Shown piece by piece: positions 1 through 64,000 of a DNA stretch of 64,000 nucleotides. This DNA comes from an uncultured Gammaproteobacteria bacterium (GTDB taxonomy: Bacteria > Cyanobacteriota > Vampirovibrionia > Gastranaerophilales > Gastranaerophilaceae), in assembly GCA_964467625.1 (NCBI GenBank), contig CAYXRM010000001.1, positions 516,986-580,985 of the forward strand, written 5' to 3'. Under the pieces are notes generated by a model. It was not told where the DNA came from and searched no databases. It worked only from the letters and a program-made list of their open reading frames with translations. The translations under genes and the position numbers were made by a program. How positions within the stretch are numbered: the stretch's first letter is position 1; every line of letters begins with the position of its first letter.

Positions 1-110
<110 letters not shown>

Positions 111-130
111 TTTTCTTTTAAAATAATAAA

Positions 131-168
131 AGTTCTTCTTCTAACTTTTGGAGAAGAACTTTTTATTT
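131..168 (+). terminator. Rho-independent terminator after gdhA
   Basis: AGTTCTTCTTC (131-141) pairs with GAGAAGAACT (151-160) with a one-base bulge, followed by TTTTTATTTATT. Confidence 0.5.
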
Positions 169-203
169 ATTGAAATTCGGCTTTTTGTTGCTAGAATGTT
201 TGT

Positions 204-698
204 ATGGAAGAAAAATTTCAATACAAATATTATTTAGATGAAGGAGTTTACGATTTTCAAGAAGGGCGTTTTGCTGATGCGATTGAAAAAATCACAAAAT
301 CCATTAATGTGAAAAATGATTTTGAGGTTTCTTATTTTTATCGTGCTGCGTGTTATCAGGCGCTTGAAAAGTGGGATGAAGCCATGCTTGATTATACAAA
401 GGCAATTCAATTAAATAATAAAATGACGGATGCATACTACAATAGAGCAAGAATTATTTTATCAAGAAAAGATATTGAAAACCCTAAAATTGAAAATGCC
501 ATTAAAGATTTAGAATTGGCGCTTGAGCTGGATGATAAATTTATTGACGCCTATTATGCAATGGGGGCGGCATTAAAGAAAACGGGCGAATATAAAAAAG
601 CACTTGAATATCTTAATTGTGCGCTTGAATTAGAGCCGAATGCGATAAATGCTCGTGCGCTTAAAAAATTAATTGAAACAAAATATCTAAATTCCTGA
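204..698 (+). CDS. TPR repeat protein
   Basis: 164-aa ORF with repeated A..Y/A..A...P 34-residue TPR-like periodicity (AIQLNNKMTDAYYNRA, ALELDDKFIDAYYAMG, ALELEPNAINA). ATG start, TGA stop. Confidence 0.6.
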   Translation: MEEKFQYKYYLDEGVYDFQEGRFADAIEKITKSINVKNDFEVSYFYRAACYQALEKWDEAMLDYTKAIQLNNKMTDAYYNRARIILSRKDIENPKIENAIKDLELALELDDKFIDAYYAMGAALKKTGEYKKALEYLNCALELEPNAINARALKKLIETKYLNS

Positions 699-2342
699 TT
701 TTTTAAACATTTTTGCATTTAGTGAATTTTCATCACCTATTGTTTTTTGAAGTGTGTAATTTTGATATACAAACTTGCAGATTTTTTGTCCAAAATCAAG
801 GCAGAATTGGGGTGTCCCGTAAATTGAATAGTCTGTATTTAAAATTAAGATATAATTTGGCATATCAATATTTGAAATAATATTTTCTTCATTTAAGGCT
901 TCAATATGGTTTGGAATAAGCTGATAAAATTTCGGGTTTGTTTTTCTTTCGGTCACATAATTGAACATTGCCCCTTCAGGTAAAATTAAAATTGTATCTT
1001 CTTTTTTTGTGTTTTCGTTAATAAAATTTATGGTTTCATTAATTGTATTTGTTTCGTTTTTATCAAGGGAAATTATTTTTCCTTTTGGACTTGTTATTTC
1101 ATATTTCAAAGGCAGAGATTGCGCAACAGTAAAATATATAATATTTACAAGCGCAAAAATAGAGAAAAACTGTATGAAAATTTTATTTTTTGAAAATAAA
1201 AATATACAAATAACCAAAAGTCCAAAAGGTAGGGTATAGGTGAGGTATGAATTTGCATATAAAAAATTAAATCTAACGGTCAACAATAAAGAGGAAAGAG
1301 ATAAAAACGCAAGCGGAATATTTTTCTTTTTGATTGAATAAATTAAAATAGCAAGAACAAAAATGCAGCCAAAGGAAAAGTATTCTCCTGCATAAAACCT
1401 GCCCTTTAAAATTGCTAACAATAAAACTAAAGCGGCTGATACAAAATAGAGCACACATTTTAAAAATTTATTTTTTGTTTTATTTAAAGGGCGCAAAAAT
1501 ATGGCACAAACCAAGAAATTAAGGGAGATTAGGTAAAAGTTTTTTAAATTATACAAAAGCCAAGAAACAGGATTTTTGTAAAAAACAAGGTTGGAATAAT
1601 ATTTTAAAATTTTAGAGTTCATAAAATTTTGAAGAAAAATAAAATAATTTTTTAAATCTGATAAATTAAGTCCATTTAGAAAAAGTGTGCCAAAACTTAA
1701 TAAAATTGGTAAAAAGAAAAGTAAAAGCGCAACTAAACCTTTTTTTAAATTTGTTTTTTTATAAAAAAGCAAAAGCATATAAGGAATGAAAATGAAGACA
1801 AATTCTGCTTTAAGGGCAAAGGCAGCGCCTAAAAAGAAAAAGGCAGGGTATAAAAATTTGTCATATTTGATGTATTGAACCATAAAATAATTTGAAATAA
1901 AAAGCGCCAAAGTGCCATATATAAAGGCGTAAGAATAAGTTAAAATATAATTTGCAATCAAAGATACGTTAAAAGTTGATATAAAAAGGGTGCATAATGC
2001 GGCAAGAAAACTTTTTTCAGGGGTCAGAAATTCTCTTGAAATAAAATACATAAAGTACCCGATTAAAAGAAGGCAAAAGATACCCGTTATTCTTAAAACA
2101 TCTAAATTTGAACCGAATATTTTGAACAATAAGGCATTAATTTGATAAGAAAGGGGGAAATAGGAAATAAAAATATCTTTAATTAAAACATTTTTGTTGT
2201 TTATTAAATCAGGCACAAGAAATTCTCTGCCTGTGTCGTATATGAAATTTCCCATATAAAAATAGCTAAAACCGGAAATAGCTAAAAGCAGGATACAAAT
2301 TAAAAGGGGGTATAAAAAATCTTTTTTCTTTAAAAATTCCAT
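687..2342 (-). CDS. Polytopic membrane protein, GT-C-type (ArnT/PMT-like) glycosyltransferase family, paralogue 1
   Basis: 551 aa with many predicted TM helices and a C-terminal soluble domain. Clearly homologous along its length to the 27078-28730 protein (shared D.GRE..P....VL.KDIF..Y.P.SY..NA motif). Confidence 0.5.
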   Translation of the reverse strand: MEFLKKKDFLYPLLICILLLAISGFSYFYMGNFIYDTGREFLVPDLINNKNVLIKDIFISYFPLSYQINALLFKIFGSNLDVLRITGIFCLLLIGYFMYFISREFLTPEKSFLAALCTLFISTFNVSLIANYILTYSYAFIYGTLALFISNYFMVQYIKYDKFLYPAFFFLGAAFALKAEFVFIFIPYMLLLFYKKTNLKKGLVALLLFFLPILLSFGTLFLNGLNLSDLKNYFIFLQNFMNSKILKYYSNLVFYKNPVSWLLYNLKNFYLISLNFLVCAIFLRPLNKTKNKFLKCVLYFVSAALVLLLAILKGRFYAGEYFSFGCIFVLAILIYSIKKKNIPLAFLSLSSLLLTVRFNFLYANSYLTYTLPFGLLVICIFLFSKNKIFIQFFSIFALVNIIYFTVAQSLPLKYEITSPKGKIISLDKNETNTINETINFINENTKKEDTILILPEGAMFNYVTERKTNPKFYQLIPNHIEALNEENIISNIDMPNYILILNTDYSIYGTPQFCLDFGQKICKFVYQNYTLQKTIGDENSLNAKMFKKSGI

Positions 2343-2602
2343 TAGGTTAATTCCTTGTCTAAAAGCGCTATTTTTTCTTTATGAGTTAATTTTTTTATTC
2401 TAATTTCTTCTTTTAATGCTTCTGATTTTGTTTCAAAACTTTTTTTATATAAAATTTTTATGGGCTTGTTTGCATTTGTATATTTTGCCCCGCCGTGCTT
2501 TGTTCCGTTTAGGTGGGTGAGAAATCTTTTTTCCACATCTTTTGTAATTCCTGTGTATATTTTATCTTTTTCACAAAGAAGCATATAGACAAACCATGTC
2601 AT
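2342..2602 (-). CDS. GIY-YIG nuclease superfamily protein (UPF0213-like)
   Basis: 86 aa. The N-terminus WFVYMLLCEKDKIYTGITKDVEKRFLTH is the GIY...YTG/YIG motif. Its stop overlaps the start of the downstream GT-C gene (TAATG). Confidence 0.7.
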   Translation of the reverse strand: MTWFVYMLLCEKDKIYTGITKDVEKRFLTHLNGTKHGGAKYTNANKPIKILYKKSFETKSEALKEEIRIKKLTHKEKIALLDKELT

Positions 2603-3539
2603 TTAAAACTTTTGAAACCTCATCGTATGTGTTTAATAGAACTAATTTTGAGCGCAATTTAGAAGCATTTGGGACGGATGAAATGTAGTAGGGGTAAAAT
2701 TTTCTCATATATTTAATTGCGTTGATTTCGCCCCTGTATTGAATTTCTCCTTCAATATGTTTTTTTAGCATTTCAAGCTTTGATGAAATATCAGGCTCTT
2801 TTGTGATTATTCCTTTTTCAAAAAAGTCTTCAATTCTTTTTGGAAAGGAAAAATCCCCCACAAATCCTCTGCCGATTGCAACTCCGTCTGCGCCCGTAAG
2901 TTCAATACAGTTTTTTACATCTTCTATGGTTGTAATGTCCCCGTTTGCAAAAACAGGAATTTTTACACTTTCTTTTAATTTTTTAATATCTTCCCAATTG
3001 GCGCTGCCTGAGTACATTTGTGCCCTTGTTCTGGCATGGAGTGTTATAAAATCTACCCCTTCCCCTTCAAGCATTTTTGCAAATTCTATGTAATTTTTTT
3101 CATTATTTGAAAACCCAAGCCTAAATTTTACACTTAAAGGAATTTTTATTGCACGCCTTACAGAAGATATGATTTCCCTTGCAAGCGGAATGTTTCTCAT
3201 AAGGGCACTTCCGTCAGACCCTTTTACAATTTTATTAACCGGACAGCCGCAATTTATATCTATAACAGAAGCCCTTTCTTCAAGCATTTGCGCTGCATGC
3301 GCCATAAGGTGCGGCTTGTGCCCAACAATTTGAAATGATAGAGGGTATTCAAATTCTTCAAACTTGATTATGTTTGAATTTGGAACCTGATTAATGGCTT
3401 CTGAGGATATCATCTCTGTTGTTAAAAGCGTGTTAATTCCACCATAACTTCTTATAAGCCCTCTGTATACAATGTCTGAAATGCCGGCAAGAGGGGCTTG
3501 TATAACTTTAATTTTTTTTATGTCCGTGTTTTTTGTCAT
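2571..3539 (-). CDS. dus: tRNA-dihydrouridine synthase
   Basis: 322 aa. Dus family motifs: APLAGISD near the N-terminus, IDINCGCP, SVKFRLG, ITLHARTR. Confidence 0.85.
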   Translation of the reverse strand: MTKNTDIKKIKVIQAPLAGISDIVYRGLIRSYGGINTLLTTEMISSEAINQVPNSNIIKFEEFEYPLSFQIVGHKPHLMAHAAQMLEERASVIDINCGCPVNKIVKGSDGSALMRNIPLAREIISSVRRAIKIPLSVKFRLGFSNNEKNYIEFAKMLEGEGVDFITLHARTRAQMYSGSANWEDIKKLKESVKIPVFANGDITTIEDVKNCIELTGADGVAIGRGFVGDFSFPKRIEDFFEKGIITKEPDISSKLEMLKKHIEGEIQYRGEINAIKYMRKFYPYYISSVPNASKLRSKLVLLNTYDEVSKVLNDMVCLYASL

Positions 3540-5677
3540 TTTTGGCTTAAGTAATCTTTCAGTTCTTTTGTTCTTGCTTTTGCATATTGTGTAAATTCGT
3601 CATTTACCCCTTCTTTGTTTTTTAATTCCACATATTTGTCATAATAATTTGAGGCTTCTTTATAATTTTCTTTATTGTCAAGCGCAACGGCTGCCATATA
3701 ATAACCAAGGGCAAAATTAGGGTCAGAAGAAATTGATTTTTTGTATTCAGCAAGGGCGTTGTCTAAATTTCCCATATCTTCATAAACTGCGCCTTTGTAA
3801 TAATATGCATAGGCATTTTTTGAATTTATTGAAATAATTTTATCTAAAAGAGCAAGCGAGTCGTTATATTTTTTATTTTCATAAAGTGAAATAGCTTCAT
3901 CCAAAAGAGTTCCCTCTTTTCCTGAATTGAAGGCATCTAAAGTTTGTTTGGCTTCTTTGTTGTTTGGGTTTTGAGCAAGAATTTTATTTAAATAATTCTT
4001 TCCTTCTTCTTCCTGCCCTGAATTTAATAAAATGTTTCCCAAAACAAGCATAACGCTTTCATTTTTTGGCTCTTGGACTAAAACTTCTTTGTACAGGTCA
4101 ATTGCTTTTTGAAGGTTTCCTGTTTCATAATAACAATTTGCAATAACGGTTGTAAGTTCGGGAGTTTTATAGGTTATTTTCAAATAATTTTCAAGTGCCG
4201 CCTGATAATTACCCGCATTATAAAATTCGCTTGCTTTTGCATAAATATCATTTGCTGCCTGTTTTTGAACTATATCTTGAAGGTCACTTAAATCTTTATT
4301 GTCAGGAAGCATAGAAAGTCCGTGAGCAATGACGTTTTTGGCACGTTCAACATCATTTTGAGCAAGAAAAATTTGTGCTAAATTTATAAAGGGTTCGGGG
4401 TTTTTTGGGTTTAACCCTATTGCTTTTTTATAGTATACAATTGCGCCTTCGTATTTTTTATTTTTGTGTAATTCAAAGGCATATTTAAACTGCGCATCGT
4501 AACTTTGACTTTTTAATTCAGCTTCATTTTTTAAATACCCTAAAAGTTGGTCACCGTTTAAATTAGAAAGAAGATTATTAAGTGCCAAAGACGCTTTTTC
4601 ATCGTTTTTATTAAGGGCTAAAATTTCTTTATATTGAGCCATAGCAGAAGCTATATCGCCTTTTTTTTCATAAAGCTGACCTTTGTAATATCTTGCGCTT
4701 AAGTCCCCTTTATTATTTAAAAGTATATCATCATACACTCTAAGCGCGCTGTCATAATCCCCTAATGCTGTATAGACTGATGCAAGATTAATTAAGGCAA
4801 CAGGGTCGTTGGGGTTAATTTGGCGTGCTTTAATATATTGGGCACGTGCAAGTTCAAGTTGGTTTTGTTTTTGCAAAATTGCCCCTAAATTAATCAAACT
4901 TTGGGAATCTTTAGGGTTCTGCACGCTTTTTGCCATCCAAAGGTTTTGAAGGGCAGATAATAATTCTTTGTTGTTATCTGAATATTCAAGCGCTTTTGAA
5001 TATTCGTCAATTGCGGCATCTTCGTTATCTATATCATCTAAAATAACGGCATATTTAAAATGCGCCATGCCGTCTTTTGGGTTTATGGAAATAGCTTGTC
5101 TTGCATTTTCCATCGCCATTTTTAAATTGTTTAAACTTTTATAAATATCAGAAGTGGCTCTAAGCGCTTCCGATTGGTATTTTGAGTTTTCAAACAAAAG
5201 GGTGTATGTGTAAATTGACGCAGCAAGTTCCCCTTGCGACCTTAAAATTTTAGCTTCGCCTAAAATTGCTTCTGCTGAATTTAAGGGTGCATAATTTTTT
5301 GTTAAATTTTGAAGGGTAACAGAAGCATTCTGCACAATGGGTGCCTTTGATGAGTCCGGTGCTTCATTCCAATATTTAAAATATGTTAGTGCGGATTTTA
5401 AATCGCAGATTGCTTTTTTATAGTTTTTTTCAGAATCTTTGTAATATTGCGCACGTGACAGATATGCCATTGCAAGTGCATTTTGTGCGGTTTTATCATA
5501 GGGGCGTGCACGTAAAACTTTTTTAAATTCAACAATTGCGGAAGAATATTTTTTACTTTTAAGATAAGTCACCCCGTTGTTATAATAAATTTGGGTGCGC
5601 TCTGATGAGTCAGCATATACAAAGGGTTGCGCCACGAAAGCCAGAAAAAGCATTAATATTATGGCTTTTTTGTTCAT
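3536..5677 (-). CDS. Secreted TPR repeat protein
   Basis: Long ORF. The track start at 5686 is GTG. ATG at 5677 follows GAGGTG at SD spacing and gives MNKKAIILMLFLAFVAQPFVYA, a signal-peptide-like N-terminus. Numerous TPR units follow. Confidence 0.7.
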   Translation of the reverse strand: MNKKAIILMLFLAFVAQPFVYADSSERTQIYYNNGVTYLKSKKYSSAIVEFKKVLRARPYDKTAQNALAMAYLSRAQYYKDSEKNYKKAICDLKSALTYFKYWNEAPDSSKAPIVQNASVTLQNLTKNYAPLNSAEAILGEAKILRSQGELAASIYTYTLLFENSKYQSEALRATSDIYKSLNNLKMAMENARQAISINPKDGMAHFKYAVILDDIDNEDAAIDEYSKALEYSDNNKELLSALQNLWMAKSVQNPKDSQSLINLGAILQKQNQLELARAQYIKARQINPNDPVALINLASVYTALGDYDSALRVYDDILLNNKGDLSARYYKGQLYEKKGDIASAMAQYKEILALNKNDEKASLALNNLLSNLNGDQLLGYLKNEAELKSQSYDAQFKYAFELHKNKKYEGAIVYYKKAIGLNPKNPEPFINLAQIFLAQNDVERAKNVIAHGLSMLPDNKDLSDLQDIVQKQAANDIYAKASEFYNAGNYQAALENYLKITYKTPELTTVIANCYYETGNLQKAIDLYKEVLVQEPKNESVMLVLGNILLNSGQEEEGKNYLNKILAQNPNNKEAKQTLDAFNSGKEGTLLDEAISLYENKKYNDSLALLDKIISINSKNAYAYYYKGAVYEDMGNLDNALAEYKKSISSDPNFALGYYMAAVALDNKENYKEASNYYDKYVELKNKEGVNDEFTQYAKARTKELKDYLSQK

Positions 5678-5731
5678 TAAATGCACCTCATATTTTGAAT
5701 ATATAAATTATACAATGAAAACACGTAATTT

Positions 5732-5760
5732 TTAAATTGTATTGTTGGTGATAGTATAAT
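5732..5760 (+). promoter_or_regulatory. Candidate sigma70-type promoter for bioG-bioC
   Basis: TTAAAT (5732-5737), 17 nt spacer, TATAAT (5755-5760), 24 nt upstream of the bioG ATG. Confidence 0.3.
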
Positions 5761-5783
5761 TCATGTAAAAAGATTGGATAAAA

Positions 5784-6434
5784 ATGAAATTTGAACATAT
5801 AAACAACGATAAAACAAAGCTTTTAATTTTTTTCTGTGGTTTTTATACGGACAAAAACTGCTTTATTGAGTTTGACAATGGAAAATCTGACATTCTTTTT
5901 GTTTATGATTATTCTGATTTAGATTTTTCAGATTTAGAATATTTTGACTACACCCCCTATACTGAAATTAACCTCATAGCTTATTCTTATGGGGTTTTTG
6001 CGGCAAATATTGCATACAATTATCTTCCTTGTTTAAATTATTCAGTTGCTATTTCAGGTACAATATACCCCATTGATGAAGTTTACGGCATAAAACCAAA
6101 GATTTATGATATTATGCTAAATTCTTTCAACATGGATGTTATAAACAACTTTAAAATGAAAATGGAACTTAATTCAGGTGGAAAAATAAAAGAATCAAAC
6201 AGAACTCTTGAAAATTTATACGATGAACTTATTTCTATTAAAAATTATGTTTTAAATAATGAAATTGAGCAGAATTTAGATTTTGATAAAGTTATAATCA
6301 CAACAAAAGATAAAATTGTTTCCTACGGTGCGCAAAAAAACTTTTGGATAAATCATAAGTATATTCAAGAGGTAAATACGGGGCATTTTCCGTTTTTTGA
6401 ATTTGAAAGTTTTGATGAAATTTTGCAAGGGTAG
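5784..6434 (+). CDS. bioG: Pimeloyl-ACP methyl ester esterase, BioG (DUF452) type
   Basis: 216 aa. LIFFCGFYTD...LFVYDYSDLDF...INLIAYSYGVFAAN matches the DUF452/BioG pattern (nucleophile Ser in AYSYG). It lies immediately upstream of bioC. Confidence 0.6.
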   Translation: MKFEHINNDKTKLLIFFCGFYTDKNCFIEFDNGKSDILFVYDYSDLDFSDLEYFDYTPYTEINLIAYSYGVFAANIAYNYLPCLNYSVAISGTIYPIDEVYGIKPKIYDIMLNSFNMDVINNFKMKMELNSGGKIKESNRTLENLYDELISIKNYVLNNEIEQNLDFDKVIITTKDKIVSYGAQKNFWINHKYIQEVNTGHFPFFEFESFDEILQG

Positions 6435-6437
6435 AAG

Positions 6438-7133
6438 ATGAATTTTAAAAACGTCCAACATTCATACAGAAAAAATGCCCCTGTTCAAGGGCAAATGGCG
6501 AATTCGCTTGTTTTAAATTTAATGAAATACGCAGGTAAAAAATTTGATAAAATTTTTGAAATTGGTGCAGGCACAGGATTTCTGACAGACAAAATAAGAG
6601 AGAATTTGGAATATAAAGAAATTATTCTAAATGACATTACTGAAAATTTTACAAATTTTTCCCCAAATGCTTATATAATGGGGGATATTATAGAAGTTGA
6701 TTTCCCTAAAAATTGTGATTTAATTTTTTCAAATGCAGTATTTCAGTGGGTTTTAAATTATAACTTGTTGTTTGAGAAAATATATGGTGCGCTTAATTTT
6801 GGGGGTATTTTGGGATTTTCCACTTTTGGAGAAAAAAACTTTTCACAAATTAAAGATATAACAGGAATTGGGCTTAATTACCCCGATTTTAAAGGAATTC
6901 TTCAAAAGAAAGGTTTTAAAATTTTATATTATGAAGAAGAATTGAACACCCTTTATTTTAACAACATAAAGGATGTTTTGTCTCACATTAAATATACGGG
7001 TGTTAAGACGGAAAACAAAATTTGGACAAAAAAAGATTTTAAACATTTTGAAGATACGTATTTGAAAAAATATAAGGATGATATGGGTTTTGAATTAACT
7101 TATCACCCAGTTTTTTATATTGTAAGAAAGTAA
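6438..7133 (+). CDS. bioC: Malonyl-ACP O-methyltransferase
   Basis: 231 aa. SAM-methyltransferase motif I at IFEIGAGTGFLT and the N-terminal F..Y...A.VQ..MA..L typical of BioC. Adjacent to bioG. Confidence 0.7.
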   Translation: MNFKNVQHSYRKNAPVQGQMANSLVLNLMKYAGKKFDKIFEIGAGTGFLTDKIRENLEYKEIILNDITENFTNFSPNAYIMGDIIEVDFPKNCDLIFSNAVFQWVLNYNLLFEKIYGALNFGGILGFSTFGEKNFSQIKDITGIGLNYPDFKGILQKKGFKILYYEEELNTLYFNNIKDVLSHIKYTGVKTENKIWTKKDFKHFEDTYLKKYKDDMGFELTYHPVFYIVRK

Positions 7134-7220
7134 TTTTAAGCTTTATTTTATGGCATATTAACTTTGAAGATAATTTTTATCTTTAAATATTTTTCTGTTA
7201 AAATTATACAAGGTGGAATT

Positions 7221-8363
7221 ATGGTAAAAAGAATTACAATTTTAGGTTCAACAGGCTCTATTGGGAAGCAAACCCTTGAGGTTCTCGATAAAATTGAAAA
7301 CAAGGAAGAATTTTCAATAACAGGGCTTGCCTGTAATTCTAATTTAGAAACTTTTATTCCCCAAATTGAGAAATATTCTCCAAAAGTGGTGCATGTTGGA
7401 AATTATGACGCATATAAAACCTTGAAATCTAAATTTCCAAACCTTGAAATTTTAACCGGAGAAGAAAACTTAATTAACATTTCAACAACAGATACCGACA
7501 TTCTTTTAACCGCTACAACGGGCACTGTTGCACTGAAACCTACCCTTTGTGCGATTGATAAAAAAATTGACATTGCGCTTGCAAATAAAGAAACTCTTGT
7601 AATGGCGGGCGATGTTGTTATGAAGCGTGCAAAAGAAAACGGGGTCAAAATTTTGCCCGTGGACAGTGAACATTCGGCTATTTTGCAAAGTTCCAAAGGC
7701 AATTTTGAAAATATTAAAAACATAATAATAACAGCTTCAGGCGGGCCTTTTTTAAATAAGACTAAAGAAGAAATTAGAAGTGCTTCTGTTGAACAAGCGC
7801 TAAATCACCCAAATTGGCATATGGGCAAAAAAATTACAATTGATTCTGCAACCTTAATGAATAAGGGGTTGGAAGTTATTGAAGCGCACCATCTTTTTAA
7901 TATGGACTATAAAAATATAAAAGTTGTTATACACCCTGAATCCCTTTTGCATTCTGCAATTGAAACCACTGACGGTTCTGTCATCGGGCAAATTGGTGTT
8001 CCTTCAATGCATATCCCGATACAATATGCGCTTACTTATCCAAAAAGGCAAAGGGGAATTAAAACTGAAAGTTTTGATTTTTTTGATAAAAATTTCACTT
8101 TCAAGCGTCCCGATTTAGAAAAATTCCCCTGCCTGAATTTGGCATATAAAGCGGGTATGCAAGGTGGAATTTACCCTTGTGTTTTGAATACTGCAAATGA
8201 AATTGCGGTTGGAAAATTCTTAAAAAAACAAATTAACATTGAAGGAATTGTTAAAATTGTTGAATTTGCCCTTGAAAGAACAGAGGATGTCAAAAATCCT
8301 TCTATAGACGACATTTTTGCTGCCGATATTGAAGCTAAAAGAATGATTTTGGAAAAATTTTAA
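7221..8363 (+). CDS. dxr: 1-deoxy-D-xylulose 5-phosphate reductoisomerase
   Basis: The track ORF starts at a TTG (7164). ATG at 7221 follows AGGTGG and gives MVKRITILGSTGSIGKQTL. Dxr motifs LANKE, PVDSEHSA and NKGLEVIEAHHLF are present. Confidence 0.9.
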   Translation: MVKRITILGSTGSIGKQTLEVLDKIENKEEFSITGLACNSNLETFIPQIEKYSPKVVHVGNYDAYKTLKSKFPNLEILTGEENLINISTTDTDILLTATTGTVALKPTLCAIDKKIDIALANKETLVMAGDVVMKRAKENGVKILPVDSEHSAILQSSKGNFENIKNIIITASGGPFLNKTKEEIRSASVEQALNHPNWHMGKKITIDSATLMNKGLEVIEAHHLFNMDYKNIKVVIHPESLLHSAIETTDGSVIGQIGVPSMHIPIQYALTYPKRQRGIKTESFDFFDKNFTFKRPDLEKFPCLNLAYKAGMQGGIYPCVLNTANEIAVGKFLKKQINIEGIVKIVEFALERTEDVKNPSIDDIFAADIEAKRMILEKF

Positions 8364-8365
8364 TT

Positions 8366-9259
8366 TTACATCCAATCGTTTGCAAACGCTTTTGTTGGGT
8401 GGTTGACGCAGGTATAACATTTCTCTGTGTCTAACAATACCCTTCTTGAGCAGCATTCAACTGTATATCCCGACCGTGCTCTAAAATCGTTGCTCAAAAC
8501 GGGGCATGTGTAAATTCCTTTTGAAGTCATTATTCTTGAATTTGCACAATCTAATCTTTCCTCATTTATGGTTTCATCTTCAATTTGCCTTGAATTTTCA
8601 AGGTGTGTATTAAAATAAGGAGAGATTTTTAAATTAATTTGCCCCATTTCAAAACCAAACTTCCTGCAAAGTTCAGAAAACCCTTCAAATAAGGTTTCTC
8701 TTTTTTCTCCATAGTAGTCTGTGACTGTTATAATTGGATTAAAGTCATATTTATAAAGATTTTGAAGCGCAAACAGAGCCTTTCTAAAGCTTCCTCTGCC
8801 TCTTACTTTGTCATTTTTTATTTCATCAAAATGTTCAAAACTTATTCTGTAAATGGTTTCATAGTCTGATTCATCGTCAATTTTTCTTAAAAATCTTGCT
8901 TTTTTATCATTAATAAATGTTCCGTTTGTCATAACCGTTGTGTTTGAAATTTTTAAACACATTCTTAAAATCGAATTAAAATCAGGGTGCATCATAGGCT
9001 CTCCACCTGTTAAATACAAAGATTTAATTTTTTCATTCCTTGATTGAATAAGCGCCTGTTTAATTTTTTCAATAGGCAGAAAATCTTTTTCTTTTTTAAA
9101 CGGATTTTGCTGAATATAACAGTGTGAGCACTTTAGGTTGCATGTTTTTCCCGTTAATTCAAAAAATAAATTGTTTAACTCCTTCATCTGTACAACGGGC
9201 GCCTGCATAAAAGACACCCTTTGAGCGTTGTGTAACTTTTGCACTTTAATATTCTCCAT
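8366..9259 (-). CDS. Radical SAM protein with Cys-rich C-terminal domain
   Basis: CNLKCSHCY is a CxxxCxxC radical SAM cluster motif. GGEP follows, and extra cysteines lie near the C-terminus (CPVL...CC...CYTC). The track start at 9295 is TTG. I prefer ATG 9259 (MENIKV) but either is possible. Confidence 0.65.
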   Translation of the reverse strand: MENIKVQKLHNAQRVSFMQAPVVQMKELNNLFFELTGKTCNLKCSHCYIQQNPFKKEKDFLPIEKIKQALIQSRNEKIKSLYLTGGEPMMHPDFNSILRMCLKISNTTVMTNGTFINDKKARFLRKIDDESDYETIYRISFEHFDEIKNDKVRGRGSFRKALFALQNLYKYDFNPIITVTDYYGEKRETLFEGFSELCRKFGFEMGQINLKISPYFNTHLENSRQIEDETINEERLDCANSRIMTSKGIYTCPVLSNDFRARSGYTVECCSRRVLLDTEKCYTCVNHPTKAFANDWM

Positions 9260-9363
9260 AACCTTTTCTTGACACAAGTCATGATAGAAATTCAAATTTA
9301 AAATAAAATTACACAGGCGGATAAATTAATTTTTAAAAGGTGATTAATCCTTAAATATAAATT

Positions 9364-9942
9364 TTAAGTTTTAGTATAATATCTAAGCTTAAGATTTGCG
9401 ATTAAGACACTTTTATCTCTTTTCCAAGAAACAATTTCCACTTCAGCTATATTAATTAAGTAAGTTTCTGCAAGAAGGGTCTTTAAAAAGGCTTGAATTG
9501 CAGAGTAATTGCCTACAATTGTGGTTGTTAATTCACAAACATTAACCCCTGTAACTTTTGCGGAAAAAATAGGGTCGCCTTCGGGGGCATAATTGTAATC
9601 TACAGACCTAATCCTAACACCTGAAGCTTTTGCAATTGATACCATATCATCAAACAAAGGTGCAAAGGAAGCGTTAGAGCCAAACCTTAAACCTTCAAGT
9701 GTATAAATTTTCTTAATGTCGGGGCTGTTTTCTTCACGTTTTTGCTTTGCTATATCCGCTTGAAGTTGAGTTTTCTTTGCAACAAGCGTTTCATATTCTT
9801 GAGTTTTGTTCGATAAGTCAGAATGAACAGACATATAAGTCCCGCCAAACCCTATTGTTCCTGCAAGAGAAGCAATTAAAATAATGAGCGGAAGAAATAC
9901 AAATATGTGTTGTTCTTTTATTAAATCTCTATAGTTTATCAT
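9364..9942 (-). CDS. PilO-like type IV pilus assembly protein
   Basis: 192 aa with one N-terminal TM helix, a coiled-coil segment and a globular C-terminus. Abuts the PilM/PilN-like gene with no intergenic gap. Assignment rests on architecture and context only. Confidence 0.45.
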   Translation of the reverse strand: MINYRDLIKEQHIFVFLPLIILIASLAGTIGFGGTYMSVHSDLSNKTQEYETLVAKKTQLQADIAKQKREENSPDIKKIYTLEGLRFGSNASFAPLFDDMVSIAKASGVRIRSVDYNYAPEGDPIFSAKVTGVNVCELTTTIVGNYSAIQAFLKTLLAETYLINIAEVEIVSWKRDKSVLIANLKLRYYTKT

Positions 9943-11634
9943 CTACTTTGCTTCCTTTAAGTTAGGGTCAACGTCCGGCACTTTAGGAACTTTAGTAGCG
10001 GAACTTGCCGCCCCTTCTCCTTCTTTACCTTCTTCTGCTGTTTTTTTATTACCCTTATCATCAAAAGTTTTTTCATAAGTTGTATTTGAAATTTCAAATG
10101 CAAAAGTCTGTTCGGCATTATTTTCATTTAAGACAATTGCGTCAATGTCATTACCTGTCTGCGTTTGATCTTCTCTAAAGACATCCAGTTTGTTTAATTT
10201 AATATCAGACTGCGGAGCGAGCATTTTTAAGCTTTGATAATAAGAATAGACATCGTTCATATTAATGGAAAGCCCCTCAATTCCAACTTCTTTGCCGTTT
10301 TTGTTTATATAATAGGTTAGCCAAACATTAGACGGTATATCAGTTGAAAGTGAGTCATAATAATTTATTGATTGTTTATTGTTTTCGCTTATTTCTTTAA
10401 TAAGGGTCACAATGCTTGTTTTTAAAGTGGTTTCCATTTGCTGGATTTCCATATTTATGGTTGATATATCGGCATTTTTGGCTTCTAGTTTGGATGAGTC
10501 TGCTTGAAGTGCCGAGAAGGCAAGTCCTGTAAAAATACCACCCACAATGCCCAATAATACTGAAAGTTTAATGCTTGTGGAAAGCACATTTGAGGCTGTT
10601 AATTCAACATCTTTGCCAAAAAGTTTAATTGTGCCATAGCTTGTGTTGCCGTCATAATTTGCACTTCCCATAATGTTCAAATTTGCAAAATTTTGAACTT
10701 TGGGATTGGCTGCTCCAAGGGCACCTAAACTCATTGAAGCTGCTGTTTGCTTGATGACTTCTGCTGAAATACTTACTTGCGGAGCCGTTGAAAACCTGTT
10801 TGAGTTAAAGGTGACAACTGTTTCGTCAAATACAATCGCATTTTTCAGGATGTTTGCGGAAACATTGTCCACCTGAGATACAAGAACAAGTTTTTCAGCA
10901 GGGTAATTGGGAAGATACTGTGACAGAGCTGATGACAGTGCAGAATAAATTTCATCTCCCTCAAAGGACATAACGGCAAAAGGAACTTCCACATAATCTA
11001 AAATTCTGCTTCCTGACATTTGGAAAATAGCATAATTATTAGAATTAATTAAAACAATATCCCAATTTTTTCCGCCTTCAATTACATCATCGCACAAACC
11101 TGTAAGCGCAAGCCCTCTTGGAATTGCACTTACCGCACTTTCAATACCGATAATGGTTCCGCCAATATCCATAATGGCGTCTTGAATTTCATTGACGGCA
11201 TTTGTCTGCATTGCAGAATATAAAATATATTTAGAGGTGGCAGCAGTTCCCGCATTTACATTTGTCCAAGCGCAAAGCGGTTCTTCCTGTTTGAAAATAT
11301 ATGACTGTGCAGTTTCTTCAAGAACAATTGTGTCGATTGCTTCATTATCATAATAAGTTTCTTCAATACTTCTAAAGCCTGAATACACGTTTGGCAGAAC
11401 AAGGAAAATATTTGCAGTTTCTTTTTGAATATCAAGTTCGGCAAATAAATCAACAAGCGCATTTCTGAAAGCGTTTATATCCAAAATTGAGCGTGTCGCA
11501 ATGTTGTATTCTATAAACTTTTGACTGTATTTAAGAACTTCTTTTTGTTCATCACCGTAAAGAAGAACCTCAAGCCCCAAATTAGGTGTTATACAAAGCC
11601 CTACTATTTGTTTTTTATTTTTTTTAGCAAACAT
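9943..11634 (-). CDS. PilM-PilN fusion-like type IV pilus assembly protein
   Basis: 563 aa. N-terminal ~340 aa is an actin-like PilM-type region (IVGLCITPNLGLEVLL...). Then a TM helix (LSVLLGIVGGIFTGLAFSAL), a coiled coil and a PilN-like segment (PSNVWLTYYINKNGKEVGIEGLS). Confidence 0.5.
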   Translation of the reverse strand: MFAKKNKKQIVGLCITPNLGLEVLLYGDEQKEVLKYSQKFIEYNIATRSILDINAFRNALVDLFAELDIQKETANIFLVLPNVYSGFRSIEETYYDNEAIDTIVLEETAQSYIFKQEEPLCAWTNVNAGTAATSKYILYSAMQTNAVNEIQDAIMDIGGTIIGIESAVSAIPRGLALTGLCDDVIEGGKNWDIVLINSNNYAIFQMSGSRILDYVEVPFAVMSFEGDEIYSALSSALSQYLPNYPAEKLVLVSQVDNVSANILKNAIVFDETVVTFNSNRFSTAPQVSISAEVIKQTAASMSLGALGAANPKVQNFANLNIMGSANYDGNTSYGTIKLFGKDVELTASNVLSTSIKLSVLLGIVGGIFTGLAFSALQADSSKLEAKNADISTINMEIQQMETTLKTSIVTLIKEISENNKQSINYYDSLSTDIPSNVWLTYYINKNGKEVGIEGLSINMNDVYSYYQSLKMLAPQSDIKLNKLDVFREDQTQTGNDIDAIVLNENNAEQTFAFEISNTTYEKTFDDKGNKKTAEEGKEGEGAASSATKVPKVPDVDPNLKEAK

Positions 11635-11762
11635 TTTTTACTCTTTTTTTTTAAATGTTCAACATTATAAATTGTACTATTATTCAGTATTCATAATACA
11701 ATAATAAGTACATGCGTTGAAAGTATCTTAACAAAAATATACAACATTTGGAGTAAATCGCA

Positions 11763-12503
11763 ATGAGTGAATATATTTACGGGAAAAATTCCGTCATAGA
11801 AACCCTAAATACGGTACCTTCGAGGGTTAACAAAGTCTTAATCCAAAAAGGGGCGGGGCTTGACAGCCGATTAAAAAAAATTATCGAACTTTGCAAAAAT
11901 TATTCAATTATTTTTAATTTTGTTGACTTGAAAAAATATTCATCCAATTTTGAAGAAAACACAAATCTTCAAGGAGTTATTGCAAGCGTTTCGCCTGTTC
12001 CATATAAAGATTTTGAAGAATTTTTGGAAGAAGCCAAAGAAAATGAATATCGCAAAATTATTATTTTAGATGGGGTTACAGACCCGCATAATTTTGGTGC
12101 CATAATAAGAACCGCAACGGCGGGCGGGTATGATGCCATTATTATTCAAACTCATAGATCATGCCCGATTAGCGCAACGGTTGAAAAAATTTCTTCAGGT
12201 GCAGTTAATAAAATTCCAATCATAAAAGTAAATAGCCTAAATAGCGCAATTCAAAAATTAAAAGAAAATGACTGGTGGATAATTGCATTAGATGTTCACA
12301 CAAGTAATAATTATCTTGACGTTGATTACAAAAACATGAATTTTGCTCTTGTTTTTGGAAGCGAAGGGGACGGCATTAGTAAAACAATCCTGAAACTTTC
12401 GGATTATAAAGTTAAGTTACCGACAAATTTTGAATCTCTAAATGTTTCTTGTTGTTGTGCCGTTATAGTATATGAAACTTTAAGACAAATAAATTATACA
12501 TAG
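11763..12503 (+). CDS. rlmB: 23S rRNA (guanosine-2'-O)-methyltransferase, TrmH/SpoU family
   Basis: 246 aa. SpoU motifs: ILDGVTDPHNFGAIIRTA, ALVFGSEGDGIS, IKLPTNFESLNVS. Confidence 0.8.
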   Translation: MSEYIYGKNSVIETLNTVPSRVNKVLIQKGAGLDSRLKKIIELCKNYSIIFNFVDLKKYSSNFEENTNLQGVIASVSPVPYKDFEEFLEEAKENEYRKIIILDGVTDPHNFGAIIRTATAGGYDAIIIQTHRSCPISATVEKISSGAVNKIPIIKVNSLNSAIQKLKENDWWIIALDVHTSNNYLDVDYKNMNFALVFGSEGDGISKTILKLSDYKVKLPTNFESLNVSCCCAVIVYETLRQINYT

Positions 12504-12505
12504 GA

Positions 12506-12533
12506 TTGCAAAATCTTCCCCTTATACTAGTAT
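12506..12533 (+). promoter_or_regulatory. Candidate promoter for rpoD
   Basis: TTGCAA (12506-12511), 16 nt spacer, TAGTAT (12528-12533). AGGAG RBS at 12546-12550. Confidence 0.3.
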
Positions 12534-12555
12534 GAAATAAAAATCAGGAGAAATT

Positions 12556-13551
12556 ATGAAAACAAAAACCCCGAAATCTAATAAGTCTAATGAAATATTT
12601 GAATTTGAAGATTTTGACGACACCCAAATTGAACTTATCGAGCAATCTGAAGACGAAGAAAACGAAAATAAAAATCTTAAAGAAGATTATAAAAATGTCA
12701 CAACGGACGATTCCGTGAAAGCCTATTTGCAACAGATAGGGAAAATTCCGCTTTTGTCTTTTGAAGATGAAATGAAAGTTGCAAAAGAAATTAAAGAAAA
12801 TAACTCTATAAAAGCAAAAGAACAGTTGGTTAATTCAAATTTAAGACTTGTTGTTTCAATTGCCAAAAAATATATAGGTAGAGGACTTTCTTTTCTTGAT
12901 TTAATTCAAGAAGGTAATTTGGGGCTGATTAAGGCGGCTGAAAAATTTGATTACGAAAAAGGATATAAATTTTCAACATATGCAACTTGGTGGATACAAC
13001 AATCCATAACACGTGGAATTGCCGATAAATCAAGGATGATAAGGCTTCCTGTTCATATGATTGAAACTTTGAGTAAAATTAAACGCACGACTTTTGATCT
13101 TTCGATTGAACTTGGCAGAATGCCCACAAAAGAAGAAATTGCAGAAAAAATGAATATGCAAACTTCAAAATTAACCCAGCTTTTAAAAGCCGCACAAGGG
13201 ACAATTTCAATTGAAACGCCGGCAAATCAAAAGGATGATTCCTCTAAAATTGCTGATTATATTGTGGATGAAACTGATTCCACACCAGACACAAAAGTCA
13301 CACAAGACAATTTGCTCGATGATGTTAAAAAAATTCTTGACCAATTAAACCCGAAAGAAAAAGATGTTTTAATTTTAAGATACGGGCTTGATGACAACGG
13401 CAGGAAAAAAACCTTGGATGAAATTGGAAACAGATACGGAGTTTCAAGGGAAAGAATTCGGCAAATTGAAACCCGTGCAATTTCAAAATTGAAAAAGCTT
13501 TGCAGAAACCAAAATTTAAGCAACAATTTAAAAAATTATCTTGGTATTTAA
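12556..13551 (+). CDS. rpoD: RNA polymerase sigma-70 family factor (RpoD/SigA-like)
   Basis: 331 aa. Region 2 ([39 protein letters not shown]), region 3 and region 4 ([20 protein letters not shown]) are all present. Confidence 0.9.
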
Positions 13552-13694
13552 TAAATTCTGCTCTATCCATATTAGAATTACAATAATTGCCATCTTGAAG
13601 GTGAAGATGACAATGAGGGGCGTGTAATGTCTTTAGGTATGTTGTTTTAAGTTTTTTAATATCTCAATAATTAAACACCCATAAATTTGTTTAG

Positions 13695-13725
13695 ATAAAA
13701 AACCCTTTAAAAAAAATTTTAAGGG
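13695..13725 (-). terminator. Rho-independent terminator downstream of the pilin relic
   Basis: On the minus strand CCCTTAAAA / TTTTAAAGGG forms an AT-rich hairpin with one bulge, followed by TTTTTTATC. It lies 26 nt after the relic stop at 13751. Confidence 0.35.
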
Positions 13726-13750
13726 AAAAATATTGTTATATATAGTTTTT

Positions 13751-14092
13751 TTATTTGTCATACATTGCCCTTTGGGCAACAATCCCAAATGGAATAGCTT
13801 TATCTTCCGTAATTAAAATGTTGAAGATATCGTTCAATCTTTTATCTGTAACTTTTGGATATGTGTATACTCCTGAACCTTTTGTTTCATTAGATAAAAT
13901 CATATTCGGTTTTCTATCCCCGTTCACATCAACCAAGATAAAACAAGGAGGCATTGTTGTATTGTTTGGATTTTCATCTAAACCGTATGAACCGCATTCA
14001 CCGGCACCGGCACGAGAACCTAAGCCGCCATTATTTACTATAATATCCGTATCATGGAGCTTAAGCCTTGGAAAAACAAAATAACCATTTGA
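13751..14092 (-). pseudogene. Truncated pilin-like gene relic (C-terminal half only, no prepilin leader)
   Basis: The open frame reads ...ECGSYGLDENPNNTTMPPCFILVDVNGDRKPN...AIPFGIVAQRAMYDK*. It aligns with the C-terminal half of the 43240-43989 pilin-like protein (GCGSYGLRHNPLNSKIPPCFVVVDVNGDSGPS...AIPFGTIAQKAMYSK*). An in-frame TAG at 14093-14095 closes the frame upstream, and no N-terminal AFTLAE helix is encoded. Confidence 0.6.
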
Positions 14093-14110
14093 CTATATAT
14101 TTTTTTCTGT

Positions 14111-14119
14111 GGTATACTT
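14111..14119 (+). promoter_or_regulatory. Candidate extended -10 promoter element for rimP-nusA
   Basis: TGgTATACT at 14111-14119. No good -35 was seen. Confidence 0.3.
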
Positions 14120-14165
14120 TTTTTGTTCGACATATATGTCGGCTAAAATCGCAATAATCAAAAAA

Positions 14166-14200
14166 AGAGCGGTAACAACAAAGTAACCGTTCTTTTTTTT
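14166..14200 (+). terminator. Intrinsic terminator / attenuator hairpin in the rimP-nusA leader
   Basis: AGAGCGGTAAC (14166-14176) pairs with GTAACCGTTCT (14183-14193): 11 positions with one A.A mismatch and one G.U, and a 6-nt loop. It runs into a T8 tract (14193-14200). The AAGGGGG RBS follows at 14215-14221. Confidence 0.5.
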
Positions 14201-14223
14201 CAAAATATCAAACGAAGGGGGAT

Positions 14224-14718
14224 ATGATGAAGGAACGCTTTAATAAGAAAGAAGTTTTGACAAAAATCTATCCTGTTATTGAAAATACTGCAATGCGATA
14301 CGATTTAATTCCTTTGGAAGTTTCCCTTGAAAAGGAGTCGGGGCATTGGTTTTTGAGAATTTATATATATTCTATGAAGCACCCCGTTAACCATCAAGAT
14401 TGCGAAAATATTTCAAGAAGCTTGGGGGATTTGTTGGATGAGCTTATTCCTTTTAAATATTATTTGGAAATTTCGTCCCCCGGACTTGATAAAAAACTTA
14501 AAAACCCTATTGAGTTTCAAATATTTAAAGGGCATAGCGTTTGCGTTAAGTTAAAAAATCAAATTTCAGAAGATTTGCCCAAAAGCTTTAAGGGAAAACT
14601 TGTGGATTATAGCGAAACTTTTGGAATTAGGGTTTTATCTTATGACACAAACACTGAATATGACATAAGTTTGGATAACTTATTTACAATCAGATTGAAC
14701 GATATAGAAGAAATATAA
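14224..14718 (+). CDS. rimP: Ribosome maturation factor RimP
   Basis: 164 aa. LEISSPGLDKKLK is the RimP signature (EVSSPG.DRPL type). Immediately upstream of nusA. Confidence 0.85.
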   Translation: MMKERFNKKEVLTKIYPVIENTAMRYDLIPLEVSLEKESGHWFLRIYIYSMKHPVNHQDCENISRSLGDLLDELIPFKYYLEISSPGLDKKLKNPIEFQIFKGHSVCVKLKNQISEDLPKSFKGKLVDYSETFGIRVLSYDTNTEYDISLDNLFTIRLNDIEEI

Positions 14719-14729
14719 GGAGAAAAAGG

Positions 14730-15893
14730 ATGATTAAAATTGGTACCGCACTTTTTGAAGCGGCTGAACAATTGGAAAGAGAAAAAGGAATTTCAAAAGA
14801 AGTTTTAATTGAAGCGCTTCAAGACGCCCTTGTTGCGGGATATAAAAAACATATTAAAGATAAAGATGCTGAAAATGTTGAAGCTATTATGGATGAAGAA
14901 TCAGGCGAAATCGGTGTTTTTAGAACAAAACTTGTTGTTGAAAATGTTGAAAATCCTGATGTTGAGATTTCTCTTGAAGATGCAAAAGAAATTGACGATG
15001 AAGTTGAACTTGAAGATGAAGTTAAAATTGAAGTTACACCCGAAGACTTTGGCAGAATTGCGGCACAGTCTGCAAAACAGGTTATCACTCAAAGAATTAG
15101 AGAGGCTGAAAGAAAACTTGTTTTGGATGAATTCTTATCTAAAAAAGGCACTCTTATTACAGGTATAATTCAAAGAAGAGATGAGAGAAATGTTATTGTT
15201 AATATAGGTAAAACTGATGCTATAATGCCTGCAAAAGAACAACTTCCGGGGGAATATTACAAACCCGGGAACAGAATAAGAGTTTTTGTTTTGAATGTTA
15301 AAGAAACAACAAGGCTTCCGCAGGTTATTGTTTCTCAAGCGCACAGTGAAATTGTTCGTGAACTTTTTGAACTTGAAGTTCCTGAAATTGAAGACGGTAT
15401 TGTTGAAATTAAGTCAATCGCCCGTGAAGCAGGCTTTAGAACGAAACTTGCAGTTTGGTCAAATGACCCTTCAGTGGATTCCGTTGGTGCTTGTATTGGG
15501 CCAAGGGGTTCTAGAATTCAAACAATTGTGGGCGAATTGAAAAATGAAAAAATTGACATTGTAAGATACTCGGAAGACCCTGTTGAATACATTGTAAATG
15601 CGCTTTCTCCTGCAAGAATAGTTTCTGTAGATATTTTGGCGGACGAAGAAAATAAACACGAAGCTTTCGTTATTGTTCCTGATGATCAACTTTCTCTTGC
15701 AATTGGCAGAGAAGGTCAAAACGTGCGTCTTGCACACAGATTAACCGGTTGGAAGATTGATATTAAATCTGAATCTCAAGCGGCTCAAATGGAAAAACAA
15801 GTTAAAGCTGAACCTGAACAAGTGCAGGAAGCCGAAATTGAACAAGCACAAGAAACAGAGGCTGAAGCTTTAACAGAAACATCTGAAGGGTAA
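14730..15893 (+). CDS. nusA: Transcription termination/antitermination factor NusA
   Basis: 387 aa with an N-terminal domain, an S1 domain (GTLITGIIQRRDERNVIVNIGKTDAIMP) and KH domains (GACIGPRGSRIQ, AIGREGQNVRLA). The tail is acidic. Confidence 0.9.
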   Translation: MIKIGTALFEAAEQLEREKGISKEVLIEALQDALVAGYKKHIKDKDAENVEAIMDEESGEIGVFRTKLVVENVENPDVEISLEDAKEIDDEVELEDEVKIEVTPEDFGRIAAQSAKQVITQRIREAERKLVLDEFLSKKGTLITGIIQRRDERNVIVNIGKTDAIMPAKEQLPGEYYKPGNRIRVFVLNVKETTRLPQVIVSQAHSEIVRELFELEVPEIEDGIVEIKSIAREAGFRTKLAVWSNDPSVDSVGACIGPRGSRIQTIVGELKNEKIDIVRYSEDPVEYIVNALSPARIVSVDILADEENKHEAFVIVPDDQLSLAIGREGQNVRLAHRLTGWKIDIKSESQAAQMEKQVKAEPEQVQEAEIEQAQETEAEALTETSEG

Positions 15894-15901
15894 GGACTTT
15901 A

Positions 15902-16759
15902 ATGAGGGTTATCATAGCAGGCTATGATAAAATGCTGGCAGCTTTGGTGAACGGTGCTGTTGACACAGGTCATGAAGTTGTTGGGGTTATTAGAATTGAC
16001 AGGGTAAAATACAATCCTTTTACCCTGTTTTTTAAAGATATTTTTGCGCCGTCACGTGACTTGAGCTATATTAAAAGTAAAAATCTTTATGAAATAAAAG
16101 CAAAAAGCGTCAATTCAAAAAAGTTTCAAAAAGAAGTCTTAAAACTTGGGGCAGAAGTTATTCTTGTGGGCTCTTGGAGTGAGAAATTTTCAATTGAAAC
16201 AATTGAACTTACAAAATATGGGGTAATTAATTGTCATCCTTCACTTTTGCCAAAGCACAGGGGTGCAAATCCTTATTTTTGGCAAATTTATTTAGGCGAA
16301 GCCAAGGCGGGAATTACTTTTCACTATATGACAGAAAAATTGGATGCAGGGGAAATTCTTATGCAGGGGGCATTTGACATTTCTTCTTATATGACAGGCG
16401 GAGTGCTTAGAACAAAAAGTGCGAAAGTGGCGGAAGTTATGGTCGGACAATTATTAGCTGATTTAGAAGAAAATATAATCATTCCGATTGCCCAAGACGA
16501 AACAAAAGCAACGTATGACAGGTGGGATAGTGATTTAAGAATTATAGATTTTGAAATGGAGCCGCCTGTTTGCCTGCACAATAAAATAAGAGGGTTAATT
16601 CCTTTTTGTGTACCTATTGTAAGGTATAAAAATTTTACATATAAAATTAAGCGGTCAGAACTTATTTTGGAAGAAAATAAACAATGTGAAATTATAAAAG
16701 AGGGGAAATATCTTTTTGCAAGGTATAAAAATTGCACCTTAAAATTGACCCTTGTATAA
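15902..16759 (+). CDS. Formyltransferase family protein (Fmt/ArnA-N-like, not canonical Fmt)
   Basis: 285 aa. INCHPSLLPKHRGANPYFWQI is the formyltransferase catalytic HxSLLPxxRG motif, and a later LDAGEIL is present. I did not see the TQPD..GRG segment expected of Fmt. Confidence 0.6.
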   Translation: MRVIIAGYDKMLAALVNGAVDTGHEVVGVIRIDRVKYNPFTLFFKDIFAPSRDLSYIKSKNLYEIKAKSVNSKKFQKEVLKLGAEVILVGSWSEKFSIETIELTKYGVINCHPSLLPKHRGANPYFWQIYLGEAKAGITFHYMTEKLDAGEILMQGAFDISSYMTGGVLRTKSAKVAEVMVGQLLADLEENIIIPIAQDETKATYDRWDSDLRIIDFEMEPPVCLHNKIRGLIPFCVPIVRYKNFTYKIKRSELILEENKQCEIIKEGKYLFARYKNCTLKLTLV

Positions 16760-16780
16760 ATTTTTGTTAAGATAATTGGT

Positions 16781-17578
16781 ATGATTACATTTAAACAAAC
16801 TCTTACATATTCTGCCCTGCGTATGTTTTTTGGCGAAATTAAAGATTTTTTAATTATGACAGGAAACATAGGGAAAGATTTATCAAGGGTTTTTTATTAT
16901 ATTTTGCGTCTTAGAATAAATTTAAAAATAATGATAGAACAGGCTTCAAGGTTTGCCGTGGATAGTTTACCCATAACTTTAACAATTGTTGGGATGACAA
17001 GTGTGATTATTGCCATGCAAATTGCGCCGGAGCTTGCAAAACAGGGGGCGGAAAATTATATCGGAATGCTCTCTGCCCTTGTTATGATAAGGGAATTATC
17101 CTGTATTATGGCAGGGTTTGCAATAATTTCAATGATAGGTTCATCCTTTGCTTCAGAACTTGCTTCAATGGCGGTGGGCGAGCAGATAAGCGCAATGAAG
17201 GTTCTAAAAGTTGACCCTATAGAATACCTTATTGTTCCAAGGTTTTTGGCGGGTGTTTTTATGATGCCTTTCGTTTTTATTTTGGCTTCTTTTGTGGGGC
17301 TTGTGTGTGCAGGGGCAATATCTTACCTGACGGCGGGGCTTAGCCCTTTAAATTATATAACTTCAATTTGGCAAGGTTTATATATAAGAGATATTATGAT
17401 TGCAATGTTGAAATCAGCGTTTTTTGGCGGCACAATTGCGCTTATAAGCTGCTCTTGCGGATATTCAACAAGGGGCGGAGCAAAAGAAGTCGGTATTGCA
17501 ACAACCAAAGCGGTTGTTTGGAGTTTTGTTGCAATTGCGGTTTGGGATTATATTTTCGCTGTCATATTTTATTTATAG
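16781..17578 (+). CDS. mlaE: Mla/Ttg2-type ABC transporter permease
   Basis: 265 aa, polytopic. MlaE-like segments: VDSLPITLTIVGMTSVIIAMQ, GGAKEVGIATTKAVV. Confidence 0.8.
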   Translation: MITFKQTLTYSALRMFFGEIKDFLIMTGNIGKDLSRVFYYILRLRINLKIMIEQASRFAVDSLPITLTIVGMTSVIIAMQIAPELAKQGAENYIGMLSALVMIRELSCIMAGFAIISMIGSSFASELASMAVGEQISAMKVLKVDPIEYLIVPRFLAGVFMMPFVFILASFVGLVCAGAISYLTAGLSPLNYITSIWQGLYIRDIMIAMLKSAFFGGTIALISCSCGYSTRGGAKEVGIATTKAVVWSFVAIAVWDYIFAVIFYL

Positions 17579-17587
17579 GAAAAAGTT

Positions 17588-18316
17588 ATGGGTATAATTG
17601 TTAAAAATTTGGTTAAATCTTTTGACGGTAAAAAAGTTTTAGATGAAGTTTCCTTTTCGGTGCAGGACGGTGAAACTCTTGGAGTTGTCGGTTTTTCAGG
17701 AAGTGGAAAATCTACGCTTTTAAAAATTATCTCCAACCTTTTATATTCTGATTCAGGGGATATTGCAACAAGTGCGGGCGCTGACATTGCAATGACATTT
17801 CAATATTCAGCTTTGTTTGATTTTTTAGATGTTTATCATAACATTGCCTTTCCTCTTTTGGAGAGAAAAGAATATAAGGGTAAATACACAAAAGATGAAA
17901 TTAAAAAAATTGTAAAAGAAAAATTGGCGCTTGTTGGCCTAGAGGGGATTGAAGAAAAATTTCCTTCTGAATTATCAGGCGGTATGCAAAAGCGTGTTGG
18001 GTTTGCCCGTGCAATTGTAACCAACCCCAAAACAATTCTTTATGATGAACCAACAGCAGGTCTTGACCCTGTAAGCTCCACTTTGATTGAAGATTATATT
18101 GTGCGCCTTAAAAATGAACTGAATGCTGCCTGTATTGTGGTGACACACCAAATGTCCACAATTAAAAGGGCATGCGATAATGTAATTTTATTGTATGAAG
18201 GAAAAATTGTTTTTCAAGGGAAAACAGAAGAATTTTTAAAAGGCGACAACCCTTACACAAAACAGTTTATAGAGGCATCTTTAGACGGGCCTATGGAAAT
18301 TAAATCAGCGATATAA
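17588..18316 (+). CDS. mlaF: Mla-type ABC transporter ATP-binding protein
   Basis: 242 aa. Walker A GFSGSGKST, signature LSGGMQKRV, Walker B ILYDEPTAGLD. Confidence 0.85.
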   Translation: MGIIVKNLVKSFDGKKVLDEVSFSVQDGETLGVVGFSGSGKSTLLKIISNLLYSDSGDIATSAGADIAMTFQYSALFDFLDVYHNIAFPLLERKEYKGKYTKDEIKKIVKEKLALVGLEGIEEKFPSELSGGMQKRVGFARAIVTNPKTILYDEPTAGLDPVSSTLIEDYIVRLKNELNAACIVVTHQMSTIKRACDNVILLYEGKIVFQGKTEEFLKGDNPYTKQFIEASLDGPMEIKSAI

Positions 18317-18401
18317 TTTAAAATATTTTTTTTAAAAAAGTGCTTCAAACCCTTATTATCTTTGCTTTTTAAGCTTTATTTTTATGCCAAATTTTAAAAT
18401 C

Positions 18402-18410
18402 TGCTATGAT
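18402..18410 (+). promoter_or_regulatory. Candidate extended -10 element ahead of the MuF-motif gene
   Basis: TGcTATGAT at 18402-18410. AAAGGA RBS at 18435-18440, ATG at 18446. Confidence 0.25.
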
Positions 18411-18445
18411 AGATATATTAAGTATTTCTATTAGAAAGGAAATAT

Positions 18446-19825
18446 ATGGCTAAATATATTTTTCACAGTGAAAAAAGCAAAACAACATGCGCAGAATGCA
18501 CAAAACTGGATGGGAAGGTCTATGGCGATATAAACAATATTCCAAAATTGCCAATTCATCCAAATTGCAGATGTTGGATAGAAACTATTGAAGATAAAAA
18601 ATCAACAAGTCACCCTTGCGATTGCAGGAAAAGATTGGAAGTTATTCAAAATAATATAGAAAATCTTATTATTAATTTAGGTAATATATCAAAAAGTATA
18701 AATAATGAAATATATGAAACAGAAATTAAGATTGATGATGCGAAAGAAAACAACAATAAAAAAGTAAATCTTCAAAAGGTACAAAATAAATTGGTAAATC
18801 TAAAGGAAGAATTTCAAACGTTTACTAAACAAACAAAAGATTTAAACACGGATATTTTATTTTTAAAAGATAATGCAAACGAGCTTGAACACACAAAAGA
18901 AGAATGCAATATAGATAAAGAATTAAGTGAAATAAATAAAAAAGCAAAAACTTTTTTAAGTGAAATCAATAGATATTCTGAAAACTTAAAGCAATTAAAA
19001 GAAGATGTTAATTGGGTTGAGAGAGCTGAAGCATTGAAACAAAACGGAACTACAACAGGTATTGCCGCAGATGTTGATATCGGTTCTAAAACTTCTAAAA
19101 ATACTAATTGGTTTGGGAAGGTTGAATTGAGTGAAAAGGAAGTAAATAAAAATGTTGACTATAAGCAAAAAGCAATAGAATTTGCTATAGGTAATAACTA
19201 TAATAAAATCTTGTATAAAGCTGCAAAAAAATTTTCAGGAGAAGACACTGCAGGCATGCTTGATATAGCCCATGAAAAAAGAAATGATGAAGAATATACA
19301 AAAGATGCAATTAAATTAAAGAATTGGGATGATCCAAGAGTTGCATCAAATAAGAAGAAAATAAAAGAAAAAGTATCAAAAGAATTTAAGGATTATGGGT
19401 TTAACATAGATGAAATCCCCGGATATTTCTTTAAAAGTACTTCTGAACCCGTTCAAAGACTTATTCAAAATGAAGATTTTAGAAATATTATAAGAAAACA
19501 TAAGGCGAATATTTTAAAAGGAGAAAATTTTTCTGGCGGTTTTCCAGAGTATACTAACCAAACAAATGCTCCTTGGTTGATTAATAAAATGTTGAAAGAA
19601 AACAATTTTAAAAATGCTTTTGGAATAGTTGAACTTTTGACCCCTTTCTTTGATAAAGAGGGTAATTTGCATATTAAAATGTTTGATACTTATGATTTTA
19701 ATAAAGGTGAAAATATTCTTGTGGAAGCAGGCAGAGTTAAAATGCTAGAAAAAGAATTAAAACCCTTTTTTACAATCCATGATATAATTATCAAAAAAGA
19801 AGAGCTTAAATATTTTGGGTTGTAA
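18446..19825 (+). CDS. MuF/SPP1-gp7-motif protein with coiled coil and unknown C-terminal domain (candidate polymorphic toxin)
   Basis: 459 aa. Residues 15-44 (CAECTKLDGKVYGDINNIPKLPIHPNCRCW) match the C-terminal zinc-ribbon-like signature of the phage Mu F / SPP1 gp7 head morphogenesis domain. Residues ~60-200 are heptad-rich coiled coil. I do not recognise residues ~200-459. No signal peptide. Confidence 0.5.
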   Translation: MAKYIFHSEKSKTTCAECTKLDGKVYGDINNIPKLPIHPNCRCWIETIEDKKSTSHPCDCRKRLEVIQNNIENLIINLGNISKSINNEIYETEIKIDDAKENNNKKVNLQKVQNKLVNLKEEFQTFTKQTKDLNTDILFLKDNANELEHTKEECNIDKELSEINKKAKTFLSEINRYSENLKQLKEDVNWVERAEALKQNGTTTGIAADVDIGSKTSKNTNWFGKVELSEKEVNKNVDYKQKAIEFAIGNNYNKILYKAAKKFSGEDTAGMLDIAHEKRNDEEYTKDAIKLKNWDDPRVASNKKKIKEKVSKEFKDYGFNIDEIPGYFFKSTSEPVQRLIQNEDFRNIIRKHKANILKGENFSGGFPEYTNQTNAPWLINKMLKENNFKNAFGIVELLTPFFDKEGNLHIKMFDTYDFNKGENILVEAGRVKMLEKELKPFFTIHDIIIKKEELKYFGL

Positions 19826-19830
19826 AAAAG
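19761..19830 (+). repeat. Junction repeat, copy A (intact: toxin 3' end plus start of next gene)
   Basis: Encodes KPFFTIHDIIIKKEELKYFGL* and overlaps TTG-GGT-TGT-AAA (MGCK) of the next ORF. Related copies lie at 20385-20462 and 22322-22400. Confidence 0.7.
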
Positions 19831-20381
19831 AAATAACAGAATATTTTTTAAGGGTTTTTTGTTTTGCCGTTGTTGTAAAATGTGCTTTTGATATTGTCTG
19901 CATAATCGGAATAATAGTTTTCTTACCTTTTTCAGTATTGGTGCTTAAGGTTTTTGATCTTTTGTTTATAATATTTGATAAATGCGGATATTATTTTTTG
20001 GTTGAAAGTTTTGAATACAGTTATGATGTCTATATATTTTCTTTTTTTGGGTTATATTTTCTATCAAAAATATTAGGTATATTTAAAAAAATAAACAAAT
20101 TAAACTTTTTTCTTTCCCTTTTTATAATATGTTTAATAAGCTATATGCTTGTTTTGTTTGGCAGAATAAATTTTTTAGTAGATAAAAATACTTATGAATT
20201 GGGGCTTAGATATTTTTATACAATGTATTTATTAATTCCTTGTTATTTATTGTATAAAGTTTTTAATTTCTTATCTTCAAAATTTATCATCTTTGAAAAA
20301 ATCGGCTATTACACTTCAATTGAATTTTATAAAAATTTGTACAAGAAAATATCTAATCATGGTAAGCATGATAATAAATAA
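19815..20381 (+). CDS. Small multi-pass membrane protein (candidate cognate immunity)
   Basis: 188 aa with a TTG start overlapping the upstream stop by 11 nt. About 5 hydrophobic helices, very AT-rich. No family recognised. Confidence 0.4.
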   Translation: MGCKKEITEYFLRVFCFAVVVKCAFDIVCIIGIIVFLPFSVLVLKVFDLLFIIFDKCGYYFLVESFEYSYDVYIFSFFGLYFLSKILGIFKKINKLNFFLSLFIICLISYMLVLFGRINFLVDKNTYELGLRYFYTMYLLIPCYLLYKVFNFLSSKFIIFEKIGYYTSIEFYKNLYKKISNHGKHDNK

Positions 20382-20384
20382 CTA

Positions 20385-20462
20385 AAACCTTTTTTTTACC
20401 ATACATGATATAATTATCAAAAAAGAAGAACTTTAACACTTATGGGGTGTAAAATGCAAAAA
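20385..20462 (+). repeat. Junction repeat, copy B (orphan toxin tail plus MGCK start)
   Basis: 20386-20436 reads NLFFTIHDIIIKKEEL*. That gives 14 of 16 residues identical to the tail of the 459-aa protein, closed by an AAA to TAA change relative to copy C. ATG-GGG-TGT-AAA follows. Confidence 0.65.
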
Positions 20463-21197
20463 AGAAACGTTGCATACATACTAATGATTATTATCAAAAT
20501 TATAATGATTATAATATTTGTGCCTTTTTCTTTTGAGCTTATTTTTGGCTCGCTTTCTCAGCCATATGAAACTGTGGTACAAAATGCATCTATAATTTTA
20601 ATTGGGCTTATTCCTGTTTTGATATGCCACTTTCTTTCAAAGTGGGTAAAAAAAACAACTAATATTTTTGTTAAAATATGTTCAATATTATTATCTGCTT
20701 TTTTATTGCTTATACTTCCCATATATGCACTGATCGGGTTGTTTAATTGTGCTTTGATTTGTGATGATCCGCCTATAAACCCTTATAATAAGTCAAGATA
20801 TGAAGTAATGCTTTCAAAGATGCCAAGTGCAAAAGAGCGTGCCAAACATTTTCCACATAGAATTCCAAAAGATGCTAAAGATTATTATTTTCTCCGTGAA
20901 TGGTCTTTTAGTGGATATAATGTGCATTATTTAAAATTTAGTACAAATGAAAATTATATTAATAAAATAATTAATGATAACAAAGATAAAATTGTTCATA
21001 AATTAAATTCAAACAATGTGGATGATTATTATAAATTCGTTCCATATAGGGCGCTGAGCGATAGTGCCAATTGCACTATATACATTTTAAAAAATGAAAA
21101 CAACGACAATGATTATACACCAGGAATTATAACTTCAAAATCAAATGAAATTCTTTTTTTCTATTCTAATTTTGATTTAAAGGGAAACAGATATTGA
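20442..21197 (+). CDS. Membrane-anchored protein, island paralogue 1 (candidate orphan immunity)
   Basis: 251 aa with three N-terminal TM helices and a ~143-aa soluble domain. Paralogue of 22378-23133. The true start may be the internal ATG at 20454 (GGGGTG upstream). Confidence 0.5.
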   Translation: MGCKMQKRNVAYILMIIIKIIMIIIFVPFSFELIFGSLSQPYETVVQNASIILIGLIPVLICHFLSKWVKKTTNIFVKICSILLSAFLLLILPIYALIGLFNCALICDDPPINPYNKSRYEVMLSKMPSAKERAKHFPHRIPKDAKDYYFLREWSFSGYNVHYLKFSTNENYINKIINDNKDKIVHKLNSNNVDDYYKFVPYRALSDSANCTIYILKNENNDNDYTPGIITSKSNEILFFYSNFDLKGNRY

Positions 21198-21259
21198 TAT
21201 TTATGAATAATAAATTTTTAAAATATTTAATAAAAGCGAAGGTATGATATTATAAATAC

Positions 21260-21763
21260 ATGCACAAAGAAATTTCTGGACTGATTAAATATTTGTCTTT
21301 AGTTTTTGTTCTGCAGGGCATAGCTTATATTTCCTGTTATTTTTGGATGTGTATATTTTTTAGCAGTTTAGTGGATGAACAAGATGAGTTTTTAATAAAG
21401 CTTTTCTCTTTTGATTTTTTTTATGAAATATTTCCAATAATTCTTTTTATTGTTTTGACATTTATTGCTTCTCTTTTTATTATCTTGACTAAAACATTTC
21501 TTGATAAAAAAGAAAGTAAATACCTGACTTGTTTTTTTGATAATCTTTTATACCCGACAATTGCATTGTTGATTGTAGTTTTATGCAGAATATATTTTAA
21601 TCTCTATATTTCGTACCTGATTATGTTTATCGCTATATATTTTGTGGGGTTTATAAGAAAGTTTGCAAAGCCTTTATATAATCACATATCTATTGTCATT
21701 TTTCTTTTGTGGGGATTGGTTATTTATTGCATAATGGGAAACCGTTGTATCTTTAATTTTTAA
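21260..21763 (+). CDS. Small multi-pass membrane protein
   Basis: 167 aa with 4-5 hydrophobic helices. No recognisable family and a weak RBS. Confidence 0.35.
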   Translation: MHKEISGLIKYLSLVFVLQGIAYISCYFWMCIFFSSLVDEQDEFLIKLFSFDFFYEIFPIILFIVLTFIASLFIILTKTFLDKKESKYLTCFFDNLLYPTIALLIVVLCRIYFNLYISYLIMFIAIYFVGFIRKFAKPLYNHISIVIFLLWGLVIYCIMGNRCIFNF

Positions 21764-22235
21764 ATTGTTGAAAATTTAATTCATCATCAAGAACACCATT
21801 TTGTTTATAAAAAGTATATAGATATAAAAATCCGCTCAAATCTTTTATGCGGGTTTTTATATATTCATATTTATCAGAAGCGGCAGCAAGGCAAGGAAGG
21901 TAAGGATGGCAGTTTTTTTCATAGGTTTGCTTTAATAAAATATTATGCTGTTTAATAAATTCTTCCCACTTTTCTTGAGATCTCAAAAGTTCTTCATATT
22001 CAGCTTTTGGAAGAATATCCTTTGCCCCTTTAATTGTTTTTTTAATCTCTTGATTATATTTTTCATATCCTTCATAAGTGCACAACATCATCATACGGTC
22101 TGTTTGATAGTTTGCATTAATACAATTTTGAGTTTCATTGTCAATTTTTTTAATGGTTTCACTAGATGTGCAATATGACGCAAAAGCAGGGTTGGTTGCA
22201 AATAAAAATATTGTTAAAAGAAGAAATTTTTTCAT
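21753..22235 (-). CDS. Secreted DUF1311 (LprI-like) family protein
   Basis: 160 aa with signal peptide MKKFLLLTIFLFATNPAFA. Four spaced Cys and the pattern T..MM..C......Y...I........L......L..SQ..W..F resemble DUF1311/LprI. Confidence 0.45.
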   Translation of the reverse strand: MKKFLLLTIFLFATNPAFASYCTSSETIKKIDNETQNCINANYQTDRMMMLCTYEGYEKYNQEIKKTIKGAKDILPKAEYEELLRSQEKWEEFIKQHNILLKQTYEKNCHPYLPCLAAASDKYEYIKTRIKDLSGFLYLYTFYKQNGVLDDELNFQQFKN

Positions 22236-22253
22236 AAATTAATTATAAGTTTA

Positions 22254-22377
22254 AGCGGTTTTTATATCAAGGAAAGGAAACCGCCAATTCATCCAAATTA
22301 CAAGTGTTCAAAGCAAATTTAAAAGGCTTTTTCACTGTTTGTGAGATAATAATTAAAAAAGAAGAACTTAAACACTT
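22254..22377 (+). pseudogene. Internally deleted relic of a second MuF-motif gene
   Basis: 22254-22322 reads SGFYIKERKPPIHPNYKCSKQI*, compared with LDGKVYGD..LPIHPNCRCWIE in the intact gene. 17 nt are identical (GCCAATTCATCCAAATT, 22283-22299 vs 18549-18565). In another frame, 22322-22377 reads KGFFTVCEIIIKKEELKHL, compared with the tail KPFFTIHDIIIKKEELKYF. Confidence 0.45.
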
Positions 22378-22400
22378 ATGGGATGTAAAATGCAAAAAAG
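22322..22400 (+). repeat. Junction repeat, copy C
   Basis: A tail-like segment followed by ATG-GGA-TGT-AAA-ATG-CAA-AAA-AGA-AAC, almost identical to copy B from 20421 onward. Confidence 0.65.
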
Positions 22401-23133
22401 AAACGTTGCATACATAATAATCAATATTATCAAAATCATAATGATTACTATATATACACCTTTTTCTTTTGTGCTTATTTTGTTTACTATCTGTAGTCCT
22501 TATGAAGCTATGATATGGAATATGGTTATATTTCTTATTGGGCTTGTTTTTATTTTTGCATGCCACTTTCTTTTAAAGTGTGTAAATAAAACAACCGATA
22601 TTGATACTCGAATATGTTCAATATTATTATCCATTATTCTTTTATTTATTTTACTTATATATATGTGTGCCGGGTTTCAAAAATGCACTAATATAAATTC
22701 AGATCCGCCTATAAACCCTTATAATAAGTCAAGATATAAAGCAATGCTTTCAAAAATGCCAAGTGCAAAAGAGCGTGCCAAACATTTTCCACATGGAATT
22801 CCAAAAGATGCCGCAAATTATTATTTTTTCCGTGACAGGTCTTTTTTTGAAGACAAAGAACATTATTTAAAATTCAGTGCAAATGAAAATTATATTAATA
22901 AAATAATTAATGATAACAAAGATAAAATTGTTCATAAATTCAATTTAAATAATATAAGTGATTATTATAAATTCGTTCCATATGACGGCTTAAATGACAG
23001 TGCCAATTGCACTATATACATTTTAAAAAATGAAAACAATGACAATGATTATACATCAGGAATTATAACTTCAAAATCTAATGAAATTCTTTTTTTCTAT
23101 TCCAATTTTGATTTAAAGAAAATAAGACGCTGA
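22378..23133 (+). CDS. Membrane-anchored protein, island paralogue 2 (candidate orphan immunity)
   Basis: 251 aa, colinear with 20442-21197. By manual alignment there are 46 differences in the first 108 residues and 25 in the last 143. Confidence 0.5.
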   Translation: MGCKMQKRNVAYIIINIIKIIMITIYTPFSFVLILFTICSPYEAMIWNMVIFLIGLVFIFACHFLLKCVNKTTDIDTRICSILLSIILLFILLIYMCAGFQKCTNINSDPPINPYNKSRYKAMLSKMPSAKERAKHFPHGIPKDAANYYFFRDRSFFEDKEHYLKFSANENYINKIINDNKDKIVHKFNLNNISDYYKFVPYDGLNDSANCTIYILKNENNDNDYTSGIITSKSNEILFFYSNFDLKKIRR

Positions 23134-23192
23134 CATTTGTGCGGCATAAAAGTTTCTTATAGCCCAAAAAGGGGATTTATTAACTTTCTTAT

Positions 23193-23222
23193 TTGGCAAA
23201 AAAATGTTTTTCATTGTATAAT
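23193..23222 (+). promoter_or_regulatory. Candidate sigma70-type promoter for mlaD-lpxK
   Basis: TTGGCA (23193-23198), 18 nt spacer, TATAAT (23217-23222), 30 nt upstream of the ATG at 23253. Confidence 0.4.
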
Positions 23223-23252
23223 TAGTCGTGAGATAGAATGAAAGGCCCCTAA

Positions 23253-24605
23253 ATGACCGTAAATAGAAAAGTTTCTTCATCTTTAAAAGTCGGGATTTTG
23301 ACGATTGGGGCGCTTCTTATTCTTATTTTTACCGTTCTTTGGATAAAAGGAAGAAGTTTATCTTCAGGGGAGAGGATTGAAGTTATTTTCCATGATATAA
23401 ACGGTATCCGTGCAGGCTCCGGCGTGCAGATGATGGGTCTTAGAATCGGGCAAATTGAAGAAATTATACCCGTTGTAAACGGTAAAGATAGTCATGTTAA
23501 AATTCGTTTTGTTATAACAGAAAAAGGGGTTAAAGTTCCGGAAGCCTCGACAATTTCAATTCAACAGTCAGGGTTAATTGGGGAACAGTTTTTGGAAGTT
23601 ATGCCCCCGAAGGTTGAATATCTTTATCTTGAAACTTCAAGAAATAAAACATTAATTGAAGAAAATCAAGAAATTTATATGGTTTTATCAAATGAACTTA
23701 AAAGAATAGGCAGAGTTGATATTGCAAATGTTATTCCAAAGGCGGCTGCCCCACTTGAATACCGTTCACAGTTGAAGGGGCAAAACGTACTTAAAATTGG
23801 ATACATTGTTGATCTTCCGGGGTTGATTTTGGATAAGGAAAATTTAAACGCAAAACTTATTCAAAATAAACTTGTTTTTGAAACAAAAAATGGGGTTAAA
23901 CTTGAGATGCCAAACACAAATTCTCCCTATACGGTGATTGAACCGATGAGAATAAGTGATTTTCTTGAATTGCAATATAAAACAGCACACTCTTTGACAT
24001 CTATGAATGAAAGAGTTATGGAGATTTTATCGGACGACTTTATTGCCGATATTAAAGAATCCATGAACAATATTAATGAAATTACCCAAAAGGCAAATTC
24101 CACAATTGAGAAGGCAAACACTTTGATTGATTCTTCAAAAGACGAAATTGATGAAATTCTTGTCCAAACTTCAATTTTGACAAAGAAACTGAATGTCTTG
24201 TCGGATAATGCAAACGCTCTTGTTTCAAGTGAGGAATTGAAGGGTGCAATTAAATCTGTTAACAGGTTTGCAAAAAATGCAAATTCATACCTTGAAAAAC
24301 CAGAAGCAAAAGAAATGTTTGAAAATTTGAATGAAATTTCAAGAAATTTGGCGGACATTTCTTGCTATGTAAACGAATTTACAGGGGATGAAAAGTTAAG
24401 AAATAATTTAAAAGAATCTGTTGAAAATATAAACAAAGCAATGAAACAGGTGAACACAAATTTGGCGGAAATAAATTCTGTAAGCGGGGAAGAAAAGCTT
24501 TCAATCAACAATGCAATAACAGACGCTATTGTGACAACAAGAAATCTTAAAAAATTCTCAGAAAAATTGAATAAAAGATTTTTATTATTCAGGTTAATGT
24601 TTTAG
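23253..24605 (+). CDS. mlaD: MCE-domain protein (MlaD-like) with long helical C-terminal extension
   Basis: 450 aa. N-terminal TM (LKVGILTIGALLILIFTVLWI). MCE domain (INGIRAGSGVQMMGLRIGQIEEI...SIQQSGLIGEQFLEV). The last ~200 aa are coiled-coil-like. Confidence 0.75.
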   Translation: MTVNRKVSSSLKVGILTIGALLILIFTVLWIKGRSLSSGERIEVIFHDINGIRAGSGVQMMGLRIGQIEEIIPVVNGKDSHVKIRFVITEKGVKVPEASTISIQQSGLIGEQFLEVMPPKVEYLYLETSRNKTLIEENQEIYMVLSNELKRIGRVDIANVIPKAAAPLEYRSQLKGQNVLKIGYIVDLPGLILDKENLNAKLIQNKLVFETKNGVKLEMPNTNSPYTVIEPMRISDFLELQYKTAHSLTSMNERVMEILSDDFIADIKESMNNINEITQKANSTIEKANTLIDSSKDEIDEILVQTSILTKKLNVLSDNANALVSSEELKGAIKSVNRFAKNANSYLEKPEAKEMFENLNEISRNLADISCYVNEFTGDEKLRNNLKESVENINKAMKQVNTNLAEINSVSGEEKLSINNAITDAIVTTRNLKKFSEKLNKRFLLFRLMF

Positions 24606-25658
24606 ATGAAAGATTTTAGAAAACTTATTACTGATTTTCACTATGGAAAAAAATCGTGCGCTTTATACGCTTCGCTTTTTTTGCCCTCTTTGGTGTATGC
24701 GTTTGTTATAAGGTGTAAAAATTTTTTTTATGACATTGGCTTGTTCAAAGAAAAAGAAATAGACGCAAATATTATTTGCATAGGTAATCTTACAACGGGT
24801 GGAGTGGGCAAAACTCCTGTTGTAATTGAGTTTGCACAATATTATGAAAAAATGGGCAAAAAAGTTTGTATTTTAACAAGAGGATATAAGTCTGATTTTG
24901 CAAAAGGTAAAATATTTAAAGAAAAAAAAGCGCTGCCAACTAAAGTGGGCAATGAAATTCTTTATGACAGACGTGTTTTGGGGGATGAGGCTTATTTAAT
25001 TTGCAAAAAAACAAACAATGTGACCGTTATTCTTGCAAAAGATAGATTTTTCGGTGCAAAGTGCGCAAAAGAGGAATTTGGCGCAGACGTTATTATTATG
25101 GATGATGGGTTTTCAAACAGAAAGTTGCACAAAAATATAAACATTTTACTTTTTGACAACAAAAGGTTTCAAGGCAATGGAAAACTTTTGCCGCTTGGGC
25201 CTCTAAGAGAGCCTTTGTCTGAAATTAAAAGGGCGCAAAAAGTTATTTTTGTAAATAAAGGGGACGATGAAAATTTTGAAATTAAAAAATTTAAAGAGAA
25301 ATTAAAAATTCCCCATTTTGATTGCAAAATGCAAGCGGGGAAAATTTATAATATTAAGACCGGTGAAATTTTAGATAAAGGTGCGAAAATTTTTGCATTT
25401 TGTGGGATAGGAAGCCCCGAGCAGTTTTATAACAATTTAAAAGAATATGAACTTATGGGGACAAAAAGTTTTGATGACCATTTTGAGTATACAAAGAAAG
25501 ATGTGGATGAAATTTCTTCTCTTTGCATAAAATCTAAAGCGCAAGCCGTTATTACCACGGAAAAAGATATGGTTAAAATTGCTCAGTTTGAAGGTGTTGA
25601 TAATTTTTACGCAATGGATTTAGAACTTAAAATTAATCTTGATGAGATTTTGGGTTGA
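24606..25658 (+). CDS. lpxK: Tetraacyldisaccharide 4'-kinase
   Basis: 350 aa. P-loop GNLTTGGVGKTPVV, then ILTRGYK and DDGF, typical of LpxK. Confidence 0.85.
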   Translation: MKDFRKLITDFHYGKKSCALYASLFLPSLVYAFVIRCKNFFYDIGLFKEKEIDANIICIGNLTTGGVGKTPVVIEFAQYYEKMGKKVCILTRGYKSDFAKGKIFKEKKALPTKVGNEILYDRRVLGDEAYLICKKTNNVTVILAKDRFFGAKCAKEEFGADVIIMDDGFSNRKLHKNINILLFDNKRFQGNGKLLPLGPLREPLSEIKRAQKVIFVNKGDDENFEIKKFKEKLKIPHFDCKMQAGKIYNIKTGEILDKGAKIFAFCGIGSPEQFYNNLKEYELMGTKSFDDHFEYTKKDVDEISSLCIKSKAQAVITTEKDMVKIAQFEGVDNFYAMDLELKINLDEILG

Positions 25659-25660
25659 AA

Positions 25661-26095
25661 TTATATTTTAATTTTTACAATTGCTTTTTTAACATATGCG
25701 GGCGTATCCACCATTGTACAGGGCGAGTGGGCGTCATTTGGATAAAGCATAATGAATTGACCTTGATTTAGGTATGTCACATTTAATTTTTTTGTTGGAG
25801 TTTTATAAAAAACAACATCTTTTTCTTCATTGTGGGGAATTGAAACTTCAAGACCTTCAAGGTTTGTGGTGAAAACTTTTTCGCTTCCTTTGATTAAAAA
25901 TTGAATGTCAATGTGGTTTTTGTGCGCTTCAAGCTTAATAAAATCTCTTGTTGTGTATTCTTCAATGTTTATAAACGCCTTATCTGATATTGTATGCCTT
26001 CCAAGTTCAATATCAGGGTCGATATTCAAAATAAAATTTTTAATATTGTCATCAATATTGTAAAGGTCGAAATTTTCAAAGTCATCAAAAATCAT
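25661..26095 (-). CDS. YhcH/YjgK/YiaL (DUF386) family protein
   Basis: 144 aa. LEAHKNHIDIQFLIKGSE...FIMLYPNDAHSP matches the cupin-like YhcH family pattern. Confidence 0.65.
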   Translation of the reverse strand: MIFDDFENFDLYNIDDNIKNFILNIDPDIELGRHTISDKAFINIEEYTTRDFIKLEAHKNHIDIQFLIKGSEKVFTTNLEGLEVSIPHNEEKDVVFYKTPTKKLNVTYLNQGQFIMLYPNDAHSPCTMVDTPAYVKKAIVKIKI

Positions 26096-26097
26096 TT

Positions 26098-27021
26098 TTA
26101 TTCCTTTTCTAAACCAAGTGCACCGAGCATTTTAAGGTCATCTTGAATGTCGTTGCCAACTGTTGTTAAATAGTTCCCTACAATAATTCCGTTAATGCCC
26201 GCCATAAGCCCGAGCTTTTGCATTTTTTTAGAAAACCTTGTCATTCTGCCGCCTGCGTATCTTAAATATACATCGGGAAGAATTATTCTAAAAATACATA
26301 TTGTTTTTAAAATTTCAACTTCATCAATTTTGTCTTCATAATTTTCAAGAGGGGTGCCTTTTATTGGGTCTAAAAAGTTAATTGGTACTGATTTTGGCTT
26401 TAATTTTTTCAAAGCCAGCGCCATATTAATTCTGTCTTCTCTATTTTCGCCCATTCCGATGATGACACCTGTACAATTGTCTAAGCCAACTTTTTCTGCA
26501 AGTTCAATGGTTTTAATTCTGTCTTCAAAGGTGTGAGTTGTGCATATTTTTGAGTAATAATCTTTACTTGTGTTTATGTTGTGGTTGTATCTGCTGCAAC
26601 CGGCTTCTTTAATTTGACGCATTTGACCTTCATCTAAAAGACCAAGACAAGCGCAACATTTAAGACCTTCTATAGCAGAAACGGTTCTTATCATTTCAAG
26701 TACGGCTTCAAAATCTTTACCTGAAAGTTTTCTGCCTGAAGTTACAATTGCAAATCTTGTGGCGCCGTTTTCTTTGGCTGAAAGCGCTGCTCTTTTAACT
26801 TCTTCAAGTGATAACATCGGGTGGACTTCAATTTGCGCATGGTTGTGCGCACTTTGGGAACAATATTTGCAGTCTTCAGAGCATGCCCCTGTTTTTGCGC
26901 TTATGATTGAGCAAAATTCTACTTTTCTTTTGAAATTTTTTCTGGTTACTTTGTACGCAGCCTCTACAAGTTCCTCTACGGGTTTGTCGTAAAGTTCCAA
27001 ATACTCATTAATATTTTTCAT
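26098..27021 (-). CDS. bioB: Biotin synthase
   Basis: 307 aa. Radical SAM CSEDCKYCSQS, then ATRFAIVTSGR, YNHNINT and GVIIGMGE. Confidence 0.9.
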   Translation of the reverse strand: MKNINEYLELYDKPVEELVEAAYKVTRKNFKRKVEFCSIISAKTGACSEDCKYCSQSAHNHAQIEVHPMLSLEEVKRAALSAKENGATRFAIVTSGRKLSGKDFEAVLEMIRTVSAIEGLKCCACLGLLDEGQMRQIKEAGCSRYNHNINTSKDYYSKICTTHTFEDRIKTIELAEKVGLDNCTGVIIGMGENREDRINMALALKKLKPKSVPINFLDPIKGTPLENYEDKIDEVEILKTICIFRIILPDVYLRYAGGRMTRFSKKMQKLGLMAGINGIIVGNYLTTVGNDIQDDLKMLGALGLEKE

Positions 27022-27077
27022 AGCTAGTCCCTTTGGAATAAAATTCCGTTATAAATAAAGTTTAGCATAAAAACAAT

Positions 27078-28730
27078 TTAGTTTCTTTTAAATATTATAT
27101 ATTTAGTTTCTTTTCCACTTTCGGTTTTGTATATGGGAGTGTAGTTGGATAAAATATAGGCGCAAATGTTGTATCCATAGGTTCTGCAGATTTCACCTTT
27201 TCTGTAACTTTCCGATGTTAGATTTGAAAGAATGATATAGTCGATTTTGTTTTTATCAAAACTTTCGATGATTTTATTTTCCCCAAAACCCTCTGTATAT
27301 AATGGAATTAGCGAATTGTACATATCGTTTGTTTTTGTTTCTTTTGATGATAAAAAGTTCAACATTAACCCTTCAGGATATATCATAACGCTAGGGGTTT
27401 GCGCTTTAATATTGTTTATGTAATTTATAACCTCATTTGTCGGGGCGGATGTATCTTTTAGTGTATAAATTTGACCTTTTTGGCTTTGTAGTTTCCCTTT
27501 TATTGTTTGTAAAATGTCAAAATTGTTTATTCCAATGCCTATTGCCATAGATAAAACTAAAATTGAAATAGAGAGCGTAATTTTTTTTGAAAAGCTATTT
27601 GAGCATAATATAAAAAATGAAATTAAAATAAACGGTATAAAGTAAAGTCCGTAATTGACGTGGGACAAGCCCCAAAAAGATTTTGCGCCTGATAAAATGG
27701 AACTTATAATAAAAACATTTTGAGCGAAGGTATTTTTTTTAAATGTAAAAACAAAAAATAATGCGGTAAAAAATGTTAAAAAGAGATATGAGTCTTCTTG
27801 GACGTTACAAATGGCAAAGTTGGCGCCAAAAAGGACAAAAAAGCTTCCTAAAATTTTAAAGATAACTTTTTCTTTTGAAAAAATTGAAACTCCAAGGACA
27901 ATGAAGGAAAGATAAATTAAAAGAAATAAAATTTCAAAAAACCATTCGCCCCAAACCCTGTCTGTGTAATAAACTCCTTGAGTTACATAAAATGTCTTAA
28001 GGGCACTTGTGAAAGTAAAAGCTTTTATAGTTTGAAGGGAAGAAATTATATCTTGAACTTGAAGTCCCTGAATAAAAAGGATAATGAACGGCAGGCAAAA
28101 GCCAAAAACAAGAGCAGATAAACTTTTCAGTATAATTTTTGGAGATTTTGTTTTTAAAATAATAAAAATTACAGGGATTATATAAAAAATAAAATCATAT
28201 TTATTAGAAATGGCAAAGCCTGCAAAAAGAGCAGAGAGTAAAAGTGGGGCTTGCTTTTTATTTTCAACATGGCAGATGAGAAAGTATACAGAAATTAAAA
28301 AGCAGCAAAGTCCGTATAAAACGGCGTATGAATAAGGAAGGGTATAGTTAAAAATTCTTACTGTAAGGCAGCCTGTTAAAATTACAAAACTTGTAATTGA
28401 AAAAGAATAAAATTCCGGCAAAAATTTTCTTGAAATTTTATATGTGAAAAATATATTAATAAGCGTGGTTAAAATTCCCATAAAATAAAGGGAAGCTAGT
28501 TTTATTCCTAAAATTTTATACGCAAGAGCGTTTAAAAGATATGAAAACGGGCCGTATATGCAAAAAATGTCTTTATATAAAACCTTGCCCTCTAAAATAA
28601 TTTTGGGGTAATAGACTTCTCTGCCAACATCAATTAATATGTTTGCATAATGTCCGACAGATGCCATAAGGCAGCATAGAGTGAAAAACAGTAAAAAGAT
28701 AAGCGTTTTATTATTTTTAATAAGTTCCAT
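27078..28730 (-). CDS. Polytopic membrane protein, GT-C-type glycosyltransferase family, paralogue 2
   Basis: 550 aa, homologous along its length to the 687-2342 protein (IDVGREVYYPKIILEGKVLYKDIFCIYGPFSYLLNA vs YDTGREFLVPDLINNKNVLIKDIFISYFPLSYQINA). Confidence 0.5.
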   Translation of the reverse strand: MELIKNNKTLIFLLFFTLCCLMASVGHYANILIDVGREVYYPKIILEGKVLYKDIFCIYGPFSYLLNALAYKILGIKLASLYFMGILTTLINIFFTYKISRKFLPEFYSFSITSFVILTGCLTVRIFNYTLPYSYAVLYGLCCFLISVYFLICHVENKKQAPLLLSALFAGFAISNKYDFIFYIIPVIFIILKTKSPKIILKSLSALVFGFCLPFIILFIQGLQVQDIISSLQTIKAFTFTSALKTFYVTQGVYYTDRVWGEWFFEILFLLIYLSFIVLGVSIFSKEKVIFKILGSFFVLFGANFAICNVQEDSYLFLTFFTALFFVFTFKKNTFAQNVFIISSILSGAKSFWGLSHVNYGLYFIPFILISFFILCSNSFSKKITLSISILVLSMAIGIGINNFDILQTIKGKLQSQKGQIYTLKDTSAPTNEVINYINNIKAQTPSVMIYPEGLMLNFLSSKETKTNDMYNSLIPLYTEGFGENKIIESFDKNKIDYIILSNLTSESYRKGEICRTYGYNICAYILSNYTPIYKTESGKETKYIIFKRN

Positions 28731-28787
28731 TTTATAAAACTAACATAAAAATATGTACAATGTGAATAAAATTTATAAATATTCAAA

Positions 28788-29279
28788 TTAATTATTTTTG
28801 GCGGGGAAAACAAAATATTTTAAAATTAAAAATGAGAGCATTGCAACGGGAAATACAAGAAGGGCTTGGGATAAATATTTGTCCACATTTAATTGCCCAA
28901 CAAGAACATCAAGTGCCCATCTGTTAATAAAAAATGTTGTAAGATAACAAAGAACAAACCTTACAATAAGTGTGTTGTCTTTGTTTTTAAAAACAATTCT
29001 TCCCGTGGTTTGAAAGTTAAATAAAATCCCAATTATGTAAGACAAGCCCAGAGAATACAAGGGACGGTTTGTGAAGGTTACAAAAAGTGCGTACACCGCA
29101 TAAGAAAATACTGTGTTCATAAACCCCACAAACAGGTATTTTACAAACTTTCTTTCAAAATGACTGAAAATTCCAAAACAAAAATCTTTATATATCCAAT
29201 TAAAAATAATAGAAAGCACGGAGCGAACTTTTTTGTACTCCGCACTTTCTATTATTGAATTTTCCAGTTTTTTAATCAT
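28788..29279 (-). CDS. GtrA family membrane protein
   Basis: 163 aa with 4 TM helices. KYLFVGFMNTVFSYAVYALFV is the GtrA-like N-terminal motif. It starts 4 nt after the rplA stop. Confidence 0.6.
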   Translation of the reverse strand: MIKKLENSIIESAEYKKVRSVLSIIFNWIYKDFCFGIFSHFERKFVKYLFVGFMNTVFSYAVYALFVTFTNRPLYSLGLSYIIGILFNFQTTGRIVFKNKDNTLIVRFVLCYLTTFFINRWALDVLVGQLNVDKYLSQALLVFPVAMLSFLILKYFVFPAKNN

Positions 29280-29283
29280 TCAA

Positions 29284-30009
29284 TTAGTCGATATATTCTT
29301 TAATTTCAGCAGCAATGTTTTTAGGATCTAATTTGATGCCAGGGCCCATTGTGGTTGAAAGGTAAGCTGATTTAATATATGTACCTTTTGCACTTTGGGG
29401 TTTTGCTTTAATAACAGCATCTGCAAGTGTTGAATAGTTTTTCATTAAATCTTCTTTTGAAAATTTAATTTTGCCCAAAGGCACGTGAATCATACCTTGC
29501 TTGTCTGCTCTGAATTCAACTTTACCTGCTTTAGCGTCTTTTACTGCTTTTGCAACATCAGGTGTAACTGTGCCTGTTTTTGGGTTTGGCATTAAGCCTT
29601 TTGGCCCTAAAATACGACCTAATTTACCCAAAGGAGCCATCATATCAGGTGTTGCGATTAATGTATCAAACTCAAACCAACCGTTTTGAATTTTTTCGAT
29701 AATATCTTCAGCACCAGCTTCATCAGCACCTGCTTCTTTTGCAAGAGCAGCTTTGTCAGCTTTTGCGATAACGCAAACTCTAACTGTTTTGCCTAAGCCT
29801 GCCGGAAGAACGGTTGTGCTTCTAACTTGTTGGTCAGCATGCTTTACTTCAATACCTAATCTCATGTGGCATTCAACGGTTTCGTCAAATTTTGAAGTTT
29901 CACCTGCTACTTTTTGAAGCATTTCTATTGCAGAAGATGCTGTTGCAGGTTGCACAAAGCCTTCCATAAGTTCTTGTATTTTCTTTTGTTTTTTAGTTAA
30001 TTTTGACAT
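29284..30009 (-). CDS. rplA: 50S ribosomal protein L1
   Basis: An upstream in-frame ATG at 30042 exists. ATG 30009 follows GGAG and gives [11 protein letters not shown]1 motifs: [42 protein letters not shown]. Confidence 0.9.
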
Positions 30010-30063
30010 TATTTTCTCCAATTCTTGCGGTCTTAACGACATTTAATAAATGTCTCCCGACGA

Positions 30064-30498
30064 TTATTCTTCTACTGTAACGCCCATAGCTCTTGCAGAA
30101 CCTGCAATCATTTTAACTGCAGCTTCCATAGAGGTTGCGTTGAGGTCTTCCATTTTTGTTTTTGCAATTTCTTCTAATTGCGCACGTGTGATTTTTCCGA
30201 CCTTTGTTTTGTTAGGTACAGCAGAACCTTTGGATAAGTTGATTGCTTTTTTAATTAAAACAGCTGCCGGAGGTGATTTTGTAACGAATGTGAAGCTTCT
30301 GTCTTCATATACGTCAATTACAACAGGAATGATATAACCTGCCATTGAAGCGGTTTTTTCATTGAACTGTTTGCAAAAATCCATGATATTTACACCTTTT
30401 TGTCCTAATGCAGGACCAACAGGCGGTGAAGGATTGGCTTTCCCTGCTTCAATTTGAAGCTTGATTTTTCCTGTAACTTTTTTGTTTGATGGTGCCAT
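30064..30498 (-). CDS. rplK: 50S ribosomal protein L11
   Basis: The track start 30522 is TTG. ATG 30498 follows AAGGAA and gives [39 protein letters not shown], the canonical L11 N-terminus. Confidence 0.9.
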
Positions 30499-30565
30499 TT
30501 TTGTTTTCCTTTCTGTGGTCAAACGGGTATGGACTTACCCTTCCACTAACTATTTTGATTTATAA

Positions 30566-31180
30566 TTAAACTTTTTGAATTTGTTTGTATTCAAGCTCAA
30601 CGGGGGTTTCACGTCCGAAGATTGAAACCATTGCTCTTAATTTTGATTTATCAGGATAAACTTCTGCAATATCTCCAATAAATTCTGCAAAAGGCCCTGA
30701 AATAATTCTAACTTTGTCGCCCACTTTAACATCCAATTCGATTTTTTGAACGGTTGAGCCACCTCTGTGGATGATTTTTTTGATTTCAGAATCACGTGCA
30801 GGGATTGGTTTTTTGGAAGAACCTACAAATTTTGTAACTCCTGCCGTGTGGCGAACAACATACCAAGAATCGTCATCCATAATCATTTCAACAAGAACGT
30901 ATCCGGGGAAGATTTTTTCTTCTTTTTCGGATTTTTTGCCGCCTTTAACTTGTGTTATGGTTTTTTGAGGAACTTCAACTCTGAAGATTTTTTCACCCAT
31001 GTTCATATATTCGATACGTTTTTCAAGGTTAACTTTTACCTTGTTTTCGTGTCCTGAATATGTGTGAACAACATACCATCTTTTCTTTTGACTTTTGTCT
31101 TTAATTTCAGATGTTTCTTTTTTAAGAACTACATCTTCTTGAGTGTTTTCTTCCTGAATGTTATTTTCTTCGTTCGCCAT
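30566..31180 (-). CDS. nusG: Transcription termination/antitermination factor NusG
   Basis: 204 aa. RWYVVHTYSGHENKV (NGN domain), FPGYVLVEM, KOW motif GDKVRIISGPFAEFIG. Confidence 0.9.
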   Translation of the reverse strand: MANEENNIQEENTQEDVVLKKETSEIKDKSQKKRWYVVHTYSGHENKVKVNLEKRIEYMNMGEKIFRVEVPQKTITQVKGGKKSEKEEKIFPGYVLVEMIMDDDSWYVVRHTAGVTKFVGSSKKPIPARDSEIKKIIHRGGSTVQKIELDVKVGDKVRIISGPFAEFIGDIAEVYPDKSKLRAMVSIFGRETPVELEYKQIQKV

Positions 31181-31204
31181 AATTATACCTTTTTATTTCC
31201 GTTT

Positions 31205-31426
31205 TTATTTAATTAATCCCAGAAGGCCTTTGAAAATGATGTCTAAAAGGTAAACAGCAATGGTAAAAACACTAACCACGAAAACGACAATGCCTGTTTC
31301 TGCAATAATTTGGTTTTTTTCAGGCCAAGTAATTTTTCCCCATTCAGATTTAACCCCTTTAAAATAATTGACTAAACCTTCTTTGAAGGAAGCTTTTTCT
31401 TGAGTTTTTGTTTTTGTGTTTGCCAT
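31205..31426 (-). CDS. secE: Preprotein translocase subunit SecE
   Basis: 73 aa with a single C-terminal TM helix. EWGKITWPEKNQ resembles the SecE E..KV.WP motif. Lies in the conserved position between tRNA-Trp and nusG. Confidence 0.8.
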   Translation of the reverse strand: MANTKTKTQEKASFKEGLVNYFKGVKSEWGKITWPEKNQIIAETGIVVFVVSVFTIAVYLLDIIFKGLLGLIK

Positions 31427-31449
31427 TTTGTTCCCTTACTCTTTAAATT

Positions 31450-31522
31450 CGCGCCCTGAAGGACTCGAACCCTCGACATCCGGTTTTGGAGACCGACGTT
31501 CTACCAACTGAACTAAGGACGC
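31450..31522 (-). tRNA. trnW: tRNA-Trp (anticodon CCA)
   Basis: The minus strand reads GCGTCCTTAGTTCAGTTGGTAGAACGTCGGTCTCCAAAACCGGATGTCGAGGGTTCGAGTCCTTCAGGGCGCG. It folds by hand into a cloverleaf with a 7-bp acceptor stem, anticodon loop CTCCAAA and T-loop TTCGAGT. The 3' CCA is not encoded. Confidence 0.9.
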
Positions 31523-31695
31523 ACATGCCCTAAATGCGGGCAATTGTTATTAAATTTTCAAGGTGTTCCGTTGTGCTTTTTAGCTGAAGTTGATAAGAAT
31601 GCACCTTTTTGAATTTGTCTATTCCTTGTCAGCTTGTCAGCATTTTGAAATTTCTCTCGGTTCTGAACAATTTCAGTACAAAACTTTGGAAATTC

Positions 31696-31863
31696 TTATT
31701 TTGTTTCTTTGTGAACAGTGTGAGCGTTGCACCTTGGACAGAATTTTTTAAGTTCCATTCTTTCTTTTAAAGTTTTTTTATTTTTTGTGGTTGTGTAGTT
31801 TCTTTCTTTGCAATCTTCGCAAGCAAGAACAACCATTCTGTCATTTTTACCTTTGATACCCAT
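31696..31863 (-). CDS. rpmG: 50S ribosomal protein L33
   Basis: 55 aa, below the ORF-track cutoff: [55 protein letters not shown]. It has the CxxC...CxxC zinc ribbon and the RNY..TKN motif. AGGAG RBS upstream. Confidence 0.85.
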
Positions 31864-31893
31864 TGTGAGTTCTCCTATGTTGTCTTGGCAATT

Positions 31894-31919
31894 AAAAATG
31901 CCCCTTGAAGGACATTTTT
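31894..31919 (-). terminator. Possible terminator after the glycoside hydrolase-like gene
   Basis: The minus strand AAAATGTCCTTCAAGGGGCATTTTTAATT forms an imperfect hairpin followed by a T-run, about 110 nt after the stop at 32027. Confidence 0.3.
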
Positions 31920-32026
31920 AATCATTTTATATTTATATAATAATTTTATCAGGAACAATTTTTTTGTAAAGCTTTTTGAGTCCTTGAAAACTGTTCGCTG
32001 TTTAAAAACTTTACGTTAATTTTGGT

Positions 32027-34306
32027 TTAATTTTCAAAACCGTATATTTTAAATTCCGCAGGTTCAAGTTTGTTCATTGTAATTTCATCTTCTATCACTT
32101 CGCCCAAGGGTTTTTCCGTTAAAACACATTTTTGAAGTTCATCGTATGAAAAATCAAAATAAGATTTTAATTTTCTTCCTTTAAAATGAACTGTGGAATT
32201 ATAGATTGGTTCTCCATAAACAACTTCTGTCCAAGTTGCGCCTTCTTCATTGTTAAATTGCATCTTTTCTGTTGGGTTTTTATAATTTACAATAACAAGA
32301 ATTGAGCCGAAGGCGGAATTAATTTCCCAAGCGCAAAAACCGTTTTCGTTTTCTTCAAGAAGTTTTGCTTTTCCTGAGGCTAAAATTTTGGAATTTTGTG
32401 CAAAATAGTTAATTGCATTGAATTTTTCATAGAAATTCCAATTTTTGTTTCTTATCATGGATGTTTCTTCACCTATAATGCGTTCAATTCCGCCTTGGGT
32501 AAAGCTTTCATCCCCGTCTGCATATAAAGTGGGTCTGTTTGCAAATTGTCCACCAACAATGAATTTAAATTTCAGCCATTTAAAAAGTGCGCCCCCCTCG
32601 CCCAATTGCGCAGGGTACCTGTCGATTGCTTCAAATTCGCCGTCTTGGTTGTTGTATGTTTTTAAAATTGAAAGTGTGGCAGGCTTGCCGAACCTTGCGT
32701 TATATTCTTCAAGAGATTTGTTATCTTGAAGAATTTGTTTTGGTGTTTTTGAAGATTGGGAGATAATATCATTTCCCCACAAAAGGTCAAAATTCATATC
32801 TTTGTGATATTCCTTGTAATAGTTATCCCAAAGCATATATTCAGCCAGCGTTGCAAAATAGGGTACATTTTTTTTCAAATTTGAATTAACCTTGCCAAGC
32901 ACTTTTCTTGGAATTCTATAGCTTATTGGAACACCGTTTTGCTCTGAAAGTTCGTCTGTTATATGGTCAATATGATCCACCCTAAAGCCGTCAAAATTAT
33001 ATTCCTTTTGAAGGTTTTCTGTGTAATTGACATAGAAATCTATAACTTTTTCGTTATATTTGCCATTTTCAAGGTAGACAAAGTAATAAGGAGTTTGGCA
33101 GTCAAGGTTTGCAAATTTTGTGACATCCTCTCCTTTAAAATCGTAATGTTTATAGAGGGGATATTCTTTTGTTTCGTTCATTTTGTCAAAAACGGGAACT
33201 GAAGCAGAGCACCAAGCCCCGCCACACAGTGGCCAAAGACCTTCTGAAGTTAACCTTTTTATAATATCTGTGCGGTTTATTATGTCTTCTTCGGTGGTAA
33301 CTTTTTTGCCGTTAACTTCTTCTATAATTTGAACAACTCTTTTTGTTAATTCTTCTTGCTTTTGTTTTTTTGTCATTATGTTGTTCAGATTAATTTTTAT
33401 ATCTTTCATATAAAGTTCGCTTTTGGCTAAAATTTCCTTTTCTTCTTCGGTGTAGGTTATTTTTGCGCCGTACAGCTCTTGTATATATTTTTCTTCAAAA
33501 GAATTAATATTACTGTTGTTGAATTTGCCTGAAAGTCTGATATCATCTGCAATTTTTTTGATTGCGCATATGTATTCTTCGGTTAATTCTTTAATATCTC
33601 CCCACCTTGCAATATAGGGGTTAGCTAAAACAATTTTAGAAAATCTGCCTGTTTGAGGAAGAATATCGTAAATAACGGGATGACCCGCAAGTTGAGCAAG
33701 TGCTATAAACATTTTAACCTGTTCTTTGGCATTTAGCCCTAAGAATTTTTTAATTTTTTCATCTTCCAAATTTGGTGAAATTTCAGATGAAGTTGGAAGG
33801 TAAGCACATCCGAATTCTCTTGGATGAAAAGGTAAAAGATAGATTGTATCAGGCAAAATGTTTAGCATTTTGTTCCCGACAGGAAGGATAATTAATTGTG
33901 CAATCCATTGAATAAAGCTTCCGCAAGAATTGCTTGAATTGCCGTCCCCAAGGGCAGCTAAGGAAATAAGTTTAATGTTGTGGTTTTCTTTTTTAAACCA
34001 GTTAGAATTTTTGATTTTTTTTCTGCTCAAGGGTGAGGGGTTATTAAAACTTACGATTTTTGAATTTTTATATGTGTTTTCGTTTTCTAAAATTTTAATT
34101 AAACAAAAAATAATTTCCCCGCTTGAAAGTTCCTCTAACACTTTGTAATGAGGGTATGGAAGATAACCGTATTTTTCTATTGTTTTAGACAAATATTCTT
34201 TTCTGTCTTCTGTGACATCACAAATGCCGTAAATTTGTGCAATTTTTGCAAAATTTTCCTCTAAATTAAGGGAATTAAAAGCCTTTTTTTGTAATAAATT
34301 AAACAT
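32027..34306 (-). CDS. Alpha-amylase superfamily (GH13-like) protein
   Basis: 759 aa. FDGFRVDHIDHI resembles GH13 conserved region II (GFRxDxxxH). The rest is not assignable by eye. Confidence 0.45.
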   Translation of the reverse strand: MFNLLQKKAFNSLNLEENFAKIAQIYGICDVTEDRKEYLSKTIEKYGYLPYPHYKVLEELSSGEIIFCLIKILENENTYKNSKIVSFNNPSPLSRKKIKNSNWFKKENHNIKLISLAALGDGNSSNSCGSFIQWIAQLIILPVGNKMLNILPDTIYLLPFHPREFGCAYLPTSSEISPNLEDEKIKKFLGLNAKEQVKMFIALAQLAGHPVIYDILPQTGRFSKIVLANPYIARWGDIKELTEEYICAIKKIADDIRLSGKFNNSNINSFEEKYIQELYGAKITYTEEEKEILAKSELYMKDIKINLNNIMTKKQKQEELTKRVVQIIEEVNGKKVTTEEDIINRTDIIKRLTSEGLWPLCGGAWCSASVPVFDKMNETKEYPLYKHYDFKGEDVTKFANLDCQTPYYFVYLENGKYNEKVIDFYVNYTENLQKEYNFDGFRVDHIDHITDELSEQNGVPISYRIPRKVLGKVNSNLKKNVPYFATLAEYMLWDNYYKEYHKDMNFDLLWGNDIISQSSKTPKQILQDNKSLEEYNARFGKPATLSILKTYNNQDGEFEAIDRYPAQLGEGGALFKWLKFKFIVGGQFANRPTLYADGDESFTQGGIERIIGEETSMIRNKNWNFYEKFNAINYFAQNSKILASGKAKLLEENENGFCAWEINSAFGSILVIVNYKNPTEKMQFNNEEGATWTEVVYGEPIYNSTVHFKGRKLKSYFDFSYDELQKCVLTEKPLGEVIEDEITMNKLEPAEFKIYGFEN

Positions 34307-34408
34307 CTTATCTCCTGAACTAAATTAAAAACGGGGTAAACTAAATTTCCATCAATCAAATGGTAGCATGGAAAATTTTCAATATGTATAAAAGGTTAAA
34401 AAATATGA

Positions 34409-34436
34409 AGGACAGTTTTTAAACTGTCCCTTTTTG
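34409..34436 (-). terminator. Rho-independent terminator after the lipoprotein gene
   Basis: GGACAGTTT (34410-34418) and AAACTGTCC (34421-34429) are perfectly complementary arms, flanked by T/A runs on both sides. It sits immediately after the stop at 34437. Confidence 0.45.
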
Positions 34437-34844
34437 TTAATATCTAAAATCTTTGATTTCCTGTCTGTAGTGTTCTTCGATTTTTTCTTTTTGAAGTTTG
34501 AGTGTATTTATATCAGCTTGAATAAGGCTTGTTTTTGCCTTTTTTTGAGAGGCGGTTAAATTTTTATCCATTAAAATTTTAATTATTTGTGCTTCTTTTT
34601 CTGATATTTTGCTATTAATTGGGGCAAGTTCGTTGTTTTTCTTTGCTTTAATGTGATCAACCGCACTTTGAAGGGTTTTGATATCGCTGTCTGAGGGGGG
34701 CGCTTGAATGGTAGTTATACTTTTTGCGTCTTTTTGAAATTTATCTACAGCAGAGCCAAAGCTGCCTTGAATGTCTGTCATAATGTCATTTGTGCAGCCT
34801 GTCAGCATAAAAGAAAAAATAAGTATAAAAGTTATTTTTTTCAT
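34437..34844 (-). CDS. Lipoprotein, function unknown
   Basis: The track start 34853 is GTG. ATG 34844 follows AAGGGTG and gives MKKITFILIFSFMLTGC with an LTGC lipobox. Confidence 0.5.
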   Translation of the reverse strand: MKKITFILIFSFMLTGCTNDIMTDIQGSFGSAVDKFQKDAKSITTIQAPPSDSDIKTLQSAVDHIKAKKNNELAPINSKISEKEAQIIKILMDKNLTASQKKAKTSLIQADINTLKLQKEKIEEHYRQEIKDFRY

Positions 34845-34862
34845 TTTTAACACCCTTTTTGT

Positions 34863-35441
34863 TTATCTTCTTTGTGAATTTTTTATGTATTTTGCTTCAT
34901 TTTCTTCATTTAAGTTGCGAAGCTCGGTTATATATTGCTGCCCGTTTTTAACCACCTGAAACAGACTGTTTAAATCTTGTTCCAATTTGGATAAAATTTG
35001 TTGGGCATAAGCTTGTGCGCCGTCTTTCATTTTAAGGGCATCTTCGTTTGAAGCAATTCTTATTCCTTCAGCTTCTCCAAAAGCTTTCATTTTTATATTT
35101 TCGCACTCTTGAATAACCTTTTCTCTAAAAGCTTTTGCCTGTTCTTCCATTTCACGTCTTAAGGATGATTCATCAAGAATTCTTCTTCTTTCGTTTTCTG
35201 CATCTTGAATAATGCGTTCAGCCTTAATTTTAGCTTCTTGAATGAGTTCTTCTTTGTTTCTTAAAATGCGTCTTGCAATTTTTATGCTCTCATCGATTGC
35301 TTCGGGAAAAGAATCCACAATTCTTGCCAATTCTTTGCTTTTTACAATCATCAGGTGATTTGGGATTATGTGGAACCCCTCTTCGTACAAATCATCAAGT
35401 TTTTGATGTAGTGCGTATAATTCTAATCCTTCTTCTGCCAT
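34863..35441 (-). CDS. Coiled-coil protein, function unknown
   Basis: 192 aa, rich in E/K/R/A heptads (EAKIKAERIIQDAENERRRILDE...). No family recognised with confidence. Confidence 0.4.
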   Translation of the reverse strand: MAEEGLELYALHQKLDDLYEEGFHIIPNHLMIVKSKELARIVDSFPEAIDESIKIARRILRNKEELIQEAKIKAERIIQDAENERRRILDESSLRREMEEQAKAFREKVIQECENIKMKAFGEAEGIRIASNEDALKMKDGAQAYAQQILSKLEQDLNSLFQVVKNGQQYITELRNLNEENEAKYIKNSQRR

Positions 35442-35448
35442 TTTGATT

Positions 35449-35949
35449 TCATACCTTTCTTATACTTGTTTTTTTAAAATATTCTACCACACTGTCAGGA
35501 ACAAATTTTGAAATATCTTCCCCAAAAGAGGCTAATTCTTTCACAATTCCTGAAGATATAAAGTTATATTTTGGCTTTGTGATTAAAAACACTGTGCCAA
35601 TGTCAGGTGCAATAGACATGTTTGCTTGAGATAATTGCATTTCGTATTCAAAATCTGAAACGGCACGCAGTCCCCTGATTAAGAATTTTGCACCAGTTTT
35701 TCTTGCATAATCAACAGTTAAGCCTTCAAAGTGGTCAACCTCTGCATTTTTGATGTCGGAAATTGATTGTTTTATAAGCTCAACTCTGTCATCTACGGGT
35801 AAAAAAGATTTTTTGTTGCTGTTTTTTAAAACCGCAATAATAACTTTGTCAAACATTTTGCAGGCTCTCTCCAGAATGTCAATGTGCCCTTTTGTAACAG
35901 GGTCAAAGCTTCCGGGGTATATTGCAATTTTTTCTTTTTTGTAAGTCAT
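35449..35949 (-). CDS. coaD: Phosphopantetheine adenylyltransferase
   Basis: 166 aa. IAIYPGSFDPVTKGHIDI (the HxGH-type nucleotidyltransferase motif) and LIRGLRAVSDFEYE. Confidence 0.9.
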   Translation of the reverse strand: MTYKKEKIAIYPGSFDPVTKGHIDILERACKMFDKVIIAVLKNSNKKSFLPVDDRVELIKQSISDIKNAEVDHFEGLTVDYARKTGAKFLIRGLRAVSDFEYEMQLSQANMSIAPDIGTVFLITKPKYNFISSGIVKELASFGEDISKFVPDSVVEYFKKTSIRKV

Positions 35950-36164
35950 CTTTACCTCAAATTAATTATAGTATTAAAATTTTTTCTTTGCCCATATTTT
36001 GAATGAAAGCCCCCCTTTTTTGTTAATTTTTTGTTACATAATTTGAAGGATTTTTGTGACTGAATTTCAAAAATCATTAATTTAGATGATATTAAAGGGA
36101 ATTAAATGAAGTTAAATACTCTAAAAGACGATAATGTCTTTTGTGGGGAAAAGGTTAACAAAAA

Positions 36165-36815
36165 ATGTTTAGTCCATCCATTCAAAGCTATATAAATTCT
36201 TCAGGCGAAGCGTCTGCAATGACAAGGGCAAAGCATCTGGACGCTTATATTAACACGCTTTGGAACAAAACGCCCGATGTGGAGAATGCAGCCGAAGAAG
36301 AAATTCAACCCTTTAATCGTGTTTTAAAAAGTTCTCTTGAAGAAAACCCCTCAAATGGTGTTTTTAAGCTTGATGAACCGCCAAAAATTCCCTTTGGCAC
36401 TCTTTCTGTCGGGGCAAAATTAAGTTCTGGCACCAACACGAAATCTGAAATTATGAAAATGATTGATGATGTTTGCAATAAATATGATGTGGATTCAAAG
36501 CTTGTGCAAGCTGTTGTGGAACAGGAATCAGGCTTTAACCCAAATGTAAAATCAAAAGCAGGGGCGCTTGGGCTTATGCAGTTAATGCCAAAAACAGCCG
36601 AAGGGCTTGGGGTAGGCGACCCATTAAACCCTAAAGAAAATATTGAAGGCGGGGTTAAATATTTAAAACAATTGCTGGATAAATTCCATGGGAATAAGAT
36701 ATTGGCGCTTGCGGCATATAATGCGGGGCCAAATGCGGTTTCCAAATATAACGGCGTTCCCCCGTATAAAGAAACACAAAATTATGTTAAATCCGTTTTG
36801 AGTAAGTATTTATAA
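36165..36815 (+). CDS. Lytic transglycosylase (SLT domain), flagellar-cluster associated
   Basis: 216 aa. QAVVEQESGFNPNVKSKAGALGLMQLMP...AAYNAGPNAVSKY is the SLT catalytic signature. Immediately upstream of fliE. Confidence 0.8.
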   Translation: MFSPSIQSYINSSGEASAMTRAKHLDAYINTLWNKTPDVENAAEEEIQPFNRVLKSSLEENPSNGVFKLDEPPKIPFGTLSVGAKLSSGTNTKSEIMKMIDDVCNKYDVDSKLVQAVVEQESGFNPNVKSKAGALGLMQLMPKTAEGLGVGDPLNPKENIEGGVKYLKQLLDKFHGNKILALAAYNAGPNAVSKYNGVPPYKETQNYVKSVLSKYL

Positions 36816-36830
36816 AAAAGGTAAAAGATT

Positions 36831-37157
36831 ATGGTTGATGGAATTACACCAAGAATTAATTTAGGCGAAAGAATTGAACCGAGTAAAATTTCTACATTTA
36901 ACGGTTCTGTCAGAATGAAAAGTATAGAACAGCCAGAAACAGCAGATTTTAAAGATGTTATGGGTGGGCTTGTCGAACAGTTGAACACGGATTTGAACGC
37001 TCCTGAAGAACTGGTGCAGGACTTGATGATGGATAAAGCAGACATCCATGACGTTATGGCAGCCATGCAAAAATCTGAAATTCAATTGAACATTGCGACC
37101 ACGGCTCTTGGAAAAGTCATACAAACGTATGAAAAAATCATGCAAATATCAATATAA
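36831..37157 (+). CDS. fliE: Flagellar hook-basal body complex protein FliE
   Basis: 108 aa. The C-terminal DIHDVMAAMQKSEIQLNIATTALGKVIQTYEKIMQISI matches the FliE pattern. Located before fliF. Confidence 0.75.
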   Translation: MVDGITPRINLGERIEPSKISTFNGSVRMKSIEQPETADFKDVMGGLVEQLNTDLNAPEELVQDLMMDKADIHDVMAAMQKSEIQLNIATTALGKVIQTYEKIMQISI

Positions 37158-37225
37158 TTGTTTATATAGAATAAAATAAATGTATAATAGATGTGTTAAT
37201 CACCGGTTAATAAAAGTAAATTGCA

Positions 37226-38953
37226 ATGGATTTTAAAACTTTAATGGAAAACAAACCCGTATTTTACGGGGTTATAGCGGGAGTTTCAGCAATAGTTATA
37301 ATATTAATTATTGCAGTGTTTTCTATTGCTATGGGAAGCAAAAATTCTGACGGCACAAAACCCGTTGAAAAGCCTAAGGAAATTTCCCAAAAAGAAATAA
37401 CAATCATCGAAACAGATAAAGTCGGACTTGCGGTTGAAATTCAGGCACTTTTAGGCAGGCATGGAATTAAAACAAGAAGAGAATCAAGCGGTACAAAATC
37501 AAAGGTTGTTCTTTCGAAAGAAGATAAAATAACAGAAGATGATAGAGATAAAGCGATTATCCTTCTTGTACAATCGGGGCTTTTAGATGAGCATACCGGA
37601 CTTGAGATTTTTGATACGGGTGATTTTACATCCACTAAAGAAGATAAAAGAATTCGCCTTATAAGGGCAATGAATGGGGAACTTGCAAGATTAATCAGAA
37701 AAATTTCTCCGATTAAAAATGCACAAGTGTTTGTTTCCGTTCCGGAGCAATCTTTGTTTGCTTCCAACCAAAAGCCGATAACCGCAACAGTGCAGGTTCA
37801 ATTAGATACAGGCGATAGACTTGACTCTATGAAAGTTAAGGCGATTACAAACCTTCTTTTGGGTGCAATTCAAGGTCTTAAAGCTGAGGATATTTCAATT
37901 ACGGACACAAACGGGGTTGTTTATTCAAGCATTATAGGCGGTGCAAACGATGCGCTTGCAAAAATTGAAGAAAACGACAAATACATGCAACAAAAAGTTT
38001 CTGCCCAATTAGATAGACTTGTGGGCAAAGGAAATTATGTTGTTACGGTTTCTACGTTTTTAACTCAAGCACCTGTTGAAAAAACAAGTATAATTTATGA
38101 CCCAAGTTCAAAAACGGCAGTAAATGAACAAGGGTTTACAGAAAAACTGGGGGACAATTCTGCAGATAACAATTCTGCTATTAATGCGGTGAGCGTTTAT
38201 TTGCCATATGGGGTTCCAACATCGGGGCAGAATTCTTCCCAAGATAGAAAATACGTGCGCCAAGCGCATGAAACCCAATACGGGGTTACAAAAACTCAAA
38301 TTAATGAATACACAAGAGAAGGCGTGATTGAAGAAATTTCAATTGCTGTGTCTTTGGATCAGGCTTCTGTTCCAATGAGCATGACAATGAATGACCTTAA
38401 AACTTTAATTGCCCATGCTGCAAGCCCACTTGTTAATCCTGAAAATGTTTCAATTGCCTTTATAGAGTCGGCAAACCCTGTTTTGGCTCCTGAAAGTCAG
38501 AACAAGCTTCCATTCCCGACAGAATCGGGGAACCCTTGGTGGGTGGTTGGTATTGTTCTTTTAATCGGGCTTGGTATTGGGCTTAAATATATTACAAACA
38601 AAGTTAAAACCGAGCAGGATAGAAATGTTCAAGAATTAAACAGCTTAAGAGCAAAAACTCTGGAGCAGGAAAAACAGTTGCGTGAAGTTAATGTTAAGGC
38701 ACAAGAGTTAATTCAAAAACAAGCGGTAATGGCGCAAAATTTAATTGAACAACAAAATCTTCAAAAGCTTCAAGCGCAAGCTCAAGCACAAGCACAAGCG
38801 CAAGCACAGGCTCAAGCTCAAGCACAGACTAAGAAAAATACAGAAAAAGATGTGAATATAGATGATGCAATTTCAGAGCTTGCAATGGATTATGCAGGCA
38901 TGGATGACCTTGAAGCTATAGAAAAGTTAAAAAGTTGGATTGAAGCAAGTTAA
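37226..38953 (+). CDS. fliF: Flagellar M-ring protein FliF
   Basis: 575 aa with an N-terminal TM helix, a YscJ/FliF-type lipoprotein-like domain (LAVEIQALLGRHGIKTRR..., RAMNGELARLI) and a second TM (WWVVGIVLLIGLGIGL). The cytoplasmic tail carries an AQ repeat. Confidence 0.85.
   Translation: MDFKTLMENKPVFYGVIAGVSAIVIILIIAVFSIAMGSKNSDGTKPVEKPKEISQKEITIIETDKVGLAVEIQALLGRHGIKTRRESSGTKSKVVLSKEDKITEDDRDKAIILLVQSGLLDEHTGLEIFDTGDFTSTKEDKRIRLIRAMNGELARLIRKISPIKNAQVFVSVPEQSLFASNQKPITATVQVQLDTGDRLDSMKVKAITNLLLGAIQGLKAEDISITDTNGVVYSSIIGGANDALAKIEENDKYMQQKVSAQLDRLVGKGNYVVTVSTFLTQAPVEKTSIIYDPSSKTAVNEQGFTEKLGDNSADNNSAINAVSVYLPYGVPTSGQNSSQDRKYVRQAHETQYGVTKTQINEYTREGVIEEISIAVSLDQASVPMSMTMNDLKTLIAHAASPLVNPENVSIAFIESANPVLAPESQNKLPFPTESGNPWWVVGIVLLIGLGIGLKYITNKVKTEQDRNVQELNSLRAKTLEQEKQLREVNVKAQELIQKQAVMAQNLIEQQNLQKLQAQAQAQAQAQAQAQAQAQTKKNTEKDVNIDDAISELAMDYAGMDDLEAIEKLKSWIEAS
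38771..38827 (+). repeat. (Gln-Ala) dipeptide repeat coding tract inside fliF
   Basis: 19 codons alternate CAA/CAG and GCG/GCT/GCA, encoding QAQAQAQAQAQAQAQAQAQ. Confidence 0.9.
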
Positions 38954-38992
38954 TATTGTATAATTTATACACATTAAAGGAAATTTAACAAA

Positions 38993-40030
38993 ATGGCGCC
39001 GCAACCTCAAAACACTCCGCAAAAAAAATCGACTCCACCGCCTAGCGGTGGTGCTAGGCCTGCCGGTAGAGTTATTCAAGGTTTTGACCCTGCGGCATTT
39101 GCTAAAAATTTGGCAATGGAAGCAAATCAGGTAATTCCTGAAAACATCAAAGAGGCAGATAGAAAGTTTATAGTTGAATTGGTTCACAAATTTTGCCTTT
39201 TGTGCGGAGATGCTCTTGTCAAGGATGAAAAATATAACTTAAACGCACAGCAGGCGAGTATTATCACCCAATTTATCGGGGAGTGGACTTTTCATAAATC
39301 AGTAGATCTTATAAACGGCGGAATTGCGCCTGAATTGCGTGAAGGGGTTCTTCAAAAGGTTGCATTTACTGTTTTTGAAATTGCAAAACAGGCGATAAGT
39401 AAAAATCTTCCGCAAGAGCAAGTTCTTGCGGTTGTTGAAGCGCAGGTTAGAAATTGTTTTAAGGCAGCGCTTGAAGATCTTAAAAATAGAGGCAAGATTA
39501 ATGAAGACACTTTAAATAATGCGGCAAAACAATCCAGTATTGATGCAATGAGTCAACAGGAGTATGATAGAGAACATGTCGGGGAAGATTTACCGGATGC
39601 AAAAATTTTAAAATTGGCTTCTTTGGCGCTTTTTATAAAAAAACTTCCGCAAGAACAGGCACAAAAAATTATTGCAAAATTTAACGAATCGGAAGCGCAA
39701 GTTTTGTTACAATATCTTAAAATGTCTCATTTGGAACAAAAAATTGATAAAAATCTTGCAATTAGGTGTTTGACTGAAATAAAAGATGTTTTGCCTGAAC
39801 CTAAAGTTATTTCAAAAGACAGAGTTTATGCAAAATTGTATAAAATTGTTAAAACAAAAGACAAAAATGAAATTTCCAATATTATAGATAATGAAAGGCC
39901 TTTAATAAAACAGTTTGTTCTGTCGCCTTACACAAAAGAAGAAGTTGTTGTTCCGACAAAAGTTGGGAGTGTTATTTGTAAATATTTGGAAGAAAAGATT
40001 TTATTAAATGATAATAAAGAAGAAAAATAA
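38993..40030 (+). CDS. Protein occupying the fliG position, with only a FliG-N/MgtE-N-like helical segment recognisable
   Basis: 345 aa between fliF and fliH. Residues ~205-245 (ILKLASLALFIKKLPQEQAQKIIAKFNESEAQVLLQYL) resemble the FliG N-terminal repeat. I could not find FliG middle or C-terminal motifs (EHPQ, MFxFEDL). The N-terminus is Pro-rich. Confidence 0.4.
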   Translation: MAPQPQNTPQKKSTPPPSGGARPAGRVIQGFDPAAFAKNLAMEANQVIPENIKEADRKFIVELVHKFCLLCGDALVKDEKYNLNAQQASIITQFIGEWTFHKSVDLINGGIAPELREGVLQKVAFTVFEIAKQAISKNLPQEQVLAVVEAQVRNCFKAALEDLKNRGKINEDTLNNAAKQSSIDAMSQQEYDREHVGEDLPDAKILKLASLALFIKKLPQEQAQKIIAKFNESEAQVLLQYLKMSHLEQKIDKNLAIRCLTEIKDVLPEPKVISKDRVYAKLYKIVKTKDKNEISNIIDNERPLIKQFVLSPYTKEEVVVPTKVGSVICKYLEEKILLNDNKEEK

Positions 40031-40859
40031 TAAACAAAAAGAACAAGAGGATATAAAACAAGAGTCCAAGAGTTCTTCAAGCATAATTAAAGCAGGTTCT
40101 GTAAAAAAGCCGAACCCACTAAAGCAAAAGGCTTTGGAAAAAAAAGAAAAGCAGATAGCTCTAAATGAGAAAAACATGCCTGAGCCAAAGCAGCCTGCCT
40201 TGCAAGAACCTAAAAAAACGCCCCTTGAAAAAACTCTTGAAGAATATGAAAAAATAGATGTCACAGCCCTTGAATTTAAAGAAAGATATGAAAGAAGAAG
40301 AGGAGAAAGAAGAAGGGGCTTTAGAAGGATTGATGAAAGAGCGCTTGTTTCCCGTGCGCATGAAGAAGCTCAATCTATAAGAGAACTTGCCGCACAGGAA
40401 GGGTATAAAAATGGGCTTAGTCAGGCGCAAGATGTGGTTGAAGAATTAAAAACTTCGCTTGAGAGCTTTTTAGGGGCAAAAGAAGCGGTATATGAAGAAG
40501 TTTCAGGACACATCATTGAAATTGCACTTGCTGTTGCAAAAAAAATCATTAAAAAAGAGGTAGAAGCTTCAAACGAGGTACTAAAGGCAGTTTTAGGCGA
40601 AGTGCTTGATGAATTAAATGAAAGTGATGAAAAAGTGACGGTTAAAGTCAATCCTGAAGATGTTGAATTTGCAAGGGCTTCTTTGCCTGAAATTTTGTCT
40701 GAAAAAGGAATAAGTGCTAAAATAAATGTAGCGGCAGATGAGCTTATTCAAAAGGGGAGCTGCACGCTTGCCGCATCAAATGGAGTTGTGGATGCGAATT
40801 TTTCAACTCAGCTTGCAATAATTCAAAATGCCTTTGGTATTTATGAGGGGGGCGAATAA
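40008..40859 (+). CDS. fliH: Flagellar assembly protein FliH
   Basis: 283 aa with a K/E-rich N-terminus. The C-terminal half (HIIEIALAVAKKIIKKEV...VTVKVNPEDVEFA...) is typical of the FliH/V-ATPase-E-like family. Confidence 0.7.
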   Translation: MIIKKKNNKQKEQEDIKQESKSSSSIIKAGSVKKPNPLKQKALEKKEKQIALNEKNMPEPKQPALQEPKKTPLEKTLEEYEKIDVTALEFKERYERRRGERRRGFRRIDERALVSRAHEEAQSIRELAAQEGYKNGLSQAQDVVEELKTSLESFLGAKEAVYEEVSGHIIEIALAVAKKIIKKEVEASNEVLKAVLGEVLDELNESDEKVTVKVNPEDVEFARASLPEILSEKGISAKINVAADELIQKGSCTLAASNGVVDANFSTQLAIIQNAFGIYEGGE

Positions 40860-40863
40860 TTAA

Positions 40864-42954
40864 ATGGCACAGCCTAAAATGAATGTCGCAAATAATCCGC
40901 TATCAGAAATTGCGCTTGCAGTGTTCGTTATTGCGCTTATTTTAATTTTGCTTATTGAAGTGCCAAATTGGGTTATAAATTTTTCAATTTCATTAAATAT
41001 AACCTTGGGAGTTGTGCTTTTGATGTTTTCTCTATACGTTCAAAAGCCTCTTGAACTTGCGTCTTTTCCTTCAATTATTCTTATCGGAACAATGTTCAGA
41101 CTTGTTTTGTCAATTGCCTCAACCCGTTTAATTCTTGCAAAAGGGGACGCAGGTGAAGTTGTTCATGCGTTTGGACAGTTTGTAACCGGCGGTAATATGG
41201 TCGTGGGTGGAGTTATTTTCTTAATTATTACCGTTGTGCAGTTTATGGTTATTACAAAAGGTGCAGAGCGTATTGCTGAGGTTTCCGCAAGGTTTGCACT
41301 TGACGCTATGCCGGGTAAACAAATGACCATTGACGCCGATTTTAACCAAGGGCTTATATCTCCGGAAGAAGCGGTTAAGCGCCGTGAAGATCTTCAAAGA
41401 GAATCTTCTCTTTACGGTTCTATGGATGGTGCTATGAAGTTTGTAAAAGGGGACACAATTGCAGGTATTATTATTGCCGTGATTAACATTATAGGCGGGT
41501 TGATTATCGGGGTTGCAATGAACCAAATGCCTATTGCAGATGCGGTTTCAAAATATACGGTTTTAACTATTGGTGACGGTTTGTCTTCTCAATTGCCTTC
41601 GCTTTTAATGTCTATTGCATCAGGTATTGTGATGACACGTTCCACAGGTACAAGCACCTCTTTGGGAAAAGATGTTACTTTGCAGATTTTATCAAAACCA
41701 CAAGCCATGTTTTTAGCATGTGGCTTTTTGATGTTTATTGCGCTTACAAGTGGGTATACGGGGCTACCGTGGTGGCCGTTTTTGCTTTTCACTATAGTTC
41801 TTGTGGTGGGCGCAATTTCAGTTCTTGCAAATCAAGAAATGCAAAGCCAATTGGGGCAGTTGGATGCGGTTAGAAAGAATATGCAAGACCTTGTTAACCC
41901 CAATAAAATGTATGAACGTCTTGGGGTAGATGTTTTGTCTTTACAAGTGGGTTCAGGTTTGCTAATTATCGCAGACCCCGATCAGGACGGTCAATTGCTT
42001 GCAAAAATTGCGGCACTTCGTCAAAGGGTAACCGATGAACTTGGGTATATTATTCCAAACATAAGAATTATGGATTCTTCCGCCATAAAAGATAATGAAT
42101 ACTTAATTGCAATAAGAGGAAATACGGTTGCAACGGGTGTTGTGTATCCTTCCAAATTTATGGTTATTGCAGACCAGTGGGAAGCTTCCGGCAAAAAAGT
42201 CCCCGATAATGTAATTGTATCGGTTGACCCTACTTATCAATCTCAAGCTTATTGGATTGACCCTCAATATATAGACCGTGGTTCAAAAATTGTGGCGGTG
42301 GATTCGGTTGATGTTATTGTAACTCACCTGCAAGATTGCGTTAGAAAATATGTAGATGAAGTTATGACAAAAACAGACGTTTTGAAGCTTATGGAACTTG
42401 TTAAATCTCAAGACCCGACTTTGGTAAATGACCTTGTTCCGACAATTATTTCAACTTCTGATTTAAGAAAAATTTTTGTTAATTTAATTAGAGAAAAAGT
42501 TTCCATAAGAGATATTATTTTTATCTTTGAAAGGCTGTGCGATTATGCAAGATTTTCAAAAGAGCCCGATATTTTATCTGAAAGGTTAAGAGCGGCTCTT
42601 GGCAGGCAAATTTGTCTTCAAAACTGTAATAAAGATAAAGTTTTGTATGCTTTGACTTTGTCTTCCGAATGGGAAAAAACGCTTGATGATTCTTGCCAAA
42701 GAACAGAACTTGGGACAATGTTCCTGTTGAACCCTATGCAGGTGCAAGAGCTTATTGAAACCACGGCAAATACTTTGATGAAGGCACATCAGGTAGTTGG
42801 TGTTCAGCCTGTTATTTTGTGTTCTCCAAGAATTAGACTTCCTTTATATCAAATGTTAGAAAGACACATACCAACAATCGTTGTTATATCTTATTCTGAA
42901 CTGATTACAGATATTAGGGTTGAAGCGATAGATACCATAGGAGAAGGATATTAG
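40864..42954 (+). CDS. flhA: Flagellar export apparatus protein FlhA
   Basis: 696 aa. FHIPEP signature: FALDAMPGKQMTIDADFNQGLIS..EA..RRE.L..ES.LYGSMDGAMKFVKGD. A cytoplasmic domain follows. Confidence 0.9.
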   Translation: MAQPKMNVANNPLSEIALAVFVIALILILLIEVPNWVINFSISLNITLGVVLLMFSLYVQKPLELASFPSIILIGTMFRLVLSIASTRLILAKGDAGEVVHAFGQFVTGGNMVVGGVIFLIITVVQFMVITKGAERIAEVSARFALDAMPGKQMTIDADFNQGLISPEEAVKRREDLQRESSLYGSMDGAMKFVKGDTIAGIIIAVINIIGGLIIGVAMNQMPIADAVSKYTVLTIGDGLSSQLPSLLMSIASGIVMTRSTGTSTSLGKDVTLQILSKPQAMFLACGFLMFIALTSGYTGLPWWPFLLFTIVLVVGAISVLANQEMQSQLGQLDAVRKNMQDLVNPNKMYERLGVDVLSLQVGSGLLIIADPDQDGQLLAKIAALRQRVTDELGYIIPNIRIMDSSAIKDNEYLIAIRGNTVATGVVYPSKFMVIADQWEASGKKVPDNVIVSVDPTYQSQAYWIDPQYIDRGSKIVAVDSVDVIVTHLQDCVRKYVDEVMTKTDVLKLMELVKSQDPTLVNDLVPTIISTSDLRKIFVNLIREKVSIRDIIFIFERLCDYARFSKEPDILSERLRAALGRQICLQNCNKDKVLYALTLSSEWEKTLDDSCQRTELGTMFLLNPMQVQELIETTANTLMKAHQVVGVQPVILCSPRIRLPLYQMLERHIPTIVVISYSELITDIRVEAIDTIGEGY

Positions 42955-43205
42955 TCTTTCTTTTCAAACTCAGATAAAAATTCAGCAGGGGTCATATTGA
43001 AGCCTTTAGCTATTTTTACAAGAATATTCAATTTTATGTTTTGATGAAGATTTTCAATTCTTGATAAAATTGCAGGGTCAATTTCGTTTGCAAAGGCAAA
43101 TTTGTTTAAGGAGATGTTCATATCTTCTCTTTTTTGCTTTATAAATTTTCCAAGTTTTTGGTATTGCATTTTATCAATTGTTCTATATAATATTTTATAT
43201 GTCAT
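42951..43205 (-). CDS. XRE-family helix-turn-helix transcriptional regulator
   Basis: 84 aa. LGKFIKQKREDMNISLNKFAFANEIDPAILSRIE is an HTH_3-type motif. An alternative start at ATG 43169 (MQYQKLG) is possible. Confidence 0.75.
   Translation of the reverse strand: MTYKILYRTIDKMQYQKLGKFIKQKREDMNISLNKFAFANEIDPAILSRIENLHQNIKLNILVKIAKGFNMTPAEFLSEFEKKD
43164..43191 (+). promoter_or_regulatory. Candidate promoter for the pilin-like gene
   Basis: TTGCAT (43164-43169), 16 nt spacer, TATAAT (43186-43191). It lies inside or at the 5' end of the divergent XRE gene. Confidence 0.35.
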
Positions 43206-43219
43206 TGAGAAATCTCAAT
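43204..43219. promoter_or_regulatory. Palindromic candidate operator between the XRE gene and the pilin-like gene
   Basis: ATTGAGA-AA-TCTCAAT has perfect 7-bp inverted arms. It lies just downstream of the predicted pilin -10 and touches the XRE start codon. Confidence 0.35.
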
Positions 43220-43239
43220 AGTAAAAACAAAGGAGAAAT

Positions 43240-43989
43240 ATGAAAAAAGCTTTCACGCTTGCAGAAGTCCTTGTTACTTTGTTAATCATAGGAATTGTTG
43301 CAGCACTCAGTATCCCTTCTCTTATTGCCTCTTATCAGCAACACACGTATAAAGCGGGTTTAAAAAAGGCAATAAATATTTTAAATGATGCAGTAACTCT
43401 TAATGGTGCTATTGATGAAGATAGTTTGCTTATAAACAGAAATGTATATAATTATTTGACAAAACATATGAGCATTTTAAAAACCACGCTTACATCATCA
43501 AGAACAAACAATGGCGGAGTTAATTATGCGCTTTATACGCCCGATGGTATGAGATTTGAATTTAAGTATTTTGGCATGAAAGAAGATGGAAGCAGAGTAG
43601 GAAGCGAGCCACTTTTAGGGGGTGGGGGAAGAAAAAAACTTTGGGAAAATAATACGCAGATATGCCATGTTTTAGCTCCAAGCACGGACAATTATTATAT
43701 ACAGGCCTACACAAGCGGTCATAGCGGTATGGGCATGAATAAGTGCTACGGCTGTGGTTCGTACGGGCTTAGACACAATCCTTTAAACAGCAAAATCCCC
43801 CCGTGCTTTGTTGTTGTAGATGTAAACGGGGATAGCGGGCCTTCAAAAAATACAAGTTCACAACTGATATACAACCCTCAAGATGATGTTAATTCCGGAA
43901 TTGTTGGGGATGTTTTTACAATTATGATAACGGATACGGCGGCAATTCCATTTGGGACTATTGCGCAAAAAGCAATGTATTCAAAGTAA
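43240..43989 (+). CDS. Pilin-like protein with prepilin-type N-terminal cleavage/methylation domain
   Basis: 249 aa. MKKAFTLAEVLVTLLIIGIVAALSIPS is a class III signal / N-terminal hydrophobic helix with Glu at +5. AAGGAG RBS. The C-terminal VDVNGDSGPS motif is shared with the relic at 13751-14092. Confidence 0.75.
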   Translation: MKKAFTLAEVLVTLLIIGIVAALSIPSLIASYQQHTYKAGLKKAINILNDAVTLNGAIDEDSLLINRNVYNYLTKHMSILKTTLTSSRTNNGGVNYALYTPDGMRFEFKYFGMKEDGSRVGSEPLLGGGGRKKLWENNTQICHVLAPSTDNYYIQAYTSGHSGMGMNKCYGCGSYGLRHNPLNSKIPPCFVVVDVNGDSGPSKNTSSQLIYNPQDDVNSGIVGDVFTIMITDTAAIPFGTIAQKAMYSK

Positions 43990-44634
43990 TTAAACTACGT
44001 TTTTTAAAAAACTTTTTCTGTGCACTTTGCTAATACCGTGAGTTTTGATTAATTCAATGTGCTCTTTTGTAAGGTATCCTTTATTTTTTTTAAAATTGTA
44101 GGCGGGGTATTTTTCATCTAATTTAATCATAAAATTATCCCGCTCAACTTTGGCTAAAATACTTGCAGCGGCAATTGAAGCAGAGAGGCTGTCTCCTTTT
44201 ATTATTGCTTTTTGGTGGTATTCAAAATTTTTGATTTGTTTGTTTCCATCCACAAGTACAAGCACATTTTTTGAATTTAATTTTGATATAACTTCATATG
44301 CGGCCCTTTTCATGCCATACAGAGAAGCGTTTAAAATGTTCATTTTTTCGATTTCTTCAATTTCTATTTTTTGAATTGAAAAAAAAGAATTTTCTTTTAT
44401 TAATGGAAATAAATTTTCTCTTGTTTTTTCGGTTAACTGTTTTGAGTCATTTAATTTTGGAAGAAGTTTATCTAATAAATCGTAACTTTTAAAGCAGACG
44501 CATGCTGTATATAAAGGGCCTGCGGCAGGCCCACGTCCGGCTTCATCGCAACCCAAAACATAATCATACTGTTTGCTAAATAGAGTTGGAGTGTTTTTTT
44601 CCAATAAATCAAAATCAAAATTCAAAAGGCTCAT
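43990..44634 (-). CDS. rnhB: Ribonuclease HII
   Basis: 214 aa. GCDEAGRGPAAGPL, LNDSKQL and ASILAKVERD are RNase HII motifs. Confidence 0.9.
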   Translation of the reverse strand: MSLLNFDFDLLEKNTPTLFSKQYDYVLGCDEAGRGPAAGPLYTACVCFKSYDLLDKLLPKLNDSKQLTEKTRENLFPLIKENSFFSIQKIEIEEIEKMNILNASLYGMKRAAYEVISKLNSKNVLVLVDGNKQIKNFEYHQKAIIKGDSLSASIAAASILAKVERDNFMIKLDEKYPAYNFKKNKGYLTKEHIELIKTHGISKVHRKSFLKNVV

Positions 44635-45460
44635 CCAGCGTAAAGTTCCCTATGTTTCCATTTCTAAAATTTGTTAAAATAAATTGTGCACTTCGTGTAA
44701 TATCAGCAAGGGCGCCTTTTACAATCCAATTTCTTGATTTTGCAATGTTTTCAATATTTATATCTTCTTCAAGATTGTAATATTTTTTTGTTTCATCTTG
44801 ATAATATTTGTCTAAAATTTTTAACAATTCTTCTGCCACAAATTCATTGTCATAGGCATTTTCTGAAATTGAATTAACCATGGCAAGTTTTATTGCTGAG
44901 GTTTGGTCAACTTGAACGGAAGGAATAATTCCGGGGGTGTCCAGAAGCTCAATTTTATTATGAACCCTAACCCACTGTTGAGTCCTTGTGACACCTGCCC
45001 TTGCACCTGTTTTGGTTTTGCTTGTACCGGTTAGTTTATTGATAATGCTGGATTTGCCTACATTTGGCATTCCAATCACCATAACTCTTATGGGTCTTGA
45101 TAAAAGCCCTCTTTGTTTGAGTTTTTCAAAAACGGGAGAAGCAACCTCAAGAATTTTATTCACAATAATTTTTGTGTCTTTTTGATTTTTCACGGTAGTT
45201 AAAAGACAGGGGCAATTATATTTTTCTTCAACTTTTTTCTTCCAAAGTTTTGTTTTAACGGGGTCTGCAACGTCAGACTTGTTCATTAAAACAATTTTTA
45301 ATTTTTCGCCCGTTAATTTTGAAATATTTTGATACATACTGGAATGTGGAATTCTTGCATCTAAAACTTCCAAAATAACGTCAATTTGTTTGAGCTTATC
45401 TTTTAGTTGACGTTCCGCTTTTGCAATGTGCCCAGGGTACCAATGGATATGATTATTCAT
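44615..45460 (-). CDS. rbgA: Ribosome biogenesis GTPase A (YlqF/RbgA)
   Basis: 281 aa. IHWYPGHIAKA, a circularly permuted GTPase order (NKSD before GMPNVGKSS) and DTPGI. Confidence 0.85.
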   Translation of the reverse strand: MNNHIHWYPGHIAKAERQLKDKLKQIDVILEVLDARIPHSSMYQNISKLTGEKLKIVLMNKSDVADPVKTKLWKKKVEEKYNCPCLLTTVKNQKDTKIIVNKILEVASPVFEKLKQRGLLSRPIRVMVIGMPNVGKSSIINKLTGTSKTKTGARAGVTRTQQWVRVHNKIELLDTPGIIPSVQVDQTSAIKLAMVNSISENAYDNEFVAEELLKILDKYYQDETKKYYNLEEDINIENIAKSRNWIVKGALADITRSAQFILTNFRNGNIGNFTLDEPFEF

Positions 45461-45481
45461 TTATATCCTTTCTTGAAATTT

Positions 45482-45520
45482 AAAAAAGCACCAAAGTTAA
45501 ACTTGCTCCGGTGCTTTTTT
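45482..45520 (-). terminator. Hairpin with flanking A/T runs between rplS and rbgA
   Basis: AAGCACC (45486-45492) pairs with GGTGCTT (45510-45516). A-run before and T-run after on both strands. The 17-nt loop makes this a weak call. Confidence 0.35.
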
Positions 45521-45543
45521 ATAAAATATTTGGTAAAGAAAAA

Positions 45544-45903
45544 CTAATTTCCTCTTTTTTCGATTTTTTCTCTAATACGTGTAGCTTTGCCGGAGCGTTC
45601 TCTTAAGTAGTAGAGTTTTGAACGTCTTACATCACCTTTTCTTAATACTTGAATTTTTTCAATTCTGGGTGAGTAAATTGCAAAAACACGTTCAACACCG
45701 ATACCTTGGAATACTTTTCTTACGGTAACGGTTTTGTTAATGCCTGAACCGTGTTTTTTAATAACGGTTCCTTCAAAAGCCTGAATACGTTCTTTATTGC
45801 CTTCGATAATTCTAACAAACACTTTAACTGTGTCGCCAGGGTTCATTTGAGGCATTTCTTTTTGAGTATATTCTTTTTCTAATTCACTGATAACGGGATT
45901 CAT
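45544..45903 (-). CDS. rplS: 50S ribosomal protein L19
   Basis: ATG 45903 ([12 protein letters not shown]) has better SD spacing (AAGGAAAG) than the track ATG at 45909. L19 motifs: [33 protein letters not shown]. Confidence 0.9.
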
Positions 45904-46004
45904 TTTCATCTTTCCTTATATTTTTGTTTATAGCAATTCTTATGCTAACTTAAACATTTTTAATATTCAAGTCTTTTTTACAAAATATAAATATAATAGT
46001 TTTA

Positions 46005-47360
46005 ATGAAAAATATTTTGTCAGTTTTAATAATAATAGTTTTGTTTATATTTTGTTTTGTGTTGGAAGATAAAAATAAAAAAACATCTGAACAAAAACCT
46101 ATTGAAGTGGTACAAAATCTGCCTTTAGGGGTTAATGGCGAACAAAAAAATAAACAAAAAACAAAAAAACAGACGAAAAAAAATCAAACAAATAAAACGG
46201 CAGATAAAAATAAAAAAATATTAAATTTTCCAAAAATGAAAAAAGTTTTTTATCCTTCTTCGATAAAAAATAATAAAATAACTTTTTATGTAAACAACCC
46301 TACTTTATATGATTACCCTTCTTATGCGGCAAAAGCTGAACCTTGCCTTTTATTAAAAAATAAAATTAATTCTGCCCAAAAGTCGATTGATTTTGCGCTT
46401 TTTGAATTTGGCGGGCAAAAAGATATTTTAAATGCTTTAAATCTTGCAAAATCAAGAGGGGTTATTCTTAGAGGAGTGGTTGACGGAGATGAAAACGGGG
46501 TTATAAAAAATAAAGAAACCGAATTATTAAAACAGGTGGCTCAAATTTCTCAAGATTTTTCAAAAAGTTTTATGCACAACAAAATTTTTATAATTGACGA
46601 TGATTTTGTTATGACAGGCTCTATGAATATTACAAATACGGGCTGTGGCGGATATAATTCAAACAGCGTTGTTGTTTTTGAAGATGAATATTTGGCTTCA
46701 ATTTATAAAAAAGAATTTGAGCAGATGTATGAGGGAAAATTTAAAAGACAAAAATTTGATTATTCCACCCCTTTAATTAAGCTTGATGAAGAAACTTCCG
46801 TGCAAATCGGTTTTTCGCCTATAGGGGGCACTTATTATAAAATAGTTTCCCCTGCAATTAAAGGCGCACGGCATAAAATAAGGGTAAGTGCGTATATTTT
46901 GACTTATGGGAAAATAATTCAAGACCTTATTGAGGCGAAAAACAGAGGGGTTGAAGTTTTGGTTATTTTGGATGCTCTAAATGCAAGAAAATATAAAAAA
47001 CAACTTCTTCAATTAAAAGATGCGGGAATTAAAGTGAAGGCGGAAAACTGGGGCGGCAAAAACCATGAAAAAACAATGTCTGTTGATGACGATATCTTAA
47101 TTTTGGGTAGTACAAATTTTACATATAGCGGGTTTAATGTGAATGATGAAAATATTGTCATAATAAAAAATAAAACAATTGCAAACTTTTATAACGGCTT
47201 TTTTGATACTTTGTATAATTCCATTGATAGCGTGTATTTAAACACTGTTCCATATGCCGAAGGAGCAGAGTCCGGAAATTCGTGTTTCGATAAAATTGAC
47301 AACGATTTTGACGGAAAAATAGATATGGAAGATTACAGATGTAAAATTTATAAAAATTAA
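46005..47360 (+). CDS. Phospholipase D superfamily protein with two HKD motifs, membrane-anchored/secreted
   Basis: 451 aa with an N-terminal hydrophobic helix and a K/N/Q-rich linker. HKD motifs are HNKIFIIDDDFVMTGSMNIT and HEKTMSVDDDILILGSTNFT. The C-terminus has a Cys-bracketed DNDFDGKID loop. Confidence 0.75.
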   Translation: MKNILSVLIIIVLFIFCFVLEDKNKKTSEQKPIEVVQNLPLGVNGEQKNKQKTKKQTKKNQTNKTADKNKKILNFPKMKKVFYPSSIKNNKITFYVNNPTLYDYPSYAAKAEPCLLLKNKINSAQKSIDFALFEFGGQKDILNALNLAKSRGVILRGVVDGDENGVIKNKETELLKQVAQISQDFSKSFMHNKIFIIDDDFVMTGSMNITNTGCGGYNSNSVVVFEDEYLASIYKKEFEQMYEGKFKRQKFDYSTPLIKLDEETSVQIGFSPIGGTYYKIVSPAIKGARHKIRVSAYILTYGKIIQDLIEAKNRGVEVLVILDALNARKYKKQLLQLKDAGIKVKAENWGGKNHEKTMSVDDDILILGSTNFTYSGFNVNDENIVIIKNKTIANFYNGFFDTLYNSIDSVYLNTVPYAEGAESGNSCFDKIDNDFDGKIDMEDYRCKIYKN

Positions 47361-47427
47361 ACTTCCGATTTGCATATGAAACCTTTTATTGTTAAAATAT
47401 TTTTGTTAAAGATTTTAAGGAATTCTT

Positions 47428-47535
47428 ATGGAATTTTTCAGAAACAATAGAAAAATAATAGTTGGAGTGCTTGTGCTTGTGGTTGGTTTTTGGCTTTTGG
47501 GTGCAACCATTCTTATTCCGCTTCTTGCAAGATAG
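47428..47535 (+). CDS. Possible 35-aa single-pass membrane peptide
   Basis: MEFFRNNRKIIVGVLVLVVGFWLLGATILIPLLAR*. AAGGA lies 6 nt upstream. The stop is 3 nt before the M23 gene ATG. Below the ORF-track cutoff and unverified. Confidence 0.3.
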   Translation: MEFFRNNRKIIVGVLVLVVGFWLLGATILIPLLAR

Positions 47536-47538
47536 TTT

Positions 47539-48663
47539 ATGAAAAAGGTAATAAAAACATCTTTAATAATTTTTTTGTCATTTCTTTTTATGTTGGGGGG
47601 AATGAGTTCTTCGTTTGCAACAAATAAAGACCAAATTGACAAAAAAAGAGAGCATGCCAAAACCCAAATTAAAAAATTAAAATTACTTCAAAAAATTGAA
47701 ACAGGTAAACTTTACAGCAATCAAAAAAAACTTGAAACCACGGAAAAAAGCCTGAATACAAATAAAGTACAGTATGAAAATGCAAAAATAGAGCTGGGGC
47801 GCCTTCAAGCCGAATTAAACAGGCAAATTAGCGAATATAATCGTCATCAACAAGATTCATCAAAAAGAATTGTTCAAATTTATAAATCCAAAAGAGCCGG
47901 ATACGTTGAGTTTTTGTTTTCTTCAGGCGATATGAATAATTTTTTGGACAGAATTTATTATGAAAACATAATAATGGATATCGATAAAAAAAATATGGAG
48001 TCTGCACGTCAAAGGGCGGCTTCCATAAGGAATTTGAAGCAAAAAGTCGAACAACAAAAAGAATATCTTGCAAGTTCTATCAAGGTTATGGATAAACAAC
48101 AAAAAAGCATTAAAAACGCAATTGATAAAAACAAGCAAATGATATATAAATTAGAGCACGACAGGGCAACTTGGGAAAAATCCGAAAGGGAATTAAAGAA
48201 ACAATCGGAAGCCTTAGAAAGATTTTTGAAAAAACAGCCAACAACAGTGACAACGAAAGTAACCGGCGGTTTTGTAAGGCCTGTGTCGGGAAGGGTGACT
48301 TCTCCTTACGGAACAAGAATGCACCCGATTTTCAAAAAGAGAATTACCCACACCGGAGTGGATTTGGGTATGCCAATGGGTTCACCGGTTAAGGCGGCAA
48401 ATTCAGGAAAAGTTATATTTGTTGGCTGGTATGGCGGATATGGAAAAGTTGTTATCATAGACCATGGTAAAATAAATGGAGTTAACGTGACAACTTTGTA
48501 TGCGCACCTTTCAAGTTACAGAGTTTCAAACGGGGTATCCGTATATAAGGGGCAGGTTATCGGAAATGTTGGTTCTACGGGCTATTCAACAGGACCGCAC
48601 TTGCATTTTGAAGTGCGTGAAAACGGCAGGCATGTTAATCCTTCAAAATATGCACCAATTTAA
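47539..48663 (+). CDS. M23 family metallopeptidase with N-terminal coiled coil (EnvC-like architecture)
   Basis: 374 aa with a signal/TM, a long coiled coil and a LytM domain (HTGVDLGMPMGSPV...GSTGYSTGPHLHFEV). Confidence 0.8.
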   Translation: MKKVIKTSLIIFLSFLFMLGGMSSSFATNKDQIDKKREHAKTQIKKLKLLQKIETGKLYSNQKKLETTEKSLNTNKVQYENAKIELGRLQAELNRQISEYNRHQQDSSKRIVQIYKSKRAGYVEFLFSSGDMNNFLDRIYYENIIMDIDKKNMESARQRAASIRNLKQKVEQQKEYLASSIKVMDKQQKSIKNAIDKNKQMIYKLEHDRATWEKSERELKKQSEALERFLKKQPTTVTTKVTGGFVRPVSGRVTSPYGTRMHPIFKKRITHTGVDLGMPMGSPVKAANSGKVIFVGWYGGYGKVVIIDHGKINGVNVTTLYAHLSSYRVSNGVSVYKGQVIGNVGSTGYSTGPHLHFEVRENGRHVNPSKYAPI

Positions 48664-48708
48664 GTATTTTACCAAAATGATATAAATGGTAAAATAGGTA
48701 AAAAAATT

Positions 48709-50679
48709 ATGGTAAAAAATATAAATAAAATTGCATATCTGTTAATTTCAACGGCGCTTTGTGCGACTTTATCTCTCCCTGCTTATGCGGTGGAGACGGT
48801 TCAGGCAGTTGAAATTTTAACACGTGAGCAAAAAGATTCAAACACCGCTTCAAATGAAAGCCCGATTTATCTTCCAAATGCTATAGAAAATCTTGGGGAA
48901 AGACACACTATATATACAGGTGCAGTTGCAGACAGACCTGAGATACACCTTAAAAGCTGGGGAGAATATATTCAGGAAAAAAGACAAGCAAATCTCCAAA
49001 AAGAAGAAGTAAAAAAGCAAAGTACCAAAAAAGAAGCAGACCTTATTTTAAATTGCAATGAAATGGAATATTTTGAAGACAGAAATGAACTTGAGGCAAG
49101 GGGAAAAGTTGAAATCACAACTTCTTCAAATACCAAAGTTTATGCAGATAAAGCTTTATACAATAAAAATAACAACACAATTCAGCTTTTTAAAAATGTC
49201 ACCCTTTTGAAAGGCACAGCAACAGTCAACGGGGATTATATGCTTGTTGACTTGAATGAAGAAAATGCCATTATGGATGAACCTCAAACAAGGGTCTCAA
49301 ATTTGATAATTAATGCAAAAGAAGGCTATGCTTACGCAGATAGGATTGAAAATTTAAACGGAAATGTTGAATTAAATAAACAAGTTGAAATGGAATTGTA
49401 TTCCCGTGGGTTTGTGCGTTTCGGGCGTGCGATTAACGACACAAGGCTTGTTGATTTCGATGTAAAAAAGGATAGGTCAAAACCCTATAAATTTAAAACA
49501 AAACAAATTGAAATTCGTCCTGAAAAAGACCATGACTCAATGGTGATGAAGGATGTCGACATTTACTATGGAAAAAGAAAAGTTTTAAATGTTCCTTCAA
49601 TTGAACTTTTTTCAGATAAAGAAATGACTTATTCAGAAGTCAACTTCCCGTTGGAATTTGGCTCTTTAAAAGGGTTTGGAACATATTTGGGCATGGGCTA
49701 CACCTTTAAATTGCCCAAAACTTTTACCTTTAGAGCAACACCGGCTATTGTATATGGAGATAATGAATTTGGTGTGGGTGCTATGGCGCAGTTGAAATCT
49801 AAAAAAACAAGAAGTGAAATTGGCTGGGCTTCAAGCACAAATAACCTTGTATTTGACGGTGAGTATAGAATTTTTAATAAGTTAAAACTTGATGTGGGCA
49901 GGCATGTTTACAAAAATGAATGGATTGCAGGCGGCAATCGTGCAGGGTATATTGCAGAATTAAATTATGAAGATGTATTCATTGTAAAAGAATTAGGCAA
50001 TGCTGTTTTCAGACACAAGGTTTCAGGTGGCTGGGTTGCGGACTATAAACGTGAACATCAGGAAGACGATATGGACTCAGGCTTTAGGTATCGTTATCAA
50101 GCTGAGCTTAGTAAATTAATTAAGAGGTTTGGCAGCAGAGAACAAGATATGTATTTGGATTTCAGCGTTTTGGGTCAAACAATGGCAACCCTTTATTCAG
50201 ACACTGGAGATACATTCGGCTTATTTAGGGTTGGCCCCAGTTTAACATCTAAGGTTAAAAAATGGAATTCCAGCATTACATACACGCTTGGTGGTGTTCA
50301 TGGCAGAACCCCATATCATTTTGACGAATATAGATACGGTCGACAAACAGTTTCTTTTGATGAGAGTATAATTTGCAATAAATACTTATCTTTAGGATAC
50401 AGAGGCACTTTAACCCCCCTTAAAGACAACACGGACAGGGATATTTTAACGGAAAACAGATTTTATGCAATTGCAGGCCCTGAAGATATAAAAGTTGCGT
50501 TTTCATATGACACCATAAGACAAAATATGTACGTTGACTTTTTGTTCCTTTTAGGTGCGGATAATATGGATGTAAAATATGATAAATTAGTGGTGAAAGA
50601 TCCTGAAAAATTAGGCAGACGCACTAAAAAAGAAACGGACAGGGAATTAAACAGAATAAAGGTTCCTGAAACTTTATAA
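48709..50679 (+). CDS. LptD/OstA-like outer membrane protein
   Basis: 656 aa with signal peptide (...SLPAYA). An OstA-like N-terminal beta-jellyroll segment is present (ADLILNCNEMEYFEDRNELEARGKVEITTSSNTKVYADKALY...). The long C-terminal region has alternating beta-strand patterns. Confidence 0.5.
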   Translation: MVKNINKIAYLLISTALCATLSLPAYAVETVQAVEILTREQKDSNTASNESPIYLPNAIENLGERHTIYTGAVADRPEIHLKSWGEYIQEKRQANLQKEEVKKQSTKKEADLILNCNEMEYFEDRNELEARGKVEITTSSNTKVYADKALYNKNNNTIQLFKNVTLLKGTATVNGDYMLVDLNEENAIMDEPQTRVSNLIINAKEGYAYADRIENLNGNVELNKQVEMELYSRGFVRFGRAINDTRLVDFDVKKDRSKPYKFKTKQIEIRPEKDHDSMVMKDVDIYYGKRKVLNVPSIELFSDKEMTYSEVNFPLEFGSLKGFGTYLGMGYTFKLPKTFTFRATPAIVYGDNEFGVGAMAQLKSKKTRSEIGWASSTNNLVFDGEYRIFNKLKLDVGRHVYKNEWIAGGNRAGYIAELNYEDVFIVKELGNAVFRHKVSGGWVADYKREHQEDDMDSGFRYRYQAELSKLIKRFGSREQDMYLDFSVLGQTMATLYSDTGDTFGLFRVGPSLTSKVKKWNSSITYTLGGVHGRTPYHFDEYRYGRQTVSFDESIICNKYLSLGYRGTLTPLKDNTDRDILTENRFYAIAGPEDIKVAFSYDTIRQNMYVDFLFLLGADNMDVKYDKLVVKDPEKLGRRTKKETDRELNRIKVPETL

Positions 50680-50810
50680 AAAGTTTTGTTTATTTTTTAT
50701 CTTTAATAAATAAATGTTTTCCATTATCAAGGGTTACCCAATGACCTTTGTAGGTGTTGGGATTACCCGTGTTGGTATAATCTTTTTTTCATTAAAATCA
50801 AACATTTTGC

Positions 50811-50888
50811 ATTTTTTCCTTTCTTTATTTTCTATGTTACAATTTTTTTTATGAAAATTAGGGATATACGAAGATATATTTTTATAAA
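50811..50888 (+). repeat. 78-bp perfect direct repeat, copy 1 (upstream region plus first 13 codons)
   Basis: ATTTTTTCCTTTCTTTATTTTCTATGTTACAATTTTTTTTATGAAAATTAGGGATATACGAAGATATATTTTTATAAA is identical to 51232-51309. It contains a TACAAT -10-like hexamer. Confidence 0.9.
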
Positions 50889-51216
50889 ACTTTCTGCGTT
50901 TTGTTTGGTTGGGATGTTTGTTTTATATGTGCCCGAGGTTTTTTATGTAGTTTCTAATCCGGAAGATATCAAATTTGCTGTTTGGTTTTATTATTTTAAG
51001 CGCAGTTTGGCTATTTGTGCACTTTTGGCATATTTTTTGTTCCTTTTTGAAGTTCCAATAAGGTTTGTTATTATGAAATTTATTTTAAAAAAGGAAGAAA
51101 AGCCTGTTTGTGTTTTAAAACATAAAAAGTTAGACGGATTTCTTACGGGTTTTTTGTGGACATACGTTTTTTACGGGCCGCTTGCAGCCTTTGTGTATAC
51201 CGCTTTATTATATTAA
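50851..51216 (+). CDS. Small three-helix membrane protein, tandem paralogue 1
   Basis: 121 aa starting MKIRDIRRYIFIK, with three hydrophobic segments. Distantly similar throughout to the next ORF. Confidence 0.5.
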   Translation: MKIRDIRRYIFIKLSAFCLVGMFVLYVPEVFYVVSNPEDIKFAVWFYYFKRSLAICALLAYFLFLFEVPIRFVIMKFILKKEEKPVCVLKHKKLDGFLTGFLWTYVFYGPLAAFVYTALLY

Positions 51217-51231
51217 TTAAAAGTTAGATTT

Positions 51232-51309
51232 ATTTTTTCCTTTCTTTATTTTCTATGTTACAATTTTTTTTATGAAAATTAGGGATATACGAAGATATAT
51301 TTTTATAAA
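51232..51309 (+). repeat. 78-bp perfect direct repeat, copy 2
   Basis: Identical to 50811-50888 by base-by-base comparison. The flanks on both sides diverge immediately. Confidence 0.9.
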
Positions 51310-51613
51310 TATTTTTGTAATTTGTATGTTTATTATATGGCTGGTGCAATTTTTCAGCGGGTTTTTTGGATATAAAGATGTGGTGCGCAATTTTGTGCGT
51401 ATAATGGCGTCTTTTGCTTTTTGGGTGTGGGTTTTATTTCTTCTTGAAGTTCTGATAAGATATATTATTGAAGTAAAAACTTGCAAAAAAGAAGAACATA
51501 TCCCTGTTTGGAAAAATATATATTTAAAATTTTTTGACGGTCTTTATACTGTTATATTGTGGATATGCGCTTTTTATGCTCCGTTAATTGCAATGTTGTG
51601 CGGTGCAGCTTGA
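51272..51613 (+). CDS. Small three-helix membrane protein, tandem paralogue 2
   Basis: 113 aa starting MKIRDIRRYIFIN, with the same topology as the preceding ORF (shared KKEE..P.., FYxPL near the C-terminus). Confidence 0.5.
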   Translation: MKIRDIRRYIFINIFVICMFIIWLVQFFSGFFGYKDVVRNFVRIMASFAFWVWVLFLLEVLIRYIIEVKTCKKEEHIPVWKNIYLKFFDGLYTVILWICAFYAPLIAMLCGAA

Positions 51614-51737
51614 AGGAAAAGAAAATTGAAGGGTTGTTTTAATATTCCTTTCTTTTAGTAATATTTATATTTTAGCATATATTAAAAACCGGTTTTTATT
51701 TTTTTTCAAAAACTAGGCGCAATCTATCTTTGAAGCA

Positions 51738-52169
51738 TTATTTTAGATAGTCTTTAAATTTTTTATCCGCTTCAAAATAAAAGCCACAATTATCTAAAGT
51801 TTTTCCGCCCATTTCAATGAATTTTGGGTTAATTGCAGGGTAATCTCTGCAAAAAATGGGGCGAATAAAATAAATTGAGCACCTGTTATTTTTTAAAAAT
51901 TTGCATTTAAATAAAAATGCTCCTTCAAGTTCTTCTCCTTCATTTTGAACTTTGCCATTGGGGTAAAAAAAGTTATAAATTAAATGTTTCTTTTTTAGTT
52001 TTTCAAAATCTTCTTCTGTTTTAATATACCCTTTTTCATCAGAAAATAAAATACTTGTGCAACATGTGCCGCATTGTTTGCATTTGCCTTTTACTATATA
52101 TTTTGAAGAAGTTAATTTATTTTTTATAGTAAGAATAATATCTTCAATAAAATTTTTTATTTTATTCAA
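51738..52169 (-). CDS. YkgJ family cysteine-cluster protein
   Basis: 143 aa. CKQCGTCCT (CxxCxxCC) plus a later C..Y..RP..CR..P, typical of UPF0153/YkgJ. TTG start overlaps the upstream stop. Confidence 0.65.
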   Translation of the reverse strand: MNKIKNFIEDIILTIKNKLTSSKYIVKGKCKQCGTCCTSILFSDEKGYIKTEEDFEKLKKKHLIYNFFYPNGKVQNEGEELEGAFLFKCKFLKNNRCSIYFIRPIFCRDYPAINPKFIEMGGKTLDNCGFYFEADKKFKDYLK

Positions 52170-52560
52170 CTTTTACAATCCCCAAGGTTACGGGTTTTTG
52201 AAAATTTGTGTAATCAAAAACCTGAAAAATAAAGTGTCCTGTGCCGTTTATTACCGTGTAATCCGTGAAAGCATTTTTGTTATTTAATTCAAGGGTTTTG
52301 TTGTACAGATATTCATACCCCCAAAATTCAGAGGAATTATCTGATTTTTTAAAAATTTGCAATTTTAAAAGTTTTGTTTTAAAGCCTTTTGGGTTATATA
52401 TCGCATAATAAATTCTATCTCCTGCCTTAAACGTGTTTGAAAGAGCATAACCGTCTTTTGAAAAAGGCATATGAGAAAAGGCAATTGTAGGTTTTTCTTT
52501 GTCACATCCTGTTAAAAACAGCGTTATAAAGAATGCAAATAGAAGAAGAAATTTTCTCAT
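52162..52560 (-). CDS. Lipoprotein, function unknown
   Basis: 132 aa. MRKFLLLFAFFITLFLTGC with an LTGC lipobox. Confidence 0.5.
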   Translation of the reverse strand: MRKFLLLFAFFITLFLTGCDKEKPTIAFSHMPFSKDGYALSNTFKAGDRIYYAIYNPKGFKTKLLKLQIFKKSDNSSEFWGYEYLYNKTLELNNKNAFTDYTVINGTGHFIFQVFDYTNFQKPVTLGIVKVE

Positions 52561-52562
52561 TT

Positions 52563-54584
52563 TTAATCTACAAGCCCTTTGTAGAGAGTGTCAATTTTGT
52601 TTTTAGCTTGAGTTTTTAGTTCTTCGTTATCTGAAAATTCAATAAATTTTTCATAATTATAAATTGCAAGGTTTTTGTTTTCTTCTTTTTCATAACACTT
52701 ACCAAGTCCCCAATAAGCGTATGAATAATGTGAATTTACATCAATTGTTTTTTGAAAATATTCTTTTGCTTTTTCAAAATCATCTTTGTCAAATGCGCAA
52801 AGACCCAAATTAAAGATAGCATCTGCATTATTAGGGTTTATAACAAGTGCCTTGTTGTAAAATTCTTCGGCATTTTGCGGGTCGTTTAAATATTTGTGCA
52901 TAGAGCCGATTTTAACAAAAAGGTTGTCGTCTTCTTTTTCTTGAATAAGGGTTTCATATGCTTCAAGTGCTTTTTTATAATCTGAAGTTTTAGCATAACT
53001 GTCCCCTAAAACTTCAAGCAAATTGACATCCTTGTTGTCTAGCTCATACGCTTTTTTATAGACATCTTGCGCCATTTGTTCTTCGCCAATTCTTGTCAAG
53101 GAGTTTGCAAATTCAACGAAAACATCTTTTTCATCCGGTGCAACCTGAATGGCTTTTTCAAAATTTTCAACCACTTTGTTTTTTGAACCTAAGTTTTCAT
53201 AAGTTTTTGCAAGCCCGATGTATCCTTTCGGATTTTCAGGGTCTTCTTCAATTGCGCTTGTAAAGGTTTGTTTTGCTTTTTTATAATCTTTAAGATTGAG
53301 TGAATATTCTCCCCAATTTATTAAATTCAAATATGTCTCATCCATAATATTTTTTTGAGTTAATCCAAAAGGGATAAGCTCTTGATTTTCGTATAAACTA
53401 AGCTTTTTGTATATGGTATCGGCATTTTTAAATTCTTCAAGTGCACTAAGGCAAAGCGCCTTGTTGTATAGCGCTCTTAAATTTTTTGAATTTTGTGAAA
53501 GTTCTTCTTCATAAAGATTTAGTGCTTCTTCATAGTTTCCGTTTTGATAATAACTTTTTCCAAGTTCATTTTTAATATCAAAATCTGAAGAAATTTTTGT
53601 GCCCTGTTTTAAAATTTCAATTGCACTTATATTGTTTCCTTCTTTTTGATAAATTGCACCAAGTGCAATATATGCGTTTTTATCTTCAGGGTGTGCTTTA
53701 AGGTATTCTTGGTATGCAGCAATTGCATCTTCCTTTTTGCCCATTGTGTTTAAAAGATTTCCGTAATCAAATTTAAGGTCGTTCAATTCAGGGTTTAAGC
53801 TGAATGCGGTTTTATAATTTTCATATGCAAGGTCGTTTTCTTTAAGGTAAGATTGAACAACCGCAAGGTTTCCATATGAAATATAATCTTTTGGATTAAT
53901 TTGTATGGCTTCATTAAAGCATTTTTTTGCATTTGTGTAATCTTTATTTCTTAAATACGCAAGCCCTAATTCTGAGTATTCTTGAAAGGTGTTAGGGTGG
54001 GCAGTTTTAACTTTTTCATACTGTGCAATTGAATTTTTGTAATCTTTTAAATTTAAGTATGAATTTGCAAGAAGGTTTCCAGCCTCTTTGTTGTTGGGGT
54101 AATGTTCAAGAAAATCGTTGTAATATTTGATTGCGTCTTGATATTCACCATTATAGAATTTTGAATTTGCAAGGTTTAGATAGTTGTATTTGTAATCAGG
54201 CATGATGTTTTGAGCTTGAAGGTAAGTGTTATATGCCTCATTGTATGCGCCCTTTTGTTGGTATATGTTGCCAAGGCTGACATATAAAAAGGCATCGTTT
54301 GGGTTAATTGTAATTGCCTGTTTGTAGGCTTCAATTGCTTTATCTGTTTGCCCGCTTCTTGCGTATAGCCCTGCAAGTTTAACTGTTAGGGTCAAATCGT
54401 CTTTTGAATTATTAAGCGCCTTTTGAATTAAATCAATAGCTTCATCTACTTTATTATTATTTTCAAATAAAATTGCTTCGGAATACAGTTTGTTTGCTTC
54501 CTTGGACATTTTGGCTTCAGCCCCGTTTAGGGATTGTAAAACCAATACAAGAAAAATAGCATATTTTATAAGTTTTTTGTTCAT
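52563..54584 (-). CDS. Secreted TPR repeat protein
   Basis: 673 aa with a signal peptide (...SLNGAEA) followed by many TPR units (AIEAYKQAITINPNDAFLY...). Confidence 0.7.
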   Translation of the reverse strand: MNKKLIKYAIFLVLVLQSLNGAEAKMSKEANKLYSEAILFENNNKVDEAIDLIQKALNNSKDDLTLTVKLAGLYARSGQTDKAIEAYKQAITINPNDAFLYVSLGNIYQQKGAYNEAYNTYLQAQNIMPDYKYNYLNLANSKFYNGEYQDAIKYYNDFLEHYPNNKEAGNLLANSYLNLKDYKNSIAQYEKVKTAHPNTFQEYSELGLAYLRNKDYTNAKKCFNEAIQINPKDYISYGNLAVVQSYLKENDLAYENYKTAFSLNPELNDLKFDYGNLLNTMGKKEDAIAAYQEYLKAHPEDKNAYIALGAIYQKEGNNISAIEILKQGTKISSDFDIKNELGKSYYQNGNYEEALNLYEEELSQNSKNLRALYNKALCLSALEEFKNADTIYKKLSLYENQELIPFGLTQKNIMDETYLNLINWGEYSLNLKDYKKAKQTFTSAIEEDPENPKGYIGLAKTYENLGSKNKVVENFEKAIQVAPDEKDVFVEFANSLTRIGEEQMAQDVYKKAYELDNKDVNLLEVLGDSYAKTSDYKKALEAYETLIQEKEDDNLFVKIGSMHKYLNDPQNAEEFYNKALVINPNNADAIFNLGLCAFDKDDFEKAKEYFQKTIDVNSHYSYAYWGLGKCYEKEENKNLAIYNYEKFIEFSDNEELKTQAKNKIDTLYKGLVD

Positions 54585-54595
54585 TCCGTATTTCC

Positions 54596-55369
54596 TTAGC
54601 TTACTTTTGTATCTTCCATCACTTTAAATGTTTTGCTTTTTTTGTTTGCTATAATCTCAATATACTTCTTTAAAAGATTAAGGCAAGTTTCTGTTACTCT
54701 TTCATTTACAAGAGAGTCATATTTTGTTGGCACATCAAGAGGTGTTTCAACAAGCGCAATTAAAAATTCTCTTATTTTTTTGTGTAATTTTACATATGGT
54801 GCAATCGTTATGTTGCAATTTGTGCAAACCACGCCACCCATATCAAGGGACAAATAAGCGTCTTCTTCTATTTTGGCTGAACATTTTAAACACCTTTTAA
54901 ATTCAAGTCCAAAGCCCATTTCATTCATAAAGTGAAGTTGAAATTTAATTATATTAAGCTCTGCTTGTGTTTTGTCGGTTGAGTTTTGGATGTTATCAAG
55001 GGTTTTGTACAAAATTGAATATATATTTTCATTTTGCTCTTTATCCTCAGAATTTTCCGCACAGAAAGTGTTTATAATTTCCACAACGTAGAGTGCCATT
55101 GTTAATTTGTCTAAATTGTGCCTTAATTTGTTAAACGTATTTAGGGCGCAGGCTTCTTTTATGATGTCTAAATTTCTTTTTTTGCCCAACATTAAATTGT
55201 TGCAAAATAAAGCTTGCATTCTTGCACCAAGCTTGCTTTTTGGGCGCTTTACCCCCTTTGCAACTCCCTTTATAATCCCCTTTTCTTTTGAAAACATAAC
55301 AACGATGTTATCATTTTCACTTATTGGATATGTTTTTATATTTATTGCATCTGTTGTATAAGTTTCCAT
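54596..55369 (-). CDS. recO: DNA repair protein RecO
   Basis: 257 aa with an N-terminal OB-fold region (TDAINIKTYPISENDNIVVMFSKEKGIIKGVAKG) and a zinc finger (CLKCSAKI...VVCTNC). Confidence 0.75.
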   Translation of the reverse strand: METYTTDAINIKTYPISENDNIVVMFSKEKGIIKGVAKGVKRPKSKLGARMQALFCNNLMLGKKRNLDIIKEACALNTFNKLRHNLDKLTMALYVVEIINTFCAENSEDKEQNENIYSILYKTLDNIQNSTDKTQAELNIIKFQLHFMNEMGFGLEFKRCLKCSAKIEEDAYLSLDMGGVVCTNCNITIAPYVKLHKKIREFLIALVETPLDVPTKYDSLVNERVTETCLNLLKKYIEIIANKKSKTFKVMEDTKVS

Positions 55370-55370
55370 T

Positions 55371-56933
55371 TTATACGTTTACCTTAAGAGAAGACATTTC
55401 GTTGTTTATAAAATTTTCGCAAAGTTCATCCTGAGCTAAAAAATCAGATTTTATTTCGCACATTGGGTAAATTTCATTAAACATTTGCCTGTAATATTCT
55501 TTTCTGGTTGTTTCTTTAGATAGAATATAAACTTTTTTTGGTTTTGAAATTTGATATGCGGATTTTAAAAATTCCATTGTAAGTTTTCTGTCGTTTTCTA
55601 AAGGCGGGTTAATTAAAATCCAAGTGTCCGCGCAAGCCATTGCGCTAAGTGCGTTTATCCAGTAATAAGGGTTTGCGTTTGTTTTGTAATTTTCTGCTTC
55701 ATAAATGTCAGGGTACATAGATGAAGAACAGTTTTTGCACTGTAGGGTTAACACTTTGTTGTGTATTCCGCCAAAATATTCTCTGTTGCCGCATTTAGGG
55801 CAAATAAAGATGTTAGATAAACCAAATAAAGGAATGAGTTTTGTCACTTTTTTGTCTTGGGTGTTTTCGCACACAAGCGGAATTTCAAAGTCTATGTAGT
55901 GTTCAATAAATGTTTTTATAATGTTTTCACTTTTTGAGGTAGTTACAAAATAAACATCTCCTTTGATTGTGTTCAACATTTTTAAAATTTCGCCAATATC
56001 GTCTGTTGGAACATCAACGTTTTTTTTGTTGTAAGAAGCGCTCTCAAGCGGGTTAGCTTCTTTATTTAAACTAATTAAATCAAGTTCATATCTGTAGAAT
56101 TTATTTTGCATATAATCAATTGTGCTTGATTTATCATCATAAAAAACCGCCACATTTTTAAGGGTTGGGATTTTTTCTTCAAGAATGGGGGTATTGTTTA
56201 TTTCTTCTTGCGAAAAATTTAGACTTGTTTGTTCGTTTTGGTCAAAAGAAGGAACTTGTTCTTCCTCTTTTTGTTCTTCATTTTGTTGGGTTTCTATGTT
56301 AGAGGATGTATCAAAAAGTTCTTCTTGAATTTCTTCTTGAAGGTTGTTTTCAAAAACTTCTTCTTCAGGCGCCATATTTAGGGGTTCTTCTTGAAGGTTG
56401 TCTTCAAAAGTTTCTTCTTTAGGCAATATATTCAAGGGTTCTTCTTGAATTTGTTCTTCATTTTTATTTTCTTCAGTATAAAAAGTTTCATTTGGTTGAA
56501 GATTTTCTTGAAAAGATGATATATCTTGTGTGTTTGGATAAATTATATCAATTGGAGAAACATCCTCATTGTCTTTTGATTGGGGGGTTGTGTTATATGC
56601 GGAATTGTCAATTTCGGCACTGTTTTTATCTTGTGTGGTGTCAAAATTGTCACTTTCAACAGATGATATTGTTTCTTCTTGATAAGGAGCGTTGCCGTTT
56701 AGAATGTCTGCTATGGTTCTTGTCAAAAGGTCTTTTATATCATTTGGAATGGTTTGTTCTTCCACATATGATAAAATTTGCCTTAAATCGTCCAAAAGTT
56801 CAAATTTGTAACCTGTGTGATATTTTTCATGTAATTTATGTGCGCCCATTTGAAGAAGTTGCATATCATCTCTTTTAAGCGCAACATAAAGTCTTTTGAT
56901 GGTCATATCTTCTGCTTCAGGAAACGGTGCCAT
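55371..56933 (-). CDS. Hypothetical protein with acidic repeats and C-terminal zinc ribbon, downstream of pilT
   Basis: 520 aa with a strong AAGGAG RBS. Helical N-terminus, an E/Q/N-rich repeat region and a C-terminal domain containing CPKCGN...CKNCSS. No family recognised. Confidence 0.4.
   Translation of the reverse strand: MAPFPEAEDMTIKRLYVALKRDDMQLLQMGAHKLHEKYHTGYKFELLDDLRQILSYVEEQTIPNDIKDLLTRTIADILNGNAPYQEETISSVESDNFDTTQDKNSAEIDNSAYNTTPQSKDNEDVSPIDIIYPNTQDISSFQENLQPNETFYTEENKNEEQIQEEPLNILPKEETFEDNLQEEPLNMAPEEEVFENNLQEEIQEELFDTSSNIETQQNEEQKEEEQVPSFDQNEQTSLNFSQEEINNTPILEEKIPTLKNVAVFYDDKSSTIDYMQNKFYRYELDLISLNKEANPLESASYNKKNVDVPTDDIGEILKMLNTIKGDVYFVTTSKSENIIKTFIEHYIDFEIPLVCENTQDKKVTKLIPLFGLSNIFICPKCGNREYFGGIHNKVLTLQCKNCSSSMYPDIYEAENYKTNANPYYWINALSAMACADTWILINPPLENDRKLTMEFLKSAYQISKPKKVYILSKETTRKEYYRQMFNEIYPMCEIKSDFLAQDELCENFINNEMSSLKVNV
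56333..56440. repeat. Tandem 54-bp repeat (two full units) inside the 520-aa ORF
   Basis: Units 56333-56386 and 56387-56440 encode QEEPLNMAPEEEVFENNL and QEEPLNILPKEETFEDNL. Partial units flank them. Confidence 0.8.
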
Positions 56934-56946
56934 ATTTTTCTCCTTT

Positions 56947-58047
56947 TTAAATTAAACTTTCGTTGGAATTGAAGTCGCCCGTGCCGTGGTATATACCCCT
57001 CATCATTTGAAGGAGTTCTGTCGGGTTGTTGCTGACATCAATTGCGGTTTCTTTTTCAACAATGCCAAGCCTGTATAAATTGTATATAGATGCATTCATT
57101 GTGCAAAGGGTGCTGGAGTTTGATCTCACAAGCAATTGGTCAATTTCATTCATTTTGTCTTTTGCGATATAGTCTGAAATTGCGGGAGTGGTCATCATTA
57201 ATTCAAGTGCAGGTGCCACGCCGCCAGTTTTTTTTGGAACCAGTTTTTGAGCGATTGTGCCCCTTAGGGTTGTAGAGAGTCTTTTTCTCACAAAATCTTT
57301 TTGGTCAGAATCAAAAAGACCAATAATTCTGTTTATTGTTTGAGTTGCAGAGTTTGTGTGCAGGGTAGACAAAACAAAGTGTCCGGTTTCGGCAGCCTGT
57401 ATTGCGGCTTCAACCGTTTCTCTGTCCCTTATTTCACCTATTATAATCATGTCGGGGTCTTGTCTTAGGGCATATTTCATCCCGCTTGGAAAATCCGGAA
57501 CGTCAATTCCCAACCCTCTTTGTGTAATAAGGCAATTTTTATCCGTATATAAAAATTCGATAGGGTCTTCAAGTGAAATAATGTGCTTTCTTTTTGTTTT
57601 GTTAATGTTTTCAACCAAAGAAGCAATTGTTGTAGATTTGCCTGAACCCGTTGGGCCTGTGATTAAAAGAATTCCGTTGTTGAAATCCGCAAATTGCCAA
57701 ATACTTGAAGGAAGCATAAGGTCGTCAAAAGTGGGTATATCATACGGAATAAGCCTCATGGTTAATTTTGGCATACCTAAATCTTTACAGTAATTTACCC
57801 TGTATCTTGAAACTCCTTTGAGTTCGTATGTGAAGTCTAAATCAAGAACGTGGGAAATTTTCCCTCTTATATCTTTGTGTAATACAGTGTCCAAAATGCC
57901 GTCAAAATCTTCTTCTGTAAGTGGGGGCTCATCCAGTTTTATCATTTCCCCTGCAATTCTTAAAGAAGGTTTTTTTCCTAAAGAAAGATGTACGTCAGAT
58001 GCCTTTGTTTTAGACACTTTTTTCAGAAATTCATTTATATTAAACAT
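56947..58047 (-). CDS. pilT: Type IV pilus retraction ATPase PilT
   Basis: 366 aa. ASDVHLS, Walker A GPTGSGKSTT, IGEIRD, GHFVLSTLHTNSA and the PilT-specific AxxIRExK-like region. Confidence 0.9.
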   Translation of the reverse strand: MFNINEFLKKVSKTKASDVHLSLGKKPSLRIAGEMIKLDEPPLTEEDFDGILDTVLHKDIRGKISHVLDLDFTYELKGVSRYRVNYCKDLGMPKLTMRLIPYDIPTFDDLMLPSSIWQFADFNNGILLITGPTGSGKSTTIASLVENINKTKRKHIISLEDPIEFLYTDKNCLITQRGLGIDVPDFPSGMKYALRQDPDMIIIGEIRDRETVEAAIQAAETGHFVLSTLHTNSATQTINRIIGLFDSDQKDFVRKRLSTTLRGTIAQKLVPKKTGGVAPALELMMTTPAISDYIAKDKMNEIDQLLVRSNSSTLCTMNASIYNLYRLGIVEKETAIDVSNNPTELLQMMRGIYHGTGDFNSNESLI

Positions 58048-58239
58048 TATTAACCTCTAAGATTTTACCGTTTATTAATATAATAGCCCATAACTCTTTT
58101 TGTGGTTAGTTTGTAACGAAGTTTTTTATTTTTTGTTAACAAATGTTAACTATGAGAAATTGCAGGGGCAATTTTTAGATTAAAAATTTTTTTATTTGAA
58201 TATAGGTTAGTATAAGATTATTTTGGAAGGAAGTTTTGT

Positions 58240-58956
58240 ATGAGTTTAACATCAATTAACAACCAATATCTGGGACTCAACGGTCTTGCAGGCGGATATT
58301 CAGGTTATTGCGGCGGTGCTGCAGGACTTTACAGTGATGCTAATACGCAGACTGTAAAAAACAACATTGAAAATGCTTATGAAATTAGTGCAACATCTAA
58401 TTCTTATGCAAACAAGTCTTCTGTTTCTTCTTCAAGCTTTACTCAACAGTGCCAAACAATTCAGTATCTTTTAGAACAAGGCAGAACTGATGAAGCTATG
58501 ACAAAATATGAACAACTTTATAACGATATGGCGGCAAACCCTTATTACGAAGGATATGGCGAAAACGAAATTAAAACTTTATTGCAAGAACAATATATGA
58601 GCGCAACCGGTTCTTCTTTGGTAAATGCGATTGAAAATAATTCAGGTTCTTCATTTACAACAAGTTTATCATCTTCAATACCGGTTTTGGGCTTATTAAC
58701 CGAAGGCAAGTCAAAGGATGATTTTATTTCAGAAGTTACGGGAACGGGTGCTTCTAAGGCTTCAGTGGCAGGAAGCGTTGCAGGTACTGTAGCAGGTGCG
58801 GCTACAAGTGCAGGGGCAGGCGTTTTAACTTCAATTGCAATCGGTGCTGCAAGAGGTAAGAAAACCGGCAAAGTCGGTATGATTGTAGGCGGAATTATAG
58901 GCGCTGCAACCTCATTGCTCACAAACCTTACAAATAAAAGCGTAAAGAGCAATTAA
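58240..58956 (+). CDS. Hypothetical protein with Gly/Ala/Ser-rich glycine-zipper C-terminus
   Basis: 238 aa with a GGAAGGAAG RBS. The C-terminus is GSVAGTVAGAATSAGAGVLTSIAIGAARG...GMIVGGIIGAATSLL (GxxxG-type membrane segments). Confidence 0.4.
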   Translation: MSLTSINNQYLGLNGLAGGYSGYCGGAAGLYSDANTQTVKNNIENAYEISATSNSYANKSSVSSSSFTQQCQTIQYLLEQGRTDEAMTKYEQLYNDMAANPYYEGYGENEIKTLLQEQYMSATGSSLVNAIENNSGSSFTTSLSSSIPVLGLLTEGKSKDDFISEVTGTGASKASVAGSVAGTVAGAATSAGAGVLTSIAIGAARGKKTGKVGMIVGGIIGAATSLLTNLTNKSVKSN

Positions 58957-59000
58957 AATATTTTATACAAACTTCTTATAATCCTAAATACCTGTACTAC

Positions 59001-59036
59001 AAGACAAGTGCGCCATAGTGCCTTGTCTTTTTTTTT
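59001..59036 (+). terminator. Rho-independent terminator
   Basis: AAGACAAG (59001-59008) pairs with CTTGTCTT (59022-59029), with a 13-nt loop, followed by a T-run to 59036. Confidence 0.55.
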
Positions 59037-59574
59037 ATATGGAATAGCCAAATTCAAAAGATTTTATATTTAGTTCAAGAAATTCGGGCTTTTTTGATGA
59101 AGAAACTTTTTTTAAGGCGGATAAAACATTTTCTTTTGATAAAATGTTTGTCTTTTTAATAAAAGCGCCAAGTGCGACAATATTCAATAAAAGATTTTTG
59201 TCATGTTCAAAAATTTCATCGCTTAAGGGTTTGAATAAATATTCTACATCATCCCTGTTTTGGATGTTCCCTGTCATTGACGAATTTGCAAGAATGAACC
59301 CGTCTTTTTTAATTAAATTTTCAAACTTTTCAAACGCCTGTTTAGATAAAAATATTCCCATATCGGCTTTATCAAAAATTGGTGCTGCGATTTCATTGTC
59401 AGAAACAACAACGTAACAATTTGCGCTCCCGCCTCTCATTTCAGCTCCGTAGCTTGGTATCCAAGTTGTGTTTTTATTCTCAAGTAAGGCACTGTGCGCA
59501 ATTATTGTTCCTAAAAACAAAACGCCCTGTCCGCCAAATCCTGAAACTATAATGTTTGTTTGTTTATCTGCCAT
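59035..59574 (-). CDS. 2-oxoacid:ferredoxin oxidoreductase, gamma subunit
   Basis: The track start 59598 is TTG. ATG 59574 gives MADKQTNIIVSGFGGQGVLFLG, typical of the gamma subunit N-terminus. Confidence 0.8.
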   Translation of the reverse strand: MADKQTNIIVSGFGGQGVLFLGTIIAHSALLENKNTTWIPSYGAEMRGGSANCYVVVSDNEIAAPIFDKADMGIFLSKQAFEKFENLIKKDGFILANSSMTGNIQNRDDVEYLFKPLSDEIFEHDKNLLLNIVALGAFIKKTNILSKENVLSALKKVSSSKKPEFLELNIKSFEFGYSI

Positions 59575-60331
59575 TTGTTGTATCCTTAAAAACCCCAAGC
59601 TTATGTGTTTTTGTGATTTCTTTTTCTATAAATTTCATTGCATCAACAGGACTCATTTTCCAGCCTGTAGGGCATGTGGTTAAAACTTCAACAAAGCTAA
59701 AGCCAAGCCCTTTTAATTGATTTTCAAAAGCTTTTTTTATTGCTCTTTTTGTTTGGATTATGCTTTTTGGATTAAATATCCCGCACCTTTCCACATAACA
59801 TGCTCCATCACACAGAGCAACCATTTCAGATATTTTAAGAGGGTATCCAAACATTTTAGGGTCACGCCCCAAAGGAGTTGTGGCGGTTTTTTGCCCGATA
59901 ATACTTGTGGCACTTGCTTGCCCGCCTGTCATGCCGAAGTTAGTATTGTTGATACATATTGTTGTAATATTTTCACCCCTGCATGCGGTGTGGATTGTTT
60001 CGTTCATACCGATTGTGGCAGCGTCACCGTCCCCTTGGTATGTAAATACAACTTTATCTGGTCTTGCACGTTTAACTCCCGTTGCAACGCAAGGCGCACG
60101 TCCGTGAGAGGAGCCTACAACGTCTAAGTCATAATATTTTTCAAGACAAATGGAACACCCGACAGCGGCAACCGCAATTGTGTTTGCCTGAACATTTAAT
60201 TCATCAATGCATTCTGCTACAAGCCTTAAGACTATACCGTGTCCGCAGCCTGCACAAAATGTGTAATCGTAATCTTCTTTAATTGTTTTTGGTCTTTGAA
60301 AGACAACCTTTTTTTCCACTATTTCAGACAT
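59564..60331 (-). CDS. 2-oxoacid:ferredoxin oxidoreductase, beta (TPP-binding) subunit
   Basis: 255 aa. FCAGCGHG, GDGD..TIG..E and INNTNFGMTGGQ are TPP-binding motifs. Confidence 0.85.
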   Translation of the reverse strand: MSEIVEKKVVFQRPKTIKEDYDYTFCAGCGHGIVLRLVAECIDELNVQANTIAVAAVGCSICLEKYYDLDVVGSSHGRAPCVATGVKRARPDKVVFTYQGDGDAATIGMNETIHTACRGENITTICINNTNFGMTGGQASATSIIGQKTATTPLGRDPKMFGYPLKISEMVALCDGACYVERCGIFNPKSIIQTKRAIKKAFENQLKGLGFSFVEVLTTCPTGWKMSPVDAMKFIEKEITKTHKLGVFKDTTNGR

Positions 60332-61395
60332 TTATCTTTTATTTCCATAGCTTTTTTTATAATATCACCTGCTTTTATGACATCCCCGCCCAATTTTGTG
60401 AGGGTGTCAAAGTATACATCGTTATCAATAGAAGCCTTAACGTCAAGTGCCATTTGTCCTTCGTTCATCTCAACGTCCAAAATTGCCTTAACCTGTTTAG
60501 CTTTTAAACTTATAATTTTTTTAGGGAACGGCCAAAGGGTAATCGGACGCACCATGCCGATTTTTACACCCTGCTCTCTAAGGGTTAAAATGGCGCTTTT
60601 TGCAACACGTGCAACTGTGCCGAATGCGGTTATCATAATTTCGGCATCTTCCATCATAAATTCTTCGTATAAAACTTCTTTTTCTTCAAGTTCTTTATAT
60701 TTTGCTTGTAATTTTCTATTTAAAACAATAAGGTCATCCCCTTGCATATGAAGGGAAACAAGTTTTCTTGGCGGACGCTTTTTATCGCCTTTGCCGACAC
60801 CTGTTAACTCCCAACTTGAAGAATCAACTTTGCCAAAATCATATTTTTTAAATTCCACAGGCTCCATCATTTGACCCAAAAAGCCGTCTGCAAGAAGCAT
60901 TGCAGGGTTTTTATATTTCCATGCCAGATGAAACACTCTATGAGTAAATTCAACCGCCTCATTGATTGTGGATGGGGCAAGAACAATTGTGTGATAGTCA
61001 CCGTTTCCGCCGCCTTTTGTGGCTTGGAAGTAATCCCCTTGAGATGCAATAATGTGCCCCAACCCGGGGCCTGAGCGCATAACAGAAATTATAACTCCCG
61101 GGATTTCTGCTGTTGCCATAGCTGAAATTGCCTCTTGCATAAGAGCAATAGCGCAAGAAGAAGAACTTGTCATAGCTGGTATTCCGGTAGAACAAGCACC
61201 GATTACCATATTAATGGCAGCAAGTTCAGATTCTGCGTTTATGTATGTTTTGTTTAATTCAGGCATGGTTTTTGACATAAACTCCCCGATTTCATTTTGG
61301 GGGGTAATCGGGTATGCAAAATAGCATTGAAGACCTGCATCTATTGCAGCTTTTGCAATTGCAATGTTGCCTTTTATTAAAACTTTTTCAGCCAC
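60319..61395 (-). CDS. 2-oxoacid:ferredoxin oxidoreductase, alpha subunit
   Basis: 358 aa with a GTG start overlapping the delta-subunit stop. GNIAIAKAAIDAG...YPITPQNEI is typical of alpha subunits. Confidence 0.85.
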   Translation of the reverse strand: MAEKVLIKGNIAIAKAAIDAGLQCYFAYPITPQNEIGEFMSKTMPELNKTYINAESELAAINMVIGACSTGIPAMTSSSSCAIALMQEAISAMATAEIPGVIISVMRSGPGLGHIIASQGDYFQATKGGGNGDYHTIVLAPSTINEAVEFTHRVFHLAWKYKNPAMLLADGFLGQMMEPVEFKKYDFGKVDSSSWELTGVGKGDKKRPPRKLVSLHMQGDDLIVLNRKLQAKYKELEEKEVLYEEFMMEDAEIMITAFGTVARVAKSAILTLREQGVKIGMVRPITLWPFPKKIISLKAKQVKAILDVEMNEGQMALDVKASIDNDVYFDTLTKLGGDVIKAGDIIKKAMEIKDKCLK

Positions 61396-61604
61396 TATTT
61401 TATAACCTCTTTAATTGCAATTTCAGGACATGAAATTGCACACAGTGTACATGCGGTACATTTATTTTCCGTATCACAAAATTCTGCCGTCACAACCCCG
61501 CTTGAGTTGGTTGTTTTTGAATATCGAATAAGCTTGTTCGGGCAAACTTCCATACAAATTCCGCAGCTTTTACATTTTTCAAAATCAATAATTATTTTTG
61601 ACAT
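61395..61604 (-). CDS. 4Fe-4S ferredoxin-type delta subunit
   Basis: 69 aa with two CxxCxxCxxxCP motifs (CKSCGICMEVCP, CTACTLCAISCP). The delta-alpha-beta-gamma gene order fits KOR/VOR-type enzymes rather than the por gamma-delta-alpha-beta order. Confidence 0.8.
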   Translation of the reverse strand: MSKIIIDFEKCKSCGICMEVCPNKLIRYSKTTNSSGVVTAEFCDTENKCTACTLCAISCPEIAIKEVIK

Positions 61605-61713
61605 AAGTATATTCTAGCACTTAATTTAAAAATATACTCTTGTGCAAACAAAACTTTACAACTATAAACAAAGTATAAAAATTATTATAGAATATATAAA
61701 AAAAGGAAGTTTT

Positions 61714-62418
61714 ATGGAAAAAGAATTCAAGCCCTGTATTTTAATACCCACGTATAATGAAGCTGAAAATATAAAAAAATTAATATTAAAAATTTTTGAA
61801 ATTGTGCCTGAAATTTGTCTTTTTATAATTGATGACAATTCGCCCGATAATACGGCAGAAATTGTTCATTCAATGTGTGATAAACGAATTTTTATTTTAA
61901 AAAGGACGAAAAAACAAGGCTTGGCTTCAGCCTATAAAGACGGGTTTAGGTATGCTAAAAATTTAGGGTTTAATGCGTTTATTCAAATGGATGCAGATTT
62001 TTCCCACAACCCTGCGTATTTACCTTTAATGCTTCAAAATTTAAAAAAATATGATTTTGTGGTGGCTTCAAGAAACATTAAAGGGGGAAAAACTGAAAAC
62101 TGGGGAATATTAAGAAAATTGATTTCAAAGGCAGGCTCTTTTTATTCAAAAATGGTTCTGACATGTCCCATAAATGATTTAACAGGTGGTTTTAACGGTT
62201 GGAATTTAAATGTGATAAATGAAATTGATATGGAAAATTTAATATCAAAAGGGTATTCTTTTCAAATTGAAATGAAATACAGGGCCTATAAAAACGGGTT
62301 TAAGTTTATTGAATTTCCGATAGTTTTCCCGAACAGGAAAAACGGAGTTTCCAAAATGAATAAAGAAATTTTTTTCGAGGCACTAAAAAACGTGGTTAAA
62401 ATTCGTTTTTCAAAATAA
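61714..62418 (+). CDS. GT2 polyprenyl-phosphate glycosyltransferase (Dpm1/ArnC-like)
   Basis: The track start 61642 is GTG. ATG 61714 follows AAGGAAG and gives MEKEFKPCILIPTYNEAENI. Also IIDDNSPDNT and QMDADFSH (DxD). Confidence 0.8.
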   Translation: MEKEFKPCILIPTYNEAENIKKLILKIFEIVPEICLFIIDDNSPDNTAEIVHSMCDKRIFILKRTKKQGLASAYKDGFRYAKNLGFNAFIQMDADFSHNPAYLPLMLQNLKKYDFVVASRNIKGGKTENWGILRKLISKAGSFYSKMVLTCPINDLTGGFNGWNLNVINEIDMENLISKGYSFQIEMKYRAYKNGFKFIEFPIVFPNRKNGVSKMNKEIFFEALKNVVKIRFSK

Positions 62419-62435
62419 AAAAGAAAGTTAATTTT

Positions 62436-64000
62436 ATGGAAAACAAAATGCAATTTCTGAAAAATGAAAAACTTATAAAATCCTCTTTTGTTTTGTGCGT
62501 TTTATTGTTCTTTTTTTCTTTTGTATATTCTTGCTTTATGCATTATGCAAAAATTCAAGTGCCAATGCTTGGGAAAACTTATTCTCCAATTGTAATTAAT
62601 GTGGAAATTCCTGAATATATGGCGAGCGACATTGCTTTTTATGCAGATGGCAGGGAACTTGATGCACAAATTTTTTATAAAGACAACCCATATATTTTTT
62701 ATGAAGCGGATTTTCCAGCTGACACAATTTATTTTAAAGTTAAAAATTCTTCTGTTTTAAATTCAATAGATAATATCTGCTTGAATATGGGAAAAAATTT
62801 TTATTATTACAATAGGGAAGATATTTCAAAATTTAAAAAAACATTCGATGGCAATTATTATCTGCCACCTGACATTCATTATGCAAAAGGCGGGGCTTAT
62901 ACAAATGATAAAGGCCCTATTAATGCCTTTGGGGTTGAAGTTTTGTCTTTCTTTTATAATACAAATTTTTATACCTTGTCTTTTGTTTTTGGATTTTTGG
63001 CGGTTTTAATTTATATAAATAATAAAGATAAATTTAAAGGTTTAAAAATTTCAAGTAAAATGGGGGTTTTGCTGTTAATAATTTTATTGGGGTTTATATT
63101 AAGACTAACAGATATTATAATTCCTTTTTGGGGGGATGAACTTTACACATCAACCGTTGCAAGCGGGGCAGATTTGCCTTTTTTAAATACATATCAAGAC
63201 CCCGGAAATCCACCTTTATTTTTTATTTTGGCAAAATTTTGGATGATGATATTTGGTTCTTCTGAAGTTACATCAAGGCTTTTACCTTGTCTTTTTTCTG
63301 TTCTTACAATTTGGGCGGTTTATTTATTTGTCAAAAATAATTTTAAAGAAAAACCTGCATTTTTGGCTTCTTTTTTATTTTGTATAAATGCCTATTCAAT
63401 TCATAGCGCAAAAGAATTTAGGTGTTATTCTTTGGGCATTTTTCTGAGCGTGCTTTTAGCGTATTTTTTGTTCAAAATAATAAAAGAAGGAAAAAATAAA
63501 GATTTAATTTTCTATGCAATTTTGGCTTCTTTAGCTGCAAACGTACATTATTTTCAGATAATTTTTCTTATAAATAATTTTATTTTTGGAATGTTTTGTT
63601 TAAATAAAACCCAAAGAATAAAATTCTTTTGGGCAAATGTCATTGCGGCGCTTGCATTTTTACCCTATTTTATATACACGGGTCTAAATAAGGGGCTTTT
63701 GGATGAAACATTTAATGTTATGCCTTTGTATGATTTTACAAATAATTTGTTTATTTTAATCACTTATTTTTCAAATTTCGTTGTGCCTGCGGTGATTTTT
63801 ATATTGTTTGGTTTAATTTTATTTAAAAAAGTAAGAGAATTTTTCTTTTATGAAAATAAACAAATTTTTAACCTCTATATTTATTGTACATATTCGATTT
63901 TGGCTTTTTTTGTAACCTCAAATTTGTTTTCATATTTAATTAAGCCGATTGTAAAAATTTATTATTTTGTTTATATAATTCCTTTTATTTCAATTTTGCT
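62436..64000 (+). CDS. GT-C-type (ArnT/PMT-like) membrane glycosyltransferase, 5' part (runs off the right edge)
   Basis: The frame from ATG 62436 stays open to the window end by manual translation. FWGDELYTSTVASG...QDPGNPPLFFILAKFWMMIFGSSEVTSRLLPCLFSVLTIWAVYLFV resembles the first periplasmic loop / DE motif region of ArnT/PMT enzymes. Confidence 0.6.
   Translation, partial: MENKMQFLKNEKLIKSSFVLCVLLFFFSFVYSCFMHYAKIQVPMLGKTYSPIVINVEIPEYMASDIAFYADGRELDAQIFYKDNPYIFYEADFPADTIYFKVKNSSVLNSIDNICLNMGKNFYYYNREDISKFKKTFDGNYYLPPDIHYAKGGAYTNDKGPINAFGVEVLSFFYNTNFYTLSFVFGFLAVLIYINNKDKFKGLKISSKMGVLLLIILLGFILRLTDIIIPFWGDELYTSTVASGADLPFLNTYQDPGNPPLFFILAKFWMMIFGSSEVTSRLLPCLFSVLTIWAVYLFVKNNFKEKPAFLASFLFCINAYSIHSAKEFRCYSLGIFLSVLLAYFLFKIIKEGKNKDLIFYAILASLAANVHYFQIIFLINNFIFGMFCLNKTQRIKFFWANVIAALAFLPYFIYTGLNKGLLDETFNVMPLYDFTNNLFILITYFSNFVVPAVIFILFGLILFKKVREFFFYENKQIFNLYIYCTYSILAFFVTSNLFSYLIKPIVKIYYFVYIIPFISIL

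Follow-up and report, generated by a model that had tools for sequence, protein, structure and literature searches.

Our results indicate that a gut bacterium belonging to the Gastranaerophilales carries, between mlaF and mlaD, a 4.9-kb block that is probably a horizontally acquired polymorphic toxin-immunity island, comprising one toxin, an overlapping membrane immunity protein and an archive of orphan immunity genes. A polymorphic toxin-immunity array had already been proposed from the letters of the window, that is, the whole stretch of 64,000 nucleotides analysed here; domain shuffling, subtype-specific membrane partners and orphan genes beside toxin relics now back this proposal, and all six open reading frames listed in it were found. 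Coordinates are those of the window and refer to the forward strand unless stated otherwise.

The upstream flank of the block (16781-18316) consists of mlaE (16781-17578; Pfam MlaE, E 1.9e-61) and mlaF (17588-18316; ABC_tran, E 8.3e-28), and the downstream flank (23253-24605) of mlaD, which encodes an MCE-domain protein (MlaD, E 1.4e-13), followed by lpxK (LpxK, E 1e-77). The original prediction held that unrelated genes split the operon, and that contiguous genes in relatives would confirm an insertion while a block conserved across the lineage would speak against it. This was exactly borne out: mlaE-mlaF-mlaD-lpxK is unbroken in all 27 related Gastranaerophilales genomes, with only ~30-160 bp between mlaF and mlaD, and the six island proteins have no tblastn match in any of the 27. 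The related genomes thus lack the insert, which supports the view that the block is an accessory insertion. The AT-richness noted earlier also holds, since the GC content is 26.2% in the island and 33.4% in the remaining window, the cited line counts of 9 and 28 G/C are exact, and the island is the longest low-GC run of the window.

The insertion starts straight after the mlaF stop codon. The left junction and the 5′ untranslated region of the toxin gene occupy 18317-18445, an AT-rich segment in which promoter-like matches are no more frequent than expected by chance. At the other end, the predicted mlaD promoter, TTGGCA-18-TATAAT with a TG before the -10 element, is present at 23193-23222 and matches 11 of 12 consensus positions. 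The short mlaF-mlaD gap of the relatives bears TGTATAAT, so that the -10 element is kept upstream of mlaD where there is no island; the promoter is therefore ancestral and not made by the insertion, whose right edge it marks. No tRNA lies at the island borders and no integrase or transposase domain was found in the six island ORFs or the scanned adjacent genes, as had been stated; the neighbouring genes are housekeeping. The block would have been acquired horizontally and would have entered after the mlaF stop codon but before the ancestral mlaD promoter, a site at which it would not inactivate the Mla operon.

The putative toxin gene p459 (18446-19825, 459 aa) appears in the ORF list as an intact frame and has a full-length homologue, P0002 (36% identity over 466 aa). 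In its product, a coiled-coil linker connects a zinc-knuckle motif from the MuF C-terminus (CxxC...PIHPNCRC) with a C-terminal domain, termed CT. The protein has neither a signal peptide nor a hydrophobic segment, and no trafficking domain was recognised in it except a MuF fragment scoring under the Pfam cut-off. An overlap of 11 nt links the gene to p188 (19815-20381), which has a TTG start and encodes a 188-aa multi-pass membrane protein, the predicted cognate immunity protein for an A-type CT domain. Judged by sequence, the two genes would encode an intact toxin and its membrane-bound antidote. The description of the array as decayed therefore applies to the orphan modules and not to the 459/188 pair, which is intact.

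The CT domain (residues 241-454; 19166-19807) is the predicted toxic domain. It contains an invariant DxYDFN motif, shares ~50% identity with some 60 proteins and retrieved 474 cluster representatives in an exhaustive profile search; in all members examined it sits at the C-terminus. Pfam, NCBIfam and PADLOC hold no model for it, and none of 101 members has a Pfam match within the domain. The structure prediction and Foldseek search called for earlier yielded a confident AlphaFold2 model (core pLDDT >93, pTM 0.80) with no significant match (best E 0.038 in PDB and 0.09 in BFVD). By these comparisons the CT domain represents a previously undescribed family. It follows N-termini of at least six kinds: the short MuF zinc motif; motifs of the form WxExxHPRDxxGxF and HVxAYTRxDGTxVxxHYR; a leader, REDIGKMS...NEKAID; a coiled coil alone; and RHS/YD repeats. 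The last is found in P0122, P0185 and P0195, with RHS_repeat scores of 28.6-30 bits (Pfam cut-off 22 bits) and 10-12 YDxxG motifs each; in P0207, which has no match to Pfam RHS, there are 9 such motifs. In locus L008, another N-terminus is common to a CT domain and a GH108 muramidase. Recurrence behind so many different N-termini supports a role of the CT domain as a toxin module. Against this, classical polymorphic toxins vary most in their C-terminal region whereas the CT domain is fairly conserved (~50% identity within subtypes), and the canonical RHS core end PxxxxDPxGL is missing from the RHS-type relatives. The DxYD motif is only partly similar to colicin M.

The MuF motif reported for the 459-aa protein is real but partial. 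Residues 1-45 (18446-18580) correspond to the final ~45 positions of the MuF/SPP1 gp7 domain of phages: Phage_Mu_F aligns over profile positions 65-110 of 112 (E 0.0026; 18.9 bits, below the Pfam cut-off of 29.6 bits) and TIGR01641 gives E 0.0011. The motif lies 14 residues from the start of p459, compared with a median of 221 residues in 68 phage ORFs. The motif is homologous to the end of MuF domains in phages, with 101 relatives in IMG/VR at 33-50% identity. The 45-residue zinc-knuckle module derives from the C-terminus of MuF head proteins of phages. The same module recurs ahead of other, cell-wall-degrading C-termini, which supports the polymorphic toxin reading. In P0074 it is fused to a T4-type lysozyme (Phage_lysozyme), and in L008 it precedes a Peptidase_M23 domain (13425-14456 of that locus; 37% identical to residues 1-186 of p459) and, with a p459-type N-terminal module, a decayed lysozyme (15097-15841).

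In most of the loci examined, one to three genes for divergent membrane proteins with several hydrophobic segments come after the CT gene; the RHS-type CT genes in L122 and L037 have no visible downstream partner. The p188 protein is 29-37% identical to membrane proteins following CT genes in L002, L005, L007 and L008. Two CT subtypes can be told apart, ending in FFTIHDIII (A-type) and FFTVCEIII (B-type), and they pair with 188-aa-type and 251-aa-type partners, respectively. The 251-aa paralogues of the island, p251a (20442-21197) and p251b (22378-23133), are 72% identical in amino acids and 81% in nucleotides. For p251a, an AlphaFold2 model shows three long helices plus a soluble domain, and the protein is assigned three transmembrane helices with an alpha/beta domain at the C-terminus. 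In L120, an intact B-type CT gene is directly followed and overlapped by the gene for P0069, a homologue of p251a. Both paralogues are predicted from sequence to be orphan immunity proteins of B-type CT domains. Between them lie p167 (21260-21763), a 167-aa multi-pass membrane protein by hydropathy with no family match in Pfam, PHROGs, NCBIfam or PADLOC, which from its position may be a further orphan immunity gene, and, on the reverse strand (21753-22235), a 160-aa LprI/DUF1311-like protein with a signal-peptide-like N-terminus (Pfam LprI, E 0.0018; 19.1 bits, under the 22-bit cut-off). DUF1311/LprI has been described as a lysozyme-inhibitor and T6SS immunity domain (PMC12135965). A 52% identical homologue in L008 stands tail-to-tail with a GH108 muramidase ORF in a toxin array, and the island protein is probably an orphan immunity protein that inhibits lysozyme.

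Both relics of the large gene announced in the original prediction were recovered, as were the transmembrane segments of the 188-, 167- and 251-aa proteins and the DUF1311-like secreted protein. Relic 1 (20368-20462) duplicates an A-type toxin gene at its 3′ end (repeat family D2, 73% identity over 95 nt to the 3′ end of p459) and is fused to the MGCK start of the next gene; its translation, NLFFTIHDIIIKKEEL*, includes 14 residues, FFTIHDIIIKKEEL, that are the same in p459. Relic 2 (22270-22398; repeat families D8, 84%, and D2, 66%), which lies directly before p251b, is an internally deleted B-type toxin gene whose 5′ PIHPNxxC motif (22278-22308) runs straight into its 3′ end (22304-22398). 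It translates to ERKPPIHPNYKCS and ANLKGFFTVCEIIIKKEELKHLWDVKCKK, the latter matching the B-type ending of P0033 and of L120. Similar 3′-end relics stand beside partner genes in L005 and L008. The presence of orphan partner genes beside toxin relics supports a toxin-immunity array.

Other readings of the block deserve consideration. Toxin delivery through MuF proteins is an established proposal (PMC3482391, PMC5576092), and the 459-aa protein might be a degraded MuF head-protein toxin that is packaged in capsids of a present or past prophage and injected with the DNA, the island being a leftover phage packaging module. The viral relatives of the N-terminal motif, the phage-typical nature of the CT family's two other short N-terminal motifs, and one relative found with its membrane partner in a viral contig, next to a terminase small subunit and a tail protein, all speak for this. 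However, some 200 residues of the MuF domain are absent from p459, and the truncated start, M-x-KY-x-x-HSE, is kept in at least nine independent proteins, so that the architecture is stable and does not reflect a single decay event. Portal, terminase and capsid genes are missing from the island and from 8 of 9 loci examined, in contrast to the 85-87% of true muf genes that lie near a portal or terminase gene (PMC5576092), and the CT domain has no match in 50,697 GenBank phage records or in an IMG/VR scan with A1 patterns. We therefore regard a prophage remnant as unlikely. Slightly less likely still is an intracellular toxin-antitoxin or abortive-infection pair, in which the soluble protein would act in the producer and be restrained by the membrane protein, with no export. 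The tight pairing of the overlapping genes, the missing secretion signal with no secretion system close by, the dispersal of modules over variable chromosomal sites and the restriction-modification or helicase genes near some of them (L002, L121) would fit such a pair. On the other hand, PADLOC gives only coiled-coil noise; domains with an extracytoplasmic substrate (lysozyme, M23 peptidase and GH108) occur on the same N-terminal modules; RHS-repeat fusions are typical of exported toxins; and orphan partners by relics, together with a periplasmic lysozyme inhibitor, better fit immunity against incoming toxins.

The same T4-type lysozyme, M23 and GH108 domains are typical of endolysins, the enzymes lack signal peptides, and in most loci a small multi-pass membrane protein is adjacent. 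The block could then be a lysis or holin-dependent export cassette, its membrane proteins being holin-like pores that release signal-less enzymes, the CT domain among them, and not immunity proteins. This seems distinctly improbable, given that partners co-vary with the CT subtype, which argues for specific recognition, and that some of them are tandem paralogues or orphans next to defunct toxin genes. Moreover, the 251-aa type has a modelled 130-residue soluble domain, the M23 fusion of L008 is followed by a signal-peptide protein and not a membrane protein, and RHS fusions are not endolysins. Lastly, the location inside the mla cluster and the products, four of six being membrane proteins and one having a signal-peptide-like N-terminus, might suggest lineage-specific envelope genes working with the Mla lipid-transport system. 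The synteny comparison effectively refutes this, the block being missing from all 27 related mla loci; its GC content is foreign, its homologues occupy unrelated chromosomal sites and it contains gene relics, so that the reading has almost no probability left.

As had been noted for the block, it holds no secretion system or phage structural genes; secretion systems and portal, terminase and capsid genes are likewise missing from the scanned parts of the window and from 8 of 9 loci examined. The delivery route need not be new, contrary to the earlier conclusion: a phage-derived or RHS-type route is possible because each of the family's three short N-terminal motifs is phage-type, one relative lies in a phage contig and some members carry RHS repeats.

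Taken together, we propose for the toxin-immunity island that the CT domain would act against the cell envelope, on or close to the outer surface of the inner membrane, and that the 188-aa polytopic inner-membrane protein would block this activity. The envelope is suggested as the target by the context, since the partners are all membrane proteins, the swapped C-terminal domains are peptidoglycan hydrolases and an LprI-type inhibitor occurs in two arrays. The remaining genes would make up an archive of orphan immunity: two 251-aa proteins with specificity for B-type CT domains, whose toxin genes have been reduced to 100-nt relics, a periplasmic LprI/DUF1311-like lysozyme inhibitor fitting the muramidase-type toxins of a related array, and the 167-aa membrane protein. 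Recombination across the stretch where the conserved 3′ end of a toxin gene meets the first partner codons (MGCK) may add new modules or exchange them, which would explain why this junction is present three times in the island.

The 4.9-kb block at 18317-23252, between mlaF and mlaD, is an insertion. When the window proteins were mapped onto the mlaE neighbourhoods of 27 related genomes, the majority of them labelled Candidatus Gastranaerophilales, Vampirovibrio or Melainabacteria and with an mlaE 67-83% identical to that of the window, mlaE, mlaF and mlaD were consecutive in all 27, separated at the mlaF-mlaD gap by only ~30-160 bp. In these relatives lpxK comes next after mlaD, wherever the contig reaches that far, and none of the six island proteins has a match in any of the 27 mla loci. 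The genes at the island flanks were identified with Pfam as mlaE (E 1.9e-61), the ABC ATPase gene mlaF and mlaD (E 1.4e-13), with lpxK, also recognised by Pfam, beyond mlaD. The source of the window is a low-GC (32.9%) diderm bacterium, and the island, with 26.2% GC vs 33.4% for the remaining window, is its longest low-GC run. No tRNA, integrase or transposase marks the island borders, and the surrounding genes are housekeeping ones (dxr, a sigma-70 factor, rimP, nusA, bioB and ribosomal proteins, with the flagellar fliF further off). The original prediction, made from the sequence alone, had claimed an AT-rich insertion of six ORFs that splits contiguous mla genes and has no mobility gene or tRNA at its borders; it proved accurate on each of these points, including the position of every ORF and its example counts of 9 and 28 G/C in two 60-nt lines.

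The place of insertion can be specified further. The ancestral mlaF-mlaD spacer of the relatives carries a conserved TGTATAAT element, an extended -10 (eight Gastranaerophilales spacers inspected), and the same element occurs in the window at 23209-23222, inside a TTGGCA-18-TATAAT site just upstream of mlaD. Since it is common to the ancestral spacer and the window, the insertion took place downstream of the mlaF stop codon and upstream of an mlaD promoter that already existed, which is probably why the island was tolerated. The conservation of the element also suggests that the transcription of mlaD-lpxK normally starts at an internal promoter, apart from that of mlaEF. A general promoter and terminator scan gave 31 promoter-like sites against 35 expected by chance, and is uninformative in such AT-rich DNA.

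Some features of the window outside the island deserve mention. Its MlaD homologue is long (450 aa; 23253-24605), the MCE domain occupying residues 39-119 only; the ~300 residues that follow give weak coiled-coil-type matches, and this length is kept in 27 of 27 relatives. There is a second low-GC patch (~26%) at 1001-2500, inside a 551-aa ORF (687-2342, minus strand). Two large ORFs on the minus strand, of 759 aa (32027-34306), located just past the NusG/tRNA-Trp region, and of 563 aa (9943-11634), are without a Pfam match at E ≤ 1e-5.

The first and largest island gene (18446-19825, plus strand) encodes a 459-aa protein, p459, with a composite structure. Residues 1-45 correspond to the end of the phage MuF/SPP1 gp7 domain, its last ~45 positions only (CxxC...PIHPNCRC), and residues ~60-200 form a coiled coil. 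The MuF match is below cut-off, both in Pfam (E 0.0026, profile positions 65-110 of 112, 18.9 bits vs a cut-off of 29.6) and in TIGR01641 (E 0.0011). The MuF zinc motif has 101 relatives among IMG/VR viral contigs, which shows that the homology is real. In 68 phage ORFs with this motif its median distance to the ORF start is 221 residues, vs 14 in p459. The shortened start, M-x-KY-x-x-HSE..., was found in at least nine independent proteins and is therefore a stable architecture and not a one-off decay. A metagenome scan with the N-terminal module returned one short contig only. The zinc module is joined to the C-terminal domain of p459, directly to a T4-type lysozyme domain (Phage_lysozyme) in P0074, a protein of 198 aa, and to Peptidase_M23 in a metagenomic array (L008), so that one N-terminus is combined with several unrelated C-termini. 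As the original prediction had noted, p459 shows none of the usual trafficking domains: no signal peptide, LXG, PAAR, TPS or T6SS feature was found in it, nor any hydrophobic segment, and a Pfam scan detected no YD/RHS repeats.

Residues 241-454 of p459 are the predicted toxic domain (hereafter CT domain). Some 60 proteins with lengths of 260-440 aa have a C-terminal part ~50% identical to it. When 1.84 billion cluster representatives were searched exhaustively with a profile, 474 proteins matched at E ≤ 0.001, 289 of them at E ≤ 1e-10. The domain is C-terminal in all members examined and is preceded by at least six N-terminal kinds, that is, by several unrelated N-termini: the short MuF zinc motif, a WxExxHPRDxxGxF motif, an HVxAYTRxDGTxVxxHYR motif, a REDIGKMS...NEKAID leader, a plain coiled coil, and long YD/RHS-repeat regions. 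Among proteins of the last kind, P0122 (1460 aa), P0185 and P0195 are above the Pfam RHS_repeat cut-off with 10-12 YDxxG motifs each, and P0207 has 9 such motifs and no Pfam RHS match. Polymorphic toxins are defined precisely by this logic, that one N-terminus occurs with several C-termini and one C-terminus with several N-termini (PMC3482391); the shuffling of the CT domain and of the zinc module, in both directions, fits it. One RHS/YD-repeat protein with a C-terminal CT domain, of 1143 aa (L122:8855-13432), is encoded next to a DDE transposase, and its gene directly adjoins the L1-L11-NusG-SecE ribosomal cluster of a Gastranaerophilales-like genome whose L1, L11 and NusG are 74-82% identical to those of the window.

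The best-conserved positions of the CT domain are a nearly invariant DxYDFN motif, at residues 414-419 of p459, one lysine and one glycine. Its AlphaFold2 model is confident (core pLDDT above 93, pTM 0.80), and Foldseek searches with it gave no significant match: the best E was 0.038 in the PDB, with a probability of 0.21, and 0.09 in BFVD. [quoted passage not shown] Profile searches against PDB sequences gave coiled-coil or low-complexity matches only. Pfam placed no model in the CT domain of any of 101 family members, the recurrent matches being to N-terminal MuF and VG15 motifs only, and NCBIfam and PADLOC had no match to it. When all six island ORFs were compared with Pfam, PHROGs, NCBIfam and PADLOC, only the sub-threshold MuF match, a similar match to LprI and coiled-coil noise were obtained, and neither the island nor p459 had a match in PLSDB plasmids or GenBank phages. 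The profile and Foldseek checks thus assign the CT domain to no known family. Judged by these searches, this putative toxin domain is an undescribed, widespread C-terminal module.

Two subtypes of the domain can be distinguished. The A type, present in p459, ends in ...FFTIHDIIIKKEELKYFGL, and the B type ends in ...GFFTVCEIIIKKEELKQYGL in the CT gene of locus L120; P0033 is a full-length B-type example. In the B type (P0033, L120:1-375 and window 22304-22398), another residue stands in place of the near-invariant histidine of FFTIHDIII, the C-terminal strand (FFTVCEIII). This histidine therefore has no catalytic role, unless the B type acts in a different way.

After the CT gene, most loci examined encode small membrane proteins, from one to three, that have several hydrophobic segments each. 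The p459 gene overlaps by 11 nt that of a 188-aa protein, p188 (19815-20381, plus strand), homologues of which, 29-37% identical, follow the CT gene in four other loci (L002, L005, L007 and L008). Tandem partner paralogues occur after the CT gene in L121 (three), L123 and L008 (two each), and a single partner in the viral contig L203; no downstream membrane partner is visible beside the RHS-type CT genes of L122 and L037. The island also encodes two 251-aa paralogues, p251a (20442-21197) and p251b (22378-23133), both on the plus strand, for which only four database relatives were found. One protein of this type, P0069, overlaps and directly follows the intact B-type CT gene of L120. The A type is therefore paired with the 188-aa type and the B type with the 251-aa type: partner type tracks CT subtype, as expected for specific immunity. 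Through this linkage and pairing the downstream gene co-varies with the toxin domain, and the partners are predicted to be immunity proteins. The 251-aa type was modelled, from a shallow alignment and with a mean pLDDT of 67, as three helices and a 130-residue soluble domain, which is predicted to face the periplasm given the positive charges at the N-terminus. The best fold candidates for this protein, DcrB, SciW and EagT6 (E 0.03-0.3), were not significant.

The two remaining island genes are of other kinds. No homologues were found for the 167-aa membrane protein p167 (21260-21763, plus strand), and its possible role, as a further orphan immunity gene, is a guess from its position. The 160-aa LprI-like protein (21753-22235, minus strand) aligns with the whole PF07007 profile (positions 1-106 of 106) at 19.1 bits vs a gathering cut-off of 22, and its N-terminus resembles a signal peptide. 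DUF1311/LprI is known as a lysozyme-inhibitor and T6SS immunity domain (PMC12135965). The LprI-like gene is likely to be an orphan immunity gene against muramidase-type toxins.

Between these genes lie remnants of the large one. The first relic (20368-20462) is of the A type and translates, up to a stop codon, as NLFFTIHDIIIKKEEL; the second (22270-22398) joins ERKPPIHPNYKCS, which contains the zinc motif, to the B-type ANLKGFFTVCEIIIKKEELKHLWDVKCKK. Both run into the MGCK start of the following gene. The junction of toxin 3'-end and partner start is thus present in three copies in the island, and L005 and L008 have 3'-end relics of like kind beside their partner genes. In all, two relics and at least three orphan partner genes lie beyond the 3' end of the main gene. 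We infer that modules would have been swapped through recombination across the toxin-3'-end/MGCK junction, in which case p251a and p251b would be orphan immunity genes.

A much richer array of the p459-type system was found in a metagenome (L008:7900-16200; ENA ERZ28573574, scaffold_360). The zinc module and coiled coil, 37% identical to p459 residues 1-186, are here fused to the M23 peptidase, and the next gene, on the other strand, encodes a signal-peptide protein. The zinc module also occurs as a relic ahead of a Phage_lysozyme ORF, the two forming a decayed gene, and one other N-terminus is common to the CT-domain protein P0017 and a GH108 muramidase ORF. Tail-to-tail with the GH108 ORF is a homologue, 52% identical, of the window's LprI-like protein. 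The array also holds two tandem membrane proteins (109/115 aa) and a 188-aa-type gene to which a CT 3'-end relic is fused. Its wider surroundings include a TPS/ShlB two-partner secretion pair, 5 kb downstream, and a terminase large subunit gene, 9 kb upstream.

Taken together, domain shuffling, partner linkage, orphans and relics support the main reading of the original prediction, a polymorphic toxin-immunity island, and indicate a variety of it that is unusual: the toxin domain is undescribed, the tag is a shortened MuF fragment outside prophages, the immunity proteins are predicted to be membrane-embedded, and the host group is poorly studied. Rhs/YD toxins are similar in that CT relatives form the C-terminal tip of YD-repeat proteins 781-1460 aa long and that the loci contain orphan partner genes and toxin relics, but p459 lacks YD repeats, the RHS-type CT relatives lack the canonical PxxxxDPxGL, and no T6SS, PAAR, VgrG or TcdB/TcaC-type genes were seen beside them. 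The T6SS peptidoglycan-hydrolase effectors (PMC12135965) are likewise modular, with lysozyme, amidase or peptidase C-termini and adjoining signal-peptide immunity genes, and a DUF1311/LprI-like gene occurs in two CT arrays; unlike them, the loci examined have no T6SS genes or T6SS-specific N-terminal domains.

The closest functional analogy for the CT domain and its partners, as an analogy only, is the colicin M family. Its site of action is lipid II on the outer face of the inner membrane, and its immunity proteins are either integral membrane proteins (PmiA, with three transmembrane segments) or periplasmic and membrane-anchored (PMC8469651). Both designs recur in the 188-aa and 251-aa types, and the signature of colicin M catalysis, DxYD(x5)HR (PMC8469651), begins as the CT motif does. 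In contrast to colicin M, no receptor-binding or TonB-box domains are present, and no solved structure matches the CT domain in sequence. Membership of the colicin M family, an idea raised by DxYD, was rejected, given that no HR follows DxYDFN and that the 50 Foldseek PDB matches listed include no structure of the colicin M type.

Several other explanations of the island were considered. The MuF toxins of temperate phages (PMC5576092, PMC3482391) also have a MuF-homologous N-terminus, an interchangeable toxin-like C-terminus and a small partner gene immediately downstream, and one relative is in a phage contig. It is nevertheless improbable that the island is a prophage remnant with a toxin of this type, since there are no packaging genes nearby and the shortened start is conserved. 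In addition, a MuF toxin is defined by a complete N-terminal MuF domain (PF04233, PF06152, MuF3 or MuF4; PMC5576092), whereas p459 has ~45 of 112 MuF positions at a sub-cut-off score, its gene lies outside a prophage with no adjoining portal or terminase, its CT domain has no Pfam match and its partners are polytopic membrane proteins. Membership of the MuF family was rejected, as both defining features, the complete domain and the portal-adjacent prophage position, fail.

An intracellular toxin-antitoxin or abortive-infection pair would account for the linkage of the two genes, but the fusions with cell-wall hydrolases and RHS repeats, and the orphan partner genes, make this explanation slightly less probable still. 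Even less credit can be given to a holin-type export or lysis cassette built on the small membrane proteins, because the partners are subtype-specific, are found as tandem paralogues and orphans, and include one type with a large soluble domain. That the block contains housekeeping genes linked to Mla has a negligible probability, being refuted by the synteny comparison.

In the toxin-immunity island, the CT domain would be toxic and act at the envelope, and the membrane partners would neutralise it, given that the partners are all membrane proteins, that the 251-aa type is modelled with a soluble domain predicted to face the periplasm and that the swapped domains are peptidoglycan hydrolases. 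With regard to delivery, neither the island nor the scanned parts of the window contain any secretion, portal, terminase or capsid gene, and eight of the nine loci examined likewise have none. The three short N-terminal motifs of the CT family (MuF zinc, HPRD and HVxAYT) are all typical of phages: IMG/VR contains 144 relatives of the HPRD motif, which is repeated up to five times inside giant phage ORFs, and six viral contigs contain the HVxAYT motif. For the CT family itself a phage context was found only in L203 (IMGVR_UViG_3300020011_000225), a viral contig retrieved by a local HMM search of all fetched loci, where a CT gene and a 193-aa multi-pass membrane gene (2905-4300) adjoin a terminase small subunit (phrog_51, E 5.5e-16) and a tail protein; the CT domain had no match in 50,697 GenBank phage records. 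The motifs and L203 make a phage-derived delivery route possible, as has been proposed for MuF toxins (PMC5576092, PMC3482391). It is conceivable, if rather unlikely, that the CT domain is a new enzyme class hitting a membrane-linked envelope component from the periplasmic side, and that the short phage-derived tags (MuF zinc knuckle, HPRD and HVxAYT) represent an unrecognised export or delivery route of Gastranaerophilales, without prophage or classical secretion system, for example capture by a domesticated phage-like particle.

The form W[DN]ExxHPRxxxGxF, with which many CT-domain proteins begin, recurs as a kind of 'punctuation' in phage ORFs of 1200-1700 aa (L124-L202, e.g. L190, L158 and L139). 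No Pfam model or description was found for it; in large virion proteins it may indicate where processing takes place or where domains meet.

New C-terminal domains turn up regularly in polymorphic toxin loci, so that as a category the island is not new. The pairs of A type with 188-aa protein and B type with 251-aa protein are ready-made test constructs. That a stable 45-residue MuF fragment heads modular toxins outside prophages raises the question of what it binds and of how signal-less proteins leave the cell. The repertoire of polymorphic toxins gains an uncharacterised domain family of 474 sequence clusters, for whose confident model Foldseek found no significant match, and this family is now placed in Gastranaerophilales, uncultured non-photosynthetic relatives of cyanobacteria that live in animal and human guts.

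Follow-up and report, generated by a model that had tools for sequence, protein, structure and literature searches.

A toxin-gene 3' stub that probably heads an orphan immunity cassette in a polymorphic-toxin-type island of a Gastranaerophilales bacterium

The stretch of DNA analysed here, called the window throughout, comprises 64,000 nucleotides and contains a low-GC island between the genes mlaF and mlaD (Table 1). The GC content is 21-30% inside the island and 32-42% in its flanks, and homology to related species ends at about 18325-18363. The island consists of an intact gene for a 459-aa protein followed by a gene for a 188-aa protein, a short toxin-gene remnant (stub B) followed by the first of two genes for 251-aa proteins (251a), two unrelated genes, and a collapsed toxin gene (copy C) followed by the second 251-aa gene (251b). 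Its neighbours between 14 and 28.7 kb include rimP, nusA, mlaEFD, lpxK and bioB-like genes; neither T6SS genes nor a recombinase ORF were seen in this interval, and there are no phage genes at the island. The NusA protein has 88-96% identity to proteins that carry the names Candidatus Galligastranaerophilus or Gastranaerophilales.

Table 1. Features of the island (positions counted from the first letter of the window)
Feature	Position	Strand	Description
Low-GC island	18320-23250		Between mlaF (17588-18316) and mlaD (23253-24605), both assigned by Pfam
459-aa toxin-like gene, intact	18446-19825	+	N-terminal Zn-ribbon motif, coiled coil, C-domain
Reference junction A	19757-19830	+	Toxin tail ELKPFFTIHDIIIKKEELKYFGL* overlapping the TTG start of the 188-aa gene; has TGATATAAT at 19780-19788
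188-aa multi-pass membrane protein	19815-20381	+	TM segments; usual downstream partner, putative cognate immunity protein (class 1)
Stub B	20383-20441	+	Toxin-gene 3' remnant without start codon, TAA at 20434-20436; subject of this report
251-aa gene, copy a (251a)	20442-21197	+	Three TM segments and soluble C-terminal domain; putative orphan immunity gene (class 2)
167-aa multi-pass membrane protein	21260-21763	+	About five hydrophobic segments; inside the island
160-aa secreted protein	21753-22235	-	PF07007 LprI (lysozyme inhibitor) match, E 0.0018, below cut-off; adjoins copy C
N-terminal motif relic of copy C	22278-22308	+	KPPIHPNYKC against KLPIHPNCRCW; 26 of 31 nt identical to 18545-18575
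Stub C	22300-22377	+	Tail relic QVFKANLKGFFTVCEIIIKKEELK..., in a frame other than that of the N-terminal motif relic; has TGAGATAAT at 22342-22350
251-aa gene, copy b (251b)	22378-23133	+	72% aa and 81% nt identity to copy a; putative orphan immunity gene

In ten syntenic loci of related species (L064-L073, about 13562 onward), synteny extends up to mlaF and is followed by divergence; no homologue of the toxin, of the 188-aa or of the 251-aa protein occurs in these ten loci, and none of them gives an empty site. After mlaF, related Gastranaerophilales have unrelated DNA with prepilin-like N_methyl proteins and a holin-like gene, and half of the related contigs break off less than 1 kb from mlaF. 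The insertion site, at which the island separates mlaE-mlaF from mlaD, resembles a variable hotspot. Neither a population variant of this exact island nor an empty site was found; the closest relatives, at about 80% DNA identity, do not carry the island at all. The search for structural variants yielded a single other assembly, L002 (Logan SRR6824177, assembled independently), which is identical to the window over 5110 nt (15368-20477) and ends 35 nt into 251a, inside the repeat shared by B and C. Its end is probably an assembly break at that repeat.

Stub B lies immediately behind the stop codon of the 188-aa ORF (TAA, 20379-20381) and is read in another frame. Positions 20386-20433 translate as NLFFTIHDIIIKKEEL up to the stop codon that closes the frame, while the intact 459-aa gene, which ends at 19825, has the C-terminus ...KPFFTIHDIIIKKEELKYFGL*; 14 of 16 residues are identical. 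At the DNA level, a block of 26 nt, CATGATATAATTATCAAAAAAGAAGA, is exactly the same at 19778-19803 and 20404-20429. The first-pass annotation had claimed an orphan copy of the tail of the 459-aa gene behind the 188-aa ORF, and these identities bear it out. The start of the following gene is mirrored as well, as had also been claimed: the first codons of 251a (ATG GGG TGT AAA, 20442-20453) parallel TTG GGT TGT AAA at 19815-19826. A repeat search returned a three-member family, at 19742, 20368 and 22304, confirming that the junction is a repeated unit and adding a third copy (22300-22377) in front of the second 251-aa gene.

The window has a GC content of about 30%, and the shared block consists in part of AAAAAAGAAGA, which would suit a chance similarity in A/T-rich, low-complexity sequence. 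This candidate explanation, which the first-pass annotation had itself named as a possible undoing of its claim, was refuted. The 26-mer has no further match in the window when up to three mismatches are allowed, and no match in 100 dinucleotide shuffles; the only 17-mers that the 459-aa gene has in common with the rest of the 64 kb, on either strand, lie in stub B and in the relic at 22283. As the block has no further match and the shared 17-mers are confined to the two stubs, the repeat is real and not an artefact of low complexity. Moreover, the match runs on into the non-repetitive CATGATATAATTATC, a profile of the toxin C-domain recognises stub B (HMM positions 207-220 of 225, E 3e-4) and stub C (positions 196-222 of 225, E 4e-6) at the protein level, and the third copy and foreign loci have the same junction. 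The probability of mere coincidence is practically negligible.

At the intact junction A, the toxin gene is overlapped by its usual partner. In more than 25 loci, a homologue of the 188-aa protein (30-52% identity) is encoded behind a family gene or in overlap with it, with direct succession in L005, L006, L007, L011, L012, L015, L037, L039 and many more. The MGCK start of both the 188-aa and the 251-aa proteins was rejected as a sign of their homology. It is the DNA of the last toxin codons (Y-G-L-stop) in another frame, and it is common to both partner families because the downstream gene overlaps the toxin stop. A predicted RNA hairpin (19765-19785 with 19810-19830; -20 kcal/mol, z -5.4, 0 of 200 shuffles) pairs the PFFTIHDI codons of the toxin gene with its stop codon and with the TTG from which the 188-aa gene starts, and would be consistent with translational coupling of the 188-aa immunity gene (imm188) on a long transcript. 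As a general property of the repeat, the hairpin was rejected, since it is strong at junction A only and stubs B and C have no strong hairpin. Other loci of the family have a weaker, 8-bp form of it (UCCAUGAU / AUUAUGGA).

The 459-aa protein begins with a Zn-ribbon motif (residues 2-44) that resembles the end of the MuF/SPP1-gp7 domain (CxxC...HPNCRC), continues with a coiled coil at about 60-200, and ends with a conserved C-domain (residues 235-459, nt 19148-19825). Its 66 homologues are conserved over residues ~240-454, tail included, and differ in their N-termini; among 1.84 billion representatives, a profile search picked up 471 relatives of the C-domain (clusters at 50% identity). The C-domain is found behind the MuF-like motif, behind N-termini of the WxExxHPRDxxGxF type, and behind YD/Rhs repeats, where it occupies the extreme C-terminus of P0117 (1460 aa) and P0182 (1143 aa). 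In turn, a 409-aa protein of L052 has the same motif (CxxC...HPNCKC) and coiled coil, with Glyco_hydro_108 (GH108; E 9e-24) and PG_binding_3 at its C-terminus. Reciprocal domain shuffling of this kind is a signature of polymorphic toxins (Zhang et al., 2012, PMC3482391). The family carries this signature, because the C-domain swaps N-terminal regions (MuF-like, HPRD-type, YD/Rhs) and one and the same N-terminal region carries GH108 instead in L052. By domain architecture, the 459-aa protein is likely a toxin of the polymorphic type. By gene position downstream of family genes, as seen in the window and in L003, L005-L007, L010-L012, L015, L019, L028, L037 and L039, the 188-aa and 251-aa proteins are likely its putative immunity proteins.

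Most N-termini of the family (P0003-P0058) have the motif M(T/S)W(D/N)ExxHPRDxxGxFTF and not the MuF-like motif. Two long members, P0167 and P0203, have another N-terminal region in common, MGI(L/F)KG(Y/F)VNKENNSNRIYSREDIGKMSP... Neither of the two N-terminal regions has a Pfam match, and both may be unrecognised trafficking modules. In L010 (about 50-140 and 128-260), the family gene seems to be damaged twice: an insert of ~90 nt, GC-rich and bounded by GGAATTTCC / GGAAATTCC, breaks its first codons (MTKYIS...), and an internal deletion between two GAAGAATGCAA (EEC) repeats took away the HPNCRC motif along with some of the coiled coil.

The AF2 model of the C-domain is confident (pLDDT 92.5, pTM 0.89). 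Foldseek found nothing better than E 0.99 in the PDB and E 0.02 in BFVD for this model, and coiled-coil look-alikes only for the full-length 459-aa model; a profile search of PDB sequences with the C-domain returned nothing, and the C-domain has no match in Pfam or NCBIfam. With the MuF polymorphic toxins of temperate phages (Jamet et al., 2017, PMC5576092) the protein has in common the CxxC...HPNCRC motif, a toxin-like C-terminal domain and an immunity-like gene behind it. It was nevertheless rejected as a strict MuF toxin, as it has only the last ~45 residues of the domain, below the cut-offs of both Pfam and TIGRFAM (PF04233, Phage_Mu_F: 18.9 bits against 29.6, profile positions 65-110 of 112 only; TIGR01641: 19.3 bits against 39.65), and differs from these toxins in lacking a prophage context, flanked as it is by mlaF and mlaD, and in having no relatives in the phage and viral-contig collections searched. 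PHROGs gave weak head-protein matches to the N-terminal motif only, and searches of 2.9 million viral contigs (IMG/VR) and 50,697 phage genomes yielded no member of the family.

The similarity to a phage head-morphogenesis motif at the N-terminus, a C-domain without Pfam, PDB or BFVD match, and the failure to find a signal peptide, a known secretion domain or a recognisable export route would also fit a phage-derived or structural protein with a membrane partner, in which case the stubs would be ordinary pseudogene debris. We consider this very improbable, given that the viral and phage collections contain no relatives, that the genomic context of the family loci consists of chromosomal housekeeping genes, and that the C-domain ends YD/Rhs proteins while the N-terminal region can carry a GH108 lysozyme as an alternative. 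In addition, the downstream partners stay intact while the large gene decays, an asymmetry typical of toxin-immunity pairs.

The two 251-aa genes are both intact, without indels, at 19% nucleotide and 28% protein divergence in AT-rich DNA, with a dN/dS of 0.58 over the whole gene and of 0.41 for the soluble half. Intactness at such divergence, together with this dN/dS, argues that both have been maintained. At high similarity the 251 family is very rare, with four clusters among 5.8 billion proteins, and a scan with the 251-aa protein of a genome-contig collection from which the species of the window is absent gave only one distant Ruminococcus match (L001, 26% identity). The first-pass annotation had made its reading depend on whether any full-length gene stands in front of this family. 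Such genes exist: in two independent contigs, L003 and L010, an intact family gene ends ...GFFTVCEIIIKKEELKQYGL* and is overlapped, by 11 nt, by the gene for P0069, a 251-family protein that starts with MGCK and is 47% identical to 251a. More distant 251 homologues directly follow full toxin genes in L028, L019, L015 and L021.

Of the two genes between the 251-aa cassettes, the one for the 167-aa protein is not preceded by a toxin stub, and no fetched locus or family library contains a relative of its product; that it may be a further orphan immunity gene is an unsupported suggestion. The 160-aa protein has no sequence similarity to the 170-aa proteins of L052 and L007. It could be an orphan immunity protein against a lysozyme-type toxin, given the GH108 variant in L052. 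An NCBIfam search with the 188-, 251-, 167- and 160-aa proteins found nothing.

Copy C preserves pieces of both ends of a toxin gene. The N-terminal motif relic (22278-22308) has 84% DNA identity to the intact gene, including an exact run of 17 nt, and its frame ends at a stop codon at 22320-22322. The tail relic, stub C, is almost the same sequence as the L003 and L010 junction; its 5' 67 nt match these two best (score 56, against at most 39 for all others). The stretch ACAAGTGTT (22300-22308) belongs to both relics and is similar to GCAGATGTT of the N-terminal motif as well as to ACAAATGTT of the L003 tail. This looks like a microhomology deletion junction, from which we infer that ~390 codons were removed. 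An extension of the tail homology back to 22244, hinted at by tblastn, was rejected, because upstream of 22300 the DNA identity to L003 is only ~40%, while the same bases have the much higher identity to the N-terminal motif given above. Because the two relics stand in order and on the same strand, copy C (22278-22377) is a putative toxin gene deleted internally, an out-of-frame fusion of the two. Loss of an upstream toxin gene was one of two readings that the first-pass annotation had offered, and copy C, with its two relics, supports it, as do the full-length genes in front of the 251 family in L003 and L010.

The other reading was recombination at the junction, and stub B itself is a mosaic. 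Its 5' 47 nt (20383-20429) match the resident tail A best (score 38, against at most 30 for ~55 other tails), and its 3' 41 nt (20430 onward) match copy C best (score 37, against at most 16; A scores 15). The switch from A-like to C-like sequence falls at the end of the 26-nt exact block. By these affinities, stub B is a recombinant of the resident tail and a C-type junction.

Together, our data suggest that stub B is probably a dead toxin 3' stub that heads an orphan immunity cassette, within the immunity array of a polymorphic-toxin island in a Gastranaerophilales bacterium. In the model that we propose, a module of toxin A and imm188 would have entered an older module of toxin C and a 251-aa immunity gene (imm251) by homologous recombination, or would have converted it. 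The right-hand crossover would have fallen in the conserved tail, and for this reason the old toxin body would have been lost and the old immunity gene kept. Orphan immunity genes of this sort would protect against the matching toxins of competitors. Toxin loss and junction recombination, proposed as alternatives, then both hold as two sides of one process.

A different history is conceivable for the B cassette. The unit of stub and 251-aa gene may have been duplicated inside the island, with the 5' half of stub B converted by tail A, 600 nt upstream; no separate toxin would then have been lost at B, and only copy C would mark a lost toxin. Indeed, from stub to stop codon the B and C units form collinear direct repeats (72-87% identity, spacing 1936 nt), the 3' half of the stub and the first ~85 nt of the 251 genes are their most similar parts, and the rarity of the 251 family (four clusters) makes two independent acquisitions less parsimonious. 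On the other hand, the divergence of the two 251-aa genes, in DNA and in protein, is comparable to that between lineages, and the order of imm188 and then tail recurs in L006, L013 and L037 without a duplicated partner, which points to a general process of insertion or displacement. We regard duplication as rather unlikely. It would still need recombination in the tail and differs from the displacement model in history only; either way, whether through entry of a module or through a converted duplicate, the tail would have acted as the patch of homology.

Orphan tails are not confined to the window. The C-domain HMM, run against six-frame translations of 51 metagenomic loci and the earlier loci, found 36 full domains and 26 internal fragments that consist of the tail only. 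About 17 of the tail fragments are directly followed by an ORF for a TM protein whose start codon lies inside the last codons of the tail, and about 7 are terminal; stub lengths range from 42 to 396 nt. L015 has the order toxin, immunity gene (263 aa), tail, immunity gene (187 aa), tail, immunity gene (189 aa), tail, and L006, L013 and L037 have toxin, an immunity gene of the 188-aa type, and tail. In all four, the last tail is terminal, with nothing behind the last immunity gene. With the mosaic structure of stub B, such tail-separated immunity arrays, common as they are in other loci, speak for the claimed recombination at the junction. In L052, the GH108 toxin gene (1123-2352) is followed by the gene for a secreted 170-aa protein on the opposite strand (2349-2861, -), a tail (2904-3026) and a membrane-protein gene (3042-3341), which looks as if the GH108 toxin had replaced a C-domain toxin and left its tail and immunity gene behind.

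Displacement alone does not explain the terminal tails, nor does it explain that the junction from imm188 to the tail is nearly constant, at HMM positions 197-207, and falls within ~10 codons in several lineages. In L013 (3494-3559), L015 (3442-3507) and L037 (6156-6236), an immunity gene that ends ...NYIKRP* does so inside the start of the terminal tail, although the N-termini of these immunity proteins belong to different subtypes. This suggests that the 3' end of the immunity gene and the tail travel as a unit, or that the immunity genes are mosaic.

One might conclude that the tail is a dedicated site for cassette exchange, an active recombination site and no scar, at which mobile immunity cassettes are moved by Campbell-type recombination or by a recombinase, as in an integron. 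Arrays such as those of L015, L054 and L049 are bounded by tails at every cassette edge, the terminal one included, the NYIKRP* junction is the same in three loci whose immunity N-termini differ, and in stub B the exact block lies between the A-like and the C-like side, as a crossover predicts. Yet neither the island nor the interval from 14 to 28.7 kb has a recombinase gene, the variable length of the stubs contrasts with defined att sites, the stubs have no inverted-repeat structure, 26 nt of identity are marginal for RecA-dependent exchange, and deletion of imm188 by recombination between A and B should be suicidal. We therefore hold a dedicated exchange site to be improbable and retain the displacement model.

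Why a piece of the toxin gene is kept at all may have to do with expression. The H-D-I-I codons of the tail (CAT GAT ATA AT-) form TGATATAAT, a perfect extended -10 element (TGnTATAAT). It is found at 19780-19788 in A and at 20406-20414 in B, with TGAGATAAT as its counterpart in C (22342-22350), in each case 28-36 nt before the start of the immunity gene. TGnTATAAT is present in 41 of 57 tails. The codon for Ile213 is ATA in 47 of 55 sequences, against 43 of 152 at three neighbouring Ile positions (Fisher p = 1e-13, with relatedness ignored). The YGL/HE subfamily is without the TATAAT element; the shortest stubs, stub B among them, still have the extended -10 element. A generic scan for promoters and terminators gave 31 promoter-like sites where 35 were expected, and missed the element because it requires a -35 hexamer. 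From these signals, the toxin tail can be read as a candidate internal promoter, a purine-rich stretch and the embedded start codon of the immunity gene. The stub would then persist because it carries the expression signals of the orphan gene, selection for whose expression would keep the tail, and the TGnTATAAT element and the start codon probably explain why stubs are retained. More tentatively, and with considerable doubt, the last ~20 toxin codons might be a portable module that combines a homology patch of the RecA type, an extended -10 promoter and an overlapping start codon.

The best-known parallel are the orphan immunity arrays of V. cholerae T6SS loci, which arise by sequential displacement of effectors in a model where recombination is anchored in conserved sequence and the 3' end of an effector can be shifted downstream (Kirchberger et al., 2017, PMC5361080). 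As in these arrays, one intact pair (the 459-aa and 188-aa genes) is followed by immunity genes without effectors (251a, 251b), and elsewhere homologues of these orphans form pairs with intact effectors (P0069 in L003 and L010). However, the V. cholerae arrays lie in the 3' region of a T6SS cluster, and there are no T6SS genes at 14-28.7 kb in the window; the toxin family is uncharacterised and the host a Melainabacterium (Gastranaerophilales); and what remains here is invariably the conserved C-terminal tail with the immunity start overlapping it, while arrays elsewhere end in a tail.

Displaced cassettes in tandem behind a full-length gene, with short homology to the main gene that allows recombination, are also a feature of contact-dependent systems, namely the orphan cdiA-CT/cdiI and rhs-CT/rhsI modules of CDI and Rhs loci (Poole et al., 2011, PMC3150448; for displacement of Rhs C-termini, Jackson et al., 2009, as cited in PMC5361080). 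These orphans keep a complete alternative toxin domain and a piece of the conserved core upstream of it, whereas the stubs described here consist of 14-55 codons of the extreme 3' end, and the profile spans of stubs B and C (207-220 and 196-222 of 225) do not amount to a complete C-terminal toxin domain. As so few toxin codons are left, such an orphan can give immunity only and is no reserve toxin. The recombinase-associated acquired interbacterial defence clusters of Bacteroidales, rAID-1, have a XerD-like recombinase at the 5' end and integron-like intergenic repeats (Ross et al., 2019, 10.1101/471110). They resemble the island in being orphan immunity arrays of gut bacteria with repeats between the cassettes and skewed GC content, but here no recombinase is encoded at 14-28.7 kb, and the repeats are toxin tails of variable length (42-396 nt).

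Orphan stubs and the displacement of effectors that leaves orphan immunity genes behind are already well known from T6SS, Rhs and CDI loci; what is new is the putative toxin family of gut Melainabacteria, previously undescribed. It was found in Gastranaerophilales-like contigs of gut and rumen metagenomes, and no described toxin systems of this lineage were found. The family adds a putative toxin domain to the interbacterial weapons, with 471 clusters, a fold predicted with confidence and unmatched in the PDB, and membrane partners of two classes. Its many stub-headed cassettes are a ready data set on how immunity genes outlive their toxins, and the conserved TGnTATAAT element would explain in a simple way why the same part of the toxin gene is retained every time. 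If the portable module is real, the terminal tails and the immunity-to-tail junction that is common across lineages would find their explanation in it, and the immunity genes of these bacteria would be self-expressing cassettes in an integron-like, tail-bounded array that is independent of a recombinase.

Follow-up and report, generated by a model that had tools for sequence, protein, structure and literature searches.

A probable remnant of a second toxin gene in front of an orphan immunity-like gene of a gut melainabacterium

The stretch 22278-22388 of the DNA analysed here (a window of 64,000 nt in full) is most likely a dead second toxin gene, in which a deletion of about 1.2 kb fused the head of the gene to its tail. 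According to this reconstruction, the small chromosomal island that contains the stretch would at one time have included another full toxin-immunity module. The lost toxin would have combined a head like that of the resident 459-aa toxin, with its short MuF-type zinc motif, with a B-type C-terminal toxin domain, and its 3' end would have been overlapped over 11 nt by a membrane immunity gene, now the second of two 251-aa paralogues. One out-of-frame deletion, probably at a short direct repeat of the form CA(A)ATGTT, would have joined the ..PIHPN head to the 29th-from-last toxin codon, removing the coiled coil and nearly the whole toxic domain, and a separate event would have put an antisense LprI-like gene, promoter included, where the first ~35 codons had been. 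The immunity gene would have been kept intact as an orphan protecting against the B-type toxin of neighbours, and with it the last ~27 toxin codons, which likely provide a promoter (TGAGATAAT), a ribosome site and the overlapping start.

The island and its genomic setting

The window belongs to a genome of 1.87 Mb with 34% G+C, whose NusA shows up to 96% identity to the NusA of Candidatus Gastranaerophilales MAGs (Melainabacteria) of animal guts. Between mlaF (17588-18316) and mlaD (23253-24605) this genome contains a 4.9-kb island (Table 1) without any phage family among its ORFs, and in which the two 251-aa paralogues share 72% amino acid identity. In two close species (G412 and G413) the island is absent and mlaF adjoins mlaD, while in the two other near species (G410 and G411) the contig breaks just upstream of mlaD; a B-type module occurs at the mlaF-mlaD site in none of these four. 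No genome with an intact gene at this chromosomal site, whether conspecific or from the nearest species, was found. The relic itself is not an assembly artefact, since 1340 nt (21074-22413) are base-for-base identical in an independent Logan assembly listed for three samples. The look-up of the LprI-like protein led only to this same 1340-nt contig, and the exact look-up of paralogue 2 to no other contig; scanning GTDB contigs with the toxin gave a single weak and unrelated match, and scanning JGI metagenomes with the 251-aa alignment gave nothing. As a side observation on the assembly, k-mer matches between contigs C2 and C5 of this genome (G000) recur at a constant offset of 157 (e.g., 7189/7346, 20105/20262, 24058/24215 and 141425/141582). 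A long duplicated stretch is therefore common to both contigs, which may explain the 7.4% 'contamination' figure.

Table 1. Features of the mlaF-mlaD island, in window coordinates.
Feature	Position	Strand	Basis or remark
459-aa toxin-like gene (A-type, resident, intact)	18446-19825	+	ORF list; reference for head
188-aa membrane protein gene			3' of toxin, 11-nt overlap with toxin
Sister stub	20384-20452	+	Mosaic: A-type tail core, B-type junction
251-aa membrane protein gene, paralogue 1	20442-21197
167-aa membrane protein gene			After paralogue 1 in island order
LprI/DUF1311-like secreted protein gene	21753-22235	-	Pfam PF07007, 19.1 bits (cut-off 22 bits)
Promoter-like TTGATA-17-TATAAT	22242-22270	-	11/12 consensus positions; 6 nt before ATG (22235) of LprI-like gene
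Head relic, AAA CCG CCA ATT CAT CCA AAT T (K-P-P-I-H-P-N)	22278-22299	+	20/22 nt to 18545-18566
Deletion junction ACAAGTGTT	22300-22308	+	Claimed by both head and tail homologies
Tail relic of B-type toxin, QVFKANLKGFFTVCEIIIKKEELKH..	22301-22388	+	Tail profile; L065 match
Extended -10-like element TGAGATAAT in tail	22342-22350	+	Candidate promoter of orphan immunity gene
251-aa paralogue 2, orphan immunity-like membrane protein	22378-23133	+	Intact ORF

The tail relic and the allele it comes from

A toxin origin of the tail is beyond doubt at both the protein and the DNA level. A profile of the last ~48 residues of the toxin domain, made from proteins of other genomes only, matches 22301-22381 with E=6.5e-10 (36.8 bits), and after the relic and a sister stub at 20384 the next match in the window has E=0.7. 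At the DNA level, 22300-22354 agrees with positions 1389-1443 of L065, a locus of another Gastranaerophilales assembly, at 51 of 55 nt with an exact run of 39 nt, and L044 matches likewise. The peptide KGFFTVCEIIIKKEELK of the relic is identical over 17 residues to that of the intact L065 toxin. The tail frame gives ...QVFKANLKGFFTVCEIIIKKEELKHLW and, as originally predicted, runs into the ATG-GGA-TGT-AAA of the next gene at 22378, with the former toxin stop being the TAA at 22386-22388. The relic carries one extra base near 22376, which is also found in the stub at 20384.

The original prediction had set this tail in parallel with that of the resident 459-aa gene, the end of which does align with the relic (19757-19827 with 22319-22390). 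Its reading as a toxin tail is borne out, but the allele is a different one: over the tail core the relic agrees with L065 at 38 of 40 positions and with the resident tail (tail 1) at 29 of 40, and the possibility that it is a decayed copy of the resident tail was rejected on these counts. Judged by its sequence, the relic tail is the end of a different, 'B-type' toxin allele. The homology also begins earlier than had been proposed, at 22300/22301, which is seven codons further upstream and abuts the head match described below. In the predicted model of the 230-aa toxin domain, the 27 codons of the relic correspond to the last strand and helix, and according to this model they cannot fold or make a working protein.

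These homologies bear on a reading in which the stretch is the shared regulatory region of the LprI-like and 251-aa genes, without coding ancestry. Promoter-like elements are indeed present on both strands, but regulatory use and coding ancestry are not exclusive, and the tail homology refutes this reading for 22300-22388. For that part it also tells against the alternative considered at the outset that 22236-22377 is promoter region only. As an account of the whole stretch, a purely regulatory origin is thus extremely improbable.

The probable head relic

The head frame gives ...KLIISLSGFYIKERKPPIHPNYKCSKQI*, ending at the TAA at 22320-22322, and codes for part of the MuF-type zinc motif (..KLPIHPNC[KR]C..). 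The peptides and frames originally quoted for both parts are present in the sequence as described, and so is the exact 17-mer GCCAATTCATCCAAATT at 22283-22299 with its extension to 23 of 26 identical nt; its copy in the toxin gene is located at 18550-18566, one base further than the 18549-18565 first given. Allowing up to two substitutions, this 17-mer occurs in only these two places of the 1.87-Mb genome. The P-I-H-P-N spelling with the extra Ile is common to the relic, the resident toxin, L065 and the P0002 group, while heads outside this subfamily read KPHPNC. Upstream of 22278 the identity to the head is at random level. The parallel drawn there between SGFYIKER and DGKVYGD has no support beyond chance (12 of 33 nt by hand count), and SGFYIKER overlaps the minus-strand promoter-like site. 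A search for the missing 5' part of the head elsewhere in the island, including the spacer after paralogue 1 and the LprI-like gene, on both strands, gave only low-complexity matches.

The comparison with shuffled controls called for in the original prediction gave a Smith-Waterman score of 37 for 22236-22318 against the toxin gene. Among 2000 dinucleotide shuffles, 4 scored at least as high, as did 2 of 749 real 83-nt tiles taken from the window; elsewhere in the island, gapped A/T-rich alignments attain 37-43. The shorter segment 22236-22299 scored 34, a value attained by 17 of 5000 shuffles when these were aligned to the whole gene and by none of 5000 when the head alone was used. Because raw scores in A/T-rich DNA overstate the evidence from alignment, the case for the head rests on the composition of the 17-mer and on its position. 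In the 3.74 Mb of both strands, about 17 positions match the toxin gene exactly over at least 17 nt, nearly all of them in A-rich low-complexity sequence; for the strand concerned and a segment of 64 nt, the chance of the 17-mer is ~2e-4. When the six-frame segments of the window were scored with a head profile from 18 other genomes, the relic came first among the 3021 non-self segments, with 7.4 bits and E=0.8. The head consists of 22 nt and the protein profile is by itself insignificant; taken together, the sequence comparisons indicate a head relic that is short yet better than chance, with support limited to about seven codons.

The alternative at this point is that only the tail is a toxin remnant, an ordinary 3' stub that moved back together with its immunity gene when an incoming module took the place of the old toxin, and that the 17-mer arose by chance in promoter DNA of the LprI-like gene. 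Such a reading would be in keeping with the E-value of the head profile, with the chance alignments of equal raw score nearby, with the sister stub at 20384, where a tail stands without a head, and with the promoter-like character of 22242-22270 on the other strand. It has to contend, however, with a 17-mer that is C-rich, unique in 3.74 Mb apart from the toxin head and improbable by chance at the level given above. The match also coincides with the best-conserved motif of the head, lies 5' of the tail with both on one strand, and ends exactly where the tail homology starts, with a frame offset that fits a single deletion. We therefore regard a chance head match as unlikely, and retain the fusion of a true head with a true tail as the preferred explanation.

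The junction and the arithmetic of the proposed deletion

Head homology stops at 22299 and tail homology starts at 22300/22301, so that the two boundaries abut with order and strand kept. The junction ACAAGTGTT agrees at 8 of 9 positions with the L065 sequence before the tail, ACAAATGTT, and at 6 of 9 with the head of toxin 1, GCAGATGTT, and the junction zone 22300-22314 has 3-4 mismatches to L065. The junction region includes a CA(A)ATGTT-like stretch. Candidates for the direct repeat are GTAAATGC and ACAAATGTT in L065, TGTAAATGTTGG in L111, the natural heads of which read TGT AAA TGT TGG, and GCAGATGTT in toxin 1. A deletion at microhomology is a reconstruction and would be the probable mechanism.

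Measured on L065, the missing piece amounts to 1219 nt, i.e., 3n+1. In the relic, C22301 is both the third base of a head codon (TAC at 22299) and the first base of a tail codon (CAA at 22301), giving a frame offset of +2. A deletion of 1219 nt (1 mod 3) therefore yields the observed offset without any further indel, and a single out-of-frame deletion accounts for all of 22278-22388 except the extra base near 22376. The proposal that head and tail were fused with the loss of roughly 1.2 kb is thus supported by both the size and the frame. If the single deletion is correct, an undeleted conspecific copy would read ..CCGCCAATTCATCCAAATT.. / ..CCAATTCATCCAAATTGCAAATGTTGG.. in the head and ..ACAAATGTT.. 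before the tail.

The 5' side asks for more. The first ~35 codons of the head are absent, and the LprI-like gene and its minus-strand promoter stand in their place. At least one more event, whether insertion or another deletion, must be assumed on this side, and it constitutes the weakest part of the explanation.

Intact counterparts and the toxin family

The combination that the relic implies exists in intact form elsewhere. The L065 toxin contains, in one gene, a MuF-type head (..DIPKLPIHPNCKCWIE.., KLPIHPNCKC) and the exact KGFFTVCEIIIKKEELK tail. This gene, cut by the end of its contig, codes for at least 491 aa, with the start ..HSEQTKTTCEECKKHDNKVYYDIKDIPKLPIHPNCKCWIETIEDKK.. and the end ...KGFFTVCEIIIKKEELKQYGL; the toxins of L044 and L065 both end ...RRQMLKGNLKGFFTVCEIIIKKEELKQYGL. 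A homologue of the 251-aa gene overlaps the toxin gene by 11 nt at L065 and L044, and its 313-aa product is the nearest relative that the 251-aa protein has in other genomes (47% identity). At another locus (L024), a MuF-headed toxin is directly followed by a 232-aa 251-like gene. By sequence relationship, the partner of the B-type toxin elsewhere is a 251-like protein, and paralogue 2 appears to be the cognate partner of the lost B-type toxin. The search for an intact gene in relatives proposed in the original prediction was thus successful insofar as L065 holds one upstream of a 251-aa homologue, although in another organism and at a different chromosomal site. The occurrence of head, tail and 251-like homologue together at L065 also supports the earlier suggestion that the island once contained a second complete module.

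Identity between the resident and L065 toxins is ~65-70% over the N-terminal ~200 aa, 25-35% in the middle and ~70% over the last 60 aa. The two proteins are, as far as these identities tell, mosaics of each other with the architecture of polymorphic toxins. The head motif is common to proteins of 228-474 aa of relatives that differ in their C-termini. Among 401 genomes of the order, 100 carry the C-terminal domain at E<=1e-10, and many of its matches are open frames of only 46-130 aa, i.e., stubs (e.g., L004, L042, L052 and L062). Toxin-tail stubs were also noted at L052 (G219:C1) 1874-2035, on the minus strand of L062 at 1313-1465, and at G413:C16:347-563; among these, one directly follows a 597-aa toxin and repeats its tail, one lies on the opposite strand and one is broken by a stop. 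In a further protein, the 269-aa P0065 from an ENA metagenome, the N-terminal portion of a phage-type integrase is fused to the last ~60 residues of the toxin domain (..LDEKGNLHIKMYDTYDFN...HDIIIPKDILDEIWK), which suggests that a mobile element inserted into a toxin gene or recombined with one.

The C-terminal 230 residues of the resident toxin (19133-19822) are predicted with high confidence to form an alpha/beta domain (pLDDT 91, pTM 0.87). This domain has no match in the PDB by fold (best E 0.65) or by sequence profile and belongs to no Pfam family, and therefore no activity can be assigned to it. The terms 'toxin' and 'immunity' are used here on the grounds of gene architecture and context.

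The sister stub and recombination within the island

The stub preceding paralogue 1, which retains a tail but no head, is matched by the tail profile at 20386-20433 (E=1.2e-6). Its core agrees with tail 1 at 35 of 40 positions and with the relic at 27 of 40, while it resembles the relic at the junction (33 of 35) and is identical to it at the gene start (18 of 18). The combination of an A-type core with a B-type junction points to a crossover inside the conserved ATCAAAAAAGAAGA stretch. In-place decay and recombination or displacement of modules thus both seem to act in this island.

The sister stub also lends some weight to the idea that the head and the tail of the relic are both real and were joined in two or more unrelated steps, e.g., by patching of a stub from the resident head at 18550, in which case a full second gene with its own head need never have stood here. 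The head piece equals the resident head over 17 nt and the tail derives from another allele, and the stub at 20384 is demonstrably an A-type/B-type recombinant, showing that patchwork occurs in the island. Polymorphic toxins within one genome normally share their N-terminal part, however, and a resident-type head on a B-type toxin is what such sharing would lead one to expect. Abutting boundaries, a shared short repeat and exact frame arithmetic are what a single deletion would produce, and the intact L065 gene joins this type of head to this type of tail. A multi-step origin is for these reasons slightly less likely still than a chance match of the head, and one internal deletion remains the explanation that we favour.

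Candidate promoters and the persistence of the tail

The survival of the tail can be understood from what it may provide to the gene that follows. TGAGATAAT lies 27 nt before the ATG at 22378. In all three island copies and in L065, an extended -10 is spelled by codons for H/C-D/E-I-I; tails 1 and 2 read TGATATAAT (19780-19788 and 20407-20415), and the form in the relic and L065 is TGAGATAAT. In 19 of 19 [HC][DE]II tails (the three island copies, L065 and 15 other loci), ATA encodes the first Ile, whereas the share of ATA among Ile codons genome-wide is 26% and neighbouring Ile codons of the tails vary synonymously. This fixation of ATA points to a promoter, as a hint and not as a test, the sequences being related. 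In addition, toxin stop and immunity start overlap (ATGGGnTGTAA). The tail would thus survive because it supplies the orphan immunity gene with a predicted promoter, a ribosome site and its start. Neither 251-aa gene is disrupted, and dN/dS between the paralogues is 0.58 over the full length and 0.41 for the soluble half.

In the public annotation, paralogue 2 begins at its second ATG (22390) and has 247 aa, while paralogue 1 is called with 251 aa. The MGCK start is fixed by the overlap with the ..YGL* end of the toxin and is also kept in the 188-aa and 313-aa genes. On the other strand, the promoter-like site lies so close to the ATG of the LprI-like gene (6 nt) that the mRNA would have no leader or almost none.

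A broader, tentative idea is that the conserved last ~20 codons of the toxin might serve three jobs, namely final strand of the domain, promoter of the immunity gene and 3' homology arm for cassette exchange. Possibly, the H/C-D/E-I-I codons with the fixed ATA at the first Ile would reflect the second of these functions, and the conserved head and coiled coil could, with similar reserve, act as the 5' arm of the swap. If so, this would explain why stubs persist before orphan immunity genes and how the A-type/B-type recombinant stub at 20384 arose.

Comparison with known systems

Several features of the resident toxin and its relatives recall the MuF polymorphic toxins of temperate phages (Zhang et al., 2012, PMC3482391; Jamet et al., 2017, PMC5576092). 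The head contains the CxxC...HPNC[KR]C motif found at the end of the Phage_Mu_F domain, and a conserved N-terminus is combined with a variable toxic C-terminus and a downstream immunity gene, all of which were found here. In contrast to MuF toxins, only the last ~45 MuF residues are present (profile positions 65-110 of 112), and the score against Phage_Mu_F (PF04233) is 18.9 bits, below the Pfam cut-off of 29.6. The genes stand between mlaF and mlaD, in an island of the chromosome that has no adjacent phage genes, so that the setting is not that of a prophage. The protein does not belong to the MuF family proper.

A second parallel is offered by the orphan cdiA-CT/cdiI and rhs-CT/rhsI modules and by the displacement of Rhs C-termini (Jackson et al., 2009, PMC2935791; Poole et al., 2011, PMC3150448). 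As in the CDI and Rhs systems, the toxins have a constant N-terminal and a variable C-terminal part, and truncated toxin fragments with cognate immunity genes stand 3' of a full gene. CDI/Rhs orphans usually retain the whole toxic CT without the N-terminus, whereas the relic consists of 27 C-terminal and 7 head codons.

[quoted passage not shown] Here too, the short 3' end of a toxin gene directly precedes an intact immunity gene, 3' of a complete toxin-immunity pair in the same orientation and in an array with several immunity-type genes. The relic has the marks of an orphan-immunity stub: 3'-end homology, a next gene of the cognate type and a complete pair upstream in the same orientation. 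It differs from the V. cholerae stubs in also keeping a 5' head piece, which points to in-place decay, i.e., internal deletion of a complete second gene, and not to the arrival of a module that displaced the gene. Further differences are the toxin family, the route of delivery, which involves no T6SS, and the host, a gut melainabacterium.

By itself, the scar is an ordinary pseudogene remnant, and of an ordinary kind in toxin-immunity arrays, here in a little-known toxin family of gut Melainabacteria. What it adds is that a small island turned over whole toxin-immunity modules, giving up the weapon and keeping the shield, which is the expected footprint of toxin-mediated competition. In addition, it pairs a 251-aa membrane protein family with a defined toxin allele, that of the L065 type, as a candidate toxin-immunity pair.
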